Shown here one piece after another: positions 1-63,231 of a DNA stretch of 63,231 nt. The notes beneath the pieces were generated by a model that was given only the letters and a program-made list of their open reading frames with translations, ran no database searches and was not told where the DNA came from. A program made the translations under genes and the position numbers. How positions within the stretch are numbered: position 1 is the stretch's first letter; each line of letters opens with the position of its first letter. Origin of the DNA: a virus (lineage: Duplodnaviria; Caudoviricetes); the IMG/VR virus record IMGVR_UViG_3300047388_000410, positions 1 through 63,231 of that record; one strand, 5' to 3'.

Positions 1-654
1 TAGCGCTTTAACGATATTAGCAACGTCTTGCATTTGCTGCATTCGCCCCGCCGGCATCAGCCGCTCGTTTACTTTCTGCATCTGCTGAAGCGCGGTTTCG
101 TTAAGCACTTTCTCGATAGCTGGCGTTCTGACCATACCGAATCGAACGCAATTTACTCGTACTCCACTCGGCCCTAGCTCCACTGCTAGCATCTTCACAT
201 ACGCCTCAAGCGCCGCTTTTGCCGCGCCAATGACGCCGGTATTGCGGAGATAGAAATCGGGGCAGGGGTTGGAGAGAGCAACAAGCCGGGCGGTAGGCGA
301 AAGCTTATTTTCCCTTATAAGAAACCTAGTCCACCATAAAAAGCTATGCGCAAGATTGTGAAATGTATCTTCTAGTTGTTCAAGAGAAACATCAAGAAGT
401 GAACCGATGCTAGCACCAGTTATACAATGTACTAATACATCAATTTGACCGTTTTGGGCACAAAAAGCATCAAGAGGCAATGCACAAAGAGACAAATTAG
501 CTGCATCTTGTTTTATTAGTCTACGAATCCTTAACTCTTTATGCTCATGATTCCCGCGATGAAATCCTAATGTCTTATATCCATTATCCGTCAGCATCTC
601 CGTAATCGCCCGCCCAACGCCAGCCGTGGCGCCGAGAATGACCGCATTCTTCAT
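1..654 (-). CDS. SDR-family oxidoreductase, enoyl-ACP reductase (FabI/FabL)-like; N-terminal 218 codons, continuing at 63230
   Basis: Translated by hand (absent from ORF track). MKNAVILGATAGVG is a Rossmann GxxxGxG motif; also NTGVIGAAKAALE, ELGPSGVRVNCV and MPAGRM..DVANIV. Open to position 1. Confidence 0.85.
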   Translation of the reverse strand, partial: MKNAVILGATAGVGRAITEMLTDNGYKTLGFHRGNHEHKELRIRRLIKQDAANLSLCALPLDAFCAQNGQIDVLVHCITGASIGSLLDVSLEQLEDTFHNLAHSFLWWTRFLIRENKLSPTARLVALSNPCPDFYLRNTGVIGAAKAALEAYVKMLAVELGPSGVRVNCVRFGMVRTPAIEKVLNETALQQMQKVNERLMPAGRMQQMQDVANIVKAL

Positions 655-700
655 TTATTATACTCCATATTATTGTTGACCCATACACATTCTATTATGC

Positions 701-1312
701 TCATCGCTTCTCCCTCTTCATAATAATCTCCTCTGGCGTCATCCCACCACCGTCCACCGCATTCACCATCTGCTCATGCCATGCTAGCGATTCAGGCGAA
801 CCGTTACGCAATTCAATGTTAAGTGGCGTCGGGCCAGATATATACGCCAACATCGCTTCTACGACTTCAACCTTCAGCTTCAGCCTATTTGCCAATTCCA
901 TTGCCGTCGGCTCTCTCCCCAACTCATTCGCCACTTTCACCATCATCTTTCTCAGCTTCGGCAATGTATGCATTAACCACGTCGGCAATCGCGTGGGATT
1001 CTCCAAGCGTTGGACATACGATGATAACGCACTTCTGATGCGCCACGTTGCATGCGCCGAGAATGCAGCACCCTTTTTCGGGTCGAAGGTAATACATGCT
1101 TCCACCAATCCTAGCCGCGCGACTTGCTCTAAATCCTCGCGCTCCGTGCCAATATCGTCTTGATAATATGTGGACGCTAACGACACTGCTAGTGGCTCAA
1201 ACGCCCGACACAACCCTTCAACGGCCGCGTCGTGCTCTGATCCATTTAGCAATTTAATATATTTCGCAATATGCTCCGGCTCAACGGCCGGCTTTCGTCG
1301 TTTCGTTCCCAT
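701..1312 (-). CDS. Sigma-70 family RNA polymerase sigma factor (regions 2 and 3 only)
   Basis: Region 2: DLEQVARLGLVEA..FDPKKGAAFSAHATWRIR. Region 3: ELGREPTAMELANRL. The protein stops before region 4. Confidence 0.9.
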   Translation of the reverse strand: MGTKRRKPAVEPEHIAKYIKLLNGSEHDAAVEGLCRAFEPLAVSLASTYYQDDIGTEREDLEQVARLGLVEACITFDPKKGAAFSAHATWRIRSALSSYVQRLENPTRLPTWLMHTLPKLRKMMVKVANELGREPTAMELANRLKLKVEVVEAMLAYISGPTPLNIELRNGSPESLAWHEQMVNAVDGGGMTPEEIIMKREKR

Positions 1313-1619
1313 TATGATGCTTTCTGGCCCATCTCAGCCGCTCTCTAAACCCGCTTCGATGCTGCGCAGGAGTCGATACGATGATACGAATAGCCGACTC
1401 CATAACTCTCGGCCTACACCCCAACTGCCCCATCAGCCACAAAAACCCGCCTTCATCTTCGCCCCTATCCGCAATCCACGCCAACACGGTCGAATGCCCC
1501 TCCGCATTATCCACTAGCCACTCTAGCAAATGCCATAGAATCGGCAATGATGCGGTACGCGGATCAAGGTCCAACTCTATTACCGCGGGTGTACCGGACA
1601 CGGCCGCATTCTCGGGCAC
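1281..1619 (-). CDS. Hypothetical protein (resembles 21142-21666)
   Basis: Packed between neighbours with a GTG start; W..D....F.W....LG..P pattern. Confidence 0.5.
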   Translation of the reverse strand: MPENAAVSGTPAVIELDLDPRTASLPILWHLLEWLVDNAEGHSTVLAWIADRGEDEGGFLWLMGQLGCRPRVMESAIRIIVSTPAQHRSGFRERLRWARKHHNGNETTKAGR

Positions 1620-1990
1620 TTTATTTTCCCTCTCGCATCGATATTTCTCCAACATCTTCCAGCGAGCGGATACGGTCTTTTGTACTCGCGCCATGCGGTG
1701 TTTACGAGACTCCATAGCCAGGCTTGTATTAGCACATTGGTTGTCAAAAGTCCATCTGCTTTGTTTAGTGCGTGGGCGGGAAATTTCTTTTCTTTTGCCC
1801 ATTTGCGGATGATAGCGGGCGTAATAGGCTTCTTTTGCTTGCTCACAAAACCAAGCCGATTCATATATTCGACTATGGCATCTATGCCTTTAATCGGAAA
1901 CTCACGCTCTCCGTAATAGGCGCGTAACTTCGTGACGCACTGCTCCAACTCTAGCGCGTGCTGACCGCTACCGACGATAACTCGAATCAT
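1580..1990 (-). CDS. Excisionase/HTH_17-like DNA-binding protein
   Basis: GIDAIVEYM..ITPAIIRKWAKEKKFP...IQAWL resembles Xis/AlpA-type HTH proteins. Confidence 0.5.
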   Translation of the reverse strand: MIRVIVGSGQHALELEQCVTKLRAYYGEREFPIKGIDAIVEYMNRLGFVSKQKKPITPAIIRKWAKEKKFPAHALNKADGLLTTNVLIQAWLWSLVNTAWREYKRPYPLAGRCWRNIDARGKIKCPRMRPCPVHPR

Positions 1991-3264
1991 TATTCGGGTA
2001 CTTCATCAAAACACCGACAACTCGGCGCATAATGCAGCATTCGCGGTCGGCCCATTGTCATATTCAGCATTCCCGCCGCGCCAAGTGTATTCAACGCCTT
2101 CACCGCATCCGTATGCGATAGATGCAACTGCCGATACAACTCGCGCTCCGTCATACACCCCTTACGCTGCAAATACGCCTCCACGCGCTGCTCAACGATC
2201 TTTTCGCTTTGCTGGCTCACGGTTTTCGCTCCTGACCAACCCCGCGTTATCCACATCATGGACTCTTGGCAATAAGTAACAACTTGAAGCGTCGCGTTCA
2301 TTTGGTCTTCGGTGATGCGGATATATGGCGCCGGGTCAACTTCGGTCATACAATATATCATACCCAACTTCTTGACATAGGTATCGAGTCGTGTTAACGG
2401 CTTCGTCTCCATATCGCTCAAATTCTGCTGCCTCAACGTATGCGCACTATACCACGCCGCGTGCATCGCTTCGGCTTCGGGAGACATGCCCACACGTACG
2501 CTCGCTCGTTGCGCCGCTACGCGCTGCCATTCGTCACGAATATCAGCAATGCGCGTCGCTAATGCAAGTACCGCAGCTTGATCTGGTGTGCCCATAATCG
2601 GTTTAGCGATCCCTGTTGCCTCGCCGCCGAAAATCACGAATCGGTTTAACATGCCACCAGAGAAGAACGTCTCTGATAGGTCCAGCCGTACATGCTCTGG
2701 CGTACCATTCAAAATGAGATTAAGGTAATAGTCTTCCGCCGTAATCGAATCCTGAGCCTTCTTAACAATCGCCGCAACTGGTAAAAGCCCAAACGCTTTA
2801 TTAAGAATCGGCTCCAACCGATTTCCACTTCGCGCTGCTGTAGCAAACAAGTCCTTGATTTCGTCATATCGTATCAACACATTCTTCTTCTGCGCCAAAG
2901 TGCGAATCAACCCCTCGGCCGATGATACCGATGTCATTTGATGATGCGCTCGGTCACGAAGCGAATTTGCAATATATTCTTCAACCAAATCACTCGCTGT
3001 TGACTTCTTCGTCCCTGTACCGCCGCAACAGAATATAAAAAAGTTCGTATACGGCCCGGTGCCTTCATCAAATCGCGCTCTATCTCCCAATTCTGCCGCC
3101 ACAAGCGCAAGCATATTAGCGAAGTGAAATGACCGTGGACTCTCGCCTAGATGGTCAACCAAGCGGCGCCACGCCTCAAACACTCCTCGCCACGCTGCCT
3201 CTGGAAATGGCGGTAACTCGCCGCTTAATAATAGCGGCTGGTGGGAATCATCCTCTTCGATCAC
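1990..3264 (-). CDS. DUF3987/YfjI-like replicative P-loop ATPase (putative helicase) with C-terminal winged helix
   Basis: Walker A GGTGTKKST, SSAEGL, Walker B IRYDE, GMLNRF arginine-finger motif. No N-terminal primase domain. Confidence 0.8.
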   Translation of the reverse strand: MIEEDDSHQPLLLSGELPPFPEAAWRGVFEAWRRLVDHLGESPRSFHFANMLALVAAELGDRARFDEGTGPYTNFFIFCCGGTGTKKSTASDLVEEYIANSLRDRAHHQMTSVSSAEGLIRTLAQKKNVLIRYDEIKDLFATAARSGNRLEPILNKAFGLLPVAAIVKKAQDSITAEDYYLNLILNGTPEHVRLDLSETFFSGGMLNRFVIFGGEATGIAKPIMGTPDQAAVLALATRIADIRDEWQRVAAQRASVRVGMSPEAEAMHAAWYSAHTLRQQNLSDMETKPLTRLDTYVKKLGMIYCMTEVDPAPYIRITEDQMNATLQVVTYCQESMMWITRGWSGAKTVSQQSEKIVEQRVEAYLQRKGCMTERELYRQLHLSHTDAVKALNTLGAAGMLNMTMGRPRMLHYAPSCRCFDEVPE

Positions 3265-3413
3265 TTTCGGCTTTCTTCGTCGTATTGTCTGATGGCTTCG
3301 ATTACTAACGGAATAACGCGACGGACGATTTCAACGGCTTCAGAAATTCGCCGTTCGCGATTACAACCTTGACAATTCCAACAAGGCTCATGTCCGTTAC
3401 ACCACTTACACAT
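3261..3413 (-). CDS. Small Cys-rich (zinc-binding) protein
   Basis: Hand-translated MCKWCNGHEPCWNCQGC...; overlaps both neighbours. Confidence 0.5.
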   Translation of the reverse strand: MCKWCNGHEPCWNCQGCNRERRISEAVEIVRRVIPLVIEAIRQYDEESRK

Positions 3414-3582
3414 AATCCTTTTTACACTCATCACATAACCAACCTTCGACTTCGCTGGTTGATATAAACGTCAGCTTGCCGCGTCGATAACACGAATCAC
3501 AGCCCTTTGACCCCGTATGCTTCGGCCACGTCGCCTTCTTCCCCGCCGTTGTAACAGAAAATCGCTTCTGTTGGTATTTCAA
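3406..3582 (-). CDS. Small zinc-ribbon protein
   Basis: Hand-translated; TTG start overlapping the GT stop; CDSC...LCDEC. Confidence 0.5.
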   Translation of the reverse strand: MKYQQKRFSVTTAGKKATWPKHTGSKGCDSCYRRGKLTFISTSEVEGWLCDECKKDYV

Positions 3583-4730
3583 ACGAAACCTCCTGCTTCG
3601 CGCTTAATAAATCCTGTAAAATTTGTATCGTACCATCCATCGCCCCATAAAGTCATTAACCTCTCAAAATATTCTTGATACTGATACTTTACCACATCCA
3701 AGCTAAACCTGTTCCTCGCATACTCCCTCAAATGCATCGGACCCCAAAGTTTATCAACATTTCGCACAGCCCACATAGCCTCGCCAAGTGTACGAACGCG
3801 GTAGCCAACTTGACCATCAGGTACGGTACTGCTAAAAACACCCCAATCGCTAGTGATGACAGGAGTGCCACAGAAAAGACTCTCGACATGAACGCCCTCC
3901 CAAGGTCCGATATATGTTGTAGGCACAAATAGTGCTCTCGCCTTCCCCATAAATTCTGCGCGTTCTTTGACACCTAAAACACCAACATATTCGATATGAT
4001 CGCCTTCAATAGTTAATTCAGCAGCCTTGATATATCCCGGTCGATAGTCGATAACACCCTGACCTGCAATCTTCAGCTTCTTCCCGAGCCGCCGTGTTGT
4101 CTCAACAGCCAACTCAATTCCTTTACGCCGCACGAGCCGTCCCATATACGCGAAGTAATCGGACTTTTGATTACGTGTCGTGAGTGGAAAATCAGTCGGA
4201 TCAAAATAATTTGGAATAACTGCATCATACGATGAACCATCATTCTGATTTAACTTGCCGTACAAATAATGCATCCACGCATATGACTCAAAAACACGAT
4301 ATGCGCTAAAAACGCCTTCATACCCTATGCCGAATTCAACGGCCATATGCTGCGGAAATGCATCAGCAATCGGCTTTTGACATACGCCGCCGATTAAACA
4401 AATAAAATCACGCGGTTGAATGCGTTTTTTAATTTCAGCAATAGCGTTATTATTTGCATGTTGCCAATACGATAGTTTGCTGTCCCATTGAATCGCAAAG
4501 AAATCTTTTGTATAATCGTTATCTCCCCACCATTTTTTATGATGCGCTTCGTCCATGATAACGATATGCTCAGTACATGCAGCTTCGTTTTGATAGCCGG
4601 CGTAGAGATAAACTTCGTGGCCGAGTGAGTGCATCATGTTACAAAAATTTCTAACCTTAGTGCCATATGCGCACATACAATAGGTACGTGTAGTTTGAAC
4701 ATGCGGCAACGATATACAATGCAACCGCAT
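3579..4730 (-). CDS. GT-B fold glycosyltransferase (GT4-like)
   Basis: LGHEVYLY, VIPNYFD, YMGRLVRRKG, and the ESLFCGTPVITSDWG donor-binding motif. Confidence 0.9.
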   Translation of the reverse strand: MRLHCISLPHVQTTRTYCMCAYGTKVRNFCNMMHSLGHEVYLYAGYQNEAACTEHIVIMDEAHHKKWWGDNDYTKDFFAIQWDSKLSYWQHANNNAIAEIKKRIQPRDFICLIGGVCQKPIADAFPQHMAVEFGIGYEGVFSAYRVFESYAWMHYLYGKLNQNDGSSYDAVIPNYFDPTDFPLTTRNQKSDYFAYMGRLVRRKGIELAVETTRRLGKKLKIAGQGVIDYRPGYIKAAELTIEGDHIEYVGVLGVKERAEFMGKARALFVPTTYIGPWEGVHVESLFCGTPVITSDWGVFSSTVPDGQVGYRVRTLGEAMWAVRNVDKLWGPMHLREYARNRFSLDVVKYQYQEYFERLMTLWGDGWYDTNFTGFIKREAGGFV

Positions 4731-4757
4731 TTTACTTGAACCTTCGCTTTGCCGGCG

Positions 4758-5741
4758 TCATGGGAGCTTTATCTCCTTCCGCGCCTGCGCCCGTACCGCG
4801 GCCAAGTCTGCGCGAAGTTGAATCGCTTGCCTCCCCTCCTTACAGATCACCAAGCCGCCTATATCTTCGCACCAATGCGTTCGGAGACTCCCGCACTCGT
4901 CCTCCAGCCGGGCAATCTCCGCTTCCAACGGCGCCCGCACTGCGGCGGTGTAGGAGGCGGCGAGGGCGGCGGTGTCGTCAAAGGCCGCATCGCACTGAAC
5001 GCGAATGTGCGCTGGTGTTAACGGACTGACCGAAATGAATGCCAAGATGTCCCGCAGCCCCGCCGCGGTCGCCTGCGCGGCGTCGCGCTCGGCTTCTACG
5101 TCACGCATCGGGTGCTTCACGCAGACGTGAATATGCGCGGAAAGGGCCTCGTCATTCGCGTCTGGCGTGCCCGGCGGATACATCTCGCCGCAGAAGGCAC
5201 ACCTAAGCTCTTGCGTCTCGCGCACCATCTTGCGGACCCACTCCCGAGCCTCGTCCCGCTCCTCGGTGAGCCGGGCGTTGTCGGCCTGGAGTCGGTCAAT
5301 CGCTTCCTCAACATTCAGGCCAACGCTCGCGTTCGGGTCCAATTCCCAGACGCGCGCAGCCTGCTCCAAAGCAGCCATCGCCTCGGCTTTCCAAGCAATA
5401 CCGCGCTCCCGCTGCCGGATGTTCTCGGCCTCCATCTTTGCCCAGCTTGAGCGCGTCCAACGTGTCGCAGCATCGGCTGCCGCTTGCAGGTCACGTAGCT
5501 CGGCCTGCGCGGTGGCGAGTTGGGCCTCTACGTCGGCCCGGTTGTGCCGTGCCTCTTCTCGGAAGTCGGCCGCGAGGTCTTCGCGTAGTTGATTCTGGTC
5601 CTGCACTCTCGCTTTCCACTTGTCTCGCTCGGCCTCCAGCGGCGCGCGGACGGCGCGGAATGCCGCGACTGCCAGCCGCACGAATTCTTCGCTGGCACTA
5701 TTCGGGGCGACCAGCGCCCGCGCCCGCTCCTCATCTGTCAT
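4758..5741 (-). CDS. Hypothetical coiled-coil protein with Zn motif (Ead/Ea22-like accessory)
   Basis: Ala/Glu/Arg-rich heptads; CAFCG..HIHVC..HP; internal AVRAPLEAE repeat; visibly GC-rich. Confidence 0.6.
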   Translation of the reverse strand: MTDEERARALVAPNSASEEFVRLAVAAFRAVRAPLEAERDKWKARVQDQNQLREDLAADFREEARHNRADVEAQLATAQAELRDLQAAADAATRWTRSSWAKMEAENIRQRERGIAWKAEAMAALEQAARVWELDPNASVGLNVEEAIDRLQADNARLTEERDEAREWVRKMVRETQELRCAFCGEMYPPGTPDANDEALSAHIHVCVKHPMRDVEAERDAAQATAAGLRDILAFISVSPLTPAHIRVQCDAAFDDTAALAASYTAAVRAPLEAEIARLEDECGSLRTHWCEDIGGLVICKEGRQAIQLRADLAAVRAQARKEIKLP

Positions 5742-6037
5742 TTTAGCTCCTCGATAAACCCTGGCGTCGCCCGGCACAATACACACGCCGACTTCGCCTT
5801 CTCATGTGTATTCGGGCACTTTACAAATCCTTCTCGCGGACATCGGCCGCATACGAGCCCCGACGATATAAAGCCACCGCAGGTTTCGCACATGGTGCCA
5901 GCGGGCCAGGAGGGGCCGCCATAGGTTGATGCTACAATTTCGCCTTCAGCATCAGCTAACGCGATAGCGTAGTCATCATCAACCAGTTCGCCGTCTGGCC
6001 AATCGTTTTGAATATTGATAAGCTTCGACTCGTTCAT
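5738..6037 (-). CDS. Hypothetical protein with Cys-rich C-terminus
   Basis: CETCGG, CGRC and CVLC motifs; coupled to neighbours. Confidence 0.5.
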   Translation of the reverse strand: MNESKLINIQNDWPDGELVDDDYAIALADAEGEIVASTYGGPSWPAGTMCETCGGFISSGLVCGRCPREGFVKCPNTHEKAKSACVLCRATPGFIEELK

Positions 6038-6567
6038 GCCGTCCCCCGACACTTCGTATGATCTTCGCCAGGAATACGAACACGACCGCAGGAGAAGCAG
6101 AGAGGGTCGTAGCGAGGCACTTTTGGCTCGGCCGGCTTCTGTGTCGTCGTCATTGATCGCATCAATTCCGCTGCCTTCCCCTTCACCGGCCGATCGTCAA
6201 CTAGATTACCCGTAGCCTTCGCATCCAACAGAATCGCCACACACGCCATAGCATGTGCCTCGTGAGGATATCCAGATTCGGGGTCAGCGTCTTCGCCATC
6301 CAACGCTGCCATTAAATGCCGCATCGCCGCGCTATAATAAATCGTCCATTTAACTTTCTTGCTACGCCAGTTGAAAGCGCCGTATTTTTTTGCGCCAAGC
6401 TCCATGATCTTTGAGAGATATGCGATGCTAGCCGGCGGAATCGTCCAGATATTCGGCTTATCGGTGCCGAGACGGTCTTTGGGATTGGTTAAACAACAAC
6501 AATCACCGGGTTCATATTCTGGCTTACTGCAATGAGAGCAAATATAACCTTTATGACTATCAGCCAT
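6034..6567 (-). CDS. dATP/dGTP diphosphohydrolase domain protein (DUF5664)
   Basis: TNPKD..G..K, GAKKYGAFNWR, YYSAAMRHL..GEDADPESGYPHEAHA, LVDDRP. Confidence 0.85.
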   Translation of the reverse strand: MADSHKGYICSHCSKPEYEPGDCCCLTNPKDRLGTDKPNIWTIPPASIAYLSKIMELGAKKYGAFNWRSKKVKWTIYYSAAMRHLMAALDGEDADPESGYPHEAHAMACVAILLDAKATGNLVDDRPVKGKAAELMRSMTTTQKPAEPKVPRYDPLCFSCGRVRIPGEDHTKCRGTA

Positions 6568-6908
6568 TACACCCTCTCACACGCCAACAGCGTCTCAAGA
6601 CTCAAATACACTCTCGACGCTCCATTCCGTGCAATAAACCGCTGCTGTTCACGATCGGCGCCGCTCGATTCACCGGGCAGGCGCAAAAACGCATCACACG
6701 TATCGAGCCACTCAAAGTCATACGCAAGCCAAGTCTCGTACTCATGCGGATGCATCAGATGCCAGAACATGGTAAGATGCGGGATAAATGGGATGAAGCC
6801 GGCGTCGAGCAATACATTACCTGCATCAATAGCACGCTTTGTATTTGTTACCGGATCGCCTGTACTGTAGGGACCCGCGACGTAGATTCTAATCTTGCGC
6901 TTTGTCAT
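6567..6908 (-). CDS. Nucleoside 2-deoxyribosyltransferase-like protein (DUF4406/DUF1937-like)
   Basis: IYVAGPY, PFIPHL, WLDTCDA..RLPGESSGADRE. Confidence 0.75.
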   Translation of the reverse strand: MTKRKIRIYVAGPYSTGDPVTNTKRAIDAGNVLLDAGFIPFIPHLTMFWHLMHPHEYETWLAYDFEWLDTCDAFLRLPGESSGADREQQRFIARNGASRVYLSLETLLACERV

Positions 6909-7312
6909 TGCGGATTCTCTCCTTTCAACACTTTCAAATGTTCATAGCCTTTTCTAGCGCCTCTGGTATACCAACTTATTGTACTCGTAACTACGCCAAA
7001 CCGTTTGGCAATATCTCCATTTGATAAACCTTTAGCCCGTAATTTGGGAATGCTATTTAATTGTTCTTCGGTTAGCTTACGATTCTTGCGATCAAAAGCG
7101 CAATGACAAGAACGGCATAGACCGATATAATCGTTCATATCGTAATATCGTCTAGAAACATTAGCCCATTCAAGCCAGCCGTCTTTTCGCCCGCAGTGCT
7201 CACAAATCTTCGGCCGGCCTTTTAGGCGCTGAATGCGAGTATGCGCTCCCTTATATGAAACAGCATTACCTTTCCAACTGAAGTTTTGAGCACCACGCTG
7301 ATTAGGATTCAT
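6905..7312 (-). CDS. HNH-type homing endonuclease with C-terminal HTH
   Basis: WKG..VSY...H, CEHCG, LEWANVS, LCRSCH..FD, IAKRFGV. Confidence 0.8.
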   Translation of the reverse strand: MNPNQRGAQNFSWKGNAVSYKGAHTRIQRLKGRPKICEHCGRKDGWLEWANVSRRYYDMNDYIGLCRSCHCAFDRKNRKLTEEQLNSIPKLRAKGLSNGDIAKRFGVVTSTISWYTRGARKGYEHLKVLKGENPQ

Positions 7313-7494
7313 TGAGTTTGTGGGTTAGTGCCTTTTATAAGGTGCTTATGACAATCTGAAGTATGCGCAATCAGCATTGAAGCTGTTGTAAATCTTCGCC
7401 TACATTGAATACACTGAAATTCTTCGGAATCAAATAGAGTCTCTACCGTTACCGGCATTCCGCACATATGCCCTGGTACGATTATATGTGTCAT
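7309..7494 (-). CDS. Small C2HC zinc-finger protein
   Basis: FQCIQCRRRF...LIAHTSDCH. Confidence 0.6.
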   Translation of the reverse strand: MTHIIVPGHMCGMPVTVETLFDSEEFQCIQCRRRFTTASMLIAHTSDCHKHLIKGTNPQTQ

Positions 7495-7769
7495 GCCATT
7501 AGCTCCTCTAGGCTCTTTCCTTTATTTCGCTTTTTTGGTACTGGCCCCTTCACCCACCACTTACCACTAAAACACTTCGGGCATCGCGGCGGATGCGGTT
7601 TGCGGTCGCTCATCCATATCCAACCGCACCCAACGCGCTTACAACGAAACGCCTTACGCATCTGGCGGCGTCCAATGCACATGTTCTTCACCATGATACT
7701 CTGTCGCTCTACCCCACTCCAACGGCCCCCAGCCTTCCCAAATGCTGATTTGATCGAGTAAATCAACAA
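7491..7769 (-). CDS. Small zinc-ribbon protein (start uncertain)
   Basis: C...GCGWIW......P.RCPKC.S.KW. Confidence 0.6.
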   Translation of the reverse strand: MLIYSIKSAFGKAGGRWSGVERQSIMVKNMCIGRRQMRKAFRCKRVGCGWIWMSDRKPHPPRCPKCFSGKWWVKGPVPKKRNKGKSLEELMA

Positions 7770-7813
7770 TAATAAGTTGTGACCAAAAATTCATAAAATA
7801 TATGCCCCACATA

Positions 7814-8044
7814 TTATGCATCCCCCTTCTCCGCTCTCAGCAACATCAACTGCGCTGCCAGATGCGACGCCAACATTTGCGTCAACCCTGGCGCTTCGTT
7901 AATCATAATAATTGTCATTACAATTGCAAATTGTAGTGCTTTTCGTACATCAGCCGAAAACTTATTATCCATCACACCGTATGCTGTTAGTAATCGCGTC
8001 TGTAGCTCTTTGAGCGAAATGCTTTCAATTGTGTCGTCAATCAT
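7814..8044 (-). CDS. Hypothetical protein
   Basis: ORF with upstream GAGG, overlapping its neighbour. Confidence 0.45.
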   Translation of the reverse strand: MIDDTIESISLKELQTRLLTAYGVMDNKFSADVRKALQFAIVMTIIMINEAPGLTQMLASHLAAQLMLLRAEKGDA

Positions 8045-8321
8045 TGTTCACCTCTGGTAGTGCGCGGTTGGCGCGGATGGCGTTAGCTGTAAGATGAAAC
8101 GCAATGCGCCCGGCTTCGCTTATGGTTAAACAACCAAAATGTTCTTGAATAAGCGTAATATCGTTTATAAGCGTTGCATCTCCTCTATGCCCTTTTACTT
8201 CTACTCTTTTTTCTTTGCAAACAACAGATACATGAGGCTGCGGCTTACTTTTAGTGCCACATGAAAGAACTGTACCGGGCGCTGCTAGTGAAATTCGTCT
8301 TCCATTCATTACAACCGGCAT
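8037..8321 (-). CDS. Hypothetical protein
   Basis: Abuts the phosphoesterase stop codon. Confidence 0.5.
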   Translation of the reverse strand: MPVVMNGRRISLAAPGTVLSCGTKSKPQPHVSVVCKEKRVEVKGHRGDATLINDITLIQEHFGCLTISEAGRIAFHLTANAIRANRALPEVNND

Positions 8322-9122
8322 TTAAATCTCCACTCGAATTGGATCACGAGCCTTGCTGTTAATGAAGATAAACGGCGCACTCAATGGACTCGGCGTCAGC
8401 ATTTTTACTTCCGCATACTCGCCGCGTGGAATATATCCATCGCGATGCCCTACGATACTCGACTTGCTAAACCCGCCCGTATTGACTAAGAAAATATCGC
8501 TATGAGTCAAATCGCCCTTATTCCAATCGGGCGTCGGACGGCTCAACCGTGATACGCTGACCTTCGTCGTATGGCCGATCATATATACATCAGCCCCCGC
8601 AAGTCCATGTGATACATGATACAGCTTATTCAGCGGTCCGGTCGGCAGCACGCTATTTCCCTGCCCATGATGTGCCCAAAGCACCTTACCCGCCGGCTCG
8701 ACTCGAATATACGCACTCGTCCCAAGAAACTGCGCGTCAAGCATATCAGCAAGCCATTGGTCACTCGTGCTGCCGCGGCCTTCGTAATAATGATGCCCCT
8801 CTAGCATCCCCAGCCATCGCCCCTTTGTCGGCTTCAGCAGCGTCTCGTATACCTCTTCAACTAACTCATGCGCCTTCTCGTCAATCACATCCTGTGCGCT
8901 ATCATAGAGATTGGCTCCTGCGAGACGCTGCCGATTCGACGGCGAGAGAAAGTCAATGTAATCCCCCATTCCCACAAACCACGCCTCGAATTCTAATGCG
9001 CGGTCGATGTGGCGTTTGATATGCTCAACGGCAGATGGTCCCTTTTTGCCGCTCCATTGCAAATCACCAAGCGGGCTTATTACGCACTGATGCTTCTTCG
9101 TATTGAATTTTACTAGCTCCAC
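8322..9122 (-). CDS. Calcineurin-like metallophosphoesterase
   Basis: LGDLQ, MGDYID, LEGHH, AHHG, IGHT and NTGGF motifs. Confidence 0.8.
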   Translation of the reverse strand: MELVKFNTKKHQCVISPLGDLQWSGKKGPSAVEHIKRHIDRALEFEAWFVGMGDYIDFLSPSNRQRLAGANLYDSAQDVIDEKAHELVEEVYETLLKPTKGRWLGMLEGHHYYEGRGSTSDQWLADMLDAQFLGTSAYIRVEPAGKVLWAHHGQGNSVLPTGPLNKLYHVSHGLAGADVYMIGHTTKVSVSRLSRPTPDWNKGDLTHSDIFLVNTGGFSKSSIVGHRDGYIPRGEYAEVKMLTPSPLSAPFIFINSKARDPIRVEI

Positions 9123-9123
9123 G

Positions 9124-9984
9124 TTATACCTCCGCGCAGTCCCAAGCTGCTTCTAATACTTTCGCTTTCGTCGGCACGCGCTTAAATTCGTACCTAGCTT
9201 TCCAAGTTTCGCCAAGCGAATATGTCACTGGTACGCGCAATGCTCCTGCGGCATACTGTCGCACCGTGCTTCCTAACGTTTGCTCTAGGAAATCCATAAC
9301 AACCCAAGCATCATCAGGATGAACACTTACCGTCAGGGAATCGTGACCGTGTATATGAATCCTCGGTGTTGGTCGCTCAGGATGCGGATTCAGCTTTCGC
9401 AAATTGATCGCATTCCTAAGCGGAAGATACCCACATTGGTTAATCAAGTCAACGGTTTCGCGCACGGGTTGATACGAATAGCCCGTACCATACAAATGCT
9501 CATCAAGCCGTTGCCAATCGCAGCGCCATATACCGCCGAAAGTTGAGCCCAGCGCCCTATACCGCATGATCTGCCGTCGCGTATCGGGAAAGTAACCATC
9601 GGGGATGGCTGGTAGCTTGGCAGCGAGTCGGGCTAAGCGTCTGCCGCATTCCTCAGGCGTCACCACATATCCTTGCTTTAACAACGAATCGGCCATGGTT
9701 TGCGGTCCCATCCCACGCATGTAGCCATGCATAGTGGTTTTACCCATAAACCGTTCTGGTTCATCATCAGTATCTTTTACATCTGCTTCTGATTTAGCAA
9801 ATGCGATACTAGCTGAATATCTATGAATATCAAATTCTGACGGATGCGCTGTAGCAATTCTAACACATTCTTTTGCAACGTCCGTACCTACAAATTCAGG
9901 AGTAGCGGCAGCTAACATAAGCTCTACTCGTGCTTCCACCTGCGATAAATCTGCTGATAACAGCAGCATTTTACGCAGCGGCAT
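9124..9984 (-). CDS. Family A DNA polymerase, C-terminal palm/fingers half of a split gene
   Basis: Motif [14 protein letters not shown], motif [18 protein letters not shown], motif C IHGHDSL, C-terminal GETW. Confidence 0.85.
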
Positions 9985-10393
9985 TTTTTTCTTTCCGTTT
10001 GCGCCATCGAATATGCGCACATTCTCGACAACGCCTTGCTAAATAACCACGTGGAGAATGCCATTGAGTGTTTTCAAGTGTATATTCGTGTCCATGCCGA
10101 CAATGCGTTATACGCGCTCTAATAAATCGGCCTTTCTGCCAAGCGTCTTTCAAATTTTCACCAGGCGTACCAGCAAATAAATGATATGGATTGATACACG
10201 GCGGATTATCGCAAGTATGACAAACAAATAAATCTGTTTTACCGTTTACAGTTTCAAAAACTAAACGATGCATTAAAACGATACTACGGCCTTTTTCGTG
10301 TATATAGCCGTATCCAAACGGTGTTCGCGGCCCAGGCCATTCCCAGCATTCATTTTGCCGTTTACGTTTTAATGCATTCGGATTAATAGACAC
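9971..10393 (-). CDS. HNH homing endonuclease
   Basis: [34 protein letters not shown]; [11 protein letters not shown]. Confidence 0.9.
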
Positions 10394-10988
10394 AAGGCAC
10401 CAATCTCCACTTCGCCCTCTCCATATACCTTCGATACGGTATACTATTCCTCAACCACTTCTCTTCGGCGTCCATACGGCACACAATAGCCCAATACGTG
10501 ACGACAATGGCTGCAGTGTTATACGCCGTCGTGTACGATATAAAGTACCCAGCAAGACAAATTATATGCCCCAAATACATCGGATGCCGCACGAAGCGAT
10601 ACACGCCGCCAGTTACTACGCCTCGATTCGCCGCGACTATACCCATACTGCGCCGTAGACTCAATAGCGCCGCAAGCGCAATCGTGAGCCCAACCATCTG
10701 CAATATCGTACCTATTACATTCCCGTCATTCGTCGGCCTCACCAGCAACGGCGCAAACGACCCCGCAATCCCCACAACCCAATCCACGACACGCGGCGAG
10801 GTAGCCTGAGACGGACGGCGGCATACGAACATTGCGGCTAATATCGTCTCCTGCACCACCATCGGCGCCACGATGTACCATTGCGGCGAGCCGCCGCGAA
10901 TGATGGCGAAATGGGCGTCAGCGAAATAGAGATATGCTATTGCGATAATGAGGTTTTCGGTGAGTTGGCGGGCGCGGGAAGCGGTCAT
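10383..10988 (-). CDS. ICMT/PEMT-family membrane methyltransferase
   Basis: Several TM helices; [18 protein letters not shown]; R..AEE..L...Y..Y.....WRLVP. Confidence 0.85.
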
Positions 10989-11446
10989 GCTGCTTGTTCT
11001 TTTACCGTTTGTGCTGCCCTTAAATAAGTAGTAGCGCGTTCCACTCTATCGACATCATCACCAAGTTGCCCTATGCCAGCATTGCATTTACGGCATAACA
11101 CACCACGAACAACTCCTGTTTCATGACAATGATCTACACTAAGAAGATGCGTACTACCACAAATAGCGCAACCTCCGTTTTGTGCAATAAGTATCTTCCA
11201 TAACATTTTCTCGTTTAATCCGTACTTACGGCGTAAAACAGCATCACGCGCAGACTCGTGATAACGGAGTTTTTCGCGTGCATTTAATTTTACACGATGT
11301 TTAATACCATATTGGTCGTTATAAATTTTAACTTGTTCAGGATGCGCCAATCGCCATAGTCTAGATCGTTCTTTAATTCGTTCACGATATAGTGCATAAT
11401 ATCGTCGGCGTCTAGCTTTAGCGTCTTCAGAACGCTTATACGGCAT
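10985..11446 (-). CDS. Endonuclease VII-domain homing endonuclease
   Basis: KYGL..Q.GGCAIC..LSVDHCHETGVVRGVLCRKCNAGIG..D. Confidence 0.9.
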   Translation of the reverse strand: MPYKRSEDAKARRRRYYALYRERIKERSRLWRLAHPEQVKIYNDQYGIKHRVKLNAREKLRYHESARDAVLRRKYGLNEKMLWKILIAQNGGCAICGSTHLLSVDHCHETGVVRGVLCRKCNAGIGQLGDDVDRVERATTYLRAAQTVKEQAA

Positions 11447-13421
11447 CTTCATCTCCAGTATCCGGCAAATAATATTTACGTAATTTTCTGTCAACCTGCT
11501 GGAGATTTGCACCTTCGCCTTTCGGCGTCTTAAACGCTTTCAATCTACCAAGTGCAGTTTCTTGTTTGAACATGCAGACTTGGCGACCGTTAGTCAGCCG
11601 TTCAGCTTTAACAAATTGCGCCTCAGTATTCAATCTTCGATGACGAAGCACGAGTTTGCCAACTGTTTGTAGTAGCTCATTACCAGGGAAATTCTCCATC
11701 AGTCTCTTGACTGTGACTACATCCGTACTCACAACTTTCTGCTTCTTCTGATTCTTCCTATACTGCAACGGCAAGCGTAGCTTCTCGTATAAAAACGTCT
11801 TGAGTTTCGCCGGGCTTGGCACTTTGCCGATAATCTCGCCCTTTTTGCTGACGCCCACGATAGCCATTTCCGCCGCGCTGTTTAACGCCGCACTAATCTC
11901 TTTCGCTTCGGCTGTGACTTTTTCGTAATGGGCAGCCCGTCCTTGTTCATCACCACGAATTCCAACGCGGGACAATTCGACCAAACCCGTGTCAATAGGG
12001 GCTTCCATTTCAAGATAATATTCGTAGCGTCCTGCGCTTCTGAGCGCGGATACTCGCACATCCAACAATTCTCTTTGCACACAGTTATCGACACAGTTAT
12101 ATGCCCACAACGACTCTTTATTATGGCTCCATCTGCTAATTTCTTCTGGCGATTTCGCTTCGTGCTTCCAAAAGGGTTGACGGGTATCGAGCGATGCTTG
12201 AAACGCCAAGTCATTCCACTCTGACCATGGCCGCTGTTCGCGGTGCATTTTCATCAGGTCCCATGCGAGATGATCCAATGGCATCTGCTCAGTCGCGCAC
12301 CACCAGGCGTCGAAGGTGAAGTTTTGGCCGCCAAAATCGACGTTTGGATCAGCGTGAAACGCGGCTATCTCATTCTTGACTCTACGCCATGCGATTTCGT
12401 CTTGCCAGTATTCAATTGCCGTCGGGATACAGAGCGCGAGTTTCGCGTCCCATGAGTAGCCGATGCAGCCGAGATAGGCTTCTTCGGAGACTTTGACGCG
12501 GCGGGGTTTTGACAACTGCGGAAGGTATCCAGTGCAAGCACATCTAGCTTTACCGCGTAAGCCTTTGCACGACGACGGCATAATTTCATTATCTTTTCGT
12601 AAGACTTCCAAGTCATGCCATCGGATATTGTGATTGCACGTCCTACATTTTCCATTTGCGGCTGTGCTTTCTTTTTGCCTCGTCTCATATTCCACCTTAT
12701 ACGGCGTCTCAACATCCAAGCTGCACGCTAGCCGTTCAGTAAATATTTCGCCGTCTTTCCGCTTCTCGGCTTCGGCTCTTGCCCATCGCATCCATTCGAT
12801 TGCTTCAGCCGCGCTTGGCGCGATGATCTTTGTGCGCTCGGGCAAGCGCAACTCTCGAAACTGTCCATCCGCCGCTATGCGCTGCCAATCCATCTGCAAC
12901 GCCCATTCGAGGCTTATGTCGCCATAAAATGTTGAATTAGGGTGAACGCTCGATATCACCTTGATTTGCCGCCCGCGCCGATCCTGATAGCTGAGAATGC
13001 TGCCTCGCCATTCCTTCGTACCAGGGCGATCATACTTGCCATCCTTATTATGAAAACTGACGCGACCATTACCCGTAAGCGCATAAAGCGCATACGAGTA
13101 GTTGGTCATTCCGTTTCCAAGCGGGACTATGACATATGGGTCTTCAAGCTGCGCTAGCCGCTCATGCAACCGATCCATCGCAGCGCGCATTTCGGCTTCA
13201 GGAATTGAATTGATATTCTGCGGCTGACCCAAATCCCAACACGAAGTTATGTAGAAGTCGCTGCGGTTTAGTCCCGCCGCTTTCCACCACGGTTGCAACT
13301 TATCGCTGTACGCTGGCCCGACCATTGGGCGCCCGTAGGTTTGCTCCCAATGTCCCCAAGCGTCGATAACCAGCACGAAGCGTGCTGATCTTGAGCCTTC
13401 GTCTTTATTTAACGACAACAT
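11436..13421 (-). CDS. Family A DNA polymerase, N-terminal half: UDG-like domain, 3'-5' exonuclease and thumb
   Basis: UDG-like: G..E..GRPMVG, VIVPLGN, WRGSIL, VHP. Exonuclease: ExoI DVET, ExoII QNFTFD, ExoIII YNCVD. Thumb: SPAKLKTFLYEKL. Ends with GRL..ANLQQ..LRKYYLPD. Confidence 0.85.
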   Translation of the reverse strand: MLSLNKDEGSRSARFVLVIDAWGHWEQTYGRPMVGPAYSDKLQPWWKAAGLNRSDFYITSCWDLGQPQNINSIPEAEMRAAMDRLHERLAQLEDPYVIVPLGNGMTNYSYALYALTGNGRVSFHNKDGKYDRPGTKEWRGSILSYQDRRGRQIKVISSVHPNSTFYGDISLEWALQMDWQRIAADGQFRELRLPERTKIIAPSAAEAIEWMRWARAEAEKRKDGEIFTERLACSLDVETPYKVEYETRQKESTAANGKCRTCNHNIRWHDLEVLRKDNEIMPSSCKGLRGKARCACTGYLPQLSKPRRVKVSEEAYLGCIGYSWDAKLALCIPTAIEYWQDEIAWRRVKNEIAAFHADPNVDFGGQNFTFDAWWCATEQMPLDHLAWDLMKMHREQRPWSEWNDLAFQASLDTRQPFWKHEAKSPEEISRWSHNKESLWAYNCVDNCVQRELLDVRVSALRSAGRYEYYLEMEAPIDTGLVELSRVGIRGDEQGRAAHYEKVTAEAKEISAALNSAAEMAIVGVSKKGEIIGKVPSPAKLKTFLYEKLRLPLQYRKNQKKQKVVSTDVVTVKRLMENFPGNELLQTVGKLVLRHRRLNTEAQFVKAERLTNGRQVCMFKQETALGRLKAFKTPKGEGANLQQVDRKLRKYYLPDTGDEDAV

Positions 13422-13524
13422 GCGCGAAATAATGATGCAATAGTAATAATAAATGCAAATAAGCAAATTCCATCAAGTTCATCGCCAATACGATGAAGCT
13501 CTTTTACGACGTCACAAGGATTAA

Positions 13525-13989
13525 TCATTTTGAGCCAAGTAACTTTATCAGCCGCTCTACATGGCTGTCCTGTATGCCAAAATTCCAGTCTGTTCTTACG
13601 AAGCGAGGCGTAAGTAACGGATGATCGCCCGCGTCGGCATCATCATCCACAATCGCAAACGACTCAATATCGCACAACGTGCCGTCACCTAATCTATGTT
13701 TATTTAACCACGCCATAATCTCACTCGCCCGATGCCCATCATCTAACCTCGGCGTAAAATGATTTATAGTCAACCCGCCGACCGTGCGCAATAGCGTAAC
13801 GAAGTCAGGCACGAGGCGCCACGTAGACGAGAGCAGAATTTCACAACCAGTAACTTCAATTACACGATGCACACGCTTAACGGCTTCAGGGTCTAACTCG
13901 GCTAATCCTAACCAACCCTTCGCCTTTTGCGTTGTGAACCATTGCGCGCTATTAAGTACACCATCAATGTCCAACGCCAGAATTTTCAT
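13525..13989 (-). CDS. HAD-superfamily protein (HAD_SAK_2-like)
   Basis: LDIDGVLN, LSSTWR, R..EI..WL, AIVDDD. Confidence 0.85.
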   Translation of the reverse strand: MKILALDIDGVLNSAQWFTTQKAKGWLGLAELDPEAVKRVHRVIEVTGCEILLSSTWRLVPDFVTLLRTVGGLTINHFTPRLDDGHRASEIMAWLNKHRLGDGTLCDIESFAIVDDDADAGDHPLLTPRFVRTDWNFGIQDSHVERLIKLLGSK

Positions 13990-14059
13990 CGCAGTCCTTT
14001 AAGTAACCACCGTGTCACTCGCCACGCCAGCCGCCGCAACGAGCAGCGGCACAGCTTCG

Positions 14060-14248
14060 TCAGGTAGCTTGGGACCGGACACATGGACGATGTTCGTGGC
14101 AAAAGCGGCTTGTGCCGAAAGCGAGGCGGATACACTTATCGTCTACCGGGCCTTCGTAGCTGTTATATACGCCAACATGCACACACCGCCTCGGCTTCCG
14201 CATCTTCCGGGCGCTGGAACCGCGGCGACGATTATATACGGTTGACAA
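14060..14248 (-). CDS. Hypothetical small basic Cys/His protein
   Basis: Fills the gap; C..H..C..FC.EH. Confidence 0.35.
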   Translation of the reverse strand: MSTVYNRRRGSSARKMRKPRRCVHVGVYNSYEGPVDDKCIRLAFGTSRFCHEHRPCVRSQAT

Positions 14249-14249
14249 G

Positions 14250-14603
14250 TTATCGCCCTACGACTCTAGTTTCGACGCCCGCCCGAAACAGCCGACATAG
14301 CATATCTTCGGTTCCGCTGCCGCCAGGAAAAACGGCGCCCATATCAGGGTGCCATCTGTCAAGCATCGCGGCATTTCTCAACGGGCCAGCGGCTTTCCCA
14401 TATGCGTCCCAATCCGCCGGGCACTCAACGAATTCCTCGCCACGCTCTTTGGCCCATCGCGTCGATAGCTGATCCGCGCCTCTCGCCGCGCCGTTGATAA
14501 TCGTAACATGCCCATCCGGCGACGACGCGAGTACGTCATCTAGGACTTCGCAAACGCGGTCATAGTCGTTATAATTACGGCCGCCACATACGAGTACCCT
14601 CAT
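14250..14603 (-). CDS. SLOG superfamily protein (DUF2493/YspA-like)
   Basis: MRVLVCGGRNY, GAARGAD, PADW..YGKAAGPLRN..ML, FPGGSGT.DM. Confidence 0.9.
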   Translation of the reverse strand: MRVLVCGGRNYNDYDRVCEVLDDVLASSPDGHVTIINGAARGADQLSTRWAKERGEEFVECPADWDAYGKAAGPLRNAAMLDRWHPDMGAVFPGGSGTEDMLCRLFRAGVETRVVGR

Positions 14604-14815
14604 ATAATTCCCCTCCAAGTTACCGGCGGTATTGCAGGCACAAACGAACCGATTATCTTGCCTACCCATATCGTAGCATTTAACCCTGCTGCGCCGTTTT
14701 TTGCTTCGTCTTTTGCTTCTATTTCGCTACGAAAACTATTAACCACCTTACATAATCCATCGTCGTCCTTCACAAGAACAATCCACGGATACTCTTGTGA
14801 AGGCATGGGTATCAT
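14600..14815 (-). CDS. Hypothetical protein
   Basis: Coupled ORF with GAGG RBS. Confidence 0.5.
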   Translation of the reverse strand: MIPMPSQEYPWIVLVKDDDGLCKVVNSFRSEIEAKDEAKNGAAGLNATIWVGKIIGSFVPAIPPVTWRGII

Positions 14816-14934
14816 GATTTCCTCTCTTCCGCTTTCTTCGCCTGACATTCTTTGACGTGTTTATAATATACGGCATCAAGAATCGCCGTGCGACACGTCG
14901 GACACATTACGAGTCGAGGGGCGGCGTTATCCAT
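14812..14934 (-). CDS. Micro zinc-finger protein (UBZ-like CxxC..H...C)
   Basis: Hand-translated MDNAAPRLVMCPTCRTAILDAVYYKHVKEC. Confidence 0.5.
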   Translation of the reverse strand: MDNAAPRLVMCPTCRTAILDAVYYKHVKECQAKKAEERKS

Positions 14935-15058
14935 CACTCTTAGCCTCGTGCATTAATTTTTCGATTACTTCTCCACACGGCCGACAAAACAACCACACTT
15001 TGCCATCCGCCGTAGTTTCCACCGGCTGCTCGCCGCATTTGGCGCAGGTAGGTGGCAT
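14927..15058 (-). CDS. Micro zinc-ribbon protein
   Basis: Hand-translated MPPTCAKCGEQ...FCRPC; TGATG coupling. Confidence 0.55.
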   Translation of the reverse strand: MPPTCAKCGEQPVETTADGKVWLFCRPCGEVIEKLMHEAKSDG

Positions 15059-15420
15059 CAGCTATGTACCCTGTATTTACGGCCAACCTTAGCCGGTTTT
15101 GAACGCCAAGCAGCAACAGCAACCCGTATCTGTTCTTTTCTATGCTGTGACATAAGACTATAAAGTGTTAACATCCAACCAATCGCACGTCTACCGCCTA
15201 CCCAGCAACGCCATTGTGCTCGATAATGCGAATGCCATTCTTTACTAAAATGTCGTCTCGGCATTATGGACGAAGCGCCCATAAGCTGAGCAACCGCTGT
15301 TACTGTATCTAAATCGCTCATAGATAATTCAATACGCGGTTGTCCTGTACTTTTTGCGTGAAAATGCGCTTCTCCATCAAGTAAACCGGCTAACCAATAT
15401 ATGTGCCGAGTTTCTACCAT
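15058..15420 (-). CDS. LAGLIDADG homing endonuclease (single motif)
   Basis: WLAGLLDGEA..F; IELSMSD; W..GRRA...L..LM..RK.QI. Confidence 0.85.
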   Translation of the reverse strand: MVETRHIYWLAGLLDGEAHFHAKSTGQPRIELSMSDLDTVTAVAQLMGASSIMPRRHFSKEWHSHYRAQWRCWVGGRRAIGWMLTLYSLMSQHRKEQIRVAVAAWRSKPAKVGRKYRVHS

Positions 15421-15603
15421 TTAGCTATGTACGCGGCCCCCTTTTGTCGGTCGCCTCTCACTATCCGGCTTATCACACTTCGACCCGAAATACACGCCCC
15501 GCGCCATCTGCGTCTTATCTGGCCCCGCAGCCGCGGCATTTGACTTTAGCGTGCTGCGGTAACGGGCGAGTTTACGCGCGGTTTTGCCTGCGCGGCCGTT
15601 CAT
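15421..15603 (-). CDS. Hypothetical basic protein
   Basis: ATGA coupling with the upstream gene; ends RVHS like the downstream endonuclease. Confidence 0.5.
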   Translation of the reverse strand: MNGRAGKTARKLARYRSTLKSNAAAAGPDKTQMARGVYFGSKCDKPDSERRPTKGGRVHS

Positions 15604-16010
15604 GAAATAAACCCCTTGTCTTTTGCGGCCCATCGTGGAATTTTTAATACGCCGTAATCACCGGGCAAATTAACTTCGCTGCCTGGCTGTATCCACGAAC
15701 GAGGAACGCTAGTTTCGCCGCCTCGATCAAGTCTAATAAATAGCGCCTTACCTGACGGCGTAAACGTAAGCGCACGCACGCCTTCAATGTCGCTTACGTC
15801 GTTACCGTCAAGCCAAGCCCAATTTTGCTTACGACGGCGTTCGCGTTGAGCTATATCGCCAACGTCTTGATAGCCTGAAATTGCAGCACGAAGTGCAATT
15901 TCCGCTTGCTGTAAATCTAAAGCATCAACCGTACCTTTAAGCGCATCACAACCAGCGGCAATTATTCTAGTTGTTAATTCCTGCTGCACTTCGGTCATTA
16001 CGCCAAACAT
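15600..16010 (-). CDS. Hypothetical protein
   Basis: AAGGA RBS; C-terminal KA......VPRSWI...G.L.IP.W.A..KG, a motif seen in phage proteins. Confidence 0.65.
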   Translation of the reverse strand: MFGVMTEVQQELTTRIIAAGCDALKGTVDALDLQQAEIALRAAISGYQDVGDIAQRERRRKQNWAWLDGNDVSDIEGVRALTFTPSGKALFIRLDRGGETSVPRSWIQPGSEVNLPGDYGVLKIPRWAAKDKGFIS

Positions 16011-16028
16011 AAATTATCCTTATGGCTG

Positions 16029-16199
16029 TTTTCTCTCTTCCTTCATCCGCTCAACCCCGAGACACTTCCTGTGTCGCCGGACGTGGGAGGCACACGCCGT
16101 GGGGAGCGGATGAAGCAAGGGAGAAAAAGAACCGAGTCGCAGGGGCCGTGGCAGCCAGCCAATAGACACCCTACCGTTACCGCTGGCATAGACTCGGTT
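16029..16199. ncRNA. Two adjacent multi-stem intergenic RNA structures (candidate ncRNA or processing sites)
   Basis: Stem CTTCATCCGCTC (16041-52) / GAGCGGATGAAG (16104-15) encloses two hairpins. Stem AACCGAGTC (16130-38) / GACTCGGTT (16191-99) has an inner GCCAGC/GCTGGC stem. Confidence 0.55.
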
Positions 16200-16209
16200 T
16201 ATTAATTAC

Positions 16210-16797
16210 TTACTCGCTCGCAAACGCCCCAGCCGGCACCGTGTTCGCCGTAACGACCGGCCCAGCCTGACCATTCGCTGCCTTGGGAGTCGCTGATACG
16301 CGATCCAGCTTCGCCGGAATCTGACCCTTCGCGGTCACATTCCGCCCAAACTCGCTGCCCTTCTTCTGCTGACCATCGCGCCCGGTGTACTCTGTCGCCT
16401 CGATCCGGCATCCGAAAAACTTGCCGGTAATCGCCTTGCACAGCGCCGCGTCGCTCTGGTCGTTCGTCGCGACCTTATTCACCTGCGCGATCTTCTTGAA
16501 AAATCGCAGCGCCGGGCTATTCAGCCGCGTCTCAGGTAGCGCCGCCATCGGGTCTTTCTTGGTCCCGACGTACAACGTGCGGGTATACTTCAGCGGGGCG
16601 CCAAGCCCCTCAGTGCTACCCTCGTACTCGCCCGTGATGGCATACAGCCCATTCGGCGCTGTCTCGGGCTTAAGCTCTACGACCTTCAGGTCATACTGCC
16701 CCGGCTCGGGTACGAAGCTATCCGTGTTGATCTGGCTATACGGCGTGACAGTATTCCACGCCTGCGCCAGTGCTGCCGCGTTAGGATCGGTACTCAT
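16210..16797 (-). CDS. Probable single-stranded DNA-binding protein (DUF669-like)
   Basis: P.PG.Y.L.V OB-fold start; low-complexity tail; follows the nuclease and AAA_24 genes; strong GGAG RBS. Confidence 0.65.
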   Translation of the reverse strand: MSTDPNAAALAQAWNTVTPYSQINTDSFVPEPGQYDLKVVELKPETAPNGLYAITGEYEGSTEGLGAPLKYTRTLYVGTKKDPMAALPETRLNSPALRFFKKIAQVNKVATNDQSDAALCKAITGKFFGCRIEATEYTGRDGQQKKGSEFGRNVTAKGQIPAKLDRVSATPKAANGQAGPVVTANTVPAGAFASE

Positions 16798-16827
16798 ACT
16801 TATTATCTCCCCTTTTTGCCGCAGCCT

Positions 16828-16983
16828 TTATGCTGCGGGTTTGGCTGCGTCTTGTGCAGCGAGTTTAGCAGACTCTCGACACCGTGTCAATTCGGCGTCA
16901 TCACACGTTTGGCTGCAAAACCATCCCACCGCGCCATACGGAATCGGCTGATCGCATACGGCACAATTAACTTGCTTGTCCAT
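16828..16983 (-). CDS. Micro zinc-finger protein
   Basis: Hand-translated MDKQVNCAVCDQPIP....FCSQTC; AGGAG RBS. Confidence 0.6.
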   Translation of the reverse strand: MDKQVNCAVCDQPIPYGAVGWFCSQTCDDAELTRCRESAKLAAQDAAKPAA

Positions 16984-17851
16984 TATCGCTCTCCTGCTTA
17001 ACGGTACTCGTTGCGTTTAACTTCTCCGCCTGCGCCGCAATCCACGGTCCAAACAACTCCCTAAAATTATTCGTACACGGATTCGGCACGCGCTTTCGAC
17101 TACACAGCGTCGTAAAATCTTCCTCTTGCCTCGTCACCAGACGGTAATTATCGCTCCCATCAGTCGGTGCCACCGCCAAGTACATTTCGCCAAGAATATT
17201 GGCGATGTTCTTTAGCTTACCGATTGCCTGAACGGAGTATGACATAACTCCGCCGCCCGTGTCAATGCGCGAATCCTTAATCACCTTTCCCTGGCGATCT
17301 TTGACCACCTTCGTCTCGATATGAAAAATCACAATCAAGTTACACGGCAAATGCACCAGCCTCGCCGTCATGATACTCTGCATATCATCCATCGCGCCGA
17401 GATAGCTGCTGTCGCTCTTGAACGGCCCATAACTCCTGCGCATACGGGCGATCCATTCTAACTGCGACCAGCTATCGACTACGACCGTACGCCACATCCC
17501 CGCTTTGACTTCGCCCGTTAGCTGCTCAACGCGGTTTTCAAACGCGGTATATGCCTGCGGATTCTTAATATCTTCGTCGTAGTAACTCTCAATCTGAATA
17601 ATCGGCTTCCCCGTCTTCATACTATTAATCAACCTCACCGGCTGACCAAACTGCCCCGTATACTCTTTCGGGTCCACCACGCCCCGCTCGTGATACGCCT
17701 CCATCTTATCAAACGGGTCCATCGCCAGCACAATCATCGGCGTTTCGGCCGATGCGGCGAAATGGGTTTTGCCGCTGTTCGGTGGCCCTGCTAGGCCAAT
17801 ATGCAAGTCGGGTAGAGTAAGTTCAATACCGTTTTCAAGAGTATATTTCAT
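16967..17851 (-). CDS. AAA_24/Sak4-like ATPase (recombinase-associated)
   Basis: Walker A GPPNSGKT, Walker B TVVVDS, NLIVIFH. Confidence 0.8.
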   Translation of the reverse strand: MKYTLENGIELTLPDLHIGLAGPPNSGKTHFAASAETPMIVLAMDPFDKMEAYHERGVVDPKEYTGQFGQPVRLINSMKTGKPIIQIESYYDEDIKNPQAYTAFENRVEQLTGEVKAGMWRTVVVDSWSQLEWIARMRRSYGPFKSDSSYLGAMDDMQSIMTARLVHLPCNLIVIFHIETKVVKDRQGKVIKDSRIDTGGGVMSYSVQAIGKLKNIANILGEMYLAVAPTDGSDNYRLVTRQEEDFTTLCSRKRVPNPCTNNFRELFGPWIAAQAEKLNATSTVKQESDNGQAS

Positions 17852-17991
17852 CGGCTATACTTCCCTGTTGTTACGCCAATCATCAAGAACGTCATAACCG
17901 CTCCCTTCCAGCCAAAAGCGTAACCGGCGAAAATAATGCTTGCAATGCTGAACACAAATACTGTTGGATTTGTTACTTCATATTTTATCAT
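17848..17991 (-). CDS. Small membrane protein
   Basis: Hand-translated hydrophobic 47-aa ORF; AAGGA RBS; ATGA coupling. Confidence 0.45.
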   Translation of the reverse strand: MIKYEVTNPTVFVFSIASIIFAGYAFGWKGAVMTFLMIGVTTGKYSR

Positions 17992-17998
17992 GCGTCCT

Positions 17999-18160
17999 TC
18001 ACCCTTCCGCAATTTTGTCCCACATTTTACGCTGCATTATTTGCTCTTTCATCATATCCCGCATTTGCCGCAATTCATTTAGCTCGGCTGTCTGTGCCCG
18101 CCGATGATCCATCAGCACAAACGCCAATAACGTCGCTTCGCGTTCGGCTTGTTTGGTCAT
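17999..18160 (-). CDS. Hypothetical protein
   Basis: Coupled ORF. Confidence 0.45.
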   Translation of the reverse strand: MTKQAEREATLLAFVLMDHRRAQTAELNELRQMRDMMKEQIMQRKMWDKIAEG

Positions 18161-18573
18161 TTTGATTCGTCCTTTTCTCGCGGCCACTCACCAAACGGCG
18201 GATCAATAAGGACTCCTTTTGCCTTATCCCATCTGGCTAATTTCCCATCAATTTCAATAAGCTCGATAGCGGACAGCGGCTTAAAATCAGCACGAACCGA
18301 ATACACATCCCCGTTTATCGTCATTTTTTCATTTTCATATGGCCGAATAACACGAGCGTACAATTCTAGCTTGGCACATTCTAACGCGCCCATCGCAGCG
18401 TTATACGCCGTATACGAAGGCGGCGAAGTGCTGCCGTATCCATTTAACCACGCATCAACAATACGAGTGATGATATAATTAAGCCCGCCGGCCGTTTCGA
18501 CACATACGTTATTAATAATCGGCTCAAGGCGTTCGTCAATACTTTTACGTTCGTCAGCTCTGATGTACGGCAT
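18157..18573 (-). CDS. Conserved phage protein (DUF6899-like)
   Basis: MPYI...R, GGLNYIIT, YN..MGALECAKLELY.R...PYE..K...NGDVY. Confidence 0.75.
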   Translation of the reverse strand: MPYIRADERKSIDERLEPIINNVCVETAGGLNYIITRIVDAWLNGYGSTSPPSYTAYNAAMGALECAKLELYARVIRPYENEKMTINGDVYSVRADFKPLSAIELIEIDGKLARWDKAKGVLIDPPFGEWPREKDESK

Positions 18574-18575
18574 GA

Positions 18576-19679
18576 TTATCGACTCCCGGTGTCAACGATC
18601 CATGGTTCATGCTTCATAAACCCATCAAGTGCGTCAACTGGCCTATCGCTTAAACACCAGTCGCTAGCGGGGCAGAATCTACATTCGCCCTTCGCCGTAC
18701 CGCGCATATCAACGCGCTCGATATCCGTCTCGCTCATCAGCCTCACAAAATCCGCCGCATACCCCTGCGCATCAACAAGCGCCCTCTCGACTCGTTGCGG
18801 CGTCGTCAGGCATTTGATAAACTCCGCCTTTGCATGCTCACTTCCGCATTGCGCATATGGCACGCCATGTTCTGCGCAGGTACGTGGCTTCGCTGGCGTC
18901 CCATCCTTCTTCAGCTTTGGCGGCGCGTCAATCTCGCCCGGCAGCTTACGCAACTCGATGGCATTAAACCATCCGCCATAACGCGCCTTGCTGCCATACC
19001 GCTGCACGACGGCATCGCTATACAATTGCACTTGTAAGCTCAACTTAAGCTGCTTCTGCCATCCCGCATCCCCAATATGCCATCCCGTTGTCTTCGTGTC
19101 AACCCAGCCAATATAGCCATCGTGGTCTTCGACAATCAAGTCGGGGCGGCAAATCAATTGCACTCTTGTACGCCGCAAATTTTCACCTGTCTCCTCTTCC
19201 TCTTTCGCGCTAGTCGGCTCAATAATTACCCACTCTCTACTAACAAACGCCTCTTCCACCGTCAACACCCTCTTCCACGGCAGCAAACTACTCGGGTGCA
19301 TTGCGATCCAGCGGTCTAAAATGCGCTCCAAATTTTTCGGCGTTAAACTTGGCTCTAGCAATTCGGCCGATAACCGTTCGTACGGCGCATCATACACATC
19401 ATGAAACGCCTTCATCGTATTCGCATAGCTGCCGCTGAACGGTCTATCGGTACGTAGATGTTCGGCTATCGCGGCATGGAATGCGGAGCCGGCAGTCGCT
19501 TTTATTGCATCGGTTATGCTGGTATAACCCAGCTTATGGCGCGTATATGCCTTAGTTCCGCAGACTGCAACGTCGGCCAATAGTGACGGACTCACATTTA
19601 TCACTCTTGGCTTCTCTACCACTTGAATCCCCCCATGACGATTAAGTCTACAATCGTCGCAATCGTTAGCATCAGCCAT
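18576..19679 (-). CDS. PD-(D/E)XK nuclease (RecB/Cas4-like exonuclease)
   Basis: SPS..C, GSAFH, E..F, RPDL..VDTKT, Q..LY, C-terminal CRFCP...WC. Confidence 0.85.
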   Translation of the reverse strand: MADANDCDDCRLNRHGGIQVVEKPRVINVSPSLLADVAVCGTKAYTRHKLGYTSITDAIKATAGSAFHAAIAEHLRTDRPFSGSYANTMKAFHDVYDAPYERLSAELLEPSLTPKNLERILDRWIAMHPSSLLPWKRVLTVEEAFVSREWVIIEPTSAKEEEETGENLRRTRVQLICRPDLIVEDHDGYIGWVDTKTTGWHIGDAGWQKQLKLSLQVQLYSDAVVQRYGSKARYGGWFNAIELRKLPGEIDAPPKLKKDGTPAKPRTCAEHGVPYAQCGSEHAKAEFIKCLTTPQRVERALVDAQGYAADFVRLMSETDIERVDMRGTAKGECRFCPASDWCLSDRPVDALDGFMKHEPWIVDTGSR

Positions 19680-19693
19680 AGTAACTTGTCCCG

Positions 19694-19776
19694 TTTTGAA
19701 ATGGGCCGAGGCGGTTTAGACATCCTCCCGCGCCGGAGTACGGTCATTTGTTATCCTAACGGCGCCCATTTTAAAA
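19694..19776. ncRNA. Intergenic three-way-junction RNA candidate
   Basis: 13-bp closing stem TTTTGAAATGGGC/GCCCATTTTAAAA encloses GAGG/CCTC and GCCG/CGGC stems. Confidence 0.45.
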
Positions 19777-19783
19777 TATAACT

Positions 19784-20251
19784 CTAGAACGCGCCTACCG
19801 CTGATCCACTAAACGGCACGAGTACGCGGCCATGATAATTCGGCTTCGGGCACTTCACCATCACCACACCGTGCTTCTTCACGAGCCGGCAAGGAATGTA
19901 ATCAGGTTGCGCCGGGCACGGATTCACAACCGTCACGGTCGGCTGATTGCCCTCGCATACGCACGTCACGGGCGGGCACACGCCGCCACCGGGCAGCGTG
20001 GTCGTAGTCGTCGTCCCATTATCACACATACACACAGCACCATTTGCACATGTACCTGTTGTGCTCCCCTGCGGACAACTACACGGACCATTATCCGCCG
20101 CACATCCCTTACCCTGCGGCGGCGGATCAATCGCTGGACAGCACGCCACACCGTCATAATGGCGATCTGCCGTGCACTGTGGCTGGTCAGCGCGGCAAAT
20201 CGCCACGCTGCCGATTACGAAACACATCCCAACAATAAGCTTAATATTCAT
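19784..20251 (-). CDS. Secreted Cys-rich protein with poly-Thr linker
   Basis: Signal peptide MNIKLIVGMCFVIGSVAICRA; many Cys; TCANG and TTTTTTLP. Confidence 0.7.
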   Translation of the reverse strand: MNIKLIVGMCFVIGSVAICRADQPQCTADRHYDGVACCPAIDPPPQGKGCAADNGPCSCPQGSTTGTCANGAVCMCDNGTTTTTTLPGGGVCPPVTCVCEGNQPTVTVVNPCPAQPDYIPCRLVKKHGVVMVKCPKPNYHGRVLVPFSGSAVGAF

Positions 20252-20771
20252 TTTCCCATCTTTCCTCTTCAAGTTTGTCTTGATACACTTCTTTCTCTAC
20301 TCCCTCTAGCAATTCTTCCCGTCTCTTTGCGTATCCCTTCAGCTTGGCGATAACCTCCTTTTTTGTACAATCAAAATCCAGAAATACATCATATGCTTCG
20401 TTATAACTCAGCCCAAAAAACGCGGCCCCGGCGTTTTGGCCTTCAGCGTCATTAAAGTAAATATTCGCTTGATATGCCTGCGGCATTCCTTCGCCGTAAT
20501 AAAACCCATTATCATCATAATTCGTCGTATCCCATACCATCTTCAGCCCTGCGCGCCTAAACCCCTTATCCATCGCTGCATGCCCTAGTGCACATGCCGC
20601 TGTACCACAAAAATTTGCCTCCTTTTCGGGGTTATGATCTAGCGCGTGTCTGCCCCATGTAGTCATATCAAACTTCTTACCCTTCACCGGCCTAAACTTC
20701 GTCAAAATATCCGCCAGCTTCAAAAGCCGTCGCGTGTGAAGCCGCTGGGTTCGTTTATCGACTGTTGCCAT
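20241..20771 (-). CDS. Conserved phage hypothetical protein
   Basis: FDM..W...CGTAACALGHA...A..FFGL....A..F; GGAGG RBS. Confidence 0.75.
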   Translation of the reverse strand: MATVDKRTQRLHTRRLLKLADILTKFRPVKGKKFDMTTWGRHALDHNPEKEANFCGTAACALGHAAMDKGFRRAGLKMVWDTTNYDDNGFYYGEGMPQAYQANIYFNDAEGQNAGAAFFGLSYNEAYDVFLDFDCTKKEVIAKLKGYAKRREELLEGVEKEVYQDKLEEERWENEY

Positions 20772-20926
20772 TGCTATTTACCTCCGCTAAGTTGATATAT
20801 CCACTGTACAGTCTTCATTCCAATCAAAATCCAACCACTTAAAATTACACGCTGCTACATCAATATATCGTAGCTCTTGCTTATCTTCAATATGCTCATC
20901 AACCGCCTTTTTAAACTCACCCCACG

Positions 20927-21145
20927 TCATACTGCACACGTCCACAAACTCTCATCATCTGCCTCTTTCGTATACCACTTCATCTCTCTCGTTACGCTCG
21001 TCGGCCAACACCCGCTATAGGCCCACGACACTTGTAGCGATTGTCGGTGCTTATCAATACGAGTCGCCACCAAATAAAGCACCACCGCGGCTCCTATCGC
21101 GACAAGTATATCTAATACCAACAAATGCTTCTCTTGCTTCGTCAC
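20927..21145 (-). CDS. Small membrane-anchored protein
   Basis: N-terminal TM helix. Confidence 0.5.
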   Translation of the reverse strand: MTKQEKHLLVLDILVAIGAAVVLYLVATRIDKHRQSLQVSWAYSGCWPTSVTREMKWYTKEADDESLWTCAV

Positions 21146-21666
21146 GCATTCACCGTTGTGTGCTTATTACCTCTCCCACTCTCCGCCCTCCGTGTTTTCT
21201 CTACCATAACCTCGCCCGTCTGTCTATGCTTCAGCCAGGCGGCTTCGAGTTTGGCGAGTGCCTTACGATAATCTATACCAAGCGTCTCGAAGCACTCCGC
21301 TGCGCTCCAATAGCCGCCTTCGCCCCGCAGCCAGCGTTTGGCTCGATTCTCATATCGCTTCAAATAAAACTCCTTATGATAATACTCCGTCCCCACGACC
21401 GGCGTCAACCGAAACGAGTCTTCGATTGCACTCATGATAAGTGCCATTTGCAGCTTTTCGGCACCAAGCCGCGGCTTCGACTCGATTACCTCTTTGAAAA
21501 ATTGCGTACCGTTTTTTCCATCTCCTACCGCTGTCCTATGCTTTCCTGTTTCCGCATATACATCATCAATCCGCCCTTCGCCCATATGATCTATGAACGC
21601 ATCTATTGTCGCCATCGCAAACCCGACGTTTGTCATGGCGCCGTTTTGACTTGGTTTGAATGTCAT
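21142..21666 (-). CDS. Hypothetical protein (L..A....AIED..A..W......S...C.E.LGID family)
   Basis: AGGAG RBS; coupled ORF. Confidence 0.65.
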   Translation of the reverse strand: MTFKPSQNGAMTNVGFAMATIDAFIDHMGEGRIDDVYAETGKHRTAVGDGKNGTQFFKEVIESKPRLGAEKLQMALIMSAIEDSFRLTPVVGTEYYHKEFYLKRYENRAKRWLRGEGGYWSAAECFETLGIDYRKALAKLEAAWLKHRQTGEVMVEKTRRAESGRGNKHTTVNA

Positions 21667-21953
21667 TAATTTACTCCTGTCGTTAATGATTGTGGCACTT
21701 GAAACACACGCCGCTTTTCTTTATTATACGCATCAAGCACAATCAGCTTACCACGAATTTGTAATACATAATTATCTAATGCCTGTGCTGGTGTATTTCC
21801 ATTGCCTATTGCACTAATAAGTATTGTATCGTCTTTCACTTCGGCACCCATAATCTCCGCATACCAGCGCTCAGTACCTACAAGCGGCGGTAAAGTACGA
21901 TAGTGAATACAAATCGGCGCATCAAGCAATTCAGATAGCTCGCATATTGTCAT
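21666..21953 (-). CDS. Hypothetical protein
   Basis: GNG.TP..A...Y...I.GK..V motif; coupled ORF. Confidence 0.6.
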   Translation of the reverse strand: MTICELSELLDAPICIHYRTLPPLVGTERWYAEIMGAEVKDDTILISAIGNGNTPAQALDNYVLQIRGKLIVLDAYNKEKRRVFQVPQSLTTGVN

Positions 21954-22171
21954 TCCGGCACTCCCGTCCTTTCTAACTTCCCCTTACGACACATCTCCTC
22001 TACCCACTCCATCGCATCAGCCTTCGCGACCTTATTACTCCACGCCACTTTGCCGCGCCATCGAAACCCGCCATCCGCATCGCCGCGCACGATGCGCTTC
22101 TCCAGTATCGCCGCTCGGCGCCATCGAATCGAGGCGCGTTCGAGAGCAGACTCTTTAGTAACAGTCGTCAT
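21950..22171 (-). CDS. Hypothetical protein
   Basis: Coupled ORF. Confidence 0.45.
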   Translation of the reverse strand: MTTVTKESALERASIRWRRAAILEKRIVRGDADGGFRWRGKVAWSNKVAKADAMEWVEEMCRKGKLERTGVPE

Positions 22172-22379
22172 GATTACATGGTCCTAGATGCACACGCGGC
22201 GTCCAGCGCTCGATGAAACTCGTTACGCGCCACTTGCACCGCTGCCACCGCGTCGGCGGCTTCGTCGGAAACATTTCAAACCGCTTATTCGATTTACAAG
22301 CCTCTTCGTACAACGCTTTCGCTAAATAATCATTGCGCAAAAAATCCGGCGGGCCATTCCAGCTAATTGCCATATACAA
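22155..22379 (-). CDS. Hypothetical protein
   Basis: GAGGAG RBS; coupled ORF. Confidence 0.45.
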   Translation of the reverse strand: MYMAISWNGPPDFLRNDYLAKALYEEACKSNKRFEMFPTKPPTRWQRCKWRVTSFIERWTPRVHLGPCNHDDCY

Positions 22380-22749
22380 TCCGCTCCTCTATCACCACGC
22401 GCTCTCCGGTACTATACACCACGCTCTTAAACCCCGCAAGCTGCAACATGCTATAGCATACGCTGCATGGGCGGCTCATAGCGAGTAGCCCTGTTTTGGT
22501 TAGGCGCACCACTATCATCGTCGCCCCTCGCGTCTCGTCACTTGTCATATGCAACAGCGCGTCTAACTCCGCGTGTATGCGTTGCCAGGCTGTTTGCGCT
22601 TTTGGGTGCGTTCGCATTTGATTGTAGCCTTTACTAAGTAGCTTATTCCCCTTTACAATCAAAGCTCCGACTCGCATATGATGCGTTGAACGGCTAGCCG
22701 TTCGTATCGCCAGATTTAGAAAGCGTATTCTTCTGGCTCCAAGCGTCAA
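22363..22749 (-). CDS. Cytidine/dCMP deaminase-family protein
   Basis: VGALIV, GYN, HAE..AL, SRPCSVC zinc motif; probable TTG start at 22749. Confidence 0.85.
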   Translation of the reverse strand: MTLGARRIRFLNLAIRTASRSTHHMRVGALIVKGNKLLSKGYNQMRTHPKAQTAWQRIHAELDALLHMTSDETRGATMIVVRLTKTGLLAMSRPCSVCYSMLQLAGFKSVVYSTGERVVIEERIVYGN

Positions 22750-23245
22750 GATACTCGGCTGCACAGCGCAATACGGCTGTACTATCTCTGAACATGCCAA
22801 GTCCAACATTGCATTGTCCACAAAGCAATCCTCGATGTTTGTTAGTGAAGTGGTCATGGTCAATAGACCAATCTTTTTTATTCCCCGGATTTGTAGTACC
22901 ACATACCGCACATTTGTATCCTTGTGCATGTATAATAGAATCAAACTCTGTTACTGTTATACCGCGCTTTTTGCATCTGCGCCTTTTATCGTACAAAAAA
23001 AGTACCTGCGGATTTTCACGTCTCATCTTTTCACGCCACAGTCGACCTTTGAGAGCAAACTTTTCTTTGAATTTCTCATAGTGCCGCTTCATTACTACTT
23101 TACGTTTTACAGGGTTTGGCGGAGTAGAATTTTGACATGTTTTGCAGCGTGATTGTGGACCGTTTGCCCTGTCTCGTCGTTTATGGAAATCGGTATGCGG
23201 CTTAACTATGCCACATTTAGGGCATTTTTTTGTCAGGAGTGTCAC
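22694..23245 (-). CDS. Endonuclease VII-domain homing endonuclease
   Basis: N-terminal CPKC..CKTC; CAVCG..IDHDH...HRGLLCGQCNVGLG.F.D. Confidence 0.9.
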   Translation of the reverse strand: MTLLTKKCPKCGIVKPHTDFHKRRDRANGPQSRCKTCQNSTPPNPVKRKVVMKRHYEKFKEKFALKGRLWREKMRRENPQVLFLYDKRRRCKKRGITVTEFDSIIHAQGYKCAVCGTTNPGNKKDWSIDHDHFTNKHRGLLCGQCNVGLGMFRDSTAVLRCAAEYLDAWSQKNTLSKSGDTNG

Positions 23246-23553
23246 GCTGGCTTCGGCTTCGACTGCGGCTTACTTAGACAGGTATCGCAGAGATAGCTCT
23301 CCGCCTCAAAATACGGCGACACAAACTCAACCCCGCAAACGCGGCATTTACATATCATCTGCTCTCGCTGTTGTAGCTCGGTTTGGTCGTGGCAATCACA
23401 GTTGCAACGTGTATCATCGCATTGCTCATGCCATTGATAGACTTCGCATGCATCGCTCAATCCGTAATCGCTCATGGGCACTGTACTCCTATCAACCTCA
23501 ACACCAAATGCACTATCGGATGCGCAATAGCCGTGAACGATGCTAATAGCCAT
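23242..23553 (-). CDS. Cys-rich hypothetical protein
   Basis: H.QC...CNCDCH and CRVCG..CDTC. Confidence 0.55.
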   Translation of the reverse strand: MAISIVHGYCASDSAFGVEVDRSTVPMSDYGLSDACEVYQWHEQCDDTRCNCDCHDQTELQQREQMICKCRVCGVEFVSPYFEAESYLCDTCLSKPQSKPKPA

Positions 23554-24580
23554 AAAATACGGTCACGAGTCATAACGCCCCTTGCGATCTTAAATAGTCG
23601 CCCACCGCGTCCCATACCTTACCCGCCAGTCGCGGGCTAAAGCTATTACACGACGCGCCGACAACCTTTGACTGCACTCCGTTACGCGACACGGCTACCG
23701 TGTATCGTGACTCGCGGCATTGAAAGAAGACAATACTTGGATGATTGTCCGTTGCGTCAATTTCAATCATGCTTTTCGCTCTTCTATCAGCGCGATAATA
23801 CATGCAACAATCATACCAAGCGTCCAATTTATCACGTGTTCCATTACTTGAGCCCCCCAATATACCTCACCTGCCCGTCTCGAAACACAATCCGCCATCG
23901 AGACGAGCCGAGTACGCGAGCGATAGACGCGATACCCAGGTAAAACATATACGTCATCACTCGCCCTCACTCGCCGCCGCTTTCGGCTGCTTACGCCACG
24001 GGCTCTTTTTCGCCTTACACCGGCCGCGATGCTTACCAGCGCATTCGATCCCGGCGCAGACTGGCTGACGCGCCGGCTTGGGCTGCTTCGGCGCGGTTTC
24101 GGTTTCGCTCTCTGTCTCAGGCTCTAGCTTAACAAACGTCTCATTACTCATGACTCTTCACTCCATTCTCTTTAAGATATGCCGCGACGCCAATCCCCCG
24201 CAACACTCGATTCATCGCCGCTCGTAGCTGTCGGCGCTTTTTACCCTCGTGACCTTTGCGCAGATGCTTAGGCATTATTGATACCTCCGCATTTCCTCTA
24301 GATGCTCTCTACGACTCACTTCCTCTGCCTCATTCATCCCCGCCTGCAACGCCACAATACCACTAACCCACGACACAATCAAGAGACTAATCAACAACGC
24401 AAATGCCATATTACTTGCTCCTTCCATCGCCCGGATACCTACCAGGCGCATACGTAACGCCATTAATCGTTTTCGCCGCATAATACGGCATCACTTCATG
24501 CGCGATACCCAGCATCGTCACAAATGCTATGGCTGATGCGAGTATCGCAATCCGCACGCCGATAATAACCCGCTTAGCCA

Positions 24581-24772
24581 TTAGCTCCTCACCTTCCTTG
24601 CCTTGACATTCGCGCCAGGCACACAAGCCGCGCGAAATCGCGCCTCGTCAAAGCGCGGGTTGCCGTCATCGTGAAATAGGTCAACGTAAGCCTGCACGAC
24701 AATCGGCGCATCTGTATTGCCCGCCCATGATTGCGCTAGCCTTGCCGCCCGCTCATAATCTTTTTTCGACAT
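24581..24772 (-). CDS. Conserved small phage early protein
   Basis: MSKKDY...A......DGNPRFD..RF..AC; GGAGG RBS. Confidence 0.7.
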   Translation of the reverse strand: MSKKDYERAARLAQSWAGNTDAPIVVQAYVDLFHDDGNPRFDEARFRAACVPGANVKARKVRS

Positions 24773-25131
24773 CTCAATATCCTCCGCATGCGGCTTTTGC
24801 CGCGTCGCTACACGCTTTCGATACCGCGCTGTTATATTGCAATACTCTTGCCACTTTGCCTACCTGATACCAAAACGCCTCTAGTCTCGTCATACGCCTA
24901 ATCGGCGTCGAAAACTGATTGCGACGTGGCATTAGCAACACTCCTCACAATACCTCACGCCGCGCGCCACAATTGCATTACATCCGTGGCATTCGTGCGT
25001 CTGGTTAGGGCATCCATGCTCGTGGCACGCGACGCCATTGATAACTACCGCCTCACACTGCATATAACTAACTCGATTACCGCTCACTTCAAAACCCTGA
25101 TTCTGCAACGTGTTACGCTGGTACGTTGTCA

Positions 25132-25374
25132 TCACTCTTGCTCCTGCGCATCGGCAATCGCTTCCTCTTGCGTTGCAAACGGCCCCATCGGCTCGCCATC
25201 GGGCAGGCAACCGGGGAAGCATGGCCACCAATACCAGCCGGGCTCAACGGGGTTTCCTTCTCCGTCAAAATTCCGCGCATGCCCGTTGACGATATCTGCA
25301 TCGTCATAAAACACTTCAACATCCGATAACGCATACGGGTCATTTTCCCTTGTCGGGTCGCTGTAAATCATCAT
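25132..25374 (-). CDS. Conserved small phage protein (first early gene)
   Basis: GWYWWPCFPGCLPDGEP.GPFAT.EEAI motif. Confidence 0.7.
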   Translation of the reverse strand: MMIYSDPTRENDPYALSDVEVFYDDADIVNGHARNFDGEGNPVEPGWYWWPCFPGCLPDGEPMGPFATQEEAIADAQEQE

Positions 25375-25384
25375 GCCGGCTTAG

Positions 25385-25400
25385 AGCAACCGGCATGCCT
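25385..25400 (-). promoter_or_regulatory. Sigma-54 (RpoN) -24/-12 promoter
   Basis: AGGCATGCCGGTTGCT matches TGGCACG-N4-TTGCW with exact GG-N10-GC spacing; predicted +1 is the A of the ATG at 25374. Confidence 0.65.
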
Positions 25401-25605
25401 AAACCGTTCCACATAAACATTAACCTTTTTCGCCGCGCCATGTCGCGTTTATACCACTAAACGGCATTTATGCAACGCACCGCTACCGATTATAAGGCAC
25501 AGTTAACGGCTTACCACATTTAACGCATTTGCTTTGATTTATGCTATACGTTCCGCAATTCGAACACTTGATTGCCGGCATATCACTTGACAGAAAATCT
25601 TTTCC

Positions 25606-26016
25606 ATGCTATCAGCTATGGCGAAAGGGGAATTCACTATGCAAACGTTACTTGATTCCGAAACGGTAGTTCAACTGCGCTCCGATCTTTACGCGCTGCG
25701 CCGCAGTATCAACAAACTCTGCGATCTACTGATTGACCATAGACCCAAACCGCCAGGTCCGCGTGCTGCGCCAATCGAAGAACGTATTGAGGCATTCATG
25801 CAGCGACGTGGCTGTATGTCTGAACGCGAGATATACCGCCAGCTACATCTATCTCACACCGACGCCGTTCGCGCTCTCAATATACTCGGCGCCGCTGGGC
25901 TAGTCAATATGACCACAAACAGCCGGCCGAGAATGTTGCATTACGCTCCACATTGCAAATGCTATGCGGTCACGCAAGATTCGCTGTCGCCTGAATCGTC
26001 ACGTGACGCCACATAA
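25606..26016 (+). CDS. Stand-alone winged-helix protein, paralog of the DUF3987 C-terminus
   Basis: 46 of 64 residues identical (hand count) to the last ~65 aa of 1990-3264. Confidence 0.8.
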   Translation: MLSAMAKGEFTMQTLLDSETVVQLRSDLYALRRSINKLCDLLIDHRPKPPGPRAAPIEERIEAFMQRRGCMSEREIYRQLHLSHTDAVRALNILGAAGLVNMTTNSRPRMLHYAPHCKCYAVTQDSLSPESSRDAT

Positions 26017-26236
26017 CTAACAATATCATATACTTAACTCACTTGTCACCCGCTTTTCTTCTACGTACCCGCTTCCGCCAACGCGGAGCGCTGTATATAT
26101 CTCCGCTTTGCTATGCGGTTTGCTATATTATTATTAGTATGTATGTATATGTGTGACAATATAATAATACGGCTTAAGCCCGCGAAAACGCTCACTTCAT
26201 CCCGTCACGTGACAGATTACGCGACGGCGGGCGACA
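25985..26236. other. Putative replication origin (mirror-symmetric repeats around an AT-rich core)
   Basis: TGTCGCC / GTCACGTGAC / TTGTCAC ... AT-rich ... GTGACAA / GTCACGTGAC / GGCGACA; IHF-like TATCATATACTTA at 26024-36. Confidence 0.55.
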
Positions 26237-26586
26237 AACAGGTGCATAAATTTTTATGCGCTCAAATAGCATAGAGTTTGCAATATCAATCGGTCAGGCT
26301 AAACATGGCAGATGACTGGTAAGTAGCATTACGCCAGCCATCCCGTGAGAGTCTACCTGCATAACGCCTTATGCACCATGCGGCCTATGCTGCCCGATGC
26401 CGCTTCCGCTTTCGCAAACGTTTAGCCGGGCGCATCGACGCAGCGCATATACGCGGTACGATTCTTGCAGTGAAAATTATTTGTGGCGCTATACACAGCG
26501 TTTGATAACGCGGCTGATGTAGGGGGTGCCATAGCCGCTTTCGGTCGGCTGGGGCTTGGGCTTATCCTTTTACCAGAATATATAAG

Positions 26587-26614
26587 TTGCAGAAAAAATT
26601 TTCCCTTGTAAAAT
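26587..26614 (+). promoter_or_regulatory. Possible sigma-70 promoter
   Basis: TTGCAG-N16-TAAAAT just upstream of 26624. Confidence 0.3.
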
Positions 26615-26623
26615 AGTGTTACT

Positions 26624-27109
26624 ATGGCTAGACAAAAAGTTTTATGCCCCCACGGCGTTGTAGGCAAAGACAGTTGTCGCGACTGTAAAAAGAACTATGA
26701 TCGCTTATGGAAGCAGCGGAATCCTGATTATTTTAGAGCATATTATAAAAGGCAGCGGGCCGAAAAAGGCTATAAACCACGACCGGCTCGAATGTCTAAG
26801 GAAGAATACGCTATTAAGCGAAAAGTTAAGATGAAACGATATGCAGCGTTATGTTATGCGTTTATTTCGTGGTTAAAAACTGGATTAGTTTGTGTTGATT
26901 GTGCTCAACGATATCCTGAAGTTATGATGGAATTTGACCATCTGCCAAATTATGAAAAGAAAGCAACTATATCGGCTCTAGCTGGCCGTGGCTGGACTAA
27001 GCAATTACTTGAAGAATTACCGAAGACAGAATTAGTTTGCAAGGCTTGTCATCATAATCGTACTCAACAGCGGCGGAAAGAAGCCGGAATGCAAGTATTG
27101 GGCTATTAG
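26624..27109 (+). CDS. HNH-like endonuclease
   Basis: CVDC..Y...MEFDH...K...IS...EEL.K.ELVCKACH..RT. Confidence 0.8.
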   Translation: MARQKVLCPHGVVGKDSCRDCKKNYDRLWKQRNPDYFRAYYKRQRAEKGYKPRPARMSKEEYAIKRKVKMKRYAALCYAFISWLKTGLVCVDCAQRYPEVMMEFDHLPNYEKKATISALAGRGWTKQLLEELPKTELVCKACHHNRTQQRRKEAGMQVLGY

Positions 27110-27165
27110 CTAATGATTATGATATGTTATGCGGTGGAATATTTGTGTTGGTGAGGAGAAAGAAG

Positions 27166-27459
27166 ATGATGGCAAATGGTGATTGTACGGGGTTTGCGCC
27201 GGGCGGGTACGTACCCGTGACAGTGACATATCCACAGCCGCCGCCCGCCGTTTGCCCCGATTGCGGGCGATGTAGGACGTGCGGGCAGCCTGGGCCGCAG
27301 ACTATGCCGGCGCCTATCACGCCTATTCACGTTTGGCCGACGTGGACCAGCAATCCAACGAATGCGGAAATATTCTGGAACAGTAAAAACGGCAATACGA
27401 CGGGATATAATGGTATCTCACTCACCATGTCAGATGCGCTAGCCGGCGAAGTGCGATAA
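27166..27459 (+). CDS. Hypothetical protein with CPDCGRC..CG motif
   Basis: GAGGAG RBS. Confidence 0.55.
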   Translation: MMANGDCTGFAPGGYVPVTVTYPQPPPAVCPDCGRCRTCGQPGPQTMPAPITPIHVWPTWTSNPTNAEIFWNSKNGNTTGYNGISLTMSDALAGEVR

Positions 27460-27716
27460 TGCGCCATATTACAACCGGCTTTATTATCGGCTTTTGGGCC
27501 ATCGTGTTGATGCTATGGCTTACGGCGCTTCACGGCTGCGCTCCGCAGCAACAGTGTTATGCGATTCAGGGTGTAATTGATGGCTCAAATGTGGCGATAT
27601 TGTTTAATAATTGTACCGGGAAGTTTGATTTGGTACCGATTCCGGGGATGAAAACGACGCCTGATCCGGTGTCGAGTACGCCAAAGCGAGAGTCATCGCG
27701 TCAGCCGGGGGTGTAA
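27459..27716 (+). CDS. Putative lipoprotein
   Basis: Hydrophobic leader followed by an LHGC lipobox-like motif. Confidence 0.55.
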   Translation: MRHITTGFIIGFWAIVLMLWLTALHGCAPQQQCYAIQGVIDGSNVAILFNNCTGKFDLVPIPGMKTTPDPVSSTPKRESSRQPGV

Positions 27717-27717
27717 G

Positions 27718-27975
27718 ATGGCTAAGATTGCATATCTTGATGGGCGGGAAGAGATTATTGGACGGCTTCAGGCGCTTTTGAAAGTGGCCGAAGAAGGCGA
27801 TATCAGTGCCATCGCTATCGTGACGAATCATACTGATGGTGGAGTGGGCAAATCGTTCGGTTTCGCTAATAGCGGCGATATGTGGAAACTGGCCGGGTCG
27901 CTGATGGCAACGGCAAACGATGTTTTAAACGAGGGCACGGATACGCGGTATCAAGAAGAAGACGATGGAAGGTAA
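27718..27975 (+). CDS. Hypothetical protein
   Basis: L..LL..AE.G.I..IAIV...DG motif. Confidence 0.6.
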   Translation: MAKIAYLDGREEIIGRLQALLKVAEEGDISAIAIVTNHTDGGVGKSFGFANSGDMWKLAGSLMATANDVLNEGTDTRYQEEDDGR

Positions 27976-27983
27976 CAAGTAAT

Positions 27984-28634
27984 ATGGCACTTGCAGCAGA
28001 TAAGTTAAAAGACCTAATCAGCATCATAACCCGGCTATTGCCGCAATCATCTACCGTACCACCGAGCCTCGCGGCCGACGAAGTGGGCGTGGAGTTGGAT
28101 ACGGGAAAGTTGAAAGTGGGCGATGGGTCTACACCGTGGGATAGTTTGCCGTATTTGAGTGGCGGAGGTAGTGGGGCAACGGGGCCGACTGGACCACAGG
28201 GGGCGACTGGCCCTTCTGGCGGCGGAGGTGGCAACGTACAGGTAGTAGAAAAAGTGCTCACGGCGGCTGATTTAGCCGCAATGCCAACGCCGGTTGTGCT
28301 CGTTACGCCGGCTTCGGGGAAATATATCGCACCGATTTTCGTTGTTTCGTCGTTTAATCATGTTATGGATTTCCAAGACGGCGATGATGTGTCGATTCAG
28401 ACACAGAACGGCGCTACGCGGCATTCGGTTATCGCGCAGGGTAACGTATTGGCATCTGAAAGTAATGTTATTTTCGGTGGCACCGTAACGCCAACAACAC
28501 AAACCTCATATACTGCATCTGGCGGGCATTATCCGATTGACGATCCGGTGGTGGCAGTAGCGGCGAATCCGTTTAGCCAAGGAACCGGGAGCACGTTAAC
28601 TATTACAATGGCATATTATGAGGCAAGTCTTTAG
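27984..28634 (+). CDS. Fibre-like protein with Mtd_N/hyaluronidase N-terminal motif and short collagen stretch
   Basis: EVGVELDTGKLKVGDGSTPWDSLPY followed by [14 protein letters not shown]. Confidence 0.75.
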   Translation: MALAADKLKDLISIITRLLPQSSTVPPSLAADEVGVELDTGKLKVGDGSTPWDSLPYLSGGGSGATGPTGPQGATGPSGGGGGNVQVVEKVLTAADLAAMPTPVVLVTPASGKYIAPIFVVSSFNHVMDFQDGDDVSIQTQNGATRHSVIAQGNVLASESNVIFGGTVTPTTQTSYTASGGHYPIDDPVVAVAANPFSQGTGSTLTITMAYYEASL

Positions 28635-28644
28635 ACAGTGAAAT

Positions 28645-29058
28645 ATGAAACGCAGCATCATCAAAGCGATGCTTCAGCGCCAGGAGGGATTTAAGGCGGA
28701 GTTGTATAAGGATACGAACAATAAATGGACGATAGGGTATGGCAGGTGCCTCGAAACGAATCCACTAACAGAAGCCGAAGCGGAGTTTTTGCTTGATAGC
28801 GATATCACGCGCATATGGCAGCTTTTGACGACGAAGCTGATTTTCTTCGGCGGGTTAAGCGACTCAAGGCAGCATGTACTTATTTCTATGACTTACAACT
28901 TGGGGATGAACGGATTGATGGGGTTCAAGAAGATGCTAGCAGCGGCCGAAGCGGCAAACTTCAACGCCGCCGCGAACGAAATGCTAGATTCAACTTGGGC
29001 AAAACAAGTAGGGGTGCGCGCTAAAGAATTGGCAGAAATGATGAGGAGTGGAATTTAA
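28645..29058 (+). CDS. Endolysin, T4-lysozyme-like (GH24)
   Basis: EG....YKDT...WTIGYGR, M.YNLG..G...FKKM, AA.EMLDS.WAKQVG.RA..L. Confidence 0.9.
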   Translation: MKRSIIKAMLQRQEGFKAELYKDTNNKWTIGYGRCLETNPLTEAEAEFLLDSDITRIWQLLTTKLIFFGGLSDSRQHVLISMTYNLGMNGLMGFKKMLAAAEAANFNAAANEMLDSTWAKQVGVRAKELAEMMRSGI

Positions 29059-29528
29059 TGCCAAGATATGGTACGATGCCTGAATGGCATAAGCAAAAAA
29101 TTGCAGCAGCAGTTTCAAAGGCGTCAAAAGGAATTCAGAGAATTGTAAAACCACAAATTAGAACAGCACCAACAGAGAAGCCAAATTTTCGTGATCTAGT
29201 TTTAGCTGCCGGATGGTATGAAGGTGAAGGGACTGTGCGTACTGACAAAGGACGGATTCAAGTCGGTATTGCACAATCTGATGAATGGATGCCAAACAGA
29301 TTAAAGGCGCTTTTTGGAGGAAGTATATACATTCTACCGCCTGGATATATGAAGCAACATTTCACCAAGGAATATAATATTAAGGAAATGCGTCGTTGGC
29401 AATTAACAGGTGTCAGAGCGCGCGGTTTTCTTATGACAATTTATCCGTTTTGTTCGCCGCGTCGTCAAACGCAAATTAAAACGGCTCTTGATAGTTGGCG
29501 ACAAACAAATTATAAGGTTGCAGCATAA
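29058..29528 (+). CDS. LAGLIDADG homing endonuclease
   Basis: AAGWYEGEGTV; FGGSI; W...G..ARGFL..IYP..S.RR..QI. Confidence 0.8.
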   Translation: MPRYGTMPEWHKQKIAAAVSKASKGIQRIVKPQIRTAPTEKPNFRDLVLAAGWYEGEGTVRTDKGRIQVGIAQSDEWMPNRLKALFGGSIYILPPGYMKQHFTKEYNIKEMRRWQLTGVRARGFLMTIYPFCSPRRQTQIKTALDSWRQTNYKVAA

Positions 29529-29692
29529 TGCGACGTGATAATGATTTTACTAAAACCGTATTACGAAATGTCGCTACGGCAGTAGTTGTTGCGCTGTTAG
29601 GCGGCGCGGTTAAATTATATCTCGATGTGCAAGAGCTAAAGGCGAGATTTGAATATGTAAACGGCAGCGGTTGGACGGTGCCGAAACGATAA
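29528..29692 (+). CDS. Small single-TM protein (lysis-associated candidate)
   Basis: Hand-translated MRRDND..VATAVVVALLGGAVKLYL; TAATG coupling. Confidence 0.55.
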   Translation: MRRDNDFTKTVLRNVATAVVVALLGGAVKLYLDVQELKARFEYVNGSGWTVPKR

Positions 29693-29694
29693 TC

Positions 29695-29898
29695 ATGGCA
29701 ACGGTAGTAACAGTTAAAGTAAATCATCCACACGCAAGAGCAAATGCGATGCAGCGGCTAACATCACAACAGCAGCAGGATTTGATGGCGTATGCTAAAG
29801 CGCTAAAAGCGTCGCCAAGCGCGCCGGCAGTTGCTCCGGCAAGTTTGCAGAACGTGAAAAATTTGTCAAAACTATTAGATATGGTGAATCCAGGGTAA
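29695..29898 (+). CDS. Hypothetical protein
   Basis: Coupled ORF. Confidence 0.45.
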   Translation: MATVVTVKVNHPHARANAMQRLTSQQQQDLMAYAKALKASPSAPAVAPASLQNVKNLSKLLDMVNPG

Positions 29899-30022
29899 AG
29901 TGAATAATTATGGTTGGCGGCGAGCTTTGGGAAATGCAATCACGCGAACCGAAGCGGCCGAGTTGGGTATGTCGAATGCGCCGACGCATTTTGCGTTGGC
30001 TGAAACGAAGGAGGGTATTACG

Positions 30023-30277
30023 ATGACAGATGTTCTGACGGCACTTTTGAACGTTGCAAAAGCGCTTGGCGGCGTGGTGGATAAGGCCGTGCCGGTTGGC
30101 GTGGGCGGGCGAACGAAATATGCGGCGATTATCGCGGTTATTGCGCCGATTGTGGGGAAGATTGCGTGCGCGGTGTATCCGGCTGCGTGCCCGATTGTGG
30201 ATTCATTAGGCGCGGCGGCTGCGGCGCTGACGCCGGTTTTTGCGGCAGCGGGACTCGTGCGCGATACAGCGAAGTAA
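30023..30277 (+). CDS. Holin-like membrane protein
   Basis: AGGAGG RBS; G.RTKY followed by two hydrophobic segments; near the endolysin. Confidence 0.55.
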   Translation: MTDVLTALLNVAKALGGVVDKAVPVGVGGRTKYAAIIAVIAPIVGKIACAVYPAACPIVDSLGAAAAALTPVFAAAGLVRDTAK

Positions 30278-30517
30278 ATAAACGAGCAAAGTTATGCGCC
30301 GACCGAGCGGCGATCATTGGCAGCGAGCACTCTCGGCACTGCTCGCAAAGTTGGTGACGAAATCTATGGCACAGCGGCCGAGGGATAAGCCGTATCGCGG
30401 TGGTACGTTTGATAGCGGTCGTGAGCAATCGAGACAGTTAGAGTCGAGATGGTGCCGACGAAGCGCGGAATCCGATAGCCGTGGTGAGAGTATTAGGCAG
30501 ACGAAGGCGAAGAAGCG

Positions 30518-30769
30518 ATGGCGAAAGAAGTAACGTATCCGAAAGACCATAAGCCCGGCATGGCGGTGACGAAGCCGGGGAGTAGTTGTGCGAATTGTAG
30601 GTATTTGCGGCCGAATTTGTATTGTGCGAATGAGTATTTTCAGAAGTGGAATGGGGGGAATAAGATACCGACGAAAGATGCGAATAGTTATTGTAGCGAT
30701 TGGTGGGAGCCGCGCGAAGGACGTAAGACGCTTGGCGAGCAGCTAAGCGAACAAAAGGAATCGAAATAA
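30518..30769 (+). CDS. Small four-Cys protein (HiPIP-like spacing)
   Basis: CANCRY.....C......I.....YCSDWW. Confidence 0.55.
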   Translation: MAKEVTYPKDHKPGMAVTKPGSSCANCRYLRPNLYCANEYFQKWNGGNKIPTKDANSYCSDWWEPREGRKTLGEQLSEQKESK

Positions 30770-31329
30770 TGCCGGGTAAACGGTCTGCGATTTACGGCGC
30801 GTTAACCGACAGCCGTGGCAGATCACGAAACGTCGAAGTATTCCAACCCAAGGTACTAGGGGTAAATGAAAAGGCTGGGTTTGCGCCTGAGCGCCTTGAT
30901 GATGTGGTGGCGAGCTTAATTGAAAATGCGGAGGGCGGCGCCGAGCTATTGAAGCAATATACGCCCATGCTTCAGCAGCTTATGATGAAACTTGGCGAAG
31001 AGATTAAGCTACTTCTTGAGCATATGGCGCCGACAACATTTAGCACGAATGGCGAAGCCGCTCCGACACGTATTACCGACGCGCTTACGGTAGCACTTGA
31101 GCTAAGTAGCAAAGTGAGTGTGGTGTTAGAGCGCGTCAACAAGATGGTCATGCAATCGAGTAAGAGCGTTGATGACGTGACGCGGCTACGAACATTTTTG
31201 GTGACGGGCGACGATGATCCTACGGGGATTGATGGGTTAGGGGAAACGGATTTGCGGCGCATTGTGGCAAACGCAGCATCAGGGTTTAAAGAATCTGATA
31301 ACTGGACGAAACCGCAGGAAGCGGAATAA
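30769..31329 (+). CDS. Probable terminase small subunit
   Basis: Helical protein directly upstream of TerL; positional call only. Confidence 0.45.
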   Translation: MPGKRSAIYGALTDSRGRSRNVEVFQPKVLGVNEKAGFAPERLDDVVASLIENAEGGAELLKQYTPMLQQLMMKLGEEIKLLLEHMAPTTFSTNGEAAPTRITDALTVALELSSKVSVVLERVNKMVMQSSKSVDDVTRLRTFLVTGDDDPTGIDGLGETDLRRIVANAASGFKESDNWTKPQEAE

Positions 31330-31331
31330 GC

Positions 31332-32984
31332 GTGCGACAGTTTGGATTGCTAGATGCCGCGAAGGCGGCCCAAATCTTAGGCTCACGATGGGAACATGAC
31401 CCGTTGCGCATTTGGGCACCTTCTGTGCGTCAGAAGATGTTTTTGGAATGCACAAAGTCTGAAGCCGCGTTATTGGGCAGCAACCGATGCGGAAAGTCTG
31501 ATGCGCTCGCAGCGATTGTATCATCGTTAGCTCGTTTTGGCAACCCAAATCCGCTCACATCATACGCGGCTGGCGGCCGCCTCGAAATCATCGACCGCGC
31601 TATGAGTATTTGGGTCGTGACGCTATCCGAGCGGCTAGGCAAAGAGGGCATTCAGCCGAAAATCGTTTCGACGGCGTATACCGCGGCCGAAACGCACCCC
31701 GCGTTCATTCCGCAAACCGAAATAGATAGCTGGAACATCAACGAGCAAACGTGGAGACTCAAAAATGGCAGCATCATCGGATTCAAAACTGCCGATGCAG
31801 GACGCGAAGTCTTCCAGTCAGCCGCGCGAGATATGGTGGCGTTTGATGAGATTTGTGAGTGGGAGGTTTATAAAGAAGCTACATTTCGCGTGCCGGGCGG
31901 GGGGAGACGGTTGCTTATTCGGCTCGCGGCGACCTTATTGCCCCCATTAGGTGTTGCAGGCGGTGTAAGTTGGTATTATCCGGAGAAAATCAAGCCGTTT
32001 TGGGCGCAAGGGAATAAGGAAAACAATATCGGCAATCCGCACCCTAATCTCGATATCTTCACCATGGGCATGCGGGATAACCCGCATATCAACCGCGAAG
32101 AGATTTTGCGCCTTGAGCAAATGTTTCCGCCGGGGAGTCTAGAGCGGCGCATTCGCGTTGATGGCGAATTGCTGCCGAGTATCGGCGGCACGATGGCCTA
32201 CCCTGCGTTCAACCGCCAAATCCATGTTGATAACCGCATCGTACCCGAAAACCTCGATCCTCGCGCGCCACTATGTCTCTGTATCGACTTCAACGTCAGC
32301 CCGTGTGTGTGGGTCATTGGGCAGCGGCTCAATGTGCAGGGGTTTGATACGTGGTTTTTCTTTGATGAAATCGTAACCGATCAATGCAATATTGGTATGA
32401 TGACGGATGAATTTCGGCGGCGGTATCCGACTCATGGGGCGATGCTGAAGATATATGGCGACCAAACCGGCGCAAACCGTAGCCCACAAAGCGGCGTCAG
32501 CAATTATTACATCATCCAAGAAGGACTCAAAGGCTACCCGGTGCCGATTGAAATGTGCCTGCCCGAGCGCAACCCGCCTGTCGTGGACCGCATCAACGCG
32601 ACGAATCGGCAGCTATCGGGGTCAGAGGGGCGCATTGGGTTAATTGTCGGCCCACATTGCGAAGAAACGATTGCGGACTTTGAAGAAGTGCTCCGCGATC
32701 CAAAAGGCGGGATCAAGAAAACGCATAATATGGACAGCCCGTATTATAAGCGGACTCACGCATCAGATGCTATAGGGTATGCAATAAGCTACACCGACCC
32801 GGTGCCGAGGTTCATTGCCGTGGGTCATGGTTTGCGCCGAGTACCTTCGCCCGGCTATCTCGGCAAAGGCGGCAATATGAGCAGTCGTGCTGGTATGCCG
32901 CCAGTGAGTTATGATGCTGATGGGCGACTGCGAAGAATGGCCGGTGGTGGGATAAGACCGCCAAAACGTTATAATAATTATTAG
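31332..32984 (+). CDS. terL: Terminase large subunit
   Basis: Q..F, Walker A GSNRCGKS, Walker B VAFDE, DNPHI, nuclease IDFNVSP, YGD, HASDAIGY. Confidence 0.95.
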   Translation: MRQFGLLDAAKAAQILGSRWEHDPLRIWAPSVRQKMFLECTKSEAALLGSNRCGKSDALAAIVSSLARFGNPNPLTSYAAGGRLEIIDRAMSIWVVTLSERLGKEGIQPKIVSTAYTAAETHPAFIPQTEIDSWNINEQTWRLKNGSIIGFKTADAGREVFQSAARDMVAFDEICEWEVYKEATFRVPGGGRRLLIRLAATLLPPLGVAGGVSWYYPEKIKPFWAQGNKENNIGNPHPNLDIFTMGMRDNPHINREEILRLEQMFPPGSLERRIRVDGELLPSIGGTMAYPAFNRQIHVDNRIVPENLDPRAPLCLCIDFNVSPCVWVIGQRLNVQGFDTWFFFDEIVTDQCNIGMMTDEFRRRYPTHGAMLKIYGDQTGANRSPQSGVSNYYIIQEGLKGYPVPIEMCLPERNPPVVDRINATNRQLSGSEGRIGLIVGPHCEETIADFEEVLRDPKGGIKKTHNMDSPYYKRTHASDAIGYAISYTDPVPRFIAVGHGLRRVPSPGYLGKGGNMSSRAGMPPVSYDADGRLRRMAGGGIRPPKRYNNY

Positions 32985-32992
32985 AATATTTA
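32979..32992 (+). promoter_or_regulatory. Recurring late-gene motif TATTAGAATATTTA
   Basis: One of four close copies in intergenic gaps; upstream of the portal gene. Confidence 0.55.
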
Positions 32993-33003
32993 AGAGTTAG
33001 AAC

Positions 33004-35073
33004 ATGGCGCGACAGGCAAATATTATTACGCAATCCAAGAAGGACTTAGCGGACAAATGCACTCGCATATCGGGGCATTGGTGGAATCGTTCATGGCAAG
33101 CGCGTTGGAATCGCCGCGCGCAGAATTTGGCAAACTGGAATGCCTATCATAGTAGACAGGATTGGAGCCACAAGTTACCATGGCAGACACAGCAAACAGT
33201 TGCGGATTTTGGCATATCAATTGAGCAATCTACCGGAACGTTGGAGCGCGGACTCACTGATACCGAGGATTGGCTTACGGTTGATCCTGTTGGGATTGGC
33301 GATCCGGCGATTGATCCGGATACGATTGCGGCGTTATTAAAGTATTATTTGTATCGCCTCTGGGTACCGGGCGATGCGCCGGAAAACGCCTACAACATCG
33401 CAAATCTTATTAGTGATGGCGTAAAGCGCGGACTATTGGAGTCAATTATCACGGCAAAGGTGTATGCGAGGTTTTGTACCAAATATCAATATCGCCTTGT
33501 ACAATCGCAGCCGAAAAAAGGTAAACTTGGATATCGAGAAGATTTATCGGCATACGATCTAGTGCCAACGGGCTTACAGCAGAGTGTGACGATAGATAAG
33601 CTACAAGATTTTCGCCTCTGCACGGAAATCATCCCATGGGAAGATTGGTTTCCGGACCCGAGCCTTTTGAATAAATATATAATCCACGAAGCCACAGTGC
33701 ATGTGGCGGATTTGGGCGCCAACCCGGATTATGATCCAGAAGTTGTTAACGCGATACGCGGCACGGCAAATGCGACATACGCGGATATGTACAAACGCGT
33801 GACGCAGGATATCGTTTTTATTCAGCATGATCCTGATGAAGTACGAGTGCGGGAGTTTTGGGGCGATCTCATTGACCCTGATACCGGCGAAGTATTGGCG
33901 ACGAATGCGTTTTGGACAACGTGTAATGATAGACTGCTTCGGCCGCCGACGCCGAATCCGTTTTGGCACGGCAAACGGCCATTCGTGAGTGCGCCGCTGC
34001 TTCGCACGCCGAACAGCACGATTCATAAGGCGCTGGCTGATGACGCGGTATTGACGTGGCAATTCTTAAACGAAGTCATGTCGCTAATGTTCGATGGTGC
34101 GTTGACCGCGGTGTGGGGCAAAGGGCAGATGCGAACGGATTTCGTAGAAAATCCCGAAGACTTTGCCGAGGGCATTCCACAGGCGAGTACGTTTTTGCTG
34201 CGGCCGAATACGCCAGAAGGGTATAAAGCGTGGGAGAAACTCGATAGCGGCGAACTGCCGCAATACGCGCTTGAAATTTTCAACTTGGCTATGCGTCAGT
34301 TTCAAACCGCGATGGCGACGAATGATCTGAAGTTAGGTCAGCAGCCGTCGAAGGAGAGTACCGCTACCGCGATTGTCGAAGCCATGCAAGCAAGCGGATC
34401 GTTATTTGAGTCGATTGCTGCTCGCGTAGAAGACTCGTTTCTTGAGCCCCTGTTCGAGTTACAATGGCTCACGATTTTGCAATACGAATTTGACCACAAA
34501 TTCAGCGATCCAAATCTCGTGCAGATTCTCGGCCCCGAGCGCACGCTTGAGATTATGAAGATGACCAACCAAGAGCGGTTTACGATTTTGGCGCAATCAG
34601 CCAAATTCAAATGCCGCGGGTTACGAGGCGTCACGGCGCGAAATCGTATCATGACAAAGCTGGCGAATCTGGTGCAGCTTGCCAGCCAGCCTGGCTCGCC
34701 GCTCATGTCGATTTTCGGCCCCGGCGGGCAATACAGCACCACGCGCCTCGCAGAACAGCTTATTCGCAACTCTGGCGTTGATCCGACGACACTAGAAAAA
34801 ACTCAAGACGAAAAAAACCAAGAACAAGCGCAGCAGATGGCGCAAGACGCAATCAATCAAGCCCAAGTAATTCAACCCGCACCGATGGGCCAAAATCCCA
34901 ATACGCCGCCCGCCGCAGGTGGCCCAACCGCGCCCGGCCCGGCTGGCGGGTCGCCGCCGGCATTAGTCGATGCCAGTCAGGATCAAATGCCGACTGGCGC
35001 AGGTGCTATGGCGCCTAAAACGCCCACAGGACAAGTACCCGCTGCACCGCAGCCACAAGCAGGCGGGCTGTAA
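33004..35073 (+). CDS. Portal protein
   Basis: 689 aa after TerL; FPDP, EFWG, NPFWHGKRPF, TATAI motifs; Pro/Gln-rich tail. Confidence 0.9.
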   Translation: MARQANIITQSKKDLADKCTRISGHWWNRSWQARWNRRAQNLANWNAYHSRQDWSHKLPWQTQQTVADFGISIEQSTGTLERGLTDTEDWLTVDPVGIGDPAIDPDTIAALLKYYLYRLWVPGDAPENAYNIANLISDGVKRGLLESIITAKVYARFCTKYQYRLVQSQPKKGKLGYREDLSAYDLVPTGLQQSVTIDKLQDFRLCTEIIPWEDWFPDPSLLNKYIIHEATVHVADLGANPDYDPEVVNAIRGTANATYADMYKRVTQDIVFIQHDPDEVRVREFWGDLIDPDTGEVLATNAFWTTCNDRLLRPPTPNPFWHGKRPFVSAPLLRTPNSTIHKALADDAVLTWQFLNEVMSLMFDGALTAVWGKGQMRTDFVENPEDFAEGIPQASTFLLRPNTPEGYKAWEKLDSGELPQYALEIFNLAMRQFQTAMATNDLKLGQQPSKESTATAIVEAMQASGSLFESIAARVEDSFLEPLFELQWLTILQYEFDHKFSDPNLVQILGPERTLEIMKMTNQERFTILAQSAKFKCRGLRGVTARNRIMTKLANLVQLASQPGSPLMSIFGPGGQYSTTRLAEQLIRNSGVDPTTLEKTQDEKNQEQAQQMAQDAINQAQVIQPAPMGQNPNTPPAAGGPTAPGPAGGSPPALVDASQDQMPTGAGAMAPKTPTGQVPAAPQPQAGGL

Positions 35074-35085
35074 TAAGAATATTTA
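35072..35085 (+). promoter_or_regulatory. Recurring late-gene motif AATAAGAATATTTA
   Basis: Intergenic copy upstream of 35111. Confidence 0.5.
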
Positions 35086-35110
35086 CTTATTTGAGGAGTG
35101 ACTTACGACT

Positions 35111-36097
35111 ATGGCTACATTTAGAAACCGCCCTACCAGCACGGAAAATTACCGTAATCCCGATCATCAGAAGTATGTAACGGGAGATGGTTGGAAGAGT
35201 GGGGAGAGCAAGACTGGTGCTCCGGGCGAAGGGCCGAGTATGTCAAAGGCGCCTGAAGGTAAGGCCGGGCTCAAGGCCGAAACTGCTCGACCGCAAGCGT
35301 CAGCCGATATGACTGGCAATCAGTCTATGCCAGAGCAGAAGACTAAGTTGGGCGTAAGCGTCGTTTGCATTAAGCCCAATGGCGGGCAGATGGGCCAGAT
35401 CAAGGGCGGCGATGTGCATGCGTATTTGGGGCATTTTCGCTCACCTGAGGTTTTGAAGCGCGGGCATAATCAGGGAGCACCGGGCGGGCCGTTGGGTACG
35501 CCGCCTCCGGTTTCAACAGTGAATATGCCGATGGGGCAGGGTGCTAAGCCGTCGCCGATTGGTGGAGTTGGGAATCTGCAGGGAACAGGAGCTAAGCCAT
35601 CAACACCGCGTACTCCGCCTATGACGAGCGGTGGTGGTGATATGCCGACTCCGCCGCCTTCGATGCCGGGAACATCTACTGGCCCGACGTCACCTGGCAC
35701 CGCGCCGTCAATGGGCGGCGGTAGAACAAAGCCGAAATTTGATGCTGTTCTTAATCCGACACTTGCCGCACGTCAGGCCGGTGCAAATCCTGCCGGTATG
35801 GCTGCGGCGCGAAAAGCCGCATCGGCTATTCCTATTGGTCAGCGTCGCGCAACCGCTTCAGCCGCACGTCAGTCTGCACGAAATGAAAATATGGCAACGC
35901 GGCAGGCGGCAGTAGGCGAAGCCAAGAGCGGGCTCAAGAGTGCAATTGGTGATGTTAAGAACGCTCGTATGGGACTAAAGTCTGCTATCAAAGGCGGCAA
36001 CGTCAGCGGCGCTGAGTCAGCGTTTGGCGCTCTCAAGTCAGCGCGTGGTGAGCGAAAAATCGCACGTCAGGGTCTTCGTAAGGCCCGGCGAGGTTAA
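35111..36097 (+). CDS. Low-complexity basic Gly/Pro/Ala-rich protein
   Basis: GAGGAG RBS; disordered N-terminus and Arg/Lys-rich helical C-terminus. Confidence 0.7.
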   Translation: MATFRNRPTSTENYRNPDHQKYVTGDGWKSGESKTGAPGEGPSMSKAPEGKAGLKAETARPQASADMTGNQSMPEQKTKLGVSVVCIKPNGGQMGQIKGGDVHAYLGHFRSPEVLKRGHNQGAPGGPLGTPPPVSTVNMPMGQGAKPSPIGGVGNLQGTGAKPSTPRTPPMTSGGGDMPTPPPSMPGTSTGPTSPGTAPSMGGGRTKPKFDAVLNPTLAARQAGANPAGMAAARKAASAIPIGQRRATASAARQSARNENMATRQAAVGEAKSGLKSAIGDVKNARMGLKSAIKGGNVSGAESAFGALKSARGERKIARQGLRKARRG

Positions 36098-36436
36098 ATG
36101 CCAAAATCCGCATCCATGATGCCGGTGAAGGCTGCACCAGTACCAACAAACGTCAAGCCTGTTAGCTTGCATCCTAACCCGATTTCCGACCCTCAGCATC
36201 CAGCGCATATCGCCATGACGCAAAACATCGGCCGCGCACTTGGGCATCTCATGACAGGCGACGTCGAAAGCGCCCGCGGCCATTTGCACGATGCGCTTGA
36301 TAACTGGCTTGAACCACATGCCGGATCACCGGCCAGTATGGACGCGAACGATGGTGGGAGTATGATGCCGTCTAGTCCCGCACAGCAAACGACAACCGAC
36401 AGCGCCCCAAAACGTAAACGAAAGAAGAAGGCATAA
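36098..36436 (+). CDS. Hypothetical protein
   Basis: GAGG RBS; basic tail. Confidence 0.6.
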   Translation: MPKSASMMPVKAAPVPTNVKPVSLHPNPISDPQHPAHIAMTQNIGRALGHLMTGDVESARGHLHDALDNWLEPHAGSPASMDANDGGSMMPSSPAQQTTTDSAPKRKRKKKA

Positions 36437-36440
36437 GACA

Positions 36441-37031
36441 ATGGATAAAGTTATTCAACGTGGCGATCCTTTTAGCTATCTTGGTAAGGTTATGAAGTCT
36501 GTTACCAAGACCCAAGAAGCACATGCTAACCGCGTCAAGGTAAACGGTCATACGCGCAGCAAGCCATCGCGCGGGAGCGCAGGTGGCAGCACGGGCGCGC
36601 AGGCACCAGACGGTCAGCCAAACCCCGCAATGGTACAGCCGTTTTCGCATAAGAAGTTAGACGAAACGCGGCCGGGCGCAGCGACCATGGCATCGCGAGC
36701 TAAGTCGGGCGCGAAAAATGCCGCCACGACTGTCGCTAAGAGCGGCAGTGCGGAAGAGGGCATTACGCATGAAGCCGGTGAGTCGGCTGCGTATGAAAAG
36801 ATGGAAGATAAAACGCTAAAGGGCCTCAAGGGGTCGAAGAATAAGATTCTGACCGAAGGACATAACACGTCAATGAAACTCGGCGGCGGTGGACGATTTA
36901 AGGCTGTCGAAAAGAGTGCCGCTGCGTCGGGCGCGAAGAATCCGGCTGCGGTGGCTGCTGCCGCAGGAATGAAGAAGTATGGCAAGGCGAAGATGGCAAA
37001 GATGGCCGCCGCAGGGCGTAAGCGCTCATAA
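36441..37031 (+). CDS. Lys/Ala-rich basic protein
   Basis: KLGGGGRFKA..SGAKNPAAVAAAAGMKKYGKAKMAKMAAAGRK, a motif typical of uncultured phage head-region genes. Confidence 0.7.
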   Translation: MDKVIQRGDPFSYLGKVMKSVTKTQEAHANRVKVNGHTRSKPSRGSAGGSTGAQAPDGQPNPAMVQPFSHKKLDETRPGAATMASRAKSGAKNAATTVAKSGSAEEGITHEAGESAAYEKMEDKTLKGLKGSKNKILTEGHNTSMKLGGGGRFKAVEKSAAASGAKNPAAVAAAAGMKKYGKAKMAKMAAAGRKRS

Positions 37032-37032
37032 T

Positions 37033-37359
37033 ATGCCAACATACATCACACAAAGCGTTACATTCGGTACAACTAATACCGATAACTTATCTATCAACAG
37101 CACTACCGACGTTGTTGTTTTCGGCGGCGGAAGCAATAGTCCAAATTTTCAACTAACCGGCATTGCAGGCGGCGCAGATGGGCGTTTGCTTATGTTACAA
37201 AACTCATCGGGATTTGATTGTTTTCTTGAGGATCATGATTCGCGTTCTTCTGGAACCAATCAGTTTAATGGCTCAGGAGTTGTACGAAGCGGTAAAGCAG
37301 TATTTGTTTTGTACCGTGGCGGATTAGCGAATAAATGGTTTATGGTAGATTCAAACTAA
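37033..37359 (+). CDS. Beta-rich virion/fibre-tip-like protein
   Basis: LTGIAGGADGRLL.L.N......S...N.F......LY......W. Confidence 0.6.
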   Translation: MPTYITQSVTFGTTNTDNLSINSTTDVVVFGGGSNSPNFQLTGIAGGADGRLLMLQNSSGFDCFLEDHDSRSSGTNQFNGSGVVRSGKAVFVLYRGGLANKWFMVDSN

Positions 37360-37399
37360 GCAGTAGAAAAAACTCTTGACGTATGCTATGAAGGACTAA

Positions 37400-37939
37400 A
37401 TGGATTTAGCTGAAGCTGCATCCCAAGCCCGACAGCGGCAGCAAGAAGACGCTGCTCGTATGAAAAGTGCTGCAAAAAGTCCTCTCGCTTCAACTGGCGG
37501 TAAGGGCTTTCAGCGCGGAACGGGTGTGAGCGAAAAAGCAAATGAATACGTGCCATCAGCACCGAAAACTGCCGCCGATATGGGCGGCGCGCAAGACACA
37601 GGCGACGCGCCCGTTGCGTATGGGCAGGATAGTTTGAATTATCTTGGGCATATGGCGGGGGATAACGTTACGACCGAAGGACATAACAACGTACCGCTGA
37701 CAGGGCAACAGGGATTTGGAATGATCGGTAGTTTGAGCCCGTTAAACGATACGCGAGACTACTTAGGCCATATGGCCGGAAACGACGTTACCGCAATCGG
37801 CCACAACCCCGGTGTCAAGGGCACGCTAGAAGAATACAAGGCTGGTACGCTACATAGTGGAAGCAAAACCGGCCCGATTGTCAAGAACCGCAAACAGGCT
37901 ATCGCAATTGGTTTGAGTCAGGAACGAAGAGGAAAATAG
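37400..37939 (+). CDS. DUF6496-containing protein
   Basis: C-terminal EYKAGTLHSGSKTGPIVKNRKQAIAIGLSQ; internal YLGHMAG repeat. Confidence 0.75.
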   Translation: MDLAEAASQARQRQQEDAARMKSAAKSPLASTGGKGFQRGTGVSEKANEYVPSAPKTAADMGGAQDTGDAPVAYGQDSLNYLGHMAGDNVTTEGHNNVPLTGQQGFGMIGSLSPLNDTRDYLGHMAGNDVTAIGHNPGVKGTLEEYKAGTLHSGSKTGPIVKNRKQAIAIGLSQERRGK

Positions 37940-38265
37940 TGGCCGATTTGACCGCAGAAGATGTTTCGTATTCAATTATACGAGAACGCATTACTGAAAC
38001 GCAAGGTCGGTACGAAAATATTGTTGATATTACATTTGGTGACGGTGTTAAAACTGTCCCTGCGGACGGTTTACCACTTACTCCGTCTTTGTTAGGATTA
38101 CCAAACGGCGTAATTGAAGTTATAATTATTTTTGGCACAGATTCACAATCTACATTTATAACTTTAATGCCTGCTATTTTTAATATAAATAAAAATACAC
38201 TATTTTTACAAGGTAATCAAATGCCTGTTCTAAGTACATTTCGTTTATTTATTATTGGATATTAA
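37939..38265 (+). CDS. Virion structural protein, paralog of 42927-43268
   Basis: MADLT..DV.Y....RY.N.V...FGD...TVPA.G.PL...LG.P...GY. Confidence 0.7.
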   Translation: MADLTAEDVSYSIIRERITETQGRYENIVDITFGDGVKTVPADGLPLTPSLLGLPNGVIEVIIIFGTDSQSTFITLMPAIFNINKNTLFLQGNQMPVLSTFRLFIIGY

Positions 38266-38278
38266 GAGGATAAGTAAT

Positions 38279-38671
38279 ATGGCTATCCGACGACCCCTCC
38301 CCTCCGGCATGGGCACCGATATCGCCAAAAACGGTTATCGACGTCTTCGCGGCGGATGTACTGATGAAATGGGCAGTAGCACATATCAGCATCACACAAA
38401 TGAGTACCATCGTGAGCAGCTTGGCGTATACAAAGACCCCGGCGCGGGAAATATCAAAGAAATCGAAGGCGCGGGAATCGAGAGCGGTAATCCAGGCAAG
38501 GACGACGGCAAGTCGATTCCGAAGGGTGCCGACGGTTCAACTGAGGCAATGTCTGCTAAGCATCATCGGGATACAATCAAGTACGATCTGCGCCATGCGG
38601 TGGATCACGAGAAGGATGCGATGCGGCATAAGAAGGCACTCAAAAAACTAACGATGGGTGATGGTGAATAG
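38279..38671 (+). CDS. Hypothetical protein (His/Lys-rich)
   Basis: GAGGA RBS. Confidence 0.6.
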   Translation: MAIRRPLPSGMGTDIAKNGYRRLRGGCTDEMGSSTYQHHTNEYHREQLGVYKDPGAGNIKEIEGAGIESGNPGKDDGKSIPKGADGSTEAMSAKHHRDTIKYDLRHAVDHEKDAMRHKKALKKLTMGDGE

Positions 38672-39183
38672 TGGCTGCCGATAGAACAGGCGCCGTCAAA
38701 GAAGGATTGCGCCAGTTAGAATTAGCCGCACTACCAACATCTAAAGAATGGCAATATTGGTGGAACGAACGCAGTCGATTTGTCGAAATGACATATGGCT
38801 GGGAACGAGCTATTATTGATGCTATTACTCGTCTCGTTCGTAATAACCTCACCCTTGCCCGTCAAATTCGTTTAGAAGGAGAAGCGAAGAAGATGATTCG
38901 TTATGACACGGAAGGTCAGATACACGGCGAGGAAATGCGGTCGCCGGCTGAGATTACCAGAGAAGCGTTGGTGTGGTTTATTAATGTTGCCAAACCCGCT
39001 GAACGCGATGCACCGGAATGGGCAAAGACGTTGTTTCGCGCGGTAGAAGGATGTTATCTTCAGCAAGCGCGACTTGGCATCGAGCTAAGCGGCGTGAAGA
39101 AGCGTGGCTACCTAACATTGAACCATTCCGATGTAGCGCCAAATCCACAGGCGTTTGACGAACGTTTTACGGAGGTGCTCTAA
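38671..39183 (+). CDS. Hypothetical protein
   Basis: Coupled ORF, 170 aa. Confidence 0.6.
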   Translation: MAADRTGAVKEGLRQLELAALPTSKEWQYWWNERSRFVEMTYGWERAIIDAITRLVRNNLTLARQIRLEGEAKKMIRYDTEGQIHGEEMRSPAEITREALVWFINVAKPAERDAPEWAKTLFRAVEGCYLQQARLGIELSGVKKRGYLTLNHSDVAPNPQAFDERFTEVL

Positions 39184-39443
39184 TGTGCGTTGTAAGTATG
39201 GTGATGGATCATTATTGGGATAAGTGGCAGACGCCACGGCATTTTCCTGAATATCCTCAACCGCTTTCACCATACAAACCGATGCCAATTTCCGACGAAG
39301 AAATTACCGAATTTCGCAAGTTGCTTGAACGAGCACGCGAATACGATAAGCGTAATAACGAACCAAATTGTGAAATGGAAGAGAAGCGGCAGCGGTTGCT
39401 GAAGTTGGCAGATGAGCTAGGCGTTAAGATTGATTTTGTATAA
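39183..39443 (+). CDS. Conserved phage protein
   Basis: MCVVSMVMDHY...EFRKLLERAREYD.....PNCE.EEK. Confidence 0.75.
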   Translation: MCVVSMVMDHYWDKWQTPRHFPEYPQPLSPYKPMPISDEEITEFRKLLERAREYDKRNNEPNCEMEEKRQRLLKLADELGVKIDFV

Positions 39444-39444
39444 C

Positions 39445-39714
39445 ATGAAAGAACAATCCGCCGAACAACTCTTTACCAGCCTTCAACGCGGCATGCAAGC
39501 GACGCAGGATTTGGGCGTCGCGATACCGATTCTTACCGAGCGCCGTGAAAATCTCATTCGTGATGCCATCAATCGTTACAATTCTCGTGAGCGTGAATAC
39601 ACGCCATTACAGGCGCTTTTATTTGTCGCTGCACTTGCAGAAAACCAACATCTCAAAGACAACTTAGAATATATTGAACGCGCCGGCCGCAAAGCCGGCC
39701 AAAAACTCTCCTAA
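39445..39714 (+). CDS. Small helical head-assembly protein upstream of scaffold
   Basis: Size and position only. Confidence 0.5.
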   Translation: MKEQSAEQLFTSLQRGMQATQDLGVAIPILTERRENLIRDAINRYNSREREYTPLQALLFVAALAENQHLKDNLEYIERAGRKAGQKLS

Positions 39715-39730
39715 CACGGAAGGATAAATT

Positions 39731-40780
39731 ATGGCCGACGATACGGTAAATGCGAAATGGGAGCAGCTACAGGAGATGCGCAAAAAGAATGCGCCGCGTG
39801 ATCCTGAAACGGGTAAGTTTGTGAAAGACGAAACGCCGCCTGTTGATGATACAGCAGCCCTTGCGGCGGCTAAGGCGGAAGCAGATGCTGCAATCGCTGC
39901 ACAAGCTGCGGAAGCCGAAAAGGCAAAAGCTGCCGAGCCCGCGAAAGTTGAGCCGCCGGCGGTTACACCGCCTACTTCTGAAGAAATCGAAATCGACGGG
40001 CAGAAAATCAGTGTCGATCCAAGCCTCGCTGCCGCATTCAAGAAGGCTGAGAGCATCAAAACCGAGTCTATTAAAGTTGACGAACGCGCGGCGCTCAAGG
40101 CCGAGCTAGCCGCCGAGTTACGCGCTGAACTAGCACCGAAGCCTAAGACCGAAGCCGAGCTAGCGGCTGAAAAGGCACTCGCTGATGCACAGGCAAAACT
40201 CAATGAGCCAAAGATGCCTGAAGCCAAACTCATGATTGACGACCCGGAAGAATATAACCGACGGATGCAGGCATACGTGGATACCGTGGCGAAGAATGCA
40301 CGTGATTCAGCCAAAGCTGAATTTTCAGCCGAACAGGCCAAAACGCGCCAGGTAAACGAAGTCTCTGAACGCGAACGTGCGCGAGCGGTATTGAATGTAC
40401 AGTTTTACGACCAGTATCCGATTCTAAAAGACTCTAAACTTATCGTAGACCGCATTCTCGAAGACCAGTTTAACGCGGTATTTGCGTCGGGCAAAATTGC
40501 CGCGCTGAAAACAGTTGAAGAAGGCGAAGCACTCAAGAAGTCCGAATTTGCCGACGCCGCAGCCAAGGCCACAAAAGAGATCGTCAAGCTGATGGCCGCA
40601 GGTAAGCGCGTCGCTCCTCCTCCTCCTCCGCCGCCAACATTAGCCGCTAGCGCACCTGCTAAGTCACCTGCGCCGCCGAAGCAAGATACCGAAAAGACTA
40701 CAAAAGAACGTTTTCCAAAGGGCTCGGTATCGGCGTCGTTGGCGGAAGTTAGGGCGCGGAAGATGGCTGCAAGCGGGTAG
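39731..40780 (+). CDS. Capsid scaffolding protein
   Basis: RDPETGKFV motif; Ala/Glu/Lys coiled coil; upstream of the major capsid gene. Confidence 0.75.
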   Translation: MADDTVNAKWEQLQEMRKKNAPRDPETGKFVKDETPPVDDTAALAAAKAEADAAIAAQAAEAEKAKAAEPAKVEPPAVTPPTSEEIEIDGQKISVDPSLAAAFKKAESIKTESIKVDERAALKAELAAELRAELAPKPKTEAELAAEKALADAQAKLNEPKMPEAKLMIDDPEEYNRRMQAYVDTVAKNARDSAKAEFSAEQAKTRQVNEVSERERARAVLNVQFYDQYPILKDSKLIVDRILEDQFNAVFASGKIAALKTVEEGEALKKSEFADAAAKATKEIVKLMAAGKRVAPPPPPPPTLAASAPAKSPAPPKQDTEKTTKERFPKGSVSASLAEVRARKMAASG

Positions 40781-40789
40781 GCGCCATGC

Positions 40790-40803
40790 TATTGGAATAT
40801 TTA
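40790..40803 (+). promoter_or_regulatory. Recurring late-gene motif TATTGGAATATTTA
   Basis: Intergenic copy upstream of the HNH/capsid genes; identical to 56119-32. Confidence 0.55.
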
Positions 40804-40826
40804 ATTTTTTGAGATAAGATCGTGGT

Positions 40827-41345
40827 ATGATTAATACCGCTACAGTTACTCAGCTAAACCCTTCAACCAAGCGCTGTTATAAGTGTGAGGAGACGAAGGC
40901 AACTACAGACTTTGGCAAGGATAGCAGCCGAGCCGATGGATTGAATCCGCTTTGTAAGCCGTGTAATAAGACTAAGCATACTAAGTTTAGGGCGGAGAAT
41001 CGTGAGGCTGTTAGAGCGTCATATGCAAAATGGTATGCAAAACCTGAAAACAAAGCAAAGGTACACTATAAGACTGCTAAGCATAATCAAGAACGCGCCG
41101 ATCTTCTAATTGATCGTTTTAAGTCTGCGCCTTGTTTTGATTGCAAACAGTCGTTTCCGACGTGCTGTATGGATTTTGACCACAGGCCCGGAGTTGACAA
41201 GGTATTTGAGCTAAATTACCGAGCCATGAAGTCATTTAGCCTTGATTCGATTATTGAAGAAATTGCGAAATGTGATTTGGTCTGTTCCAACTGCCATCGC
41301 ATTCGCACGAAAACACGTAATCAGGTTGGAAGGAGAAGCTACTAG
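40827..41345 (+). CDS. HNH-like endonuclease
   Basis: CYKC..CKPC; PCFDC..F...MDFDH...EEIAKCDLVCSNCHRIRT. Confidence 0.85.
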   Translation: MINTATVTQLNPSTKRCYKCEETKATTDFGKDSSRADGLNPLCKPCNKTKHTKFRAENREAVRASYAKWYAKPENKAKVHYKTAKHNQERADLLIDRFKSAPCFDCKQSFPTCCMDFDHRPGVDKVFELNYRAMKSFSLDSIIEEIAKCDLVCSNCHRIRTKTRNQVGRRSY

Positions 41346-41377
41346 CCAAATAGCTAGTTAGCAATTTAGGAGACTAC

Positions 41378-42337
41378 ATGGCAACTGGAATGTCTTGGAC
41401 TTTCGATGTGCCCGCGGGCGTGGCTAAAAACCATGCTTTATCCGAAGAATACTTCAAGCAGGCCATCGCCCGCACGCGCTTTTTCGAGCACGTCAGCATT
41501 AAGCCCGCCTTCGGCAAAAAGCAGGGCGAGAGCGTAACGATTCCTCTCGTGCCGACTCTGGCTGAACCGGCTTCGGCCCAGCTTAGCGAGAATAGCAATA
41601 TTCCCGAGCTACCGTTTAACTACAAGGTACAGACGGTCGTGGTTAAGGAATTCGGTCAGGCGGTGCCGTATAGCGGACTGCTTGAAGACCTTGACCATTA
41701 TGATCCGGAAGACTGGATTTCGCAGCGCCTTGTGGATCAGCAGAAGCTAGTGCTGGATGCGACGGCCGCAGCCGCATTCAAGACAGCCGCAACGGTTATG
41801 ACGCCGGTTTCGAGCGCAGTGGTCAGCACGGCCACTAACGGCTCACCGGGCGCGGTCGCCGGTAGCAACATCAACTTCTTCCTCATCGAGACGGCGAGAG
41901 ATTATCTCGTCGGCACTCTACTCGCGCCGGGCGTTAAGGACGAAACCGATTATGTTTGCATCGGCAACACGTTCGGCCTTCGTGGTATTAAGCGCGATCC
42001 GCTATTCATTGGCTGGGCGGCTTACAAGGACCCCGAGCGCAAGTGGAACGGCGAAGTGGGGATGATTGAAGATACCACGTTCGTTGAGTCCAACCACGCC
42101 ACCGCGCTAACGTCTACATGGACGCAGGCGGGGAGCGGGGTACTCGGTGAAGCGGTGATGTTTGGTCGTGAGGCGGTTGCATTCGCGGAGGCCGTTACGC
42201 CCGAGCTACGCGCCGGCATTCCTACCGATCTAGGCCGACAGCGCCTCATTGGCTGGTACGGCGTATATGGCTTCCAGCTTCTATGGTCAAGTGCCCTACC
42301 TGGTGAGGGCAAGGTTATTCACTTCGCGTCGCTGTAA
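41378..42337 (+). CDS. Major capsid protein (N4-gp56-like, HK97 fold)
   Basis: 319 aa after scaffold; GKKQGESVTIP, L.E...IP, E.G, GEVG.IE...FVES, D.GR....GWY. Confidence 0.85.
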   Translation: MATGMSWTFDVPAGVAKNHALSEEYFKQAIARTRFFEHVSIKPAFGKKQGESVTIPLVPTLAEPASAQLSENSNIPELPFNYKVQTVVVKEFGQAVPYSGLLEDLDHYDPEDWISQRLVDQQKLVLDATAAAAFKTAATVMTPVSSAVVSTATNGSPGAVAGSNINFFLIETARDYLVGTLLAPGVKDETDYVCIGNTFGLRGIKRDPLFIGWAAYKDPERKWNGEVGMIEDTTFVESNHATALTSTWTQAGSGVLGEAVMFGREAVAFAEAVTPELRAGIPTDLGRQRLIGWYGVYGFQLLWSSALPGEGKVIHFASL

Positions 42338-42364
42338 GGCAAAAAGGAATAAAGGAAAACTATC

Positions 42365-42901
42365 ATGGCACGACAGAACGGTCAGGCTACTTTCGAGACG
42401 CCTCTCAGCAACGGCGCTTTTGGCGATAACGGCGACAGCACGACTACACAGCGAGCGTTCACCGCTTGGGAGCGGATGACGGTGGTTGAGGTTGGATGTA
42501 AGGCTGAAGCAGGCGTGGCAACGACCGGTGATACGGCACTGCCGGGAGTAGCCTTTGCATACACCGTATCAAAGCGCACGGGTGGCGATGTTGGGAACGA
42601 TGTTGTTATTCCTGTCTTCACGGCGGCTTTTGCGGCCGAGGGCGGAGTAGGCGGTGATCCGAGCGTTAATGGCTTCGATAACGCAAACCAGATTCCTAAC
42701 GGGATTATCACGAACACGCTTGGACTGCTCACAGGCGGAAAGTGCCTCAGAGCGTATACGGAAGTGACGCTTGACAAGGGCGATCAGCTTGTGTTTAAAG
42801 TTACAAGCGCAGGGACTGCGGGCAGCAAGGTTGTGTTTTATGCCAAGACGTATCTCGATGGCGCGGGTCTGGTCGAAGCGGCTGACGTTGATAGCAACTA
42901 A
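42365..42901 (+). CDS. Putative capsid decoration/minor capsid protein
   Basis: Directly after the MCP; beta-rich; L.KGD.L.F.VT. Confidence 0.6.
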   Translation: MARQNGQATFETPLSNGAFGDNGDSTTTQRAFTAWERMTVVEVGCKAEAGVATTGDTALPGVAFAYTVSKRTGGDVGNDVVIPVFTAAFAAEGGVGGDPSVNGFDNANQIPNGIITNTLGLLTGGKCLRAYTEVTLDKGDQLVFKVTSAGTAGSKVVFYAKTYLDGAGLVEAADVDSN

Positions 42902-42926
42902 CGTAATGTCGGAAAAGGAGTGGTAA

Positions 42927-43268
42927 ATGGCTGACATTACGAAAGACGACGTAATATACGTCATCGAACCATATCCCAAGGGTTCACTGCTTACCGATAA
43001 GCCTCCGCGGTATAGTAATCTCGTAAGCGTATCGTTCGGAGACAGCGCGCTAACGGTTCCGGCAACGGGTATTCCGCTCAGCGGCATCGGGCTTGGCTTT
43101 CCAGAAGATCAGGTAGAGTATGTGATTGTAATTGACTCGACTGATGCGGGAAGCGTGTATTTTACCTACGATTCGACTAATAATAGTTTGAAGTCGGCAG
43201 ATACGAATTATGATAGCGGCTCTGCGCCTCCTGCAACGACACTAGTTGTTCTTGCTCGCGGGTATTAA
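42927..43268 (+). CDS. Virion structural protein, paralog of 37939-38265
   Basis: Shared motifs with 37939; AGGAG RBS. Confidence 0.7.
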   Translation: MADITKDDVIYVIEPYPKGSLLTDKPPRYSNLVSVSFGDSALTVPATGIPLSGIGLGFPEDQVEYVIVIDSTDAGSVYFTYDSTNNSLKSADTNYDSGSAPPATTLVVLARGY

Positions 43269-44341
43269 TGAAGAAAATTCTTCTAACGTTTGCAATTTCG
43301 CTGCTTTTGTTTGGCAAAGCATTTGCGCAAACAACCACGACCACTACGCTTCCGACGTGCGCGAATGGCGGTATCAAGTGTGGAAAACAATGCCCAACTG
43401 GCGGTGCGAGTTGCAACCCTAGTGGCGGGCAGCTTTATACCGGCATGTGCGTTGGCAATTCGCTGCAGGGCGAGTGCCAATATGTCGCATGCAGCGGTGG
43501 CGCGAAATGCGTAAGCACTCCATTCGGCAAGCACGGTTGCCTTGGTGATAGTGAATGCAAGCCAGGAGAAGCGTGTATTAGTGATAGCGGCATTGAAGCC
43601 TGCGGTACGGGTTTTAGCGTATGTATGCAGTTATGCCCGGTTTCGACAACCACGACCACTACGACTACTACAACGACAATTAGTAGCACGACGACGACTT
43701 CGGCTCCGTCAACTACGACCACGACTGTACCGATTGGTTCGCTGGGTAATTACGGCGTTGTGGCTTCGTCTACGATTACGAACACCGGCTTTACGGTTGT
43801 TCAGTGCAAAATGGCACTTGACCCTGGATCATCTATCACAGGCTTTCCGCCTGGCACAGATGGCGGTGAAGATATTAGCAATCCGGCATCGCTTCAGGCA
43901 CAGACTGACGCGACGACACTTTATAACTACCTTGCCGGGCTGTCATCTACCGCTACCGTATCTGGTGATATCGGCGGCACGACCAAAGGACCAGGCGTCT
44001 ATACCGCTTCATCTACGCTTTCAGTAACGACGGCTGATTTGACACTCGATGGTGGTGGCGATCCAAATGCGCTCTTCGTTTTCCAAATCGGCTCAACGTT
44101 TACAGTTGCAAATGGTAAGCAGATTGTACTGATTAACGGCGCGCTGGCAAAGAACGTGTATTTCCAAGTCGGCAGTAGTGCAACATATGGCACAACTTCT
44201 GTTATTCACGGAACCACGGTCGCACTAGCATCTGATACAGTAAACACCGGCGCCACGGTTATCGGGCGACTTATCGCACGAACCGGCGCAGTAACGCTCG
44301 ATGACAACGCAGTAACATCACCAACAGGCACTTGCCCATAA
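43268..44341 (+). CDS. Secreted ice-binding protein (DUF3494) with 14-Cys N-domain and poly-Thr linker
   Basis: Signal peptide; STITNTG.T, PGSSITGFPPG, QAQ.D...Y..L, PGVY, LTLDGGGDPNALFVFQIGS, LINGA.AKNVYFQVGSSAT, GRL.ARTGAVTLD.N. Confidence 0.88.
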   Translation: MKKILLTFAISLLLFGKAFAQTTTTTTLPTCANGGIKCGKQCPTGGASCNPSGGQLYTGMCVGNSLQGECQYVACSGGAKCVSTPFGKHGCLGDSECKPGEACISDSGIEACGTGFSVCMQLCPVSTTTTTTTTTTTISSTTTTSAPSTTTTTVPIGSLGNYGVVASSTITNTGFTVVQCKMALDPGSSITGFPPGTDGGEDISNPASLQAQTDATTLYNYLAGLSSTATVSGDIGGTTKGPGVYTASSTLSVTTADLTLDGGGDPNALFVFQIGSTFTVANGKQIVLINGALAKNVYFQVGSSATYGTTSVIHGTTVALASDTVNTGATVIGRLIARTGAVTLDDNAVTSPTGTCP

Positions 44342-44348
44342 CGAGGGG

Positions 44349-44888
44349 ATGAAAATGGGACTTAAGAAGATTTTGCTAGCACTTGCGATTACGGTTACAC
44401 TTGCTGGCGTTGCATCTGCACAGACAACCACAACCACGACTTTGCCGACGTGCGCGAATGGTGGTATTAAATGTGGTAAGACATGCGGCGATAGTACTAG
44501 CCCTGGTGATGGGACGTGTGGTCTAAACTTCACCGGCATGTGCGTTGCGAAGTTAAACGACACGACCGGGTGTCAGTATATGCGGTGTAGCGGCAATACG
44601 CCAGCGTGTGTGTCGGGGCCGTTTATTCTTCCTGGCGCCGGATGCAGCAGCGATGTTACCTGTGGGCCGGGCGGAATTTGCGTAAGCAGCAGCGGTATGG
44701 CTGGTTGTGGTGATGGGTTTGCGCAGTGTATGACGGCATGCACGACCAGCACGACCACAACGACAACTTCTACCACGACCACGACAGCCGCGCCGACGAC
44801 TACGACTACAGCGGCTCCAACTACGACAACAACTAGCACGACAACGACTACTACTACTACGACCAGCACTACGACCACGACGGCCTAA
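44349..44888 (+). CDS. Secreted 14-Cys protein with poly-Thr tail (paralog of the IBP N-domain)
   Basis: AQTTTTTTLPTCANGGIKCGK shared with 43268; all 14 Cys align. Confidence 0.8.
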   Translation: MKMGLKKILLALAITVTLAGVASAQTTTTTTLPTCANGGIKCGKTCGDSTSPGDGTCGLNFTGMCVAKLNDTTGCQYMRCSGNTPACVSGPFILPGAGCSSDVTCGPGGICVSSSGMAGCGDGFAQCMTACTTSTTTTTTSTTTTTAAPTTTTTAAPTTTTTSTTTTTTTTTSTTTTTA

Positions 44889-44904
44889 ACGAAAGGAAGC
44901 CACG

Positions 44905-45387
44905 ATGGCAACATTAAGAGAAGTTGAGGAACGAGACAGCAAGGGTAACACGATTCGCGTGAATCCGTCTGTCACGTTCAAAGCCGATCAAAACGAGCGC
45001 ATTATCGCCGGTCGGCATGACTTTCGGCTTGTGCCGAACGAGATGTACCATACGCCAGTTACCGCGCAGGTACAAAACGGCAAGATTCTCTTTTTCGAGG
45101 GCACTCCTGATACGACTAATAGCCGCCGCGCAGCGAAGGAAATCAAGCAGTCTGAAGTGCCGCCGTATATTATCGAAATGCTGAAGAAGAACCCGATTCG
45201 AGTACGTGAAGCGCGGCCGACGGTATATGAAGTCAAGATCGCGACCATTGGTGACGTTGAAGTGACGCAGACAGAAGAACTAACGCCCGACGCAAGTGGC
45301 AACGTCAACATTGAGCCCGTTGCGCCGAAGCTAACCCGCGCTCCTAAGCCCCAGCCCTATCACGTCGAGGCCGATACTTCGGCCTAA
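44905..45387 (+). CDS. Hypothetical protein
   Basis: AAGGA RBS. Confidence 0.65.
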   Translation: MATLREVEERDSKGNTIRVNPSVTFKADQNERIIAGRHDFRLVPNEMYHTPVTAQVQNGKILFFEGTPDTTNSRRAAKEIKQSEVPPYIIEMLKKNPIRVREARPTVYEVKIATIGDVEVTQTEELTPDASGNVNIEPVAPKLTRAPKPQPYHVEADTSA

Positions 45388-45396
45388 AGGCTTATC

Positions 45397-45744
45397 GTGG
45401 CGACGGTCGCACTCAAGTCTAACCACGTCCAGCATAGCGTTCTTCAGTCGCTTTGGACGATGGGCAGCGGGGATACCGGCGTACCCGATCAACTGTCACG
45501 CTATCCTAATCATAGTGTGCAGATGACGGGGACGTTTGGTGGCGCTACTGTTGTGCTTCAGGGCAGCGATGATGGTATAACGTGGTTTACGTTGCATGAT
45601 GTGAGTGGTGCGGATATCAGCCGCACGTCGAATGGGCGTTTTGACACGATTGCTATTGTACCGCAGCACATTCGCCCGTCTAGCACGAGCGGCAGCGGAG
45701 TGTCAGTTAAGGTTATCATCACGAGTCGGAGTTTCGGGCGTTAA
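45397..45744 (+). CDS. Small beta-sandwich virion protein
   Basis: SVQ.TGTFGGATV.LQGS.DG.TW..L....IRP. Confidence 0.7.
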   Translation: MATVALKSNHVQHSVLQSLWTMGSGDTGVPDQLSRYPNHSVQMTGTFGGATVVLQGSDDGITWFTLHDVSGADISRTSNGRFDTIAIVPQHIRPSSTSGSGVSVKVIITSRSFGR

Positions 45745-46290
45745 ATGGCAAACGACATGACAACCGAAGAAGTCATTGCGCTTGGTAAGGCGCTTGGGCG
45801 GCAGTTTGCCGGCGTCGCAAAACTCGGTGAAATTTGCGATAAGATTGGCGCATTAGCAGGCGGCGAGGCTGAATTACAGCGAAACGTTGATGCACTGAAA
45901 GTTGAAATAGAAGGGCATCTAAAGGAAATTGAATCACTAAAAGAGCAAAAAGCCGCTGCTCAGCAGGAGGTAAAAGAGGCTCTTGCCGCGCGGGAGGGTG
46001 CGAGGCACGCGGTAAGCGATGCGGCTGTTCGGCAGAAAGAAGCCGAAGCAAAGATAGCTGCGATAAACGAAGAACACGCAAAAACCGTTGCTACGGCGCA
46101 AATTCAAAAAGACGGCATGCATAATCAGATAACCGAAATGCATACTCGTATACAGAAGATTGAAGCCGATCATAAAGCGCGTGTTGATGCGCTGAAAACC
46201 GAACAGGCAAATATTGCCGAAAAAATTGCCAGTCTCAAAGATTATCACGATTCTTTTAAGTCCCGTATCGCCCCGCTCTTGACGGCCTAA
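45745..46290 (+). CDS. Coiled-coil protein
   Basis: Long heptad pattern. Confidence 0.65.
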   Translation: MANDMTTEEVIALGKALGRQFAGVAKLGEICDKIGALAGGEAELQRNVDALKVEIEGHLKEIESLKEQKAAAQQEVKEALAAREGARHAVSDAAVRQKEAEAKIAAINEEHAKTVATAQIQKDGMHNQITEMHTRIQKIEADHKARVDALKTEQANIAEKIASLKDYHDSFKSRIAPLLTA

Positions 46291-46332
46291 CAGGCGTCTT
46301 GCCGCCCCGAGCGGGTTAGGGAGACGCCGTAG

Positions 46333-46572
46333 ATGGCCTTACCATACAAAGCAGAACAGCTCGTCAGCAAATTAGAAGTCGAGTACAATGTTGATGGCAA
46401 CCCCATCTACGTTGGCATTGGACCGGCTGGCGGAGCTACCAGCGATCCTGTTTGGCGGATTGCACATATTATTTATGATCTTAATGGTAATCCCATTGAG
46501 GTTATTTTTGCTGACGGGACGATTGAGAGTAATAAAATTTGGGATAACCGGGCCGGCTATTCATACAATTAG
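46333..46572 (+). CDS. Conserved small virion protein
   Basis: IYVG....G.ATS.PVWRI......A.G......WDNR..Y.Y. Confidence 0.7.
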   Translation: MALPYKAEQLVSKLEVEYNVDGNPIYVGIGPAGGATSDPVWRIAHIIYDLNGNPIEVIFADGTIESNKIWDNRAGYSYN

Positions 46573-46578
46573 GCTATT

Positions 46579-48360
46579 ATGGGCGTACAGTTAAACATAT
46601 TCGACGGTACATTAGAGCCCGATAAGCATCCGGGGCCGGCAGGGGCCACCGGGGCCACTGGTCCGGTTGGCCCGGGCAGTGGAGCAACCGGCGCGACGGG
46701 TGCAACCGGGTCAAGCGGGACTGCGGGCAGCAATGGTGCAACGGGGGCAACAGGAGCCACGGGGCCATCGGGCGCTGGGTCAACTGGTGCGACTGGTTCT
46801 TCGGGGCCGACGGGCGCTACTGGCCCGACCGGCCCACAAGGTAATACAGGCGCAACAATTACCCCATCATGTGCTACAGCACCAGAATTATTGTGCCTTG
46901 GCGGACGCGTTGGTACAGCAAATAACCCAACAATCAGTAGTGATATTGATGGTATTATTACAGGTTCTGGTACAGCGAGTAAAAATCTTCTTATTCATTC
47001 AAATCCATCGCTTGACGGGTACACGGAGTTCGACGGCCAGCTTCGCATCAAGGCCGGTACGCCGTTTGGTGTTGGAAGTCAGGTTATCGGCGAAAGTGCG
47101 GGCGGCGCGTTACAGATTCTCGGGCTATCGCCGTCAACCGCAACGTCGGTCGTTGGTGGTGGTCTGCGGGCGATTGCGCTCGACCCCGATTCCATCGCGA
47201 CGCCGATTCTCGTTCAAGACTCAACGTATGCATCGTTGATTATCCCTGGACAGATTCATCTTGCGTCTCCCGGTGGCAATGCGTTCATATTTGCCATCAT
47301 CGCTGGCGCGACCATCATGATCACTGACAGCACTAATAAGCTAAAAGTCGGGTTGTTCAGCGACAACAACACCATCGTTGCTGACGGCACTACACAGACG
47401 CTCGACGAGCAGGTGTCATTTGAATCCGAGCCGGTGTTGCAGTCGAATAACGGCGGCGTACTGACGATCAACGATTCAAAAGTCGTATGGGATAACTTCT
47501 CGCTCGCGACCGATGGAACGCCGGGCGGCAGCGTCACCGTTATTGATCATGCAGTAGCCATATCGGCGCCGACCATCGGCGATTTCTGTGTCATCACGAA
47601 TCGCCGTGGGTTGTGGTTCAAAGACTATTTCGACTCGGGCGGCATCGTTGTTCGAGGGACCGCTACCAATCAGATCGCGGTAGACGTAGAGGATTTACCT
47701 CCTCATCCAGTGAACCCTGGCGTGTTGATGCTTTCGCTGCGTTCCGTTGGTGCGGGCGTCCAGATGCGCCACGTCGGCGCCGCGGTATTCGGGGCCAATG
47801 CCGCTCCTACTGGTGCATATATCCTAGAGGTCATCGGCAATGCTCACATTAGCGGTAAACTAACTGTAGACGGTGCCATCGACCCGACTGATATCACCTA
47901 CTCTAGCCAACTCATTTCTACTATCGTTACGGGCACTGCACCAATGGTAGTGGCTTCCACTACCGGAGTAACCAATCTTAACGCCGATATGGTAGATGGA
48001 TTACATGCAACGGCATTTGCTTCTGCTGCGACGTTAATTCCATTATCCGCTCAGTCCAACGATATCGTTGACACGACCGTCACCGGAACGGCTGGCTTCT
48101 ATCGTGTTCACGTCTACTTAGTCGATTCCACTGCTGCCTTGGCCGCTGGTACTGTGTCCTGCAACATCAAGTTCAACGACGGATCAGCCGCTCAGACTAT
48201 AACCGTTGGCCCCATCGCACTGGCAACCCTTGGCTCCATGACACAGGCTACAATCTTCGTAAACCTAGCTTCGGGCAATCTTACCTACGGCACTGTCCAT
48301 ACCGGATCGTTTTTAGGATCGCAATATGGGTTGTTTATCACTTGGGAGAAGGTGGCATAA
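46579..48360 (+). CDS. Collagen-repeat tail fibre protein
   Basis: G-X-T repeats; [25 protein letters not shown] fibre motif. Confidence 0.8.
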
Positions 48361-48536
48361 TGGACTTTGACGCAGAAATTAAACGCCTCGAAGACGGCAT
48401 TAAGCAAATGCAAGAACAGGCGCAGAAACTCGCAACAAATATCGTTCTTGCCCAAGGTGCGCTTTTGCAGACCAAGGCGCTTAAAACGCAGCATGAAGAA
48501 CAGTGTAAGGATTGCGGATTAAAGACGGAGAAGTAA
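48360..48536 (+). CDS. Small coiled-coil protein (fibre chaperone-like)
   Basis: TAATG coupling after the fibre gene; QGAL motif. Confidence 0.55.
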   Translation: MDFDAEIKRLEDGIKQMQEQAQKLATNIVLAQGALLQTKALKTQHEEQCKDCGLKTEK

Positions 48537-48537
48537 A

Positions 48538-49629
48538 ATGGCATTCGTTTCCACTACAGATCAGCTAAAAACGCTCGCGCTCGAATTGGCGCAGGAGCCG
48601 ACAGACGGCTCTAGTCAGTTTGATGCAAGAGCTGTTGACTACATGAACGAGATTTATCTCGTGCTGACGCAGGGCGGGACGATTGGGGTACGAGATTTAG
48701 CTACTAGTGCCGGGCTTTATACGCACGTTGTCGATATCGCCACTTCTGATTGGCTATGGTTGCGAAAATTTCCGCCATTTTGTTTCAACACCACGCCTGC
48801 GATGATCGGCGCGAATACGAGTGTGGCGCTAGGTGGACCGCCGCCCATTACGCTGCAAACTGTTACGTTAACGTTCAACAGCACTACTGTTACATTCAAC
48901 GGTATTGCGCCGCCGCTTGACGTAACAGGATGGCGCATTAAGCTACTAAACCAAACGCCCGGTATCGAAATTCCGCCCATCACCGTACCGCGTATCGAAG
49001 CGCATACAGCCGGTGCATTCACCGCAACCATCGATTGCCCATGGCCGCAAGATACCGAAACCGCAAACGGCAATTTCGTATTATGGCAGGCGGAATACGA
49101 GCTACCATCAGATTTTGCGCGCTTCGCTGAATCTCCATTCGTCTTCGGCGGCTGGCCGGTCAGCTATCCGCCACGTCTCGCCATCGGCAGTGCCGAACAG
49201 GTATTCGACCAATTTCCGTTGATGGAGTCAAATCAGGGACCGCCGAATGCCGCCGCTCGTATCTCACCCACAACCATCATGATGAATCGGTGGGATACGC
49301 AATCGTACCGCATAGAGTTTAGCTATATCATTCAACCTGACGCGCTCGTTACCGGCCAAATGCCGCCGCAAGAGCCACTATTGCCTGTTCGTCATCGGCC
49401 CGTGCTGTCGTATGGCGCGGCGATGTATATCATGCAGGATAAAGCCGATAGCAAAACATCCATGCTGGCATCGCAAACGCGCGAATTAATCATGCGTATG
49501 ACACAAGAGTATCGCAAAGAGCTTCAATCGGGGTCTGAGTTAAACGGCCGTCATCTTTTTCGCCAGCAACGATTCCGCACGGGGCGATACGGGTTACTGC
49601 GCACATCATCAGGCTTGCCGTTGTTCTAA
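48538..49629 (+). CDS. Head-tail adaptor / tail tubular protein A-like
   Basis: YMN..Y, W.WLR, EYELPSDF, G.P, P.LP.RH..VL.YGA. Confidence 0.7.
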   Translation: MAFVSTTDQLKTLALELAQEPTDGSSQFDARAVDYMNEIYLVLTQGGTIGVRDLATSAGLYTHVVDIATSDWLWLRKFPPFCFNTTPAMIGANTSVALGGPPPITLQTVTLTFNSTTVTFNGIAPPLDVTGWRIKLLNQTPGIEIPPITVPRIEAHTAGAFTATIDCPWPQDTETANGNFVLWQAEYELPSDFARFAESPFVFGGWPVSYPPRLAIGSAEQVFDQFPLMESNQGPPNAAARISPTTIMMNRWDTQSYRIEFSYIIQPDALVTGQMPPQEPLLPVRHRPVLSYGAAMYIMQDKADSKTSMLASQTRELIMRMTQEYRKELQSGSELNGRHLFRQQRFRTGRYGLLRTSSGLPLF

Positions 49630-49639
49630 GGCATAACCT

Positions 49640-52600
49640 ATGCCCTTCGGCTCCCCTCCAGGCGAATCGTCAGAACTAGTCGTTGGCGATTTCGGTCTAG
49701 ACTTCACTGAAAACTGGCTGCTCATTCGGCCAAATAGCCTTATCTTGGCCGAAGGCATCACCGAAGAAGACCGTAACGTCAGAAAAGAAGCCGGCGCCAA
49801 GCCGTATAACACCGACCACGTTGCCGGAGCGCCGACATTCACCGGTACATGGTCAGCAGGGCGATTCTGGACCGGCGCAATGGCGTTGTATGCAGTAGAT
49901 AATCTGACGCCGTTTGTAAGGGTTGTCGGGAATGCGACAGGTTCAGCCGGGCCGACGACGCCATATGGACCAACCGCAGGCACCGGAACAATTCACTCTG
50001 GCGGCACAACGGTTACTAGTGCATCAATCGCAACGGCATTTACAACACAATTACATGTTGGTGATTTCATTACTGCGGCTGGGCAAACACGCCAAGTCCA
50101 GTCGATTCAAAGTAATTCACAGCTAACAACGTTTACTGCGTTTTCACCCGCATTAAGCGGCAATAATGCTTTTACGTTTCAGTCTGCGCCACGAACGCAA
50201 ATCAGCGTCGGCGCACCAGTCATAGCCGGGCATACGATTGTTATCGGTATGACGGTATGGGGCGGAGCAACGAATGCTAATCCAGCAACCAAAACGCAAT
50301 TCGTCACAACCGATACGCAAGGAAATACGTATACACAAACCGTAACTGACAACCCCAATAACCCAACACTTTCAACCGTTATCATCACCGGCCAAATCAC
50401 AACTGCACTAGGGCCGGCTGATAAAATCAACATCGTCAACGCGACGCCGTTTGTGAATATTTCAGCGAGCGCGGTGGAGTATACTGCCGCGGTATTGCAG
50501 CAAACTGGAACGGCAAATGGTACGATATCTGGAATGCACGCTGGTACCGCAGTTTCGTTTACCGCAAATAGCGCCTTGACACTGCCGATACTTATTGTTG
50601 GGATTGCATCAGCACTCGATGATCCCAGCACGGTAACATGGGCGCCAGGAAGCGGATTTACAGCACGTCAGGAAGTGCTTGCGGCTCAACCTCATCCCGG
50701 CATGGACCTTCTTGCTAACCAAGTTGAATTCAACGACCGCGTACAGACAACACAACCAACTATTATTGCGTTGTTTGATTTTCATTCATTCAAAGATACA
50801 CTAGGACCAGGCACCGTAACGACAGTATCAGGTAGTAGAACCGTTAACGGCGCCGGTACGACTTTTAACGGCTCGCCCGATAACGGCTTAGTTGGGTTTC
50901 GTATTGGTGATATTATTGAAGTTAACGGCGAGCGACGCTATGTAAAAGAAATCATCTCAGCGACGCAACTAACGACAACCGATCCGTGGACGTTATCAAA
51001 CGCTGGACAGGCGTATCATATCATCGTCAATCAACGTCTCATTACGGCTTCAACAGATGGTAATATTTATAAAGATAAGCCCACTGGCGAAGATACAGGC
51101 GAGCTAGTCGGCACAATCATTTTCACCGGCCTAAACCAATCCGTCCAACAAGGCCGCTTCGTTCAAGGCGGCAGCGAAATCGCCACTAATCCACGCAAAC
51201 TATTCTTCGCCAACGGTATCGACGCGCCAGAAGTTTTAACTGGCAATGATGTAACCATGCACATGATTGCCAAGCCGCCGTTGGATTGGACGACACCGAC
51301 TATCAATCCTGGCAATCAGCCTATCAACTTCGTCGTTCACGCAAACCGCATGGTTGGATTTGGTAACGAGAATTTTCCTCATGCTATATACATGAGTACG
51401 CCGTCAGACCACGAGGATTTTCAAACGAGCACGGGCGATCCAAATGCCTCAACGTTAGTGTTTACAATTCCTTCGCGCGTCGGCCTGCGCCTCATGGCCG
51501 GTGCAAACTATAACGGCGTATTATATCTATGGGAGTATCCGCGCGGGTTATATTATCTTGACGACTCTAACGGCGACGCATTTACATGGACAGTGCATAC
51601 CACGAGCCAAGCGCTCGGCTGCGCGCAAAGTCAATATGCCGTGTTGCCGTGCGATACCGATGTACTCTTTCTCACTGCTTCGGGCGAAATTCATGCGCTC
51701 TCGGCCGTTAATACTCTCGGCGGCACGTTATCTTCTGACCTTGGATATAAACTCGGCGTCGCCCGCTTTCTACGTAACAACCTTAACCTAAAACGCTTAA
51801 ATCAATGCGTCAGCGTGTGGTATCCCTTCAAACGCATCGCGACATTCAGCCTCCCCGCAGTCGGCAGCGAAGTTAACAACCTAACGATCCATTTTGATTT
51901 CGGCAATCTCGATATTGGCGGCTTACCGCGGTTTCATTACAGCTTCCGCGATACACCAACGGCTTATGCGATACGCCAAACGCAAGCTGATTTTATTGAT
52001 AAGCCAATTTTCGGTGAGTCGAGTACCGTATTTCTTACTGAGCAAGTAGCGCGTAACAAAGACGGCACCGCATACAACTCAATTATTCAAACCTCCCATA
52101 ACGACATGGGCGGCGTGAGACAAGTCAACGCGCCATTCGGCAGCGCATCTGTATATCGCACTCGGCGCAAAGTATGGCGCAACGTAGAATTCATTATGGA
52201 GCCGGTTGCCGCGGGTACGGCAACAGTAGAAGTATTAGTGGATCGGCTATTGCGCCAAACGCTTACCGTTGATTGCACCGTGCGCCGGCAACGTTTTACT
52301 CTCATGTGTGGCGATGGATATACGATTAGTTTTAATTGGCAAGTTAACGGACTGGATCAAGATTATAAACTTCTCGCCATCTACGTCGGCTTTGAAGTCG
52401 GCCAAGAGGATACCGCGCGGGCTGTGGGCGAGCCGCCGCCTGGGCCGACTGGGCCTACTGGGCCTCAAATTAGCTGGCTACTTACCACAACAACCTCTGG
52501 CACCGGCACAGGCAGCGTTTCGCCGCCTGGTGGCACGTTTGCCGATGGAACAGTGGTTACACTCACGGCTACTCCTGGTGATGCTGATAGCGAATTCGTC

Positions 52601-52750
52601 ATGTGGACGGGCGATTTAACTGGTAGTACCAATCCCGATAGCATAACCATGAATAGCGATAAAACAGTTAATGCAGTATTCAACCTCAAACCCCTCTTGT
52701 CAATTTCCGAATCCGGCACAGGCACAGGTGTCGTGACAAGTGACGTATAA
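49640..52750 (+). CDS. Tail tubular B / stabilization-like protein with inserted beta domains and C-terminal InlB-B/Flg_new repeat
   Basis: LFFANGID.P, H.NR, IY.S...D.EDF, GC..QY..; VTLTATP......F..WTGD.TG.TNP..ITM.SDK.V.A.F. Confidence 0.75.
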   Translation: MPFGSPPGESSELVVGDFGLDFTENWLLIRPNSLILAEGITEEDRNVRKEAGAKPYNTDHVAGAPTFTGTWSAGRFWTGAMALYAVDNLTPFVRVVGNATGSAGPTTPYGPTAGTGTIHSGGTTVTSASIATAFTTQLHVGDFITAAGQTRQVQSIQSNSQLTTFTAFSPALSGNNAFTFQSAPRTQISVGAPVIAGHTIVIGMTVWGGATNANPATKTQFVTTDTQGNTYTQTVTDNPNNPTLSTVIITGQITTALGPADKINIVNATPFVNISASAVEYTAAVLQQTGTANGTISGMHAGTAVSFTANSALTLPILIVGIASALDDPSTVTWAPGSGFTARQEVLAAQPHPGMDLLANQVEFNDRVQTTQPTIIALFDFHSFKDTLGPGTVTTVSGSRTVNGAGTTFNGSPDNGLVGFRIGDIIEVNGERRYVKEIISATQLTTTDPWTLSNAGQAYHIIVNQRLITASTDGNIYKDKPTGEDTGELVGTIIFTGLNQSVQQGRFVQGGSEIATNPRKLFFANGIDAPEVLTGNDVTMHMIAKPPLDWTTPTINPGNQPINFVVHANRMVGFGNENFPHAIYMSTPSDHEDFQTSTGDPNASTLVFTIPSRVGLRLMAGANYNGVLYLWEYPRGLYYLDDSNGDAFTWTVHTTSQALGCAQSQYAVLPCDTDVLFLTASGEIHALSAVNTLGGTLSSDLGYKLGVARFLRNNLNLKRLNQCVSVWYPFKRIATFSLPAVGSEVNNLTIHFDFGNLDIGGLPRFHYSFRDTPTAYAIRQTQADFIDKPIFGESSTVFLTEQVARNKDGTAYNSIIQTSHNDMGGVRQVNAPFGSASVYRTRRKVWRNVEFIMEPVAAGTATVEVLVDRLLRQTLTVDCTVRRQRFTLMCGDGYTISFNWQVNGLDQDYKLLAIYVGFEVGQEDTARAVGEPPPGPTGPTGPQISWLLTTTTSGTGTGSVSPPGGTFADGTVVTLTATPGDADSEFVMWTGDLTGSTNPDSITMNSDKTVNAVFNLKPLLSISESGTGTGVVTSDV

Positions 52751-53568
52751 TGCCGCCAATTAATTGCCCTGGTACTTGCTCACTACGCTATGCAACTGGT
52801 ACAGTTGTACAGCTTACCGCTACACCTAATGGCACTGACGTTTTCGATCATTGGGAAGGCTCAGGAGTGCCGCCAGTTACGGGCACTGGCACTATCAAAA
52901 GCGGCACAGGCGTTGAGGTAGACGGGACGAGTACGTTGTTCACAAGCCAAGTCAATGTAAACGACTTCATCATTGCCGATGGTCAAACGCGCCAAGTTAC
53001 TGAAGTCGATAGCAACACGAAGTTGAAAGTTACGTCACAGTTTTCGCCAACTATCAACAGTGCAGCGTCGTTTGAAATCGCTGCACCAACAACATCAAAT
53101 CCAATCAGCGTGACAATGAATCACGACCGTAGTATTAACGCTGTGTTCAAAGTCGGTGTTGCTAACGGCGCATTATTTGCACATAGTGCCGAAACTGGCG
53201 GTGCTGGTTATGACACCACAAACAAATTCGGCGTTATATCTGAAGTTGCTGGTGGATTAATTACATCTAACTCTGCCGGCGTAGTGCAGGTTCGCGCTCC
53301 GGCAGCGTTTACGATTACATTCTTATATGTTCAGCTTGTTACCGTACTCGGTACAGGCAAGAGCATCACATTTAAAATAAACGTAAACGGTTCAACAAGT
53401 AACGCGATATCAGTCACGGTAAGCGGTAATAACCTTAACGGCTTCTCAACAAACGGACCATTAAGTATCGCACAAGATGATTTGATTTGTATCGAAGCTG
53501 CGACATTCAATAGCGTATCAAACGGCACAGTAGACCATTTTGCCATCGGCATACAGAGTGTGTTATAA
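52750..53568 (+). CDS. Tail protein continuing the InlB-B repeat of the upstream gene
   Basis: Begins mid-domain (INCPGTCS..Y..GTVVQLTATP). Confidence 0.65.
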   Translation: MPPINCPGTCSLRYATGTVVQLTATPNGTDVFDHWEGSGVPPVTGTGTIKSGTGVEVDGTSTLFTSQVNVNDFIIADGQTRQVTEVDSNTKLKVTSQFSPTINSAASFEIAAPTTSNPISVTMNHDRSINAVFKVGVANGALFAHSAETGGAGYDTTNKFGVISEVAGGLITSNSAGVVQVRAPAAFTITFLYVQLVTVLGTGKSITFKINVNGSTSNAISVTVSGNNLNGFSTNGPLSIAQDDLICIEAATFNSVSNGTVDHFAIGIQSVL

Positions 53569-54359
53569 TGGCTAGAATAACATTTCGCGATATGGGCACG
53601 GCGGACTCTAATCTTGTTTTTGCTCCATTTATGTCAACACGATTCACCAGCGCCGTCATTAGTCCAGGCACTAACTGGTCACCGAGAAACTTTACTATCG
53701 ACCAGTTTACCGCTACCGCGCCCGCTGCACCAGGAGTAGGCACAGCGGTTGATTTTCAAACTAACGTAGGTGACAACGTTCCTGTAGGTGATGTTGGTAG
53801 CGCTGTTTCGTTAAACGGTACGAATACGCAAGTACGCGGTACTATGGCCGCACCGGTTGGCATCGTTGGCTCACGAAATCCTACTGCATTTACTATTCGT
53901 GAAATCAAAACCGGCATGCCGACAAGTCAAGTCACGCATAACGGCATATCATATACATGTACAAATCCAAATCAAGACGTGAGTTTATATTCATGGGGTC
54001 AAGCGACAGCGGGTATTTTTACACCAGGGAATCCAGTATTCCTCAAACCCTGTTCTGCGCGGCTCAGTAGCACATTAACTCAAACATTTGAAATCGTATG
54101 GCCCGTTACCGGTACATTTAAATATTTCGTTTTCGTTACTCCCGGTAGCGGCATTACTTGGGATGGTAATATTACTCTTACGCTTCAAATCGACGGCGGT
54201 AGCAGCATTTCATTTACGCCGACGAATGGTGTGGACGTGTTTACCGATTATGTGCAGACCTTAGCTGTTACATCGGGGCAGCTTGTATATTGGCAGGCTA
54301 CGCGCAACTCGGGATCATTTAACCCAGCTATTACGTTTACCTGGGGTTTCGGCACGTAA
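53568..54359 (+). CDS. Beta-rich tail protein
   Basis: Thr/Gly/Ser-rich; TAATG coupling. Confidence 0.6.
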
Positions 54360-55705
54360 TGTCATTCCGCAAACAACGTTTGCCGGGATTCATTGAAGTA
54401 GCGACTGGCAACACAGGTGCCGGCGGAGTTACCGGCGCAACTGGCCCAGCGGGGGCTACCGGCGCAATAGGCGCAACAGGAAGCACGGGACCTATAGGTA
54501 TAACTGGCGCCACCGGCCCTTTTGGCTTAACAGGAGCTACCGGTTCGCCCGGCGAAGACGGTCTAAACGGCGAAGACGGGGCGCCGGGAATGCCGGGCAC
54601 GACTGGTCCTACTGGCCCTCAAGGGGTAACGGGCTCAGACGGTGCTACGGGCTCGTCAGGACCACAAGGTGCCACCGGACCAACCGGCCCCGCTGGGCCG
54701 GCTTCGACACAGGGCGACACGGGTGCTACTGGAGCCACTGGGGCTACAGGCGCCGGTCCAACAGGCGCAAGCGGCCCAACCGGTCCAACAGGGCCGTCAA
54801 GTGTCGGGGCAACTGGACCGCCGGGCGTAGACGGCATTGATGGCGAAGATGGTGCCCAAGGGCCACAGGGGACTACGGGGCCAACCGGCCCACAAGGCAG
54901 CACGGGCGCAACCGGAGTACAAGGGAGCACAGGTGCAACAGGTGTTCAAGGTGCGACCGGCGCTACGGGACCACAAGGAGCTACGGGAGCCGGGGCAACG
55001 GGAGCGACCGGGGCGACTGGTGCGCAAGGCGCAACAGGAAGCGGCGGAACAAACTCTAACGCTGCCTCAAAATTCCTTGGCTGGCTTCAAATGGCAACGA
55101 CAGCAACGGGAACAGTCATTAACGCAGTTGGACTTATATCTCGTACACAAACTGGCACAAACTCACTTGTAACGGATTCAACTGGGCGTTATTTAAAAAA
55201 CGTAAGCAGCACTGCACTTAATACAACCGCCGGTTTGGATTTTATTTCTGGCGACGCTGAAACCGAAGCGCAGTTTGGACCTGATATTACATTCGTCATG
55301 AAAACTGGTCCTGCAAGCACGGACGTTACTAACGTGCGCATTTGGGTTGGCATATTTAGCGTTGATCCAAGCGGGTCTGCTGATCCAGCCGGCCATCGTC
55401 TTGCATTTCGTTTTGATACAGGCGCGGGTGATACTGTATGGCAAGCAGTATCAAAAGACGGCACAACACAAGGAATAAGCTCAACAGGAACTTCAGTTAC
55501 CGCTGATACGCGATACGTTATGCGTATTGATGGGAGCAATGCAGCATCAGTAGACTATTATATCAACGGATCACTTGTTGCAACACGTACAACAAATTTG
55601 CCCGGCGCTTCAACAGCTTTAGCCGTTGCACAGACAATTACTAACTTAAGTGCAGGTACAGCTCGTGCTATTCTTTGGGCACGTTATCAAATAAACCAGA
55701 ACTAA
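54359..55705 (+). CDS. Collagen-repeat tail fibre with lectin/LamG-like C-terminus
   Basis: About 210 aa of G-X-Y; C-terminal [16 protein letters not shown]. Confidence 0.8.
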
Positions 55706-55718
55706 AAGGAGAACCCCC

Positions 55719-56099
55719 ATGGCCGCAAACAAAATCGTCCGCTTCGGACCCACCGCGTTGAGCGCTTCGCTCACGACGAACCTCTTTAACCCGCCTGTGT
55801 TGAGTGGCGGCGTCGGCGTACCGACAGATTCAACGACAACATATTTTCTCATTAAGCGCATCCGCATTGTCAACAAAACCGGCTCACCGGCCACATTTAG
55901 CTTGTGGCTTGGCGCATCAGGCGCTAATGCTGCCGGAACCGAAGTCATCGGTAACGCAAAATCCGTAGCCGGAAACGATGCCTTCGATTGGACTAGCTCG
56001 CCGGGCCTACGTCTCGATACAACGGATTTTCTCGTCGGGGGCGCATCAGGTGCCAATGCGTTAACTCTTGAAGGTGAAGGTGAAATTGGGATTGCTTAA
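55719..56099 (+). CDS. Conserved small virion protein
   Basis: IRIVN......F.LW.GA.G.NAAGTE.......L...DFLVGGA; AGGAG RBS. Confidence 0.7.
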   Translation: MAANKIVRFGPTALSASLTTNLFNPPVLSGGVGVPTDSTTTYFLIKRIRIVNKTGSPATFSLWLGASGANAAGTEVIGNAKSVAGNDAFDWTSSPGLRLDTTDFLVGGASGANALTLEGEGEIGIA

Positions 56100-56118
56100 A
56101 GGCAAATCTGCCTCAACC

Positions 56119-56132
56119 TATTGGAATATTTA
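56119..56132 (+). promoter_or_regulatory. Recurring late-gene motif TATTGGAATATTTA
   Basis: Intergenic; follows an AGGCA/TGCCT hairpin; 8 nt before the ATG at 56141. Confidence 0.55.
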
Positions 56133-56140
56133 CTATTTGG

Positions 56141-56572
56141 ATGACTACATACACGGAAGTTAATGCCGACGATCACGAAACCCTAACCTTCCTATGCGAA
56201 CACGCCATAGGGAATGTTAACCTTTATCATTTACCAGTCAAGATGTGGGTCGCGAAAGACGAAACAGGCATCGTCGCGTTGCTGATGCTCAAGACCGTCC
56301 CATACCTTTCGCTCGACATGATCGTTGCGCACCCCGATTCTCGGCCCTTCATGCGCATCATCAAACTCTGGCGCATGGCCGAAGCGTGGCTCAAAGCACA
56401 AAAAGTCCCGATGGTCGCAGTATCGGTATTCAACACCCTTCAGCATTACCAATCCATCCTTCGTCGCATGGGGTTTGAGAAGATTGGTGAAGAAGCAGAT
56501 GATGACGGAAATGCAATAGAGACGATTTACGGCAAAACGTTTATCGAAGCCACGGAAAGGCTGAGTGCATAA
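56141..56572 (+). CDS. GNAT-like protein (virion-assembly acetyltransferase-like)
   Basis: WVA.D..GIV; ILRRMGFEKIG; position before the ejection genes. Confidence 0.65.
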   Translation: MTTYTEVNADDHETLTFLCEHAIGNVNLYHLPVKMWVAKDETGIVALLMLKTVPYLSLDMIVAHPDSRPFMRIIKLWRMAEAWLKAQKVPMVAVSVFNTLQHYQSILRRMGFEKIGEEADDDGNAIETIYGKTFIEATERLSA

Positions 56573-57099
56573 TGGCAACGATTCGATTCATGAAACCCGA
56601 AGACGAGCGCCCGTTGCGTAAGCTAATGATGAAATATCTCAAATCAACATACGATGAAGGCGGCGATATTCCTCCGACGCTCGAAAACGCGGCAACATCA
56701 ATACATCATGGTATCGAAGGTGCCGCGCTTGGTGATCCATGCCTTGTAGCGGAAGAGAACGGTAAGATTGTTGGTTACACTATCTGCCGCGGTATCATAA
56801 CTCCCGGCCTCACGACACGATACAAATCCATTCGCTCATGGGGCACATATGTTATTCCTGAATATCGTTGTAAAAATATTGCTACGATGCTGCTTATCAC
56901 CGCCGGGCGTGTTGCAAAAATTGCCGGCTATGACGAATTTATTGGCCTAGCACATGGTACGAATTACGAAGAAAACAGCAAACACATTGCCCGTAAAATT
57001 CGTGGCATGAAAGAAGTTGGAAGAATACTCGTTATGAAACTGACTCGGCCGGCAAAGGATGCTGAAGAGTCCGAACCGCGTAAGGATGAATTACACTAA
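56572..57099 (+). CDS. GNAT acetyltransferase
   Basis: IRF...ED, LVAEENGKIVGY, YVIPEYRCKNIAT.L. Confidence 0.8.
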   Translation: MATIRFMKPEDERPLRKLMMKYLKSTYDEGGDIPPTLENAATSIHHGIEGAALGDPCLVAEENGKIVGYTICRGIITPGLTTRYKSIRSWGTYVIPEYRCKNIATMLLITAGRVAKIAGYDEFIGLAHGTNYEENSKHIARKIRGMKEVGRILVMKLTRPAKDAEESEPRKDELH

Positions 57100-58382
57100 T
57101 GTCGAATTCTGTTTCAGGCGCTCAGCAAGGCATCGCTGGGGCCGTTGCGCAAAAACGCGGCATCGCTGCATCACGGCGCGATTTATACCGCCGTGAAGCT
57201 ATGGCCGAACCCGGCGCGCGTCAACAGCAATTCCGCCAAGGTACGATGAATATGCTGGACGAGGCGAGAGGCGTGGTGGAAAATGCCGTGGGCCAAGGTC
57301 AAGAGTTAAATCCGCTTATTTACCAAATGCTAGGACTTCAACCGCAATATGAAGACCATAGCGCCGATTTACAATCAGCACAGGGCGAATTGGATACCTC
57401 ACAAAAGCAGCTCGACGAAGCGAATAAAACTATCGCCAATCTACGCGCTATCCCCGCTGGCCGCCGCTCACCTGCTCAGCGCAAACAGCTTCGGATGCTC
57501 AATAAGCAGCGCCCGAATATGCTCAAGAGTCTTCAAACGGCCCAAGACTCCTTTGGTCGCTTGCAGACAATGCCGAAGACGATTACGGGTCTCTCGCGCA
57601 TGGACCCGAGTCAGATTCCGGCGAATTCACCATTCAGCGCCGCGAATCCATTGAATCAGCTACAATCCAGCGAGGCCCAACGCGCATTACAATATACCCA
57701 AGCCGGCAGTGGTGCTCCCGGCGCTACGGGCCAATCTGCGGCAATCGACCCGACATTAGTACATAAATGGAGCGTAGCGGAAGATCAACTTAGAGCGTCA
57801 CTGACGCAGCGTTTCGGGCCAGATTACGAATCCAGTAGCGTCGGTCAGATGGCATTAAGCAATCTGAACCGTCAGAAAAATGAATCTTTTGCAACATGGA
57901 ATCAGCAACTGCAAGAGAAATATTCCAACGAAGCATTTACAAACGCGGCGAATTTGAATGCGCTGCTCGGGCAGAATATTAATCTGATGCGCGAACCTTC
58001 AACTGCCGCATCCGGTTATGGTGCGCTGCTTTCAAATCTCGGTGGCGCTCGCGAAACCGAAGCGCAAACCCAAAATCAGCTAAATCTCGGTCGCGCGCTA
58101 TTAACTATGGGTCCTGTTAATCCAGCACCATCCGTTGGACTCGCTGCCGCAGGAGCCGGCAATAACGTATTACAATGGGCCACGTCGCCAACTCCCGACG
58201 GCGGGCCGTCGCCAGCGGGTCAGTTTATGAATTGGGCAACGGGTACTCAAAATCCCGCGTATCAAAGCGGCATGGAAGGCCAACCGGCAACCGGCAATCC
58301 TGCATTCGCCAATCTTGGCGCTACCGGCGATGCTACAGCCTCCGGCATGGAAGGCGGCCCAATAGCCGGCTTTGGCGGATAA
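57099..58382 (+). CDS. Internal virion/ejection protein
   Basis: Gln/Ala/Gly-rich helical protein; position. Confidence 0.6.
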   Translation: MSNSVSGAQQGIAGAVAQKRGIAASRRDLYRREAMAEPGARQQQFRQGTMNMLDEARGVVENAVGQGQELNPLIYQMLGLQPQYEDHSADLQSAQGELDTSQKQLDEANKTIANLRAIPAGRRSPAQRKQLRMLNKQRPNMLKSLQTAQDSFGRLQTMPKTITGLSRMDPSQIPANSPFSAANPLNQLQSSEAQRALQYTQAGSGAPGATGQSAAIDPTLVHKWSVAEDQLRASLTQRFGPDYESSSVGQMALSNLNRQKNESFATWNQQLQEKYSNEAFTNAANLNALLGQNINLMREPSTAASGYGALLSNLGGARETEAQTQNQLNLGRALLTMGPVNPAPSVGLAAAGAGNNVLQWATSPTPDGGPSPAGQFMNWATGTQNPAYQSGMEGQPATGNPAFANLGATGDATASGMEGGPIAGFGG

Positions 58383-58386
58383 ATAA

Positions 58387-59823
58387 ATGGCTGACGACGA
58401 TACCACACCACTCCCCGCTCAGGCCCAAACCGGCCTTCCCGGCGCCGCAGAAAACGCGGCCGATATCACTACCGCGCCTCCCGCGGCCGACGTACTCGGC
58501 CCGGCGGCATATGGCGACAAAGGCTGGCAACAGTATCAGGATTTGCAACGTGCCGGGCAGCAATCCGGGCAACCCGCACCGCCGCCTGTGCCCGTGCCGT
58601 TACCTGGCGACCGTAACGCCAGCGGATTAAATTATCTCCTCGGCGGCGGTGGTGCCGCGGCCCCTAGTCCACTCGTCAATCTTTTCGGCGGCCCTGGCAC
58701 GGCAGAACGCGCGCAAAACGTTGTACTCCAACAGCAACAGCAAGCGCAACAGATTCAAATGCGCAAACAGCAAATTGCGGCGAATGGGCTTACATTCTTA
58801 GAGTCAATGCGTAAACAAAACGTCCCTCTTGCATTACGCGCCCCGATGATCCAGCAATGGGCCGCGCAACAGGGATTGCCGATTGATCCGATTCAGGCGG
58901 CGTATATCGCCCAATGGGGCAATGATCCGCAAAAATACGAATCGCATCTCCTAGAGCAAATTCGTGGCGGGGGTCCTGCGGCAACTGATGCCGCGCATAA
59001 ATGGGAAGAATTATTCAGCAGCGATTACAACCGCATGATTGCCGCGAGCGATGCGGCACGAGTTGATAAAGCCGCCGCTGATGCCGAAGTCGCCAAAGCA
59101 ACATTGGCACAACGTACAGCACAACTCGGTCCGGTAGGCAAAACAGCATATGAAAATGCTGCCCTTCAAGCAGCTAATGAAGGCAAACCAAGAGGCTCAG
59201 ACGAATTCAATAAGCGCGTTGCTGATATTCTTAATCAGCAAAAAGTTGCTGAAACAAAAGCTACGACTGCCGCGCGTACCGCAGCCGGCCCTGTACCTGT
59301 CGGCACCGCCGACAAACTCGCCGGTTATGATGTTGCATTAGACATTATTGACCAACTAAAAAAGATGTACGAGAAAGGTTCTCCAACTGACCAAGAACGC
59401 CAAAGTTGGCTCAATCGAGTAAAACAGGAAGTGCAATATAAATGGGGCTTTGAAATGCCCGATAATCTTGATGAAGATACTGCGCTTCGTTCACTCGGCG
59501 CCATTACTGCCGGTCGCGCCTTTATTCAAGGCCGTCCGAATCAGCAACTCATGACAGAGATTTGGAAACATACCGGCCAAAATCCGCTCGTTTCTCCCGA
59601 TCAAATGCGTGACCGGCTTAAGATTATGGAACGACAGGTGCGGCTGTCAAAAAATAGTCTCGTTAATTATACTAAAAGCGGTCGTGGCGAATTAGAAGCC
59701 TCACCGGCCGGCGCAGGTAGCCCCGGTGAAACTGGTGCTCCGCCCGAGCCGAATGCACCGCCAACTATATCAAAACCGTCACCTTCAGGTCGTATTAGCG
59801 CCGCTGATTTCCTTAGTCAATAA
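58387..59823 (+). CDS. Internal virion/ejection protein
   Basis: Gln/Ala-rich helical protein; position. Confidence 0.6.
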   Translation: MADDDTTPLPAQAQTGLPGAAENAADITTAPPAADVLGPAAYGDKGWQQYQDLQRAGQQSGQPAPPPVPVPLPGDRNASGLNYLLGGGGAAAPSPLVNLFGGPGTAERAQNVVLQQQQQAQQIQMRKQQIAANGLTFLESMRKQNVPLALRAPMIQQWAAQQGLPIDPIQAAYIAQWGNDPQKYESHLLEQIRGGGPAATDAAHKWEELFSSDYNRMIAASDAARVDKAAADAEVAKATLAQRTAQLGPVGKTAYENAALQAANEGKPRGSDEFNKRVADILNQQKVAETKATTAARTAAGPVPVGTADKLAGYDVALDIIDQLKKMYEKGSPTDQERQSWLNRVKQEVQYKWGFEMPDNLDEDTALRSLGAITAGRAFIQGRPNQQLMTEIWKHTGQNPLVSPDQMRDRLKIMERQVRLSKNSLVNYTKSGRGELEASPAGAGSPGETGAPPEPNAPPTISKPSPSGRISAADFLSQ

Positions 59824-59824
59824 T

Positions 59825-61942
59825 ATGGCCGACCCTACTGCGATTGATACTGTTGCTGATGCTATTGCTAACGTTGGCGAAAAAAGCAGCGGCTACGATC
59901 AAGTTGGCGTACCGGATAAATCTGGCGACCGTCCATATGGCAAATATCAGATCATGGGCAATAACATTCCCTCATGGTCTGATGAAGCCGGACTTGGTAA
60001 ACTGACACCAGACGCCTTTGTTAATAATCCTGATGCGCAAGAGCAAGTTGCTAAACATCGCATCGGCAAGTATCTCGATCAATATGGAAACGCTCGTGAT
60101 GCCGCGTCATTATGGCATAGTGGCGTACCATATGACCAAGCGGTAAACGAGAAACGGCAAGATTCGCTTGGTACGAAAACCGCAGATTACGCCACACGAG
60201 TCTCAAACGCCGCTGATACGATTGTTTCGTTGCCAGATGGTAGTGAAGTCAATTTAGGCGTCAATCCATCGCCCGAATTACGCGAACAAGTCAAAGCCAA
60301 GATACGTGAGAAATTTCCAGAATTAGGCGGTGTTCCGCAGGCTACGGAACAGCCGCCATCTGTGGAACAGCCTAAACCGCCGCCTACTGTCGAGAAACCC
60401 GCTTGGTATAGTGGCCTAGCCGATGAAGCCGGTGAGCAGTTTGCAAATGCTGTAAGTAATGCCATAGAATCAGGCAAGAGCCTTGTTCAAAAACCCGACT
60501 CCGCCGGCCAAGTCATCCACGACCTTCTCGGCCTTCTTGAACCATGGACTGTAACCGGTTCTATGACAGGTGAAGCGGCTAAAAAGGCCGCAGCAGCCGG
60601 TGGATTAGGTTCAACAGCCCAAGGTATTGCCGAAACAGGCGGTACGGTAGCCGGGGCACTCGCTACACCCGCTCCGCCGGGTTTCGGGCTCGTTTCTAAA
60701 GCCCTAGAACGCATATTAGGCGCCGCAAAGGCCACTGTACCAGAAGCCATTGCCGCGGCCCGCGCCGAAGCACCAGAAGCCGCCGCAGCGGCAGAGAGAG
60801 TCGGCGGCATCAACACTGCGCCTAGCGAGGCTACAACCGCGGCTAAAGAAGTTTTGACACCTAGCGGAGCCGCTACCGAAACCATTGGCAGCACGGCCAA
60901 GCAAACCCTAACGCAGCGTGCCAAGCAGCTTGAAACGATGGCCGGCGGGGTATATGATACCGCAGTCGAAAACGCGCAAAACGCTAATAAGGTACTCGAT
61001 CCGGCTACGAAAGAATATAAAGCCCTCACTCCTCATCTAGCCGACGTTCGTGCAAAACTTGGTACGCTGCCCGCTGAAGCCGAAGAAGCCGTTGCGAATC
61101 TTGAAGAGAAAATCAAAGCCGGCAAGCCGCTTGACCCCAATGATCTTGCCGCGTATAAAGAAGCCGTCGATACCACATTTCCTGGCAAGATGAAATCAGG
61201 CACTGAAGTACGCGACGCATTGCGTAGTATGTTTTCGTCCGAAGATCAAAAATGGGCCGAAGCGGCTGATGCGCTTTGGCGAGACGAATTACGCGGAAAG
61301 GGTATGACGCAATCTTCGCTTGGCAGTCTTGTCAAAGTCATAAAAAAATCCGACCCGACTGCGGTAGTTGAAAAGTTATTTGGCCGCGGCACAGGACCAC
61401 TTTCCGATAGCCAAGCTGCCGTTGGACGCGCGGTCATGCGGAATCTTGAATTAGACGATCCAAAAATTGCCGGACAGGTAAAAGATGCGCTATTTAATCG
61501 TGTTGTCGATTCGGCAACCGATTCAGCCGGCGCATTTAACCCGCAACAGCTTGTTGATTCATATGAAAATCTAAAGCCGCTGCATTCAGTCATCAGCACG
61601 CCTGATAAAAACGCCTTCTTTACTGTTTTGCGCAATCAGCTAGCTGAAAATGCAAAAGCTGCCGTCAAGACAAAGCCTGGCATGCTTGCGCGCATGACAG
61701 CCGAAGGCATTGCAATCGGTATTGGCGAACAAGTTGGTGCCGCTATGGGCCATCCATATCTCGGCATGGTTGCGGCGCACAAAATCTTGCGTCCCGATAA
61801 AATTGCTGAAATGCTTGCTAGCCCTAAAACAACGCGACTATTAACTCGTGCGCTTCAGACGCCGTTTGAATCAGCCGGTGCACCGATGATTATGCGAAGT
61901 CTTGATGATGCGTTGAGCGAGAAGCCAAAGAAAGCCGCCTAA
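59825..61942 (+). CDS. Large ejection protein with lysozyme-like (muralytic) N-domain
   Basis: AI...E...Y......GD..YGKYQIM..NI.SW.....P..F..NP.AQE......Y..QYG....AAS.W.SG. Confidence 0.75.
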   Translation: MADPTAIDTVADAIANVGEKSSGYDQVGVPDKSGDRPYGKYQIMGNNIPSWSDEAGLGKLTPDAFVNNPDAQEQVAKHRIGKYLDQYGNARDAASLWHSGVPYDQAVNEKRQDSLGTKTADYATRVSNAADTIVSLPDGSEVNLGVNPSPELREQVKAKIREKFPELGGVPQATEQPPSVEQPKPPPTVEKPAWYSGLADEAGEQFANAVSNAIESGKSLVQKPDSAGQVIHDLLGLLEPWTVTGSMTGEAAKKAAAAGGLGSTAQGIAETGGTVAGALATPAPPGFGLVSKALERILGAAKATVPEAIAAARAEAPEAAAAAERVGGINTAPSEATTAAKEVLTPSGAATETIGSTAKQTLTQRAKQLETMAGGVYDTAVENAQNANKVLDPATKEYKALTPHLADVRAKLGTLPAEAEEAVANLEEKIKAGKPLDPNDLAAYKEAVDTTFPGKMKSGTEVRDALRSMFSSEDQKWAEAADALWRDELRGKGMTQSSLGSLVKVIKKSDPTAVVEKLFGRGTGPLSDSQAAVGRAVMRNLELDDPKIAGQVKDALFNRVVDSATDSAGAFNPQQLVDSYENLKPLHSVISTPDKNAFFTVLRNQLAENAKAAVKTKPGMLARMTAEGIAIGIGEQVGAAMGHPYLGMVAAHKILRPDKIAEMLASPKTTRLLTRALQTPFESAGAPMIMRSLDDALSEKPKKAA

Positions 61943-62124
61943 TGCGATACCTTCTCTTACTCGCCATGTTCGCCGGCTGCGATTCCTTCACTAACGAACA
62001 TCTCGAATCGTGCCTTAACGCCTGCGAACGTGCTTATGAGCATAACGTATTGACCAGTCACGATTCACCCACCATCGTTGCCGACGACGAAGCCTGTCGC
62101 ACGCTCTGCACGAAAGGCCAATAG
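61942..62124 (+). CDS. Small lipoprotein
   Basis: MRYLLLLAMFAGC lipobox plus two CxxxC motifs. Confidence 0.6.
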   Translation: MRYLLLLAMFAGCDSFTNEHLESCLNACERAYEHNVLTSHDSPTIVADDEACRTLCTKGQ

Positions 62125-62127
62125 CCC

Positions 62128-62409
62128 ATGGCAACAAGAAATACTGCCGATTGGTCGCAATGGCGCGGATCAGTTACCGAGGCACTAAAAGATATCCGTC
62201 AACGCCAAGAAGAACACAAAGCTGCACTCGACTCGTTTGGCGCGAGGTTTGAAGCTGCGCTCAAAGAACACGTTAAAGCAAGTATTGATCGTACTGCCGC
62301 TCTTGACCGCCGCGTATCTAAACTCGAAAGAGCTTATTCAAGACTTGCTGTCTACGCGGTTATCGGCGCCGCCGCAGTTAGTGCCTTTGTCCACAAGCTA
62401 ATCGGCTAA
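62128..62409 (+). CDS. XhlA/holin-like membrane protein
   Basis: Coiled coil, RV.KLE, C-terminal TM helix. Confidence 0.6.
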   Translation: MATRNTADWSQWRGSVTEALKDIRQRQEEHKAALDSFGARFEAALKEHVKASIDRTAALDRRVSKLERAYSRLAVYAVIGAAAVSAFVHKLIG

Positions 62410-62669
62410 CTCAACGGGCCGTAATAGCAGCGAGGATTATCACAACGCTCGCGTCCGCACTCACGACACTTGACATGACATGGGCAAGTGCAAATATCGT
62501 CGTAAAACTTTGTTCGTACCTGTGATTGGCACTTTTCATGTTCACCAATATAACACTGCGGAAACCGATAATGCGCCTCGACAAACGATATCGTCACATT
62601 CTCTTTCGCTTCTTCGCGTTGAATCCAGCCGCGTAAGAGCCACGAGAGGAATTGTTTAACGCGGTCCAT
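62406..62669 (-). CDS. Cys-rich hypothetical protein
   Basis: C..GEH.KC...CTCPCH..CRECG. Confidence 0.55.
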   Translation of the reverse strand: MDRVKQFLSWLLRGWIQREEAKENVTISFVEAHYRFPQCYIGEHEKCQSQVRTKFYDDICTCPCHVKCRECGRERCDNPRCYYGPLS

Positions 62670-63151
62670 TAACTTACCCTCGCAAATTCACCAAAATATT
62701 TAGAAGCAGCATTAGCGTAAGCAATTGCTGCATCTTCTATATCTATAAAATATCCAACTGATACCATACGTCTTTCTACCATAATACGAACCTGCCATCG
62801 TTTATTTCGTTTATTCCAAATTACTCCCTTATATCCGCTAGTATTGCGCTTAGAACGTCTAGAATTGGCGCCGTTTTGTGAAGGCGTTGCTAAGCGTAAA
62901 TTATTACGCTGATTATTTAATCCATTACCGTCTTTATGATCCACTTGCATACCTAACGGCGCGTTAAGTATAATACGATGCATGTTAATAGTATGTGTAA
63001 TATGCCAATCGTTTTTATCGTACTCTTTTCTCGCTGCATAAAAACTGCCGTTTTTACCCGGTTTTACGTACCATTTCCAGGCAGATAACCACTGAAAATC
63101 TGCGTCATCTACAACAGCTTGATACCCATTATTTAATTGGATAAAACGCAT
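62669..63151 (-). CDS. HNH endonuclease with AP2 domain
   Basis: MHR.I......VDHKDGNGLNNQRNNLR.AT; NTSGYKGV.W...W.V.I......G.F....AA..Y..A...FGEFA. Confidence 0.92.
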   Translation of the reverse strand: MRFIQLNNGYQAVVDDADFQWLSAWKWYVKPGKNGSFYAARKEYDKNDWHITHTINMHRIILNAPLGMQVDHKDGNGLNNQRNNLRLATPSQNGANSRRSKRNTSGYKGVIWNKRNKRWQVRIMVERRMVSVGYFIDIEDAAIAYANAASKYFGEFARVS

Positions 63152-63230
63152 TGTCCATCAAAGTAAGTGTAGAGCCACCAGTGGCATCTATGATTGCGCC
63201 ATTTACCCAATACATATCATCACTAATTAG
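63129..63230 (-). CDS. C-terminal part of the SDR that starts at 654
   Basis: LISDDMYWVNGAIIDATGG matches the SDR C-terminal pattern L.S....v.G..i..dGG; joins via the terminal TAGC overlap. Confidence 0.8.
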   Translation of the reverse strand, partial: LISDDMYWVNGAIIDATGGSTLTLMDNAFYPIK

Positions 63231-63231
63231 C

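Follow-up and report, generated by a model that had tools for sequence, protein, structure and literature searches.

A split UDG-PolA-type DNA polymerase with a probably rebuilt base-pair pocket in an uncultured phage

Regions 9124-9984 and 11436-13421 of the genome of an uncultured phage of about 63 kb probably encode the two parts of a proofreading UDG-PolA-type replicase that copies the genome accurately by means of a rebuilt base-pair pocket. All coordinates refer to the window, that is, the whole stretch of 63,231 nucleotides that was analysed. The preliminary description took region 9124-9984 without noticing that the gene is split: this region encodes only the fingers/palm half, and the other half lies at 11436-13421. 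The exonuclease motifs that were placed within 9124-9984 are intact, but they sit in the latter, separate ORF. The products of the two genes are called the C-part and the N-part below. The locus contains the following features.

9124-9984, minus strand: C-part gene, family A DNA polymerase, 286 aa from M13; fingers and most of the palm, with motifs A, B, 6 and C
9971-10393, minus strand: HNH endonuclease gene (HNH_3; Pfam E 1.1e-5, PHROG 826 E 6.9e-31, GC3 0.277)
10383-10988, minus strand: PEMT/ICMT-like membrane methyltransferase gene between both HNH genes (Pfam PEMT E 2.3e-10, ICMT E 3.5e-8, GC3 0.624)
10985-11446, minus strand: Endonuclease VII-type HNH gene (Pfam Endonuclease_7 E 5.7e-22, GC3 0.234); its ATG overlaps the last N-part codons
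11436-13421, minus strand: N-part gene, 661 aa; family-4 UDG-like domain, 3'-5' exonuclease, thumb and first palm strands, stopping just before motif A
12702-12722, minus strand: Exo I of the N-part, DVE
12306-12329, minus strand: Exo II of the N-part, QNFTFD
12087-12101, minus strand: Exo III of the N-part, YNCVD

The two halves and their junction

Family A features of the C-part are the D/E of motif A, the R/K of motif B, the H-D of motif C, the fold and the profile homology. It departs from the family at position B3, where H98 stands in place of F, Y or L, at Tyr766, which is R102 here, and in its Pfam score. The match to DNA_pol_A (E 7.9e-6, 25.5 bits; 18 bits in a six-frame search) is under the gathering cut-off of 34.3 bits; the Pfam model covers both halves of the split gene, and the C-part was scored alone. 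A structure model had been suggested as a check, and the AlphaFold2 model of the C-part (pLDDT 89.5, O helix at residues 89-101) does have a Pol I-like fingers/palm fold. The best Foldseek matches in PDB were the Bst, Taq and E. coli Pol I structures (E about 1e-9, 266 columns). There were no tblastn matches at E<=1e-5 among 50,697 phage records (INPHARED) and no phmmer matches at E<=10 among PDB sequences, and none of the 5157 candidates scored in a word-index search for longer, unsplit homologues. Unsplit relatives were recovered by a pattern scan and an exhaustive profile search.

The N-part has the UDG-like domain (Pfam UDG E 3.3e-10, 40.6 bits against a cut-off of 24.3; UDG structure 1ui0 from PDB, E 2.3e-6) and the intact Exo I, II and III motifs of a UDG-PolA. 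It lacks the active UDG motif, which is of the GE[AG]PG type: the sequence here is IDAWG, and relatives have GEAPG or GEAYG. The arginine of the TGR-type motif (TALGRL) is encoded at 11541-11558. The exonuclease residues D236/E238, N367/F370/D371 and Y441/D445 are invariant in all 26 aligned N-parts. Relatives at 47% identity or more form 27 clusters, most of them of 640-690 aa, whereas INPHARED yielded only two weak matches (22-23% identity), neither of them phage N4.

We suggest that the two parts assemble non-covalently, with a palm sheet built from both chains. The C-part would be the catalytic subunit, with fingers and palm, of a replicative DNA polymerase of the UDG-PolA type that two genes encode. 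From the N-part would come the proofreading exonuclease, the thumb, the UDG-like domain in its degenerate form and the final palm strand ahead of motif A. The predicted complex of N-part residues 200-661 with C-part residues 13-298 scored 0.81, the best of three controls scoring 0.00. Of 80 solved complexes, 58 passed the mark applied to this score, as did 2 of 110 mismatched pairs; these counts are only roughly valid here, custom alignments having been used. Contact agreement between model runs was at least 85%, and partner pLDDT was at least 88. In the model, N-part residues 648-658 pair with C-part residues 16-20, 232 and 271-274. Known PolAs have been solved as one chain each, so the high score may stem from resemblance to them.

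The stop of the HNH_3 gene overlaps the start region of the C-part. All N-parts, even those at 34-43% identity, end right after the motif NLQN..DR.LR. The metagenome scan gave six loci, four of them under 2 kb, and the junction could be read in two independent close relatives (L003, which is the same as L013, and L016). In L003 the halves are about 150 nt apart, with no insert and with a GAGG-GTG start, and in L016 a UvrD-like helicase gene lies between them. Every long contig checked has the two halves intact, each with its own start. Two ORFs jointly cover one PolA, and this arrangement is conserved in relatives. Since L003 is split without HNH genes, the split would pre-date the endonucleases, whose genes then did not make the break but lie at a site that tolerates insertions. 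By sequence comparison, the split appears to be old and to lie at the same point in all close relatives, and the junction appears to have taken different cargo later.

Two other explanations of the junction were rejected. A group I intron is contradicted by zero Rfam matches across the window and by L003, which has no insert. An intein or trans-splicing is contradicted by termini that, as judged by eye, have no intein-length extensions, and by the short spacing in L003. An intein is present elsewhere, in the exonuclease domain of the unsplit relative L004.

Active-site substitutions and their conservation

Residues of the C-part are numbered in the 298-aa ORF 9124-10020, the probable start being M13 at 9984. 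Equivalents in E. coli Pol I are given after the equality sign.

9928-9957, minus strand: motif A; D24=D705 (9949-9951), E29=E710 (9934-9936)
9712-9753, minus strand: motif B, O helix; R90=R754, K94=K758, H98=F762 (9727-9729), R102=Y766 (9715-9717)
9520-9540, minus strand: FGGIWRC; G163=R821, I164=R822; R166 is a clade-specific arginine
9448-9480, minus strand: motif 6; S182=N845, V186=Q849 (9463-9465), D191=D854; R187 is a clade-specific arginine
9337-9351, minus strand: motif C, HGHDS; H226=H881, D227=D882, S228=E883 (9337-9339)

The motif strings quoted in the preliminary description were all found on the minus strand, and its register, which had been assigned by eye, is upheld by profile-profile alignment with hhalign; no register error was seen. 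A family alignment of 30 sequences was aligned with E. coli Pol I (probability 95.5), and one of 191 rows with four canonical PolAs, namely those of E. coli, Gordonia GTE2, Microbacterium Alakazam and Bacillus JL (probability 99.9, E 2.7e-35). Both runs give H98=F762 and R102=Y766, and the retained residues of motifs A, B and C (D24, E29, R90, K94, H226, D227) are as described. In motif 6 the 30-sequence run, with E. coli as the only template, gave P185=P847, which is one residue off and is superseded by the 191-row run. The latter gives V186=Q849, a register that also agrees with the Q that nearly all relatives have at this column (138 of 149). It thus bears out the reported Val at Q849. In the deeper profile G178=R841 lies just upstream of motif 6.

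Two of the described substitutions need rewording. FGGIWRC is present, with G163 and I164 at R821 and R822; however, FGRRR is the wording of Taq and Bst, and E. coli has D-G-R-R-L at 819-823. Similarly, S228 does correspond to E883, but the change from HDE to HDS is ordinary in phage PolAs. Serine is found at this position in 73 of the 149 distant representatives and in six of the eight inspected phage PolAs, the other two having HDA; the motifs of these reference PolAs were read by eye, as hmmalign to the family HMM was fragmentary.

A search of 1.84 billion representatives assigns 627 clusters to the family at E<=1e-3, of which 128 remain at E<=1e-30. The distant set consists of the best 149 cluster representatives, and the close clade of 55 clusters of homologues of 265-353 aa. 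The only relative with DNA has 54-70% amino-acid identity. Both metal-ligand aspartates, the steric-gate Glu, the Arg and Lys of motif B, and H881 are near-invariant in the two sets. In the close clade D705 is present in 50 clusters (4 gaps, 1 P), E710 in 51 (4 gaps), R754 in 54 and K758 in all 55. In the distant set E710 is present in 95 of 149, the rest being gaps, so that it is kept wherever the column is filled. D882 is found in 54/55 close clusters and 148/149 distant representatives.

The unusual residues are conserved as well. His is found at 762 in 53/55 close clusters and in 135 of the 142 distant representatives with a residue at that column. Arg at 766 is universal in the close clade (55/55), and the distant representatives divide into Arg (70), Tyr (75), Gly (2) and gap (2). 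By contrast, Q849 is kept in 138/149 distant representatives and lost to Val in most close clusters (41/55). Position 163, equivalent to R821, has R in 102/149 distant representatives and G or A in 53/55 close clusters. Val849 and the losses of R841 and R821 are confined to the close clade, which also has its own arginines, R166 (53/55) and R187 (52/55). Thus, of the two residues whose conservation had been in question, Arg766 extends far beyond the close clade and Val849 does not. Decay, which was to be concluded if the substitutions were unique to this genome, does not follow, as the odd residues are themselves conserved in 55 close clusters.

On a FastTree of 151 rows built with the trait columns removed, Arg versus Tyr at 766 requires two changes, the mean of shuffled labels being 48.7 and none of 500 shuffles being as low. 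The branch dividing the two types has 74% local support. The label "split" requires 23 changes on the same tree, but short representatives may be gene fragments. Neighbouring positions co-vary with Arg versus Tyr: 101 (Q vs N), 144 (F vs Q/H) and 182, equivalent to N845 (S vs A). However, since this residue changed only about twice, co-variation is confounded with ancestry. As far as the sequences tell, the active-site substitutions are fixed lineage traits, apparently under purifying selection rather than decaying; His762 appears to mark the whole family, and Arg766 one deep half of it.

Proposed role and alternative explanations

Searches of the record detected neither PolB nor Pol III alpha, and their sole PolA match is the C-part. 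CheckV estimates completeness at 56%, and a second polymerase could lie outside the record; on the other hand, related contigs of 62.8-66.2 kb suggest that it is nearly whole. The polymerase module, which is conserved in relatives, also holds a PD-(D/E)XK nuclease, a Sak4-like ATPase and a primase-helicase. A search of the window for tRNA genes gave none, and a pattern scan of genome contigs for prophage copies that could indicate the host matched 30 stretches, none of which was confirmed.

The preliminary suggestion of a catalytically competent enzyme with a reshaped nascent base-pair pocket fits the conservation of the catalytic residues in the 55 close and 149 distant clusters. The two-metal chemistry would be ordinary, with D705, D882 and the steric gate E710 kept. 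The imidazole of His762 may take over from the Phe ring in packing against the sugar of the incoming nucleotide. Where the O helix ends, the guanidinium of Arg766 may serve instead of the Tyr ring as a gate or as a platform for stacking, and it may form a salt bridge with E710; contacts of R102 with Glu and Phe are conjectural. The relocated arginines R166 and R187 would re-create the template-strand contacts. Overall, the phage genome would be copied accurately and with proofreading by an enzyme whose base-pair pocket is built in another way. The mutator, lesion-bypass-only and non-replicative roles suggested earlier find little support, given the invariant proofreading motifs, the single polymerase detected in the record and the conserved replication module. 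Still, the C-part enzyme could be weak or error-prone, since mutations of Klenow at the replaced residues (Y766A/S, R841, N845, Q849, E883) are reported to lower activity or fidelity (PMC10520511, in part).

One alternative, which we consider unlikely, is that the pocket is adapted to a non-canonical nucleotide pool, with His762, Arg766 and Val849 tuned to a modified dNTP or template, as in DpoZ for 2-aminoadenine or as proposed for SPO1-type UDG-PolAs and 5-hydroxymethyluracil (5-hmU). The same arm indeed encodes a dCMP deaminase (22363-22944), a dATP/dGTP diphosphohydrolase N-domain protein (6034-6567), a nucleoside 2-deoxyribosyltransferase-like DUF7768 protein (6567-6908), a GT1-family glycosyltransferase (3579-4730) and a HAD phosphatase (13525-13989), and a pair of diphosphohydrolase and DUF4406 genes again adjoins the polymerase in L003. 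Modified uracil occurs in the other UDG-PolA phages SPO1, SP-10 and SP-15 (PMC10201439, in part). However, no enzyme that makes a modified base was recognised: neither a thymidylate-synthase-like hydroxymethylase nor a PurZ-type adenylosuccinate synthetase was found among the 72 window ORFs scanned (Pfam, E<=0.01 or 0.001). His762 together with Arg766 also occurs in L004 and L005, where the flanks of 5-6 kb contain only replication genes and RNR, and the UDG motif is degenerate here. Most base modifications of phages lie in the major groove. The changed residues touch the sugar and the minor groove, and in Bst Pol I the major groove is described as having no protein contact (PMC10520511, in part).

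It is also improbable, and somewhat more so, that the enzyme is intrinsically of low fidelity or promiscuous (mutator, tolerant of ddNTP or rNTP, or proficient in translesion synthesis) through loss of the Tyr766 checkpoint and of the minor-groove and template contacts of Q849 and R841, the exonuclease fixing part of the errors. In Klenow, the Y766A/S mutants are less faithful, hydrogen bonds of R668 and Q849 check the primer-template, and F762 governs sugar discrimination (PMC10520511, in part); position 762 is the classic site of ddNTP discrimination (PMC10201439 and PMC6302109, both in part). R841, R821 and, in most clusters, Q849 are all lost in the close clade. On the other hand, R166 and R187 look like substitutes for the lost arginines, Arg766 is fixed across deep divergence, and the neighbours that co-vary with it suggest that the architecture has been compensated and selected, not relaxed. 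The Glu of the steric gate is retained wherever its column is filled, and the enzyme is the only replicase detected for this genome of about 63 kb.

That the polymerase is a decaying remnant, broken by insertion of homing endonucleases and with drifting active-site residues, is very improbable: three foreign-looking ORFs with GC3 unlike that of the flanking halves do interrupt the reading frame and the C-part is under the Pfam threshold, but the same break point is found in relatives with no insert or with a helicase gene, the 55 C-part clusters and 27 close N-part clusters have their own starts and intact halves, the catalytic residues are near-invariant, and the complex model scores high against zero-score controls.

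Related polymerases and significance

The preferred reading of an accurate two-gene replicase places the enzyme close to the known UDG-PolAs. The order of the UDG-like domain, 3'-5' exonuclease and PolA is the same, and in the N4-like enzymes the UDG catalytic motif is degenerate too (PMC10201439, in part). The distant family members are linked by tblastn to the Bacillus SPO1-like phages JL, Shanette and CP-51, at 23-25% identity. However, PMC10201439 reports only F, Y or L at B3 in its 19 clusters, small unclassified groups apart, whereas here it is His; in addition, Tyr766 is replaced by Arg and the gene is split. The N4-like PolA (cluster #17 there) has Phe at B3 and shows no close sequence match. 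The difference from DpoZ, the PolA of Z-genomes, is judged by gene co-occurrence alone: PurZ is missing from the Pfam matches of the window as given above, and a dGTP_diPhyd_N domain protein is present.

The top INPHARED matches of distant family members, at about 25% identity, are the PolAs of Microcystis phage Mel-JY34, Caulobacter phage Kuura, Desulfofustis phage LS06-2018-MD01 and metagenomic phage MW202489. These four share His762 and the HDS of motif C with the C-part and have P-Q at 848-849, and in Kuura the polymerase is also in pieces. However, all four keep Tyr766, have lost none of R841, R821 and Q849, and are not close.

In the T4 family, nrd and gene 43 are genes in pieces made by free-standing homing endonucleases. 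Here, too, HNH genes occupy the very junction between the halves of an essential replication gene, and these halves are predicted to work together, but the split is older than the endonucleases. Other family A replicases of phages are also encoded by two genes with intervening ORFs: the OM43 phages MEP401 and MEP402 are split inside the PolA domain (PMC10580990), so that in MEP401 the break is likewise within the polymerase domain, T7-like S-SBP1 is split between exonuclease and polymerase (PMC10201439), and LUZ24-like phages have "DNA polymerase part I/II" (PMC3890496). These belong to other PolA lineages, whereas here the break is immediately before motif A and is common to relatives down to about 35% identity, and the cargo of the junction varies (none, HNH-PEMT-HNH, or a UvrD helicase gene). 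The Klenow mutants Y766A/S, F762Y/A, Q849A, R841A, N845A and E883A alter the same positions, and their phenotypes define the roles of the residues (PMC10520511, in part). However, they are single laboratory changes to Ala, Ser or Tyr in a canonical pocket, whereas this enzyme naturally combines Arg, His, Val, Ser and Gly at these positions, and its neighbouring residues co-vary. A literature search on His762/Arg766 variants gave no study of Arg at 766 among the matches listed, none of which concerned polymerases.

The enzyme is best seen as a variant within the known UDG-PolA kind. Tentatively, the enzymes with His762 and Arg766 might form a previously undescribed functional subfamily of PolA, in which a guanidinium paired with the steric-gate Glu, instead of the Tyr ring, acts as the gate for the template base, with distinct nucleotide selection. 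If so, sugar discrimination might be altered, for example, or modified or bulky minor-groove substituents tolerated; the clade of this phage, which has also given up R841, R821 and Q849, would be the extreme form, and the subfamily would be a possible natural source of polymerases with a useful substrate range.

By textbook accounts, Tyr766 and the Phe, Tyr or Leu found at 762 determine how faithful a family A polymerase is and how it discriminates between sugars. In surveys of the diversity of viral PolAs, sequences are classed by F, Y or L at 762 only (PMC6302109, in part), and surveys that filter on a conserved 762 position may miss the His762 group. The split right before motif A with its varied cargo is a further example of a polymerase in pieces that is predicted to be functional. 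A large, deep lineage of replicases of uncultured phages appears to break the rules at both 762 and 766 under selection, and provides a natural experiment on the design of the PolA pocket.

Structure and age of the two-part polymerase gene

The window is a 63,231 bp IMG/VR virus record. The left arm is transcribed from the minus strand and contains replication and nucleotide-metabolism genes, and the right arm contains terminase, portal, lysozyme and tail-fibre genes. The polymerase gene is split in two, which was overlooked in the preliminary description. The ORF encoding the fingers and palm (C-part) starts five residues ahead of the motif A strand, and the remainder of the polymerase, including the thumb, is encoded by a separate ORF (N-part). 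C-part residues are numbered by the longer ORF, and F762 and similar positions by E. coli Pol I.

Features of the polymerase locus
11436-13421 (-): N-part, 661 aa
12702-12722 (-): exonuclease motif DVE, N-part
12306-12329 (-): exonuclease motif QNFTFD, N-part
12087-12101 (-): exonuclease motif YNCVD, N-part
11541-11558 (-): TALGRL with the arginine of the TGR-type motif, N-part
10985-11446 (-): endonuclease VII-type HNH gene, GC3 0.23
10383-10988 (-): PEMT/ICMT-like membrane methyltransferase gene, GC3 0.62
9971-10393 (-): HNH_3 endonuclease gene, GC3 0.28
9124-9984 (-): C-part, 286 aa from the ATG at 9984, 298 aa from an upstream GTG
9928-9957 (-): motif A string (10 residues)
9712-9753 (-): motif B / O-helix string (14 residues)
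9520-9540 (-): FGGIWRC, G163=R821 and I164=R822 in the deep alignment
9448-9480 (-): motif 6 string (11 residues) containing V186=Q849
9337-9351 (-): motif C HGHDS, H226-D227-S228=H881-D882-E883

The N-part ends with ...NLQQVDRKLRKYYLPDTGDEDAV, the equivalent of the E. coli stretch immediately ahead of VIVSADYSQIE. The three exonuclease motifs, described earlier as intact, are indeed present and invariant, but they reside in the N-part and not in 9124-9984. The N-part also contains a family-4 UDG-like domain (Pfam UDG, 40.6 bits; PDB 1ui0, E 2.3e-6). At residues 17-24 (13350-13373, minus strand) this domain has IDAWG versus GEAPG or GEAYG in relatives, and in this phage it is probably catalytically dead and structural only. 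Between Exo I and Exo II (N-part residues ~255-330, window ~12330-12700, minus strand) there is a Cys-rich Zn-ribbon-like insertion (CxxC...H...C.C); the close clade keeps it, whereas relatives with 34-40% identity have a shorter version or none. Several C-part homologues (P0032, P0041, P0046, P0052-P0055; columns 1-60 of the 30-sequence family alignment A1) have an N-terminal extension of ~50 aa ahead of motif A with a zinc-finger-like motif CPTCR...H..H, absent from the C-part of the window.

The halves are separated by three closely overlapping ORFs, whose GC3 is unlike that of the halves themselves (0.54 and 0.43), a difference that insertions would be expected to show. The multi-pass methyltransferase-like gene between two AT-rich HNH genes is not what a homing-endonuclease cassette would normally carry. 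Genes of the homing-endonuclease type are also numerous beyond the junction: there are at least three more HNH or LAGLIDADG-like endonuclease genes (6905-7312, 15058-15420 and 62669-63151, all minus strand), one of them AP2-fused.

Homologues of the C-part form 55 clusters (265-353 aa, 55-83% identity, contigs up to 66 kb), here called the close clade. N-part homologues with at least 47% identity form 27 clusters, mostly of 640-690 aa, and further N-parts with 34-43% identity end at the identical residue. In metagenome locus L003 (C-part identity 70%) just ~150 nt, free of inserted genes, separate the halves, and there is a GAGG-spaced GTG start. In L016 (55% identity) a 503-aa UvrD-like helicase is encoded between the halves (2442-4881), together with two small ORFs, and HNH genes are absent. 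Since one locus has no insert and the other a helicase gene, the break is older than the HNH genes, and the junction can accommodate different kinds of cargo. Judging from these comparisons, the split is an ancient, working arrangement and does not represent damage. Rfam has zero matches in the window, and thus no group I intron can be recognised; intein-length extensions are absent from the termini of both parts. One unsplit relative (L004 3535-6795, 1086 aa) contains, by eye, an intein-like insertion in the exonuclease domain, starting with C-L-S-P-G and finishing with H-N followed by S.

Prediction of a complex of N-part 200-661 and C-part 13-298 gave scores of 0.81, 0.79 and 0.81 (best control 0.00), with at least 85% of contacts shared between runs and partner pLDDT of at least 88. 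The score mark used is reached by 58/80 solved complexes and 2/110 mismatched pairs, rates that are only rough here because the analysis supplied its own alignments. The model pairs the final N-part strand (648-658) with C-part residues 16-20, 232 and 271-274, which would complete the palm sheet across two chains. Assembly of the halves into one polymerase is thus supported, not demonstrated, as PolAs have been solved as single chains and the result may reflect likeness to PolA. Gene splits between exo and pol have been published for S-SBP1-like (PMC10201439, which reports it 'for the first time') and LUZ24-like (PMC3890496) phages, and a comparable two-gene PolA, split inside the PolA domain, for OM43 phages MEP401 and MEP402 (PMC10580990). 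Thus the split as such belongs to a kind already described.

Register and conservation of the active site

All motif strings quoted in the preliminary description were found in 9124-9984 (minus strand), with coordinates checked by script. Its numbering, done by eye, was re-tested with a shallow profile, a deep profile and a structure model. The shallow hhalign run (A1 versus E. coli Pol I, probability 95.5) gives D24=D705, E29=E710, R90=R754, K94=K758, H98=F762 and R102=Y766, and the register of motifs A, B and C is the same in the deep run (191-row family alignment versus E. coli, Gordonia GTE2, Microbacterium Alakazam and Bacillus JL PolAs; probability 99.9, E 2.7e-35). In the middle region the latter gives G163=R821, I164=R822, G178=R841, S182=N845, V186=Q849 and D191=D854. 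The shallow run is off by one residue in motif 6, whereas the deep run matches the earlier register, in agreement with the predominance of Gln among distant relatives in the V186 column. In the AlphaFold2 model of the C-part (mean pLDDT 89.5, pTM 0.83) helix 89-101 stops at R102, like the O helix at Y766. In PDB, Foldseek ranks Bst, Taq and E. coli Pol I and Pol theta highest (E ~1e-9, ~266 columns). Thus there is no register error: the replacements His for F762, Arg for Y766, Val for Q849 and HDS for HDE hold, as do the retained D24 and E29 of motif A, R90 and K94 of motif B and H226-D227 of motif C. Where Klenow has S769, F771 and R841, which act in strand displacement, the C-part has G105, Q107 and G178, all non-canonical (F771 was counted onward by eye from the deep alignment; C-part 105-107, window ~9700-9708).

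When 1.84 billion cluster representatives were searched exhaustively with a profile, 627 proteins reached E<=1e-3, 128 of them E<=1e-30. The best 149 outside the close clade (distant) and the 55 close clusters were aligned to the family HMM.

Residues at Pol I positions in distant and close homologues
F762: distant, His 135 of 142 with a residue (Leu 3, Tyr 3, Phe 1); close, His 53, Tyr 2
Y766: distant, Tyr 75, Arg 70, Gly 2, gap 2; close, Arg 55
Q849: distant, Gln 138; close, Val 41, Gln 14
R841: distant, Arg 124, Lys 16; close, Gly 33, Ala 21, Ser 1
R821: distant, Arg 102; close, Gly 38, Ala 15, Arg 2
E883: distant, Ser 73, Ala 35, Glu 33; close, Ser 50, Ala 5

D882 (148/149 distant, 54/55 close) and K758 (140/141 filled distant, 55/55 close) are near-invariant. 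The close clade has two arginines missing in relatives, R166 (53/55) and R187 (52/55). Arg766 is fixed in the close clade (55/55) and occurs in about half of the distant set (70/149); conservation of Val849 is seen in the close clade (41/55), versus Gln in 138/149 distant sequences. Decay or chance, with substitutions unique to this genome, is rejected, as the odd residues are conserved among relatives and Arg766 requires few changes on the tree.

On a FastTree phylogeny (151 rows, four trait columns removed) Arg versus Tyr at 766 requires 2 changes, versus a mean of 48.7 on shuffling (0/500 shuffles as low). The clade of the window has 17 rows, C-parts throughout, and 100% local support; the deep branch dividing the Arg and Tyr types has 74% only. 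Columns 101 (Gln vs Asn), 144 (Phe vs Gln/His) and 182=N845 (Ser vs Ala) track residue 766 and look like a co-adapted neighbourhood, although with only about two independent changes this is inseparable from shared ancestry.

Known phages and published surveys

The two halves have almost no match among 50,697 phage records. Distant unsplit family members (L004-L006, 30-33% identity to the C-part) match at ~25% identity the PolAs of Mel-JY34 (Microcystis), Kuura (Caulobacter), Desulfofustis phage LS06-2018-MD01, and Manatee Spring metagenomic, SPO1-like Bacillus, Gordonia and Microbacterium phages. The motifs of eight of these were compared by eye. His762 with Tyr766 occurs in Mel-JY34, Kuura, Desulfofustis LS06 and MW202489, whereas MW202554 has Tyr762, and JL, GTE2 and Alakazam have Phe762. 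Motif C is HDS or HDA in all eight, and thus the change from HDE to HDS is ordinary in phages. Arg766 occurs in none of the eight. Thus His762 exists in isolated phages, and Arg766 was found in metagenomic sequences only; three Arg-type members from different branches match the phage collection at no more than 27% identity.

The portion available of Czernecki et al. 2023 (PMC10201439) defines 19 PolA clusters, gives B3 (=F762) as the most variable conserved position, with states F, Y or L, assigns UDG-PolAs to N4-like cluster #17 plus SPO1, SP-10 and SP-15, and speculates on their 5-hmU selectivity. Phe, Tyr and Leu alone are counted at 762 in the corresponding portion of Nasko et al. 2018 (PMC6302109), and Keown et al. 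2022 (PMC9069017) nowhere mention histidine, His762 or 766. A literature search for His762/H762/Arg766/R766 listed no polymerase study among the 15 shown of its 459 matches, no published study of phage His762 was found, and the term 'UDG-PolA' was confined to a single paper. Small unclassified groups in the published surveys may already include His/Arg variants.

Function of the polymerase

According to the available parts of PMC10520511 and PMC9324360, F762 acts in sugar discrimination; Y766 stacks at the primer-template end, and Y766A/S lose fidelity; R841 with S769 and F771 serves in handling of the template strand and in strand displacement; and R668 and Q849 perform minor-groove checks. 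In the enzyme considered here, the imidazole of His98 would stand in for the Phe762 ring against the sugar. The guanidinium of Arg102 would take the place of the Tyr766 ring as a stacking gate, perhaps paired with E710, which is retained. In the close clade, R166 and R187 could assume the roles of R821 and R841.

As the preliminary description proposed, the enzyme probably retains activity, its pocket having been rebuilt: the catalytic residues are near-invariant and the odd residues are themselves conserved. The simplest reading is that it is the replicase of the phage, since its proofreading motifs are invariant. The C-part is the sole PolA match in the record, and no PolB or Pol III alpha was found there (CheckV completeness 56%; sister contigs 62.8-66.2 kb). 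Its neighbours are a PD-(D/E)XK nuclease, a Sak4-like ATPase and a primase-helicase, a module likewise flanking unsplit relatives. These grounds speak against the mutator or non-replicative role raised earlier.

A link to modified DNA is worth testing. The replication arm contains genes for dCMP deaminase, a dATP/dGTP diphosphohydrolase-domain protein, a deoxyribosyltransferase-like protein, a glycosyltransferase and a HAD phosphatase. Against such a link, none of the genes was recognised as coding for a base-synthesising enzyme, and within 5-6 kb Arg-type relatives have no neighbours of this sort. The diphosphohydrolase N-domain protein adjoins the nucleoside 2-deoxyribosyltransferase-like (DUF7768/DUF4406) protein at 6034-6908 (minus strand), as in L003 (9271-10178), and this pair hints at nucleotide-pool editing. 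A 342-aa ORF (4758-5786, minus strand), with the glycosyltransferase on one side and nucleotide-metabolism genes on the other, has no Pfam or PHROG matches. Other genes include a phage sigma-70-family factor with regions 2 and 3 (701-1312, minus strand), a structural-module protein with an Ice_binding-like domain (43268-44341, plus strand; PF11999, E 3.6e-49) and tail-fibre proteins with collagen repeats (46579-48360 and 54359-55705).

Thus 9124-9984 and 11436-13421 most likely encode a conserved two-gene UDG-PolA replicase of a large uncultured lineage which, by its aligned sequences, has the pair His/Arg in the O helix in place of the canonical Phe/Tyr. For polymerase specialists this pair is a moderate surprise.

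Follow-up and report, generated by a model that had tools for sequence, protein, structure and literature searches.

Most of the ice binding known in microbes is due to DUF3494 proteins, whose genes have a record of transfer between organisms that are only distantly related. Two types of solved protein are relevant here. The Antarctic protein EfcIBP (6EIO) represents the single-domain, cellular ice binders from icy habitats with measured activity; these have the DUF3494 fold without a capping head, a Thr-rich segment ahead of the domain, and an ice-binding face whose strands show the T-x-T / T-x-D motif, as described in PMC7277481. In the second type, exemplified by SfIBP_1 from Shewanella (6BG8), a signal peptide is followed by an extender of tandem beta-sandwich domains and by a distal DUF3494 domain, and the idea that bacterial ice binders of this kind act as tethers has been put forward in PMC9957290. 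Regarding viruses, three uncharacterised PF11999 'AMGs', for which cryoprotection was proposed, have been reported from Arctic viral contigs (PMC11515562). The same report mentions 'homologs in Synechococcus phage S-SKS1', which we could not reproduce among the GenBank phages. An earlier note on the DNA studied here knew of no characterised phage example, and our searches agree with this view: tblastn against 50,697 GenBank phage records gave no match even at E 1, no PHROG family was found for the DUF3494 product, and the only matches in BFVD at E<=0.001 were three proteins of the giant virus Hyperionvirus (E 2.1e-16 to 1.1e-9), which share the fold at 23-36% identity and have other architectures.

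The gene described here lies on the plus strand at 43268..44341 of the window, i.e., the whole stretch of 63,231 nt of tailed-phage DNA that was analysed, which corresponds to a 56%-complete IMG/VR record. It had been singled out as a DUF3494 ORF in which the solenoid sits behind a signal peptide, a 14-Cys region and a Thr stalk; the ORF is present as described, and all these elements are found in its translation. We consider it probable that this is a real late phage gene for a modular exported binding protein, and the same degree of belief applies to the whole explanation taken jointly, i.e., an exported modular late protein, a gene duplication and the gain of the solenoid. The parts of the gene and its neighbours, compared where applicable with four relatives (L080, L081, L084 and L085), are as follows.

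43268..44341, plus strand: the whole gene, 357 aa in four parts, product exported-looking (ORF list, PF11999 match)
43268..43330, plus strand: putative signal peptide, aa 1-21, with MKK, a hydrophobic core and an AFA site followed by Q (inspection and heuristic)
43331..43642, plus strand: 14-Cys module, aa 22-125 (Cys positions, relatives, model)
43643..43726, plus strand: Thr stalk, aa 126-153, 71% Thr, in mixed ACN codons
43757..44317, plus strand: DUF3494/PF11999 domain, aa 164-350, a beta-solenoid that includes a single long helix (profile, AF2, Foldseek, phmmer)
41378..42337, plus strand: major head protein (phrog_1357, E 1.3e-11; the counterparts in L080 and L081 share 92% and 86% identity with it, respectively)
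42927..43268, plus strand: preceding gene of 113 aa, with a stop codon that overlaps the start of the DUF3494 gene; it precedes the Cys gene in the relatives too
44349..44888, plus strand: paralogue of 179 aa, with a putative signal peptide, the 14-Cys module and a long Thr tail, without DUF3494
44905..45387, plus strand: downstream 160-aa gene, found after the Cys gene in three of the four relatives (by eye)

The domain at the C-terminal end is a bona fide DUF3494 domain, and every one of the solved structures closest to it is that of an ice-binding protein. The full PF11999 profile (positions 1-208 of 208) matches aa 164-350 with an E value of 3.6e-49 and 167.7 bits, well above the curated cut-off of 28.7 bits, and the three motifs by which the domain had first been recognised, SSATYGTTS, ASDTVNTGA and GAVTLDDNA, are located at aa 303-311, 321-329 and 340-348. 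A six-frame scan of the 56%-complete record placed PF11999 at 43757-44317 (E 1.6e-51) and gave no second match. The AF2 model of the solenoid domain (pLDDT 95.7, pTM 0.92) shows a long alpha-helix, domain residues 57-74, running alongside the stacked strands. Its best solved match is EfcIBP (Foldseek E 3.3e-19, TM 0.93, rmsd 1.0 A, 47% identity; phmmer E 9.7e-50, with about 48% identity as counted on the alignment), the best 30 Foldseek rows are DUF3494 ice binders throughout, and the matches that rank after the ice binders are tapirin cellulose adhesins, with a Foldseek probability of 0.33. Of the 69 columns that are strongly conserved in the subfamily, the domain departs from the consensus in 8; among these are two near-invariant glycines of the first coil, replaced by Cys at aa 180 and by Ala at aa 183.

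When compared with the described systems, the protein shares with the EfcIBP type the DUF3494 fold without a capping head, the Thr-rich segment that precedes it and strands of the T-x-T / T-x-D type on the face with which those proteins bind ice (motif as given in PMC7277481); it differs in that it is a phage-encoded fusion, comes from a soil-labelled run, is known from sequence, and has a 14-Cys module and a long stalk of Thr ahead of the domain. With SfIBP_1 (Foldseek E 9.5e-14, TM 0.88) it shares the order of signal peptide, extender and distal DUF3494 domain, whereas its extender is made of the Thr stalk and the Cys-rich module instead of beta-sandwich domains. Inspection of the translation after the signal peptide revealed neither a membrane segment, a lipobox, a sortase motif nor a C-terminal sorting anchor; the extender and the distal domain of a tethered adhesin of the SfIBP_1/MpIBP type are present, without the anchor motif. 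The Arctic PF11999 genes are also carried by viral contigs, but these are marine/Arctic (PMC11515562), whereas the gene in the window lies inside a structural operon and is fused to a phage-specific module.

Read by eye, the N-terminal part of the protein consists of an n-region with MKK, a hydrophobic core of 13 residues and the A-F-A site. A crude home-made heuristic, used together with inspection, flags this gene, its paralogue and the orthologues of two of two relatives, and none of six cytoplasmic phage controls; its predicted cut falls a few residues ahead of the AXA site read by eye. Judged from these sequence features and the heuristic, the product looks exported, with a Sec-type signal. 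It contains 14 cysteines between aa 31 and 123 and two further ones at 180 and 356. The 14-Cys module is a rare family whose real members are short, except for the fused protein of the window: among 1.84e9 representatives only 14 hits were obtained at E<=1e-3, of which 11 are short relatives. Ten of these eleven begin with the same signal-like N-terminus (by eye), and the eleventh is a fragment. Thirteen Cys columns are invariant when both copies of the window are aligned with those of L080 and L081, and in a 15-sequence alignment C75, C91, C97, C103, C112 and C119 are invariant; a combined alignment (A3) of both domain families was discarded, since the Cys family was misaligned in it, with identities falling from 37-54% to 12-21%. 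This unnamed family can be defined by a signal peptide, the Cys pattern and a Thr-rich run at one end or both; the gene product has the signal peptide, the Cys pattern, with a CG-G-F/W/Y-x-x-C motif near the end, and the Thr run. The model of the Cys module has a pLDDT of 71.5 overall and of 84-92 across residues 70-125; searches for its fold gave a best Foldseek E value of 3.2, none of 48,161 chains at Z>=2 with VIA-align and nothing usable in the ESM Atlas.

That the gene is phage-encoded, as had been proposed, is borne out by the terminase, portal and capsid genes upstream and the tail-fibre genes downstream on the same contig. Two small genes separate the capsid gene (41378-42337) from it, and the coupling to the genes that follow the capsid gene is visible in the letters: the final A of the upstream TAA is the first base of the ATG. 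No promoter-like or terminator-like sites were found on the plus strand between 41117 and 46360. The presence of an exported protein amid virion genes is unusual, and the position would fit a virion part too. The lysis candidates, i.e., a lysozyme (PF00959), an ORF of 54 aa with one helix and a small lipobox-like ORF, allow no firm call of the host envelope; a search for a host or prophage through capsid alignment, using one genome per species, gave 64 pattern matches and none was confirmed.

The product of 44349..44888 is 56% identical to that of 43268..44341 over 140 aa (BLASTP, E 2e-26), and has no Pfam or PHROG match. Another candidate pair, the gene of 178 aa that follows the capsid gene and the 179-aa gene at 37400, turned out not to be paralogues. 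At the corresponding spot, all four relatives carry one Cys/Thr exported gene without DUF3494, and PF11999 was found nowhere in the L080 and L081 records. Sequence comparison identifies 44349..44888 as the orthologue of this single gene; what these phages conserve is the Cys/Thr module, with the solenoid as an addition specific to one lineage. The comparison is unrooted, and from it we infer a duplication followed by a fusion; the alternative would be an ancestral fused gene that lost its domain.

According to the mechanism that we propose, this phage lineage would have kept one small exported gene, with its signal, disulfide-rich 14-Cys module and Thr stalk, between the head and tail genes. 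In the window phage this gene would have been duplicated, and the upstream copy would have gained, at the end of the stalk, a solenoid whose clade includes members from viral contigs. The gene would then be expressed from the late operon together with the capsid genes, in translational coupling with the preceding gene; Sec would export the protein, and once outside, up to seven disulfides could form in its Cys module. The protein would accumulate outside the cytoplasm and be freed at lysis, and its B face, presumably flat, with the Thr ladder would bind a periodic, hydroxyl-rich surface.

A survey of IMG/VR revealed that phage DUF3494 is not rare: PF11999 is common there, with 125 stretches, and the 65 distinct ORFs examined all pass the cut-off. 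Three of these ORFs match tail-sheath PHROGs, three baseplate wedge/Baseplate_J and one a minor tail protein. Mostly, the IMG/VR domains lack a signal peptide and are embedded in tail sheath or baseplate proteins; L016 shares 57% identity over its full length with the L037 sheath protein, and L002 shares 42% with the L003 one. A convincing signal peptide was found by the heuristic in only about 5 of the 65 ORFs. The embedded copies belong to the same Pfam family and fall mostly in separate all-viral clades, whereas the window copy looks exported and belongs to a different clade. One exported-looking copy is that of L033, a 42-kb record rated 100% complete, where a DUF3494 gene with a signal peptide and a Pro/Ser/Thr tail lies directly upstream of the gene for the major head protein of that phage.

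A tree of 265 domains was built, and its bacterial members were picked for their likeness to the window domain, so that a closer bacterial donor may be missed. In this tree, a single clade made up entirely of viral members takes in 34 of the 64 viral domains. The window domain falls within a clade of 20 (support 0.92) that includes 4 sequences from IMG/VR and 15 metagenome proteins without a label; in 15 of the 20 the N-terminal domain is of one non-secreted kind, which is present on the viral contig L005 too. The window solenoid groups with IMG/VR members and not beside an obvious host donor. Of at least 607 candidate stretches, 605 were confirmed, and hundreds of ordinary soil bacteria have relatives with 45-53% identity, including Streptomyces, Kitasatospora, Nocardioides, Acidobacteria and a wide range of others. 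No donor can be named, because identity stays at 43-53% throughout the 80 best genome loci, and these loci are spread over many phyla.

Regarding the role of the protein, a serious possibility, although somewhat short of an even chance, is that it serves, once exported, as an adhesin or decoy directed at a polysaccharide of the host envelope or matrix, and is released or displayed at lysis; it would coat debris or matrix, sparing the progeny a loss on dead cells, or would keep the lysate in the biofilm. The frequent presence of the same kind of module on the tail sheaths and baseplates of other phages, the scarcity of signal peptides among the IMG/VR ORFs and the large all-viral clade favour this reading, and so does the rank of the tapirins in the fold search; likewise, the Pfam sister family PF20597, named 'putative ice-binding-like adhesive domain', matches L005 weakly. 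The masking of receptors by exported lipoproteins whose genes lie amid tail genes, such as Llp of T5 and Cor, provides a precedent. Nevertheless, receptor masking usually calls for early and not late expression, and we know of no DUF3494 protein with a polysaccharide ligand. Moreover, the single PF11999 match in the 56%-complete record indicates that the phage's own tail proteins do not, so far, use the module, and the all-viral clades could dissolve under a wider bacterial sampling.

Another reading, which we hold tentatively, is that the protein is a true ice binder, a late bulk product released with the burst that inhibits recrystallisation or holds material to ice, and that protects virions and infected cells during freeze-thaw in soil. 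The likeness to EfcIBP and its relatives argues for it, although the solved structures are skewed towards cold organisms. The B-face positions were mapped by hand, through the HMMER alignment to 7BWX, onto the segments given in PMC7277481; according to this mapping of residue identities, 18 of the 20 outward residues are T, S, A or G, and column 4 is Thr in all five strands. S303 and T306 align with S153 and T156 of AnpIBP, the change of which to Tyr cut activity to 17%, as reported in PMC7277481. Thus, ice binding by the solenoid is possible, as the Thr ladder on the putative ice-binding face is intact. However, the same residues do not single out ice, because they are the consensus of all 44 aligned homologues, which include viral-contig and unlabelled metagenome relatives and in which column 4 stands at 70-100%. 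The layout of signal peptide, stalk and distal domain recalls the tethered bacterial ice binders (PMC9957290), and a Nostoc protein 52% identical to EfcIBP, produced as a recombinant, is treated by its authors as a working ice binder (PMC7783341). For a factor that is released in bulk, strong late expression at a site beside the capsid gene would be suitable. On the other hand, relatives of equal identity abound in the soil bacteria mentioned above, PF11999 is reported to rank with the abundant Pfams in soils of every kind (PMC11237643), the family ranges to the tropics and hot springs (PMC7783341), and the only run listed for the window carries as its sole habitat label 'soil metagenome'.

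As for the ligand itself, we place a cell-envelope or matrix polysaccharide, serving adhesion or the masking of debris, close to an even chance; ice, with inhibition of recrystallisation around the lysate and virions, appears less probable, and something else would be rather unlikely. The sheath and baseplate setting of phage DUF3494 suggests surface adhesion as much as ice. It is also unlikely, in our opinion, that DUF3494 is a standing part of the toolkit of soil phages that truly binds ice, both in many copies on sheaths and baseplates and, in the window phage and L033, as a bulk protein exported from a gene beside the capsid genes.

It is quite improbable that the protein is a part of the virion, such as a head or neck decoration, which would mean that its N-terminus is no secretion signal or that it joins the particles after lysis. 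Its location between head and tail genes, shared by the Cys-module orthologue in the four relatives, would fit such a role, as would the fact that phage DUF3494 domains are mostly found in virion proteins and that the L033 copy adjoins a capsid gene. Nevertheless, the 14 conserved cysteines and the Thr-rich stalks are marks of extracytoplasmic proteins, n-, h- and c-regions with an AXA site are found in both window copies, L080 and L081, the same kind of N-terminus recurs in ten of the eleven short family members, and the heads of tailed phages assemble in the cytoplasm.

A host chimera had been named as what would overturn the phage assignment, and this concern was not borne out: a 7070-nt contig from a second assembler, whose run may be the source sample and is not independent, spans 42850-45400 with 0 differences. 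The depth of this contig is 8.42, versus 8.43 in the neighbouring contig, and the GC content of the DUF3494 part is 0.515 and that of the gene 0.517, versus 0.509 for the window. With hallmark genes on both sides, a virus-like GC content and a second assembly in agreement, the gene has the attributes of a viral auxiliary gene. The misjoining of a phage Thr-coding tract to a bacterial DUF3494 gene can be practically dismissed, since, even if low-complexity Thr-coding DNA could mislead an assembler and bacterial proteins with a Thr linker ahead of DUF3494 do exist (e.g., P0037, P0056 and P0067), phage genes on both flanks would demand two false joins, a second assembler gave the identical sequence in one contig of even depth, GC and GC3 are phage-like and the Thr tract uses mixed codons.

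Returning to the exported modular late protein, what is new here is a rare Cys-rich family, a duplicated gene with a gained solenoid, a clade with viral members and the common occurrence of embedded PF11999 in IMG/VR. The fusion marks a small exported Cys-rich family that a phage lineage has kept among its virion genes, and the tail-sheath insertions are ready material for structural work. If the phage copies work as ice binders, they would offer a molecular handle on the survival of viruses in frozen soil, and phages would have to be counted among the candidate vectors by which ice-binding genes spread. If DUF3494 were truly an ice-binding part of the soil-phage toolkit, this would be the first viral ice-binding system, with phages that bring their own antifreeze or ice-anchoring surfaces through freeze-thaw. 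If, instead, the phage copies bind something else, they would provide a natural test of the role of the large non-polar part of DUF3494.

The open reading frame under study, which the earlier note had read as a phage-encoded secreted ice-binding protein (DUF3494) of the late operon, codes for a protein with four parts:

43268..44341 (+), the ORF, 357 aa
aa 1-21, Sec-type signal peptide read by eye (MKK, a hydrophobic core and an AFA/Q site)
aa 22-125, Cys module with 14 cysteines
aa 126-153, Thr stalk, 71% threonine
aa 164-350, PF11999 domain, the profile matched end to end (E 3.6e-49, 167.7 bits versus a cut-off of 28.7)

This domain is the single PF11999 match in the entire window record, and the three DUF3494 motifs quoted in the earlier note were all found in the translation; the phage-encoded DUF3494 feature is real. 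A crude home-made signal-peptide heuristic was positive for four of four proteins (the window ORF, its neighbour gene and the orthologues from two relatives) and flagged 0/6 cytoplasmic phage protein controls; its predicted cut lies a few residues upstream of the AXA site read by eye.

The model of the C-terminal solenoid, built on an alignment of 45 sequences, shows stacked strands and one long helix (pLDDT 95.7, pTM 0.92). The best Foldseek match was 6EIO, the Antarctic ice-binding protein EfcIBP (E 3.3e-19, TM 0.93, rmsd 1.0 A, 47% identity), and every one of the top 30 rows was a DUF3494 ice-binding protein; a sequence search against 6EIO gave an E of 9.7e-50, with 104 identities in 216 aligned residues as counted in the printed alignment. 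The B-face of the ice-binding protein AnpIBP, using the segments given in PMC7277481, was mapped by hand onto the window protein through the HMMER alignment. Outward B-face positions are T, S, A or G in 18/20 cases, and the fourth column has Thr in all five strands. S303 and T306 align with the two AnpIBP residues (S153 and T156) at which mutation to Tyr lowered activity to 17% (PMC7277481). The 44 other aligned sequences have the same B-face residues as their consensus (70-100% in the fourth column), so that these residues show an intact binding face and do not single out a ligand. Elsewhere in the alignment, 69 columns are strongly conserved and the solenoid differs at eight of them, two of which hold first-coil glycines.

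The protein would be produced late, exported and freed at lysis, and would act by binding: the Thr-ladder face of the solenoid would be the working surface and the Cys module and stalk would serve as the lineage's own export-and-presentation scaffold. Its ligand would be, with a likelihood slightly short of even, a cell-envelope or matrix polysaccharide. Ice is a lesser though real possibility, given that the nearest characterised relatives are ice binders and that the binding face is intact; however, the DUF3494 family is widely distributed outside cold habitats and most phage copies sit in virion settings. The ice-binding interpretation of the earlier note is plausible as a hypothesis. Arctic viral contigs are reported to carry three PF11999 genes, with cryoprotection proposed as a possible role (PMC11515562), and across soils PF11999 is one of the abundant Pfams (PMC11237643). 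No published description of the window architecture, or of a virion-embedded DUF3494, was found in the literature searched. A role as a virion component is unlikely for the window ORF because of its signal peptide and cysteines.

The phage surroundings of the ORF are as follows:

minus-strand half, primase/helicase, DNA polymerase fragment, sigma factor and glycosyltransferase
plus-strand half, terminase, portal, HNH endonuclease, major head protein and collagen-like tail fibres
41378-42337 (+), major head protein (phrog_1357, E 1.3e-11)

The record is linear and estimated to be 56% complete (IMG/VR virus record). The ORF start shares the final base of the TAA of the upstream gene, and no promoter-like or terminator-like sites were found on its strand in 41117-46360, from which we infer that it may be co-expressed late with the operon. 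The stretch is present in one public run, labelled soil metagenome, which may be the source sample. In the independent assembly of that run, 42850-45400 falls within a single 7070-nt contig and shows 0 differences; the depth of this contig is 8.42 versus 8.43 for the adjoining one, a check that represents a second assembler on the same possible source sample and not a second sample. The GC content of the solenoid part is 0.515 versus 0.509 for the window. The host chimera considered in the earlier note was not found, the second assembly being identical, the depth even and the GC like that of the phage; it is very unlikely that an assembly artefact joined a phage gene to DUF3494.

Other genes of the window deserve mention. 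The HNH endonuclease gene (40827-41345; phrog_2255, E 1.1e-28) lies between scaffold-like and capsid genes, and is lacking at the corresponding place in the viral contigs L080 and L081. A MazZ-like dATP/dGTP diphosphohydrolase N-domain (6037-6567, E 6.7e-28), a dCMP deaminase (22366-22944) and a 676-aa protein with a domain of the uracil-DNA-glycosylase superfamily (11439-13466) together give a hint that the DNA may be modified or nucleotide metabolism altered. The replication genes include a membrane protein resembling methyltransferases (PEMT/ICMT families, 10386-10988), and the tail genes include a GNAT acetyltransferase (56572-57096). The heuristic also flagged other small ORFs, whose N-termini resemble a signal peptide or a single helix (61942-62121, 27459-27713, 19787-20272 and 29528-29692); one of them, of 60 aa, lies where the tail genes end and has a lipobox-like FAGC, and another, of 54 aa, is found two genes past the lysozyme gene (28645-29058).

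The gene that follows the ORF is related to its N-terminal part:

44349-44888 (+), paralogue, 179 aa, which shares the signal peptide and Cys pattern, has more Thr in a longer tail and lacks the solenoid

The two proteins are 56% identical (E 2e-26). In the paralogue a second in-frame ATG follows the first by six bases (44349-44357), and it is this second one (44355) that an upstream GAGGGG suits better in spacing. The capsid proteins of L080 and L081 are 92% and 86% identical to that of the window, and despite this the GC content differs widely (0.51 in the window versus 0.67 and 0.64, respectively); two short metagenome contigs, L084 and L085, are further relatives. Each of these four carries exactly one Cys/Thr exported-type gene directly 3' of the orthologue of the 113-aa gene; in 3/4, as judged by eye, the 160-aa gene's orthologue comes next. 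DUF3494 was present in the Cys gene of none of the four, and PF11999 was not found across the whole L080 and L081 records, both of which are fragments. The 113-aa gene itself (42927-43268), which is the upstream gene coupled to the ORF, has a 108-aa paralogue five kb upstream (37939-38265; 34% identity, E 2e-16). When all 1.84 billion representatives were searched with HMMER for the Cys module, 14 proteins matched at E<=0.001: that of the window, 11 short proteins (75-156 aa) and two long ones aligned over 20 residues only; by eye, 10 of the 11 short proteins have a signal-peptide-like start and the eleventh is a fragment. The Cys-module model is of moderate confidence (pLDDT 71.5 overall, 84-92 over residues 70-125), and its fold had no Foldseek match in the PDB (best E 3.2), none among 48,161 chains with VIA-align at Z>=2, and none in the ESM Atlas. 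By sequence comparison, the N-terminal Cys/Thr module is the conserved phage part of the window ORF. Given the paralogue and the single solenoid-free gene of the relatives, the simplest history would be that the exported gene of the lineage was duplicated and the solenoid was added at the stalk end, the order being deduced from an unrooted comparison.

Regarding the origin of the solenoid, 8000 candidates from the protein database were scored and 4658 of them matched at E<=0.001 (best domain identity 65%), with matches that span only the C-terminal ~55% of the ORF. With one genome per species, at least 605 relatives were confirmed, from 607 candidate stretches listed; the best 80 loci are 43-53% identical to the window domain and include Solirubrobacterales, Acidobacteria, Acidimicrobiia, Nocardioides, Streptomyces, Kitasatospora, Bacteroidia, Verrucomicrobia, Myxococcota and others, and no donor stands out among these 80. 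Besides the window domain, a FastTree of 265 domains took in 64 of 65 IMG/VR ORFs, 118 metagenome proteins and, from the 80 genome loci, 82 pieces, with bacterial sampling biased towards relatives of the window; a filter of >=150 profile positions removed one IMG/VR ORF and one protein. The window domain forms a long branch within a clade of 20 (support 0.92), together with L004, L005, L009 and L010 from IMG/VR and 15 unlabelled metagenome proteins. A non-secreted N-terminal domain, unrelated to that of the window, is common to 15 of the 20 members; one bearer, L005, comes from a viral contig of 60 kb, where it adjoins a serine integrase. This domain spans ~100-170 aa, shows a CGF-x-CGCPG-like motif that is conserved, and occurs twice in some proteins; its bearers include L005:876-1979 and the metagenome proteins P0034, P0039, P0042-P0045, P0047, P0048, P0055, P0060, P0069, P0083, P0086 and P0090.

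No DUF3494 match was found in 50,697 GenBank phage records, no PHROG family matched the window domain, and the only three BFVD matches to the solenoid all came from a giant virus. In IMG/VR, two short peptide patterns gave 125 confirmed PF11999-type stretches and, after selection, 76 loci; L002 and L003, taken from a separate scan, brought the ORFs with a match to 78, of which 65 are distinct, and all 65 passed the PF11999 cut-off. Phage DUF3494 is not rare. The 64 viral domains on the tree group into 16 all-viral clades of maximal extent (34, 8 and 6 members, three pairs and ten singletons), figures that may change since sampling is biased. The heuristic flagged a signal peptide in 11/65 ORFs when every upstream start was allowed, and about five are convincing (L025, L031, L033, L038 and L064). 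The L033 record is 42 kb long and rated 100% complete. Its DUF3494 gene (5923-6864) codes for a signal peptide and a long Pro/Ser/Thr-rich tail, and is flanked by portal/HNH genes on one side and, directly downstream, by the gene of the major head protein (phrog_9953, E 4.9e-54); it is a second, independent exported-type stalked DUF3494 beside a capsid gene.

Matches to PHROG or Pfam families inside the DUF3494 ORFs comprise tail-sheath PHROGs (n=3), baseplate wedge plus Baseplate_J (n=3) and a minor tail protein (n=1), evidence that many of these ORFs probably code for virion proteins:

L003:7390-10203, L037:5506-7773, L052:989-3250, L016:5512-7833 and L002:1835-4552, tail sheath proteins with a whole DUF3494 insertion
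L067:1192-8349, L069:1930-9669 and L075:1447-8424, giant proteins (2326-2580 aa) with an N-terminal Baseplate_J/baseplate wedge and DUF3494 far downstream

Three of the five sheath proteins match tail-sheath PHROGs with E 1e-29 to 1e-38; those of L016 and L037 are 57% identical over their full length, those of L002 and L003 are 42% identical, and five or six further ORFs have, by eye, an L016-like N-terminus. In L002 and L003 the DUF3494 match is in two pieces, with profile positions 42/62-203 first and then, by eye, the N-terminal coil, which looks like a circular permutation. Virions with these sheath insertions would show DUF3494 in many copies along the tail, and this wider pattern of phage-borne DUF3494 is a more interesting lead than the single gene.
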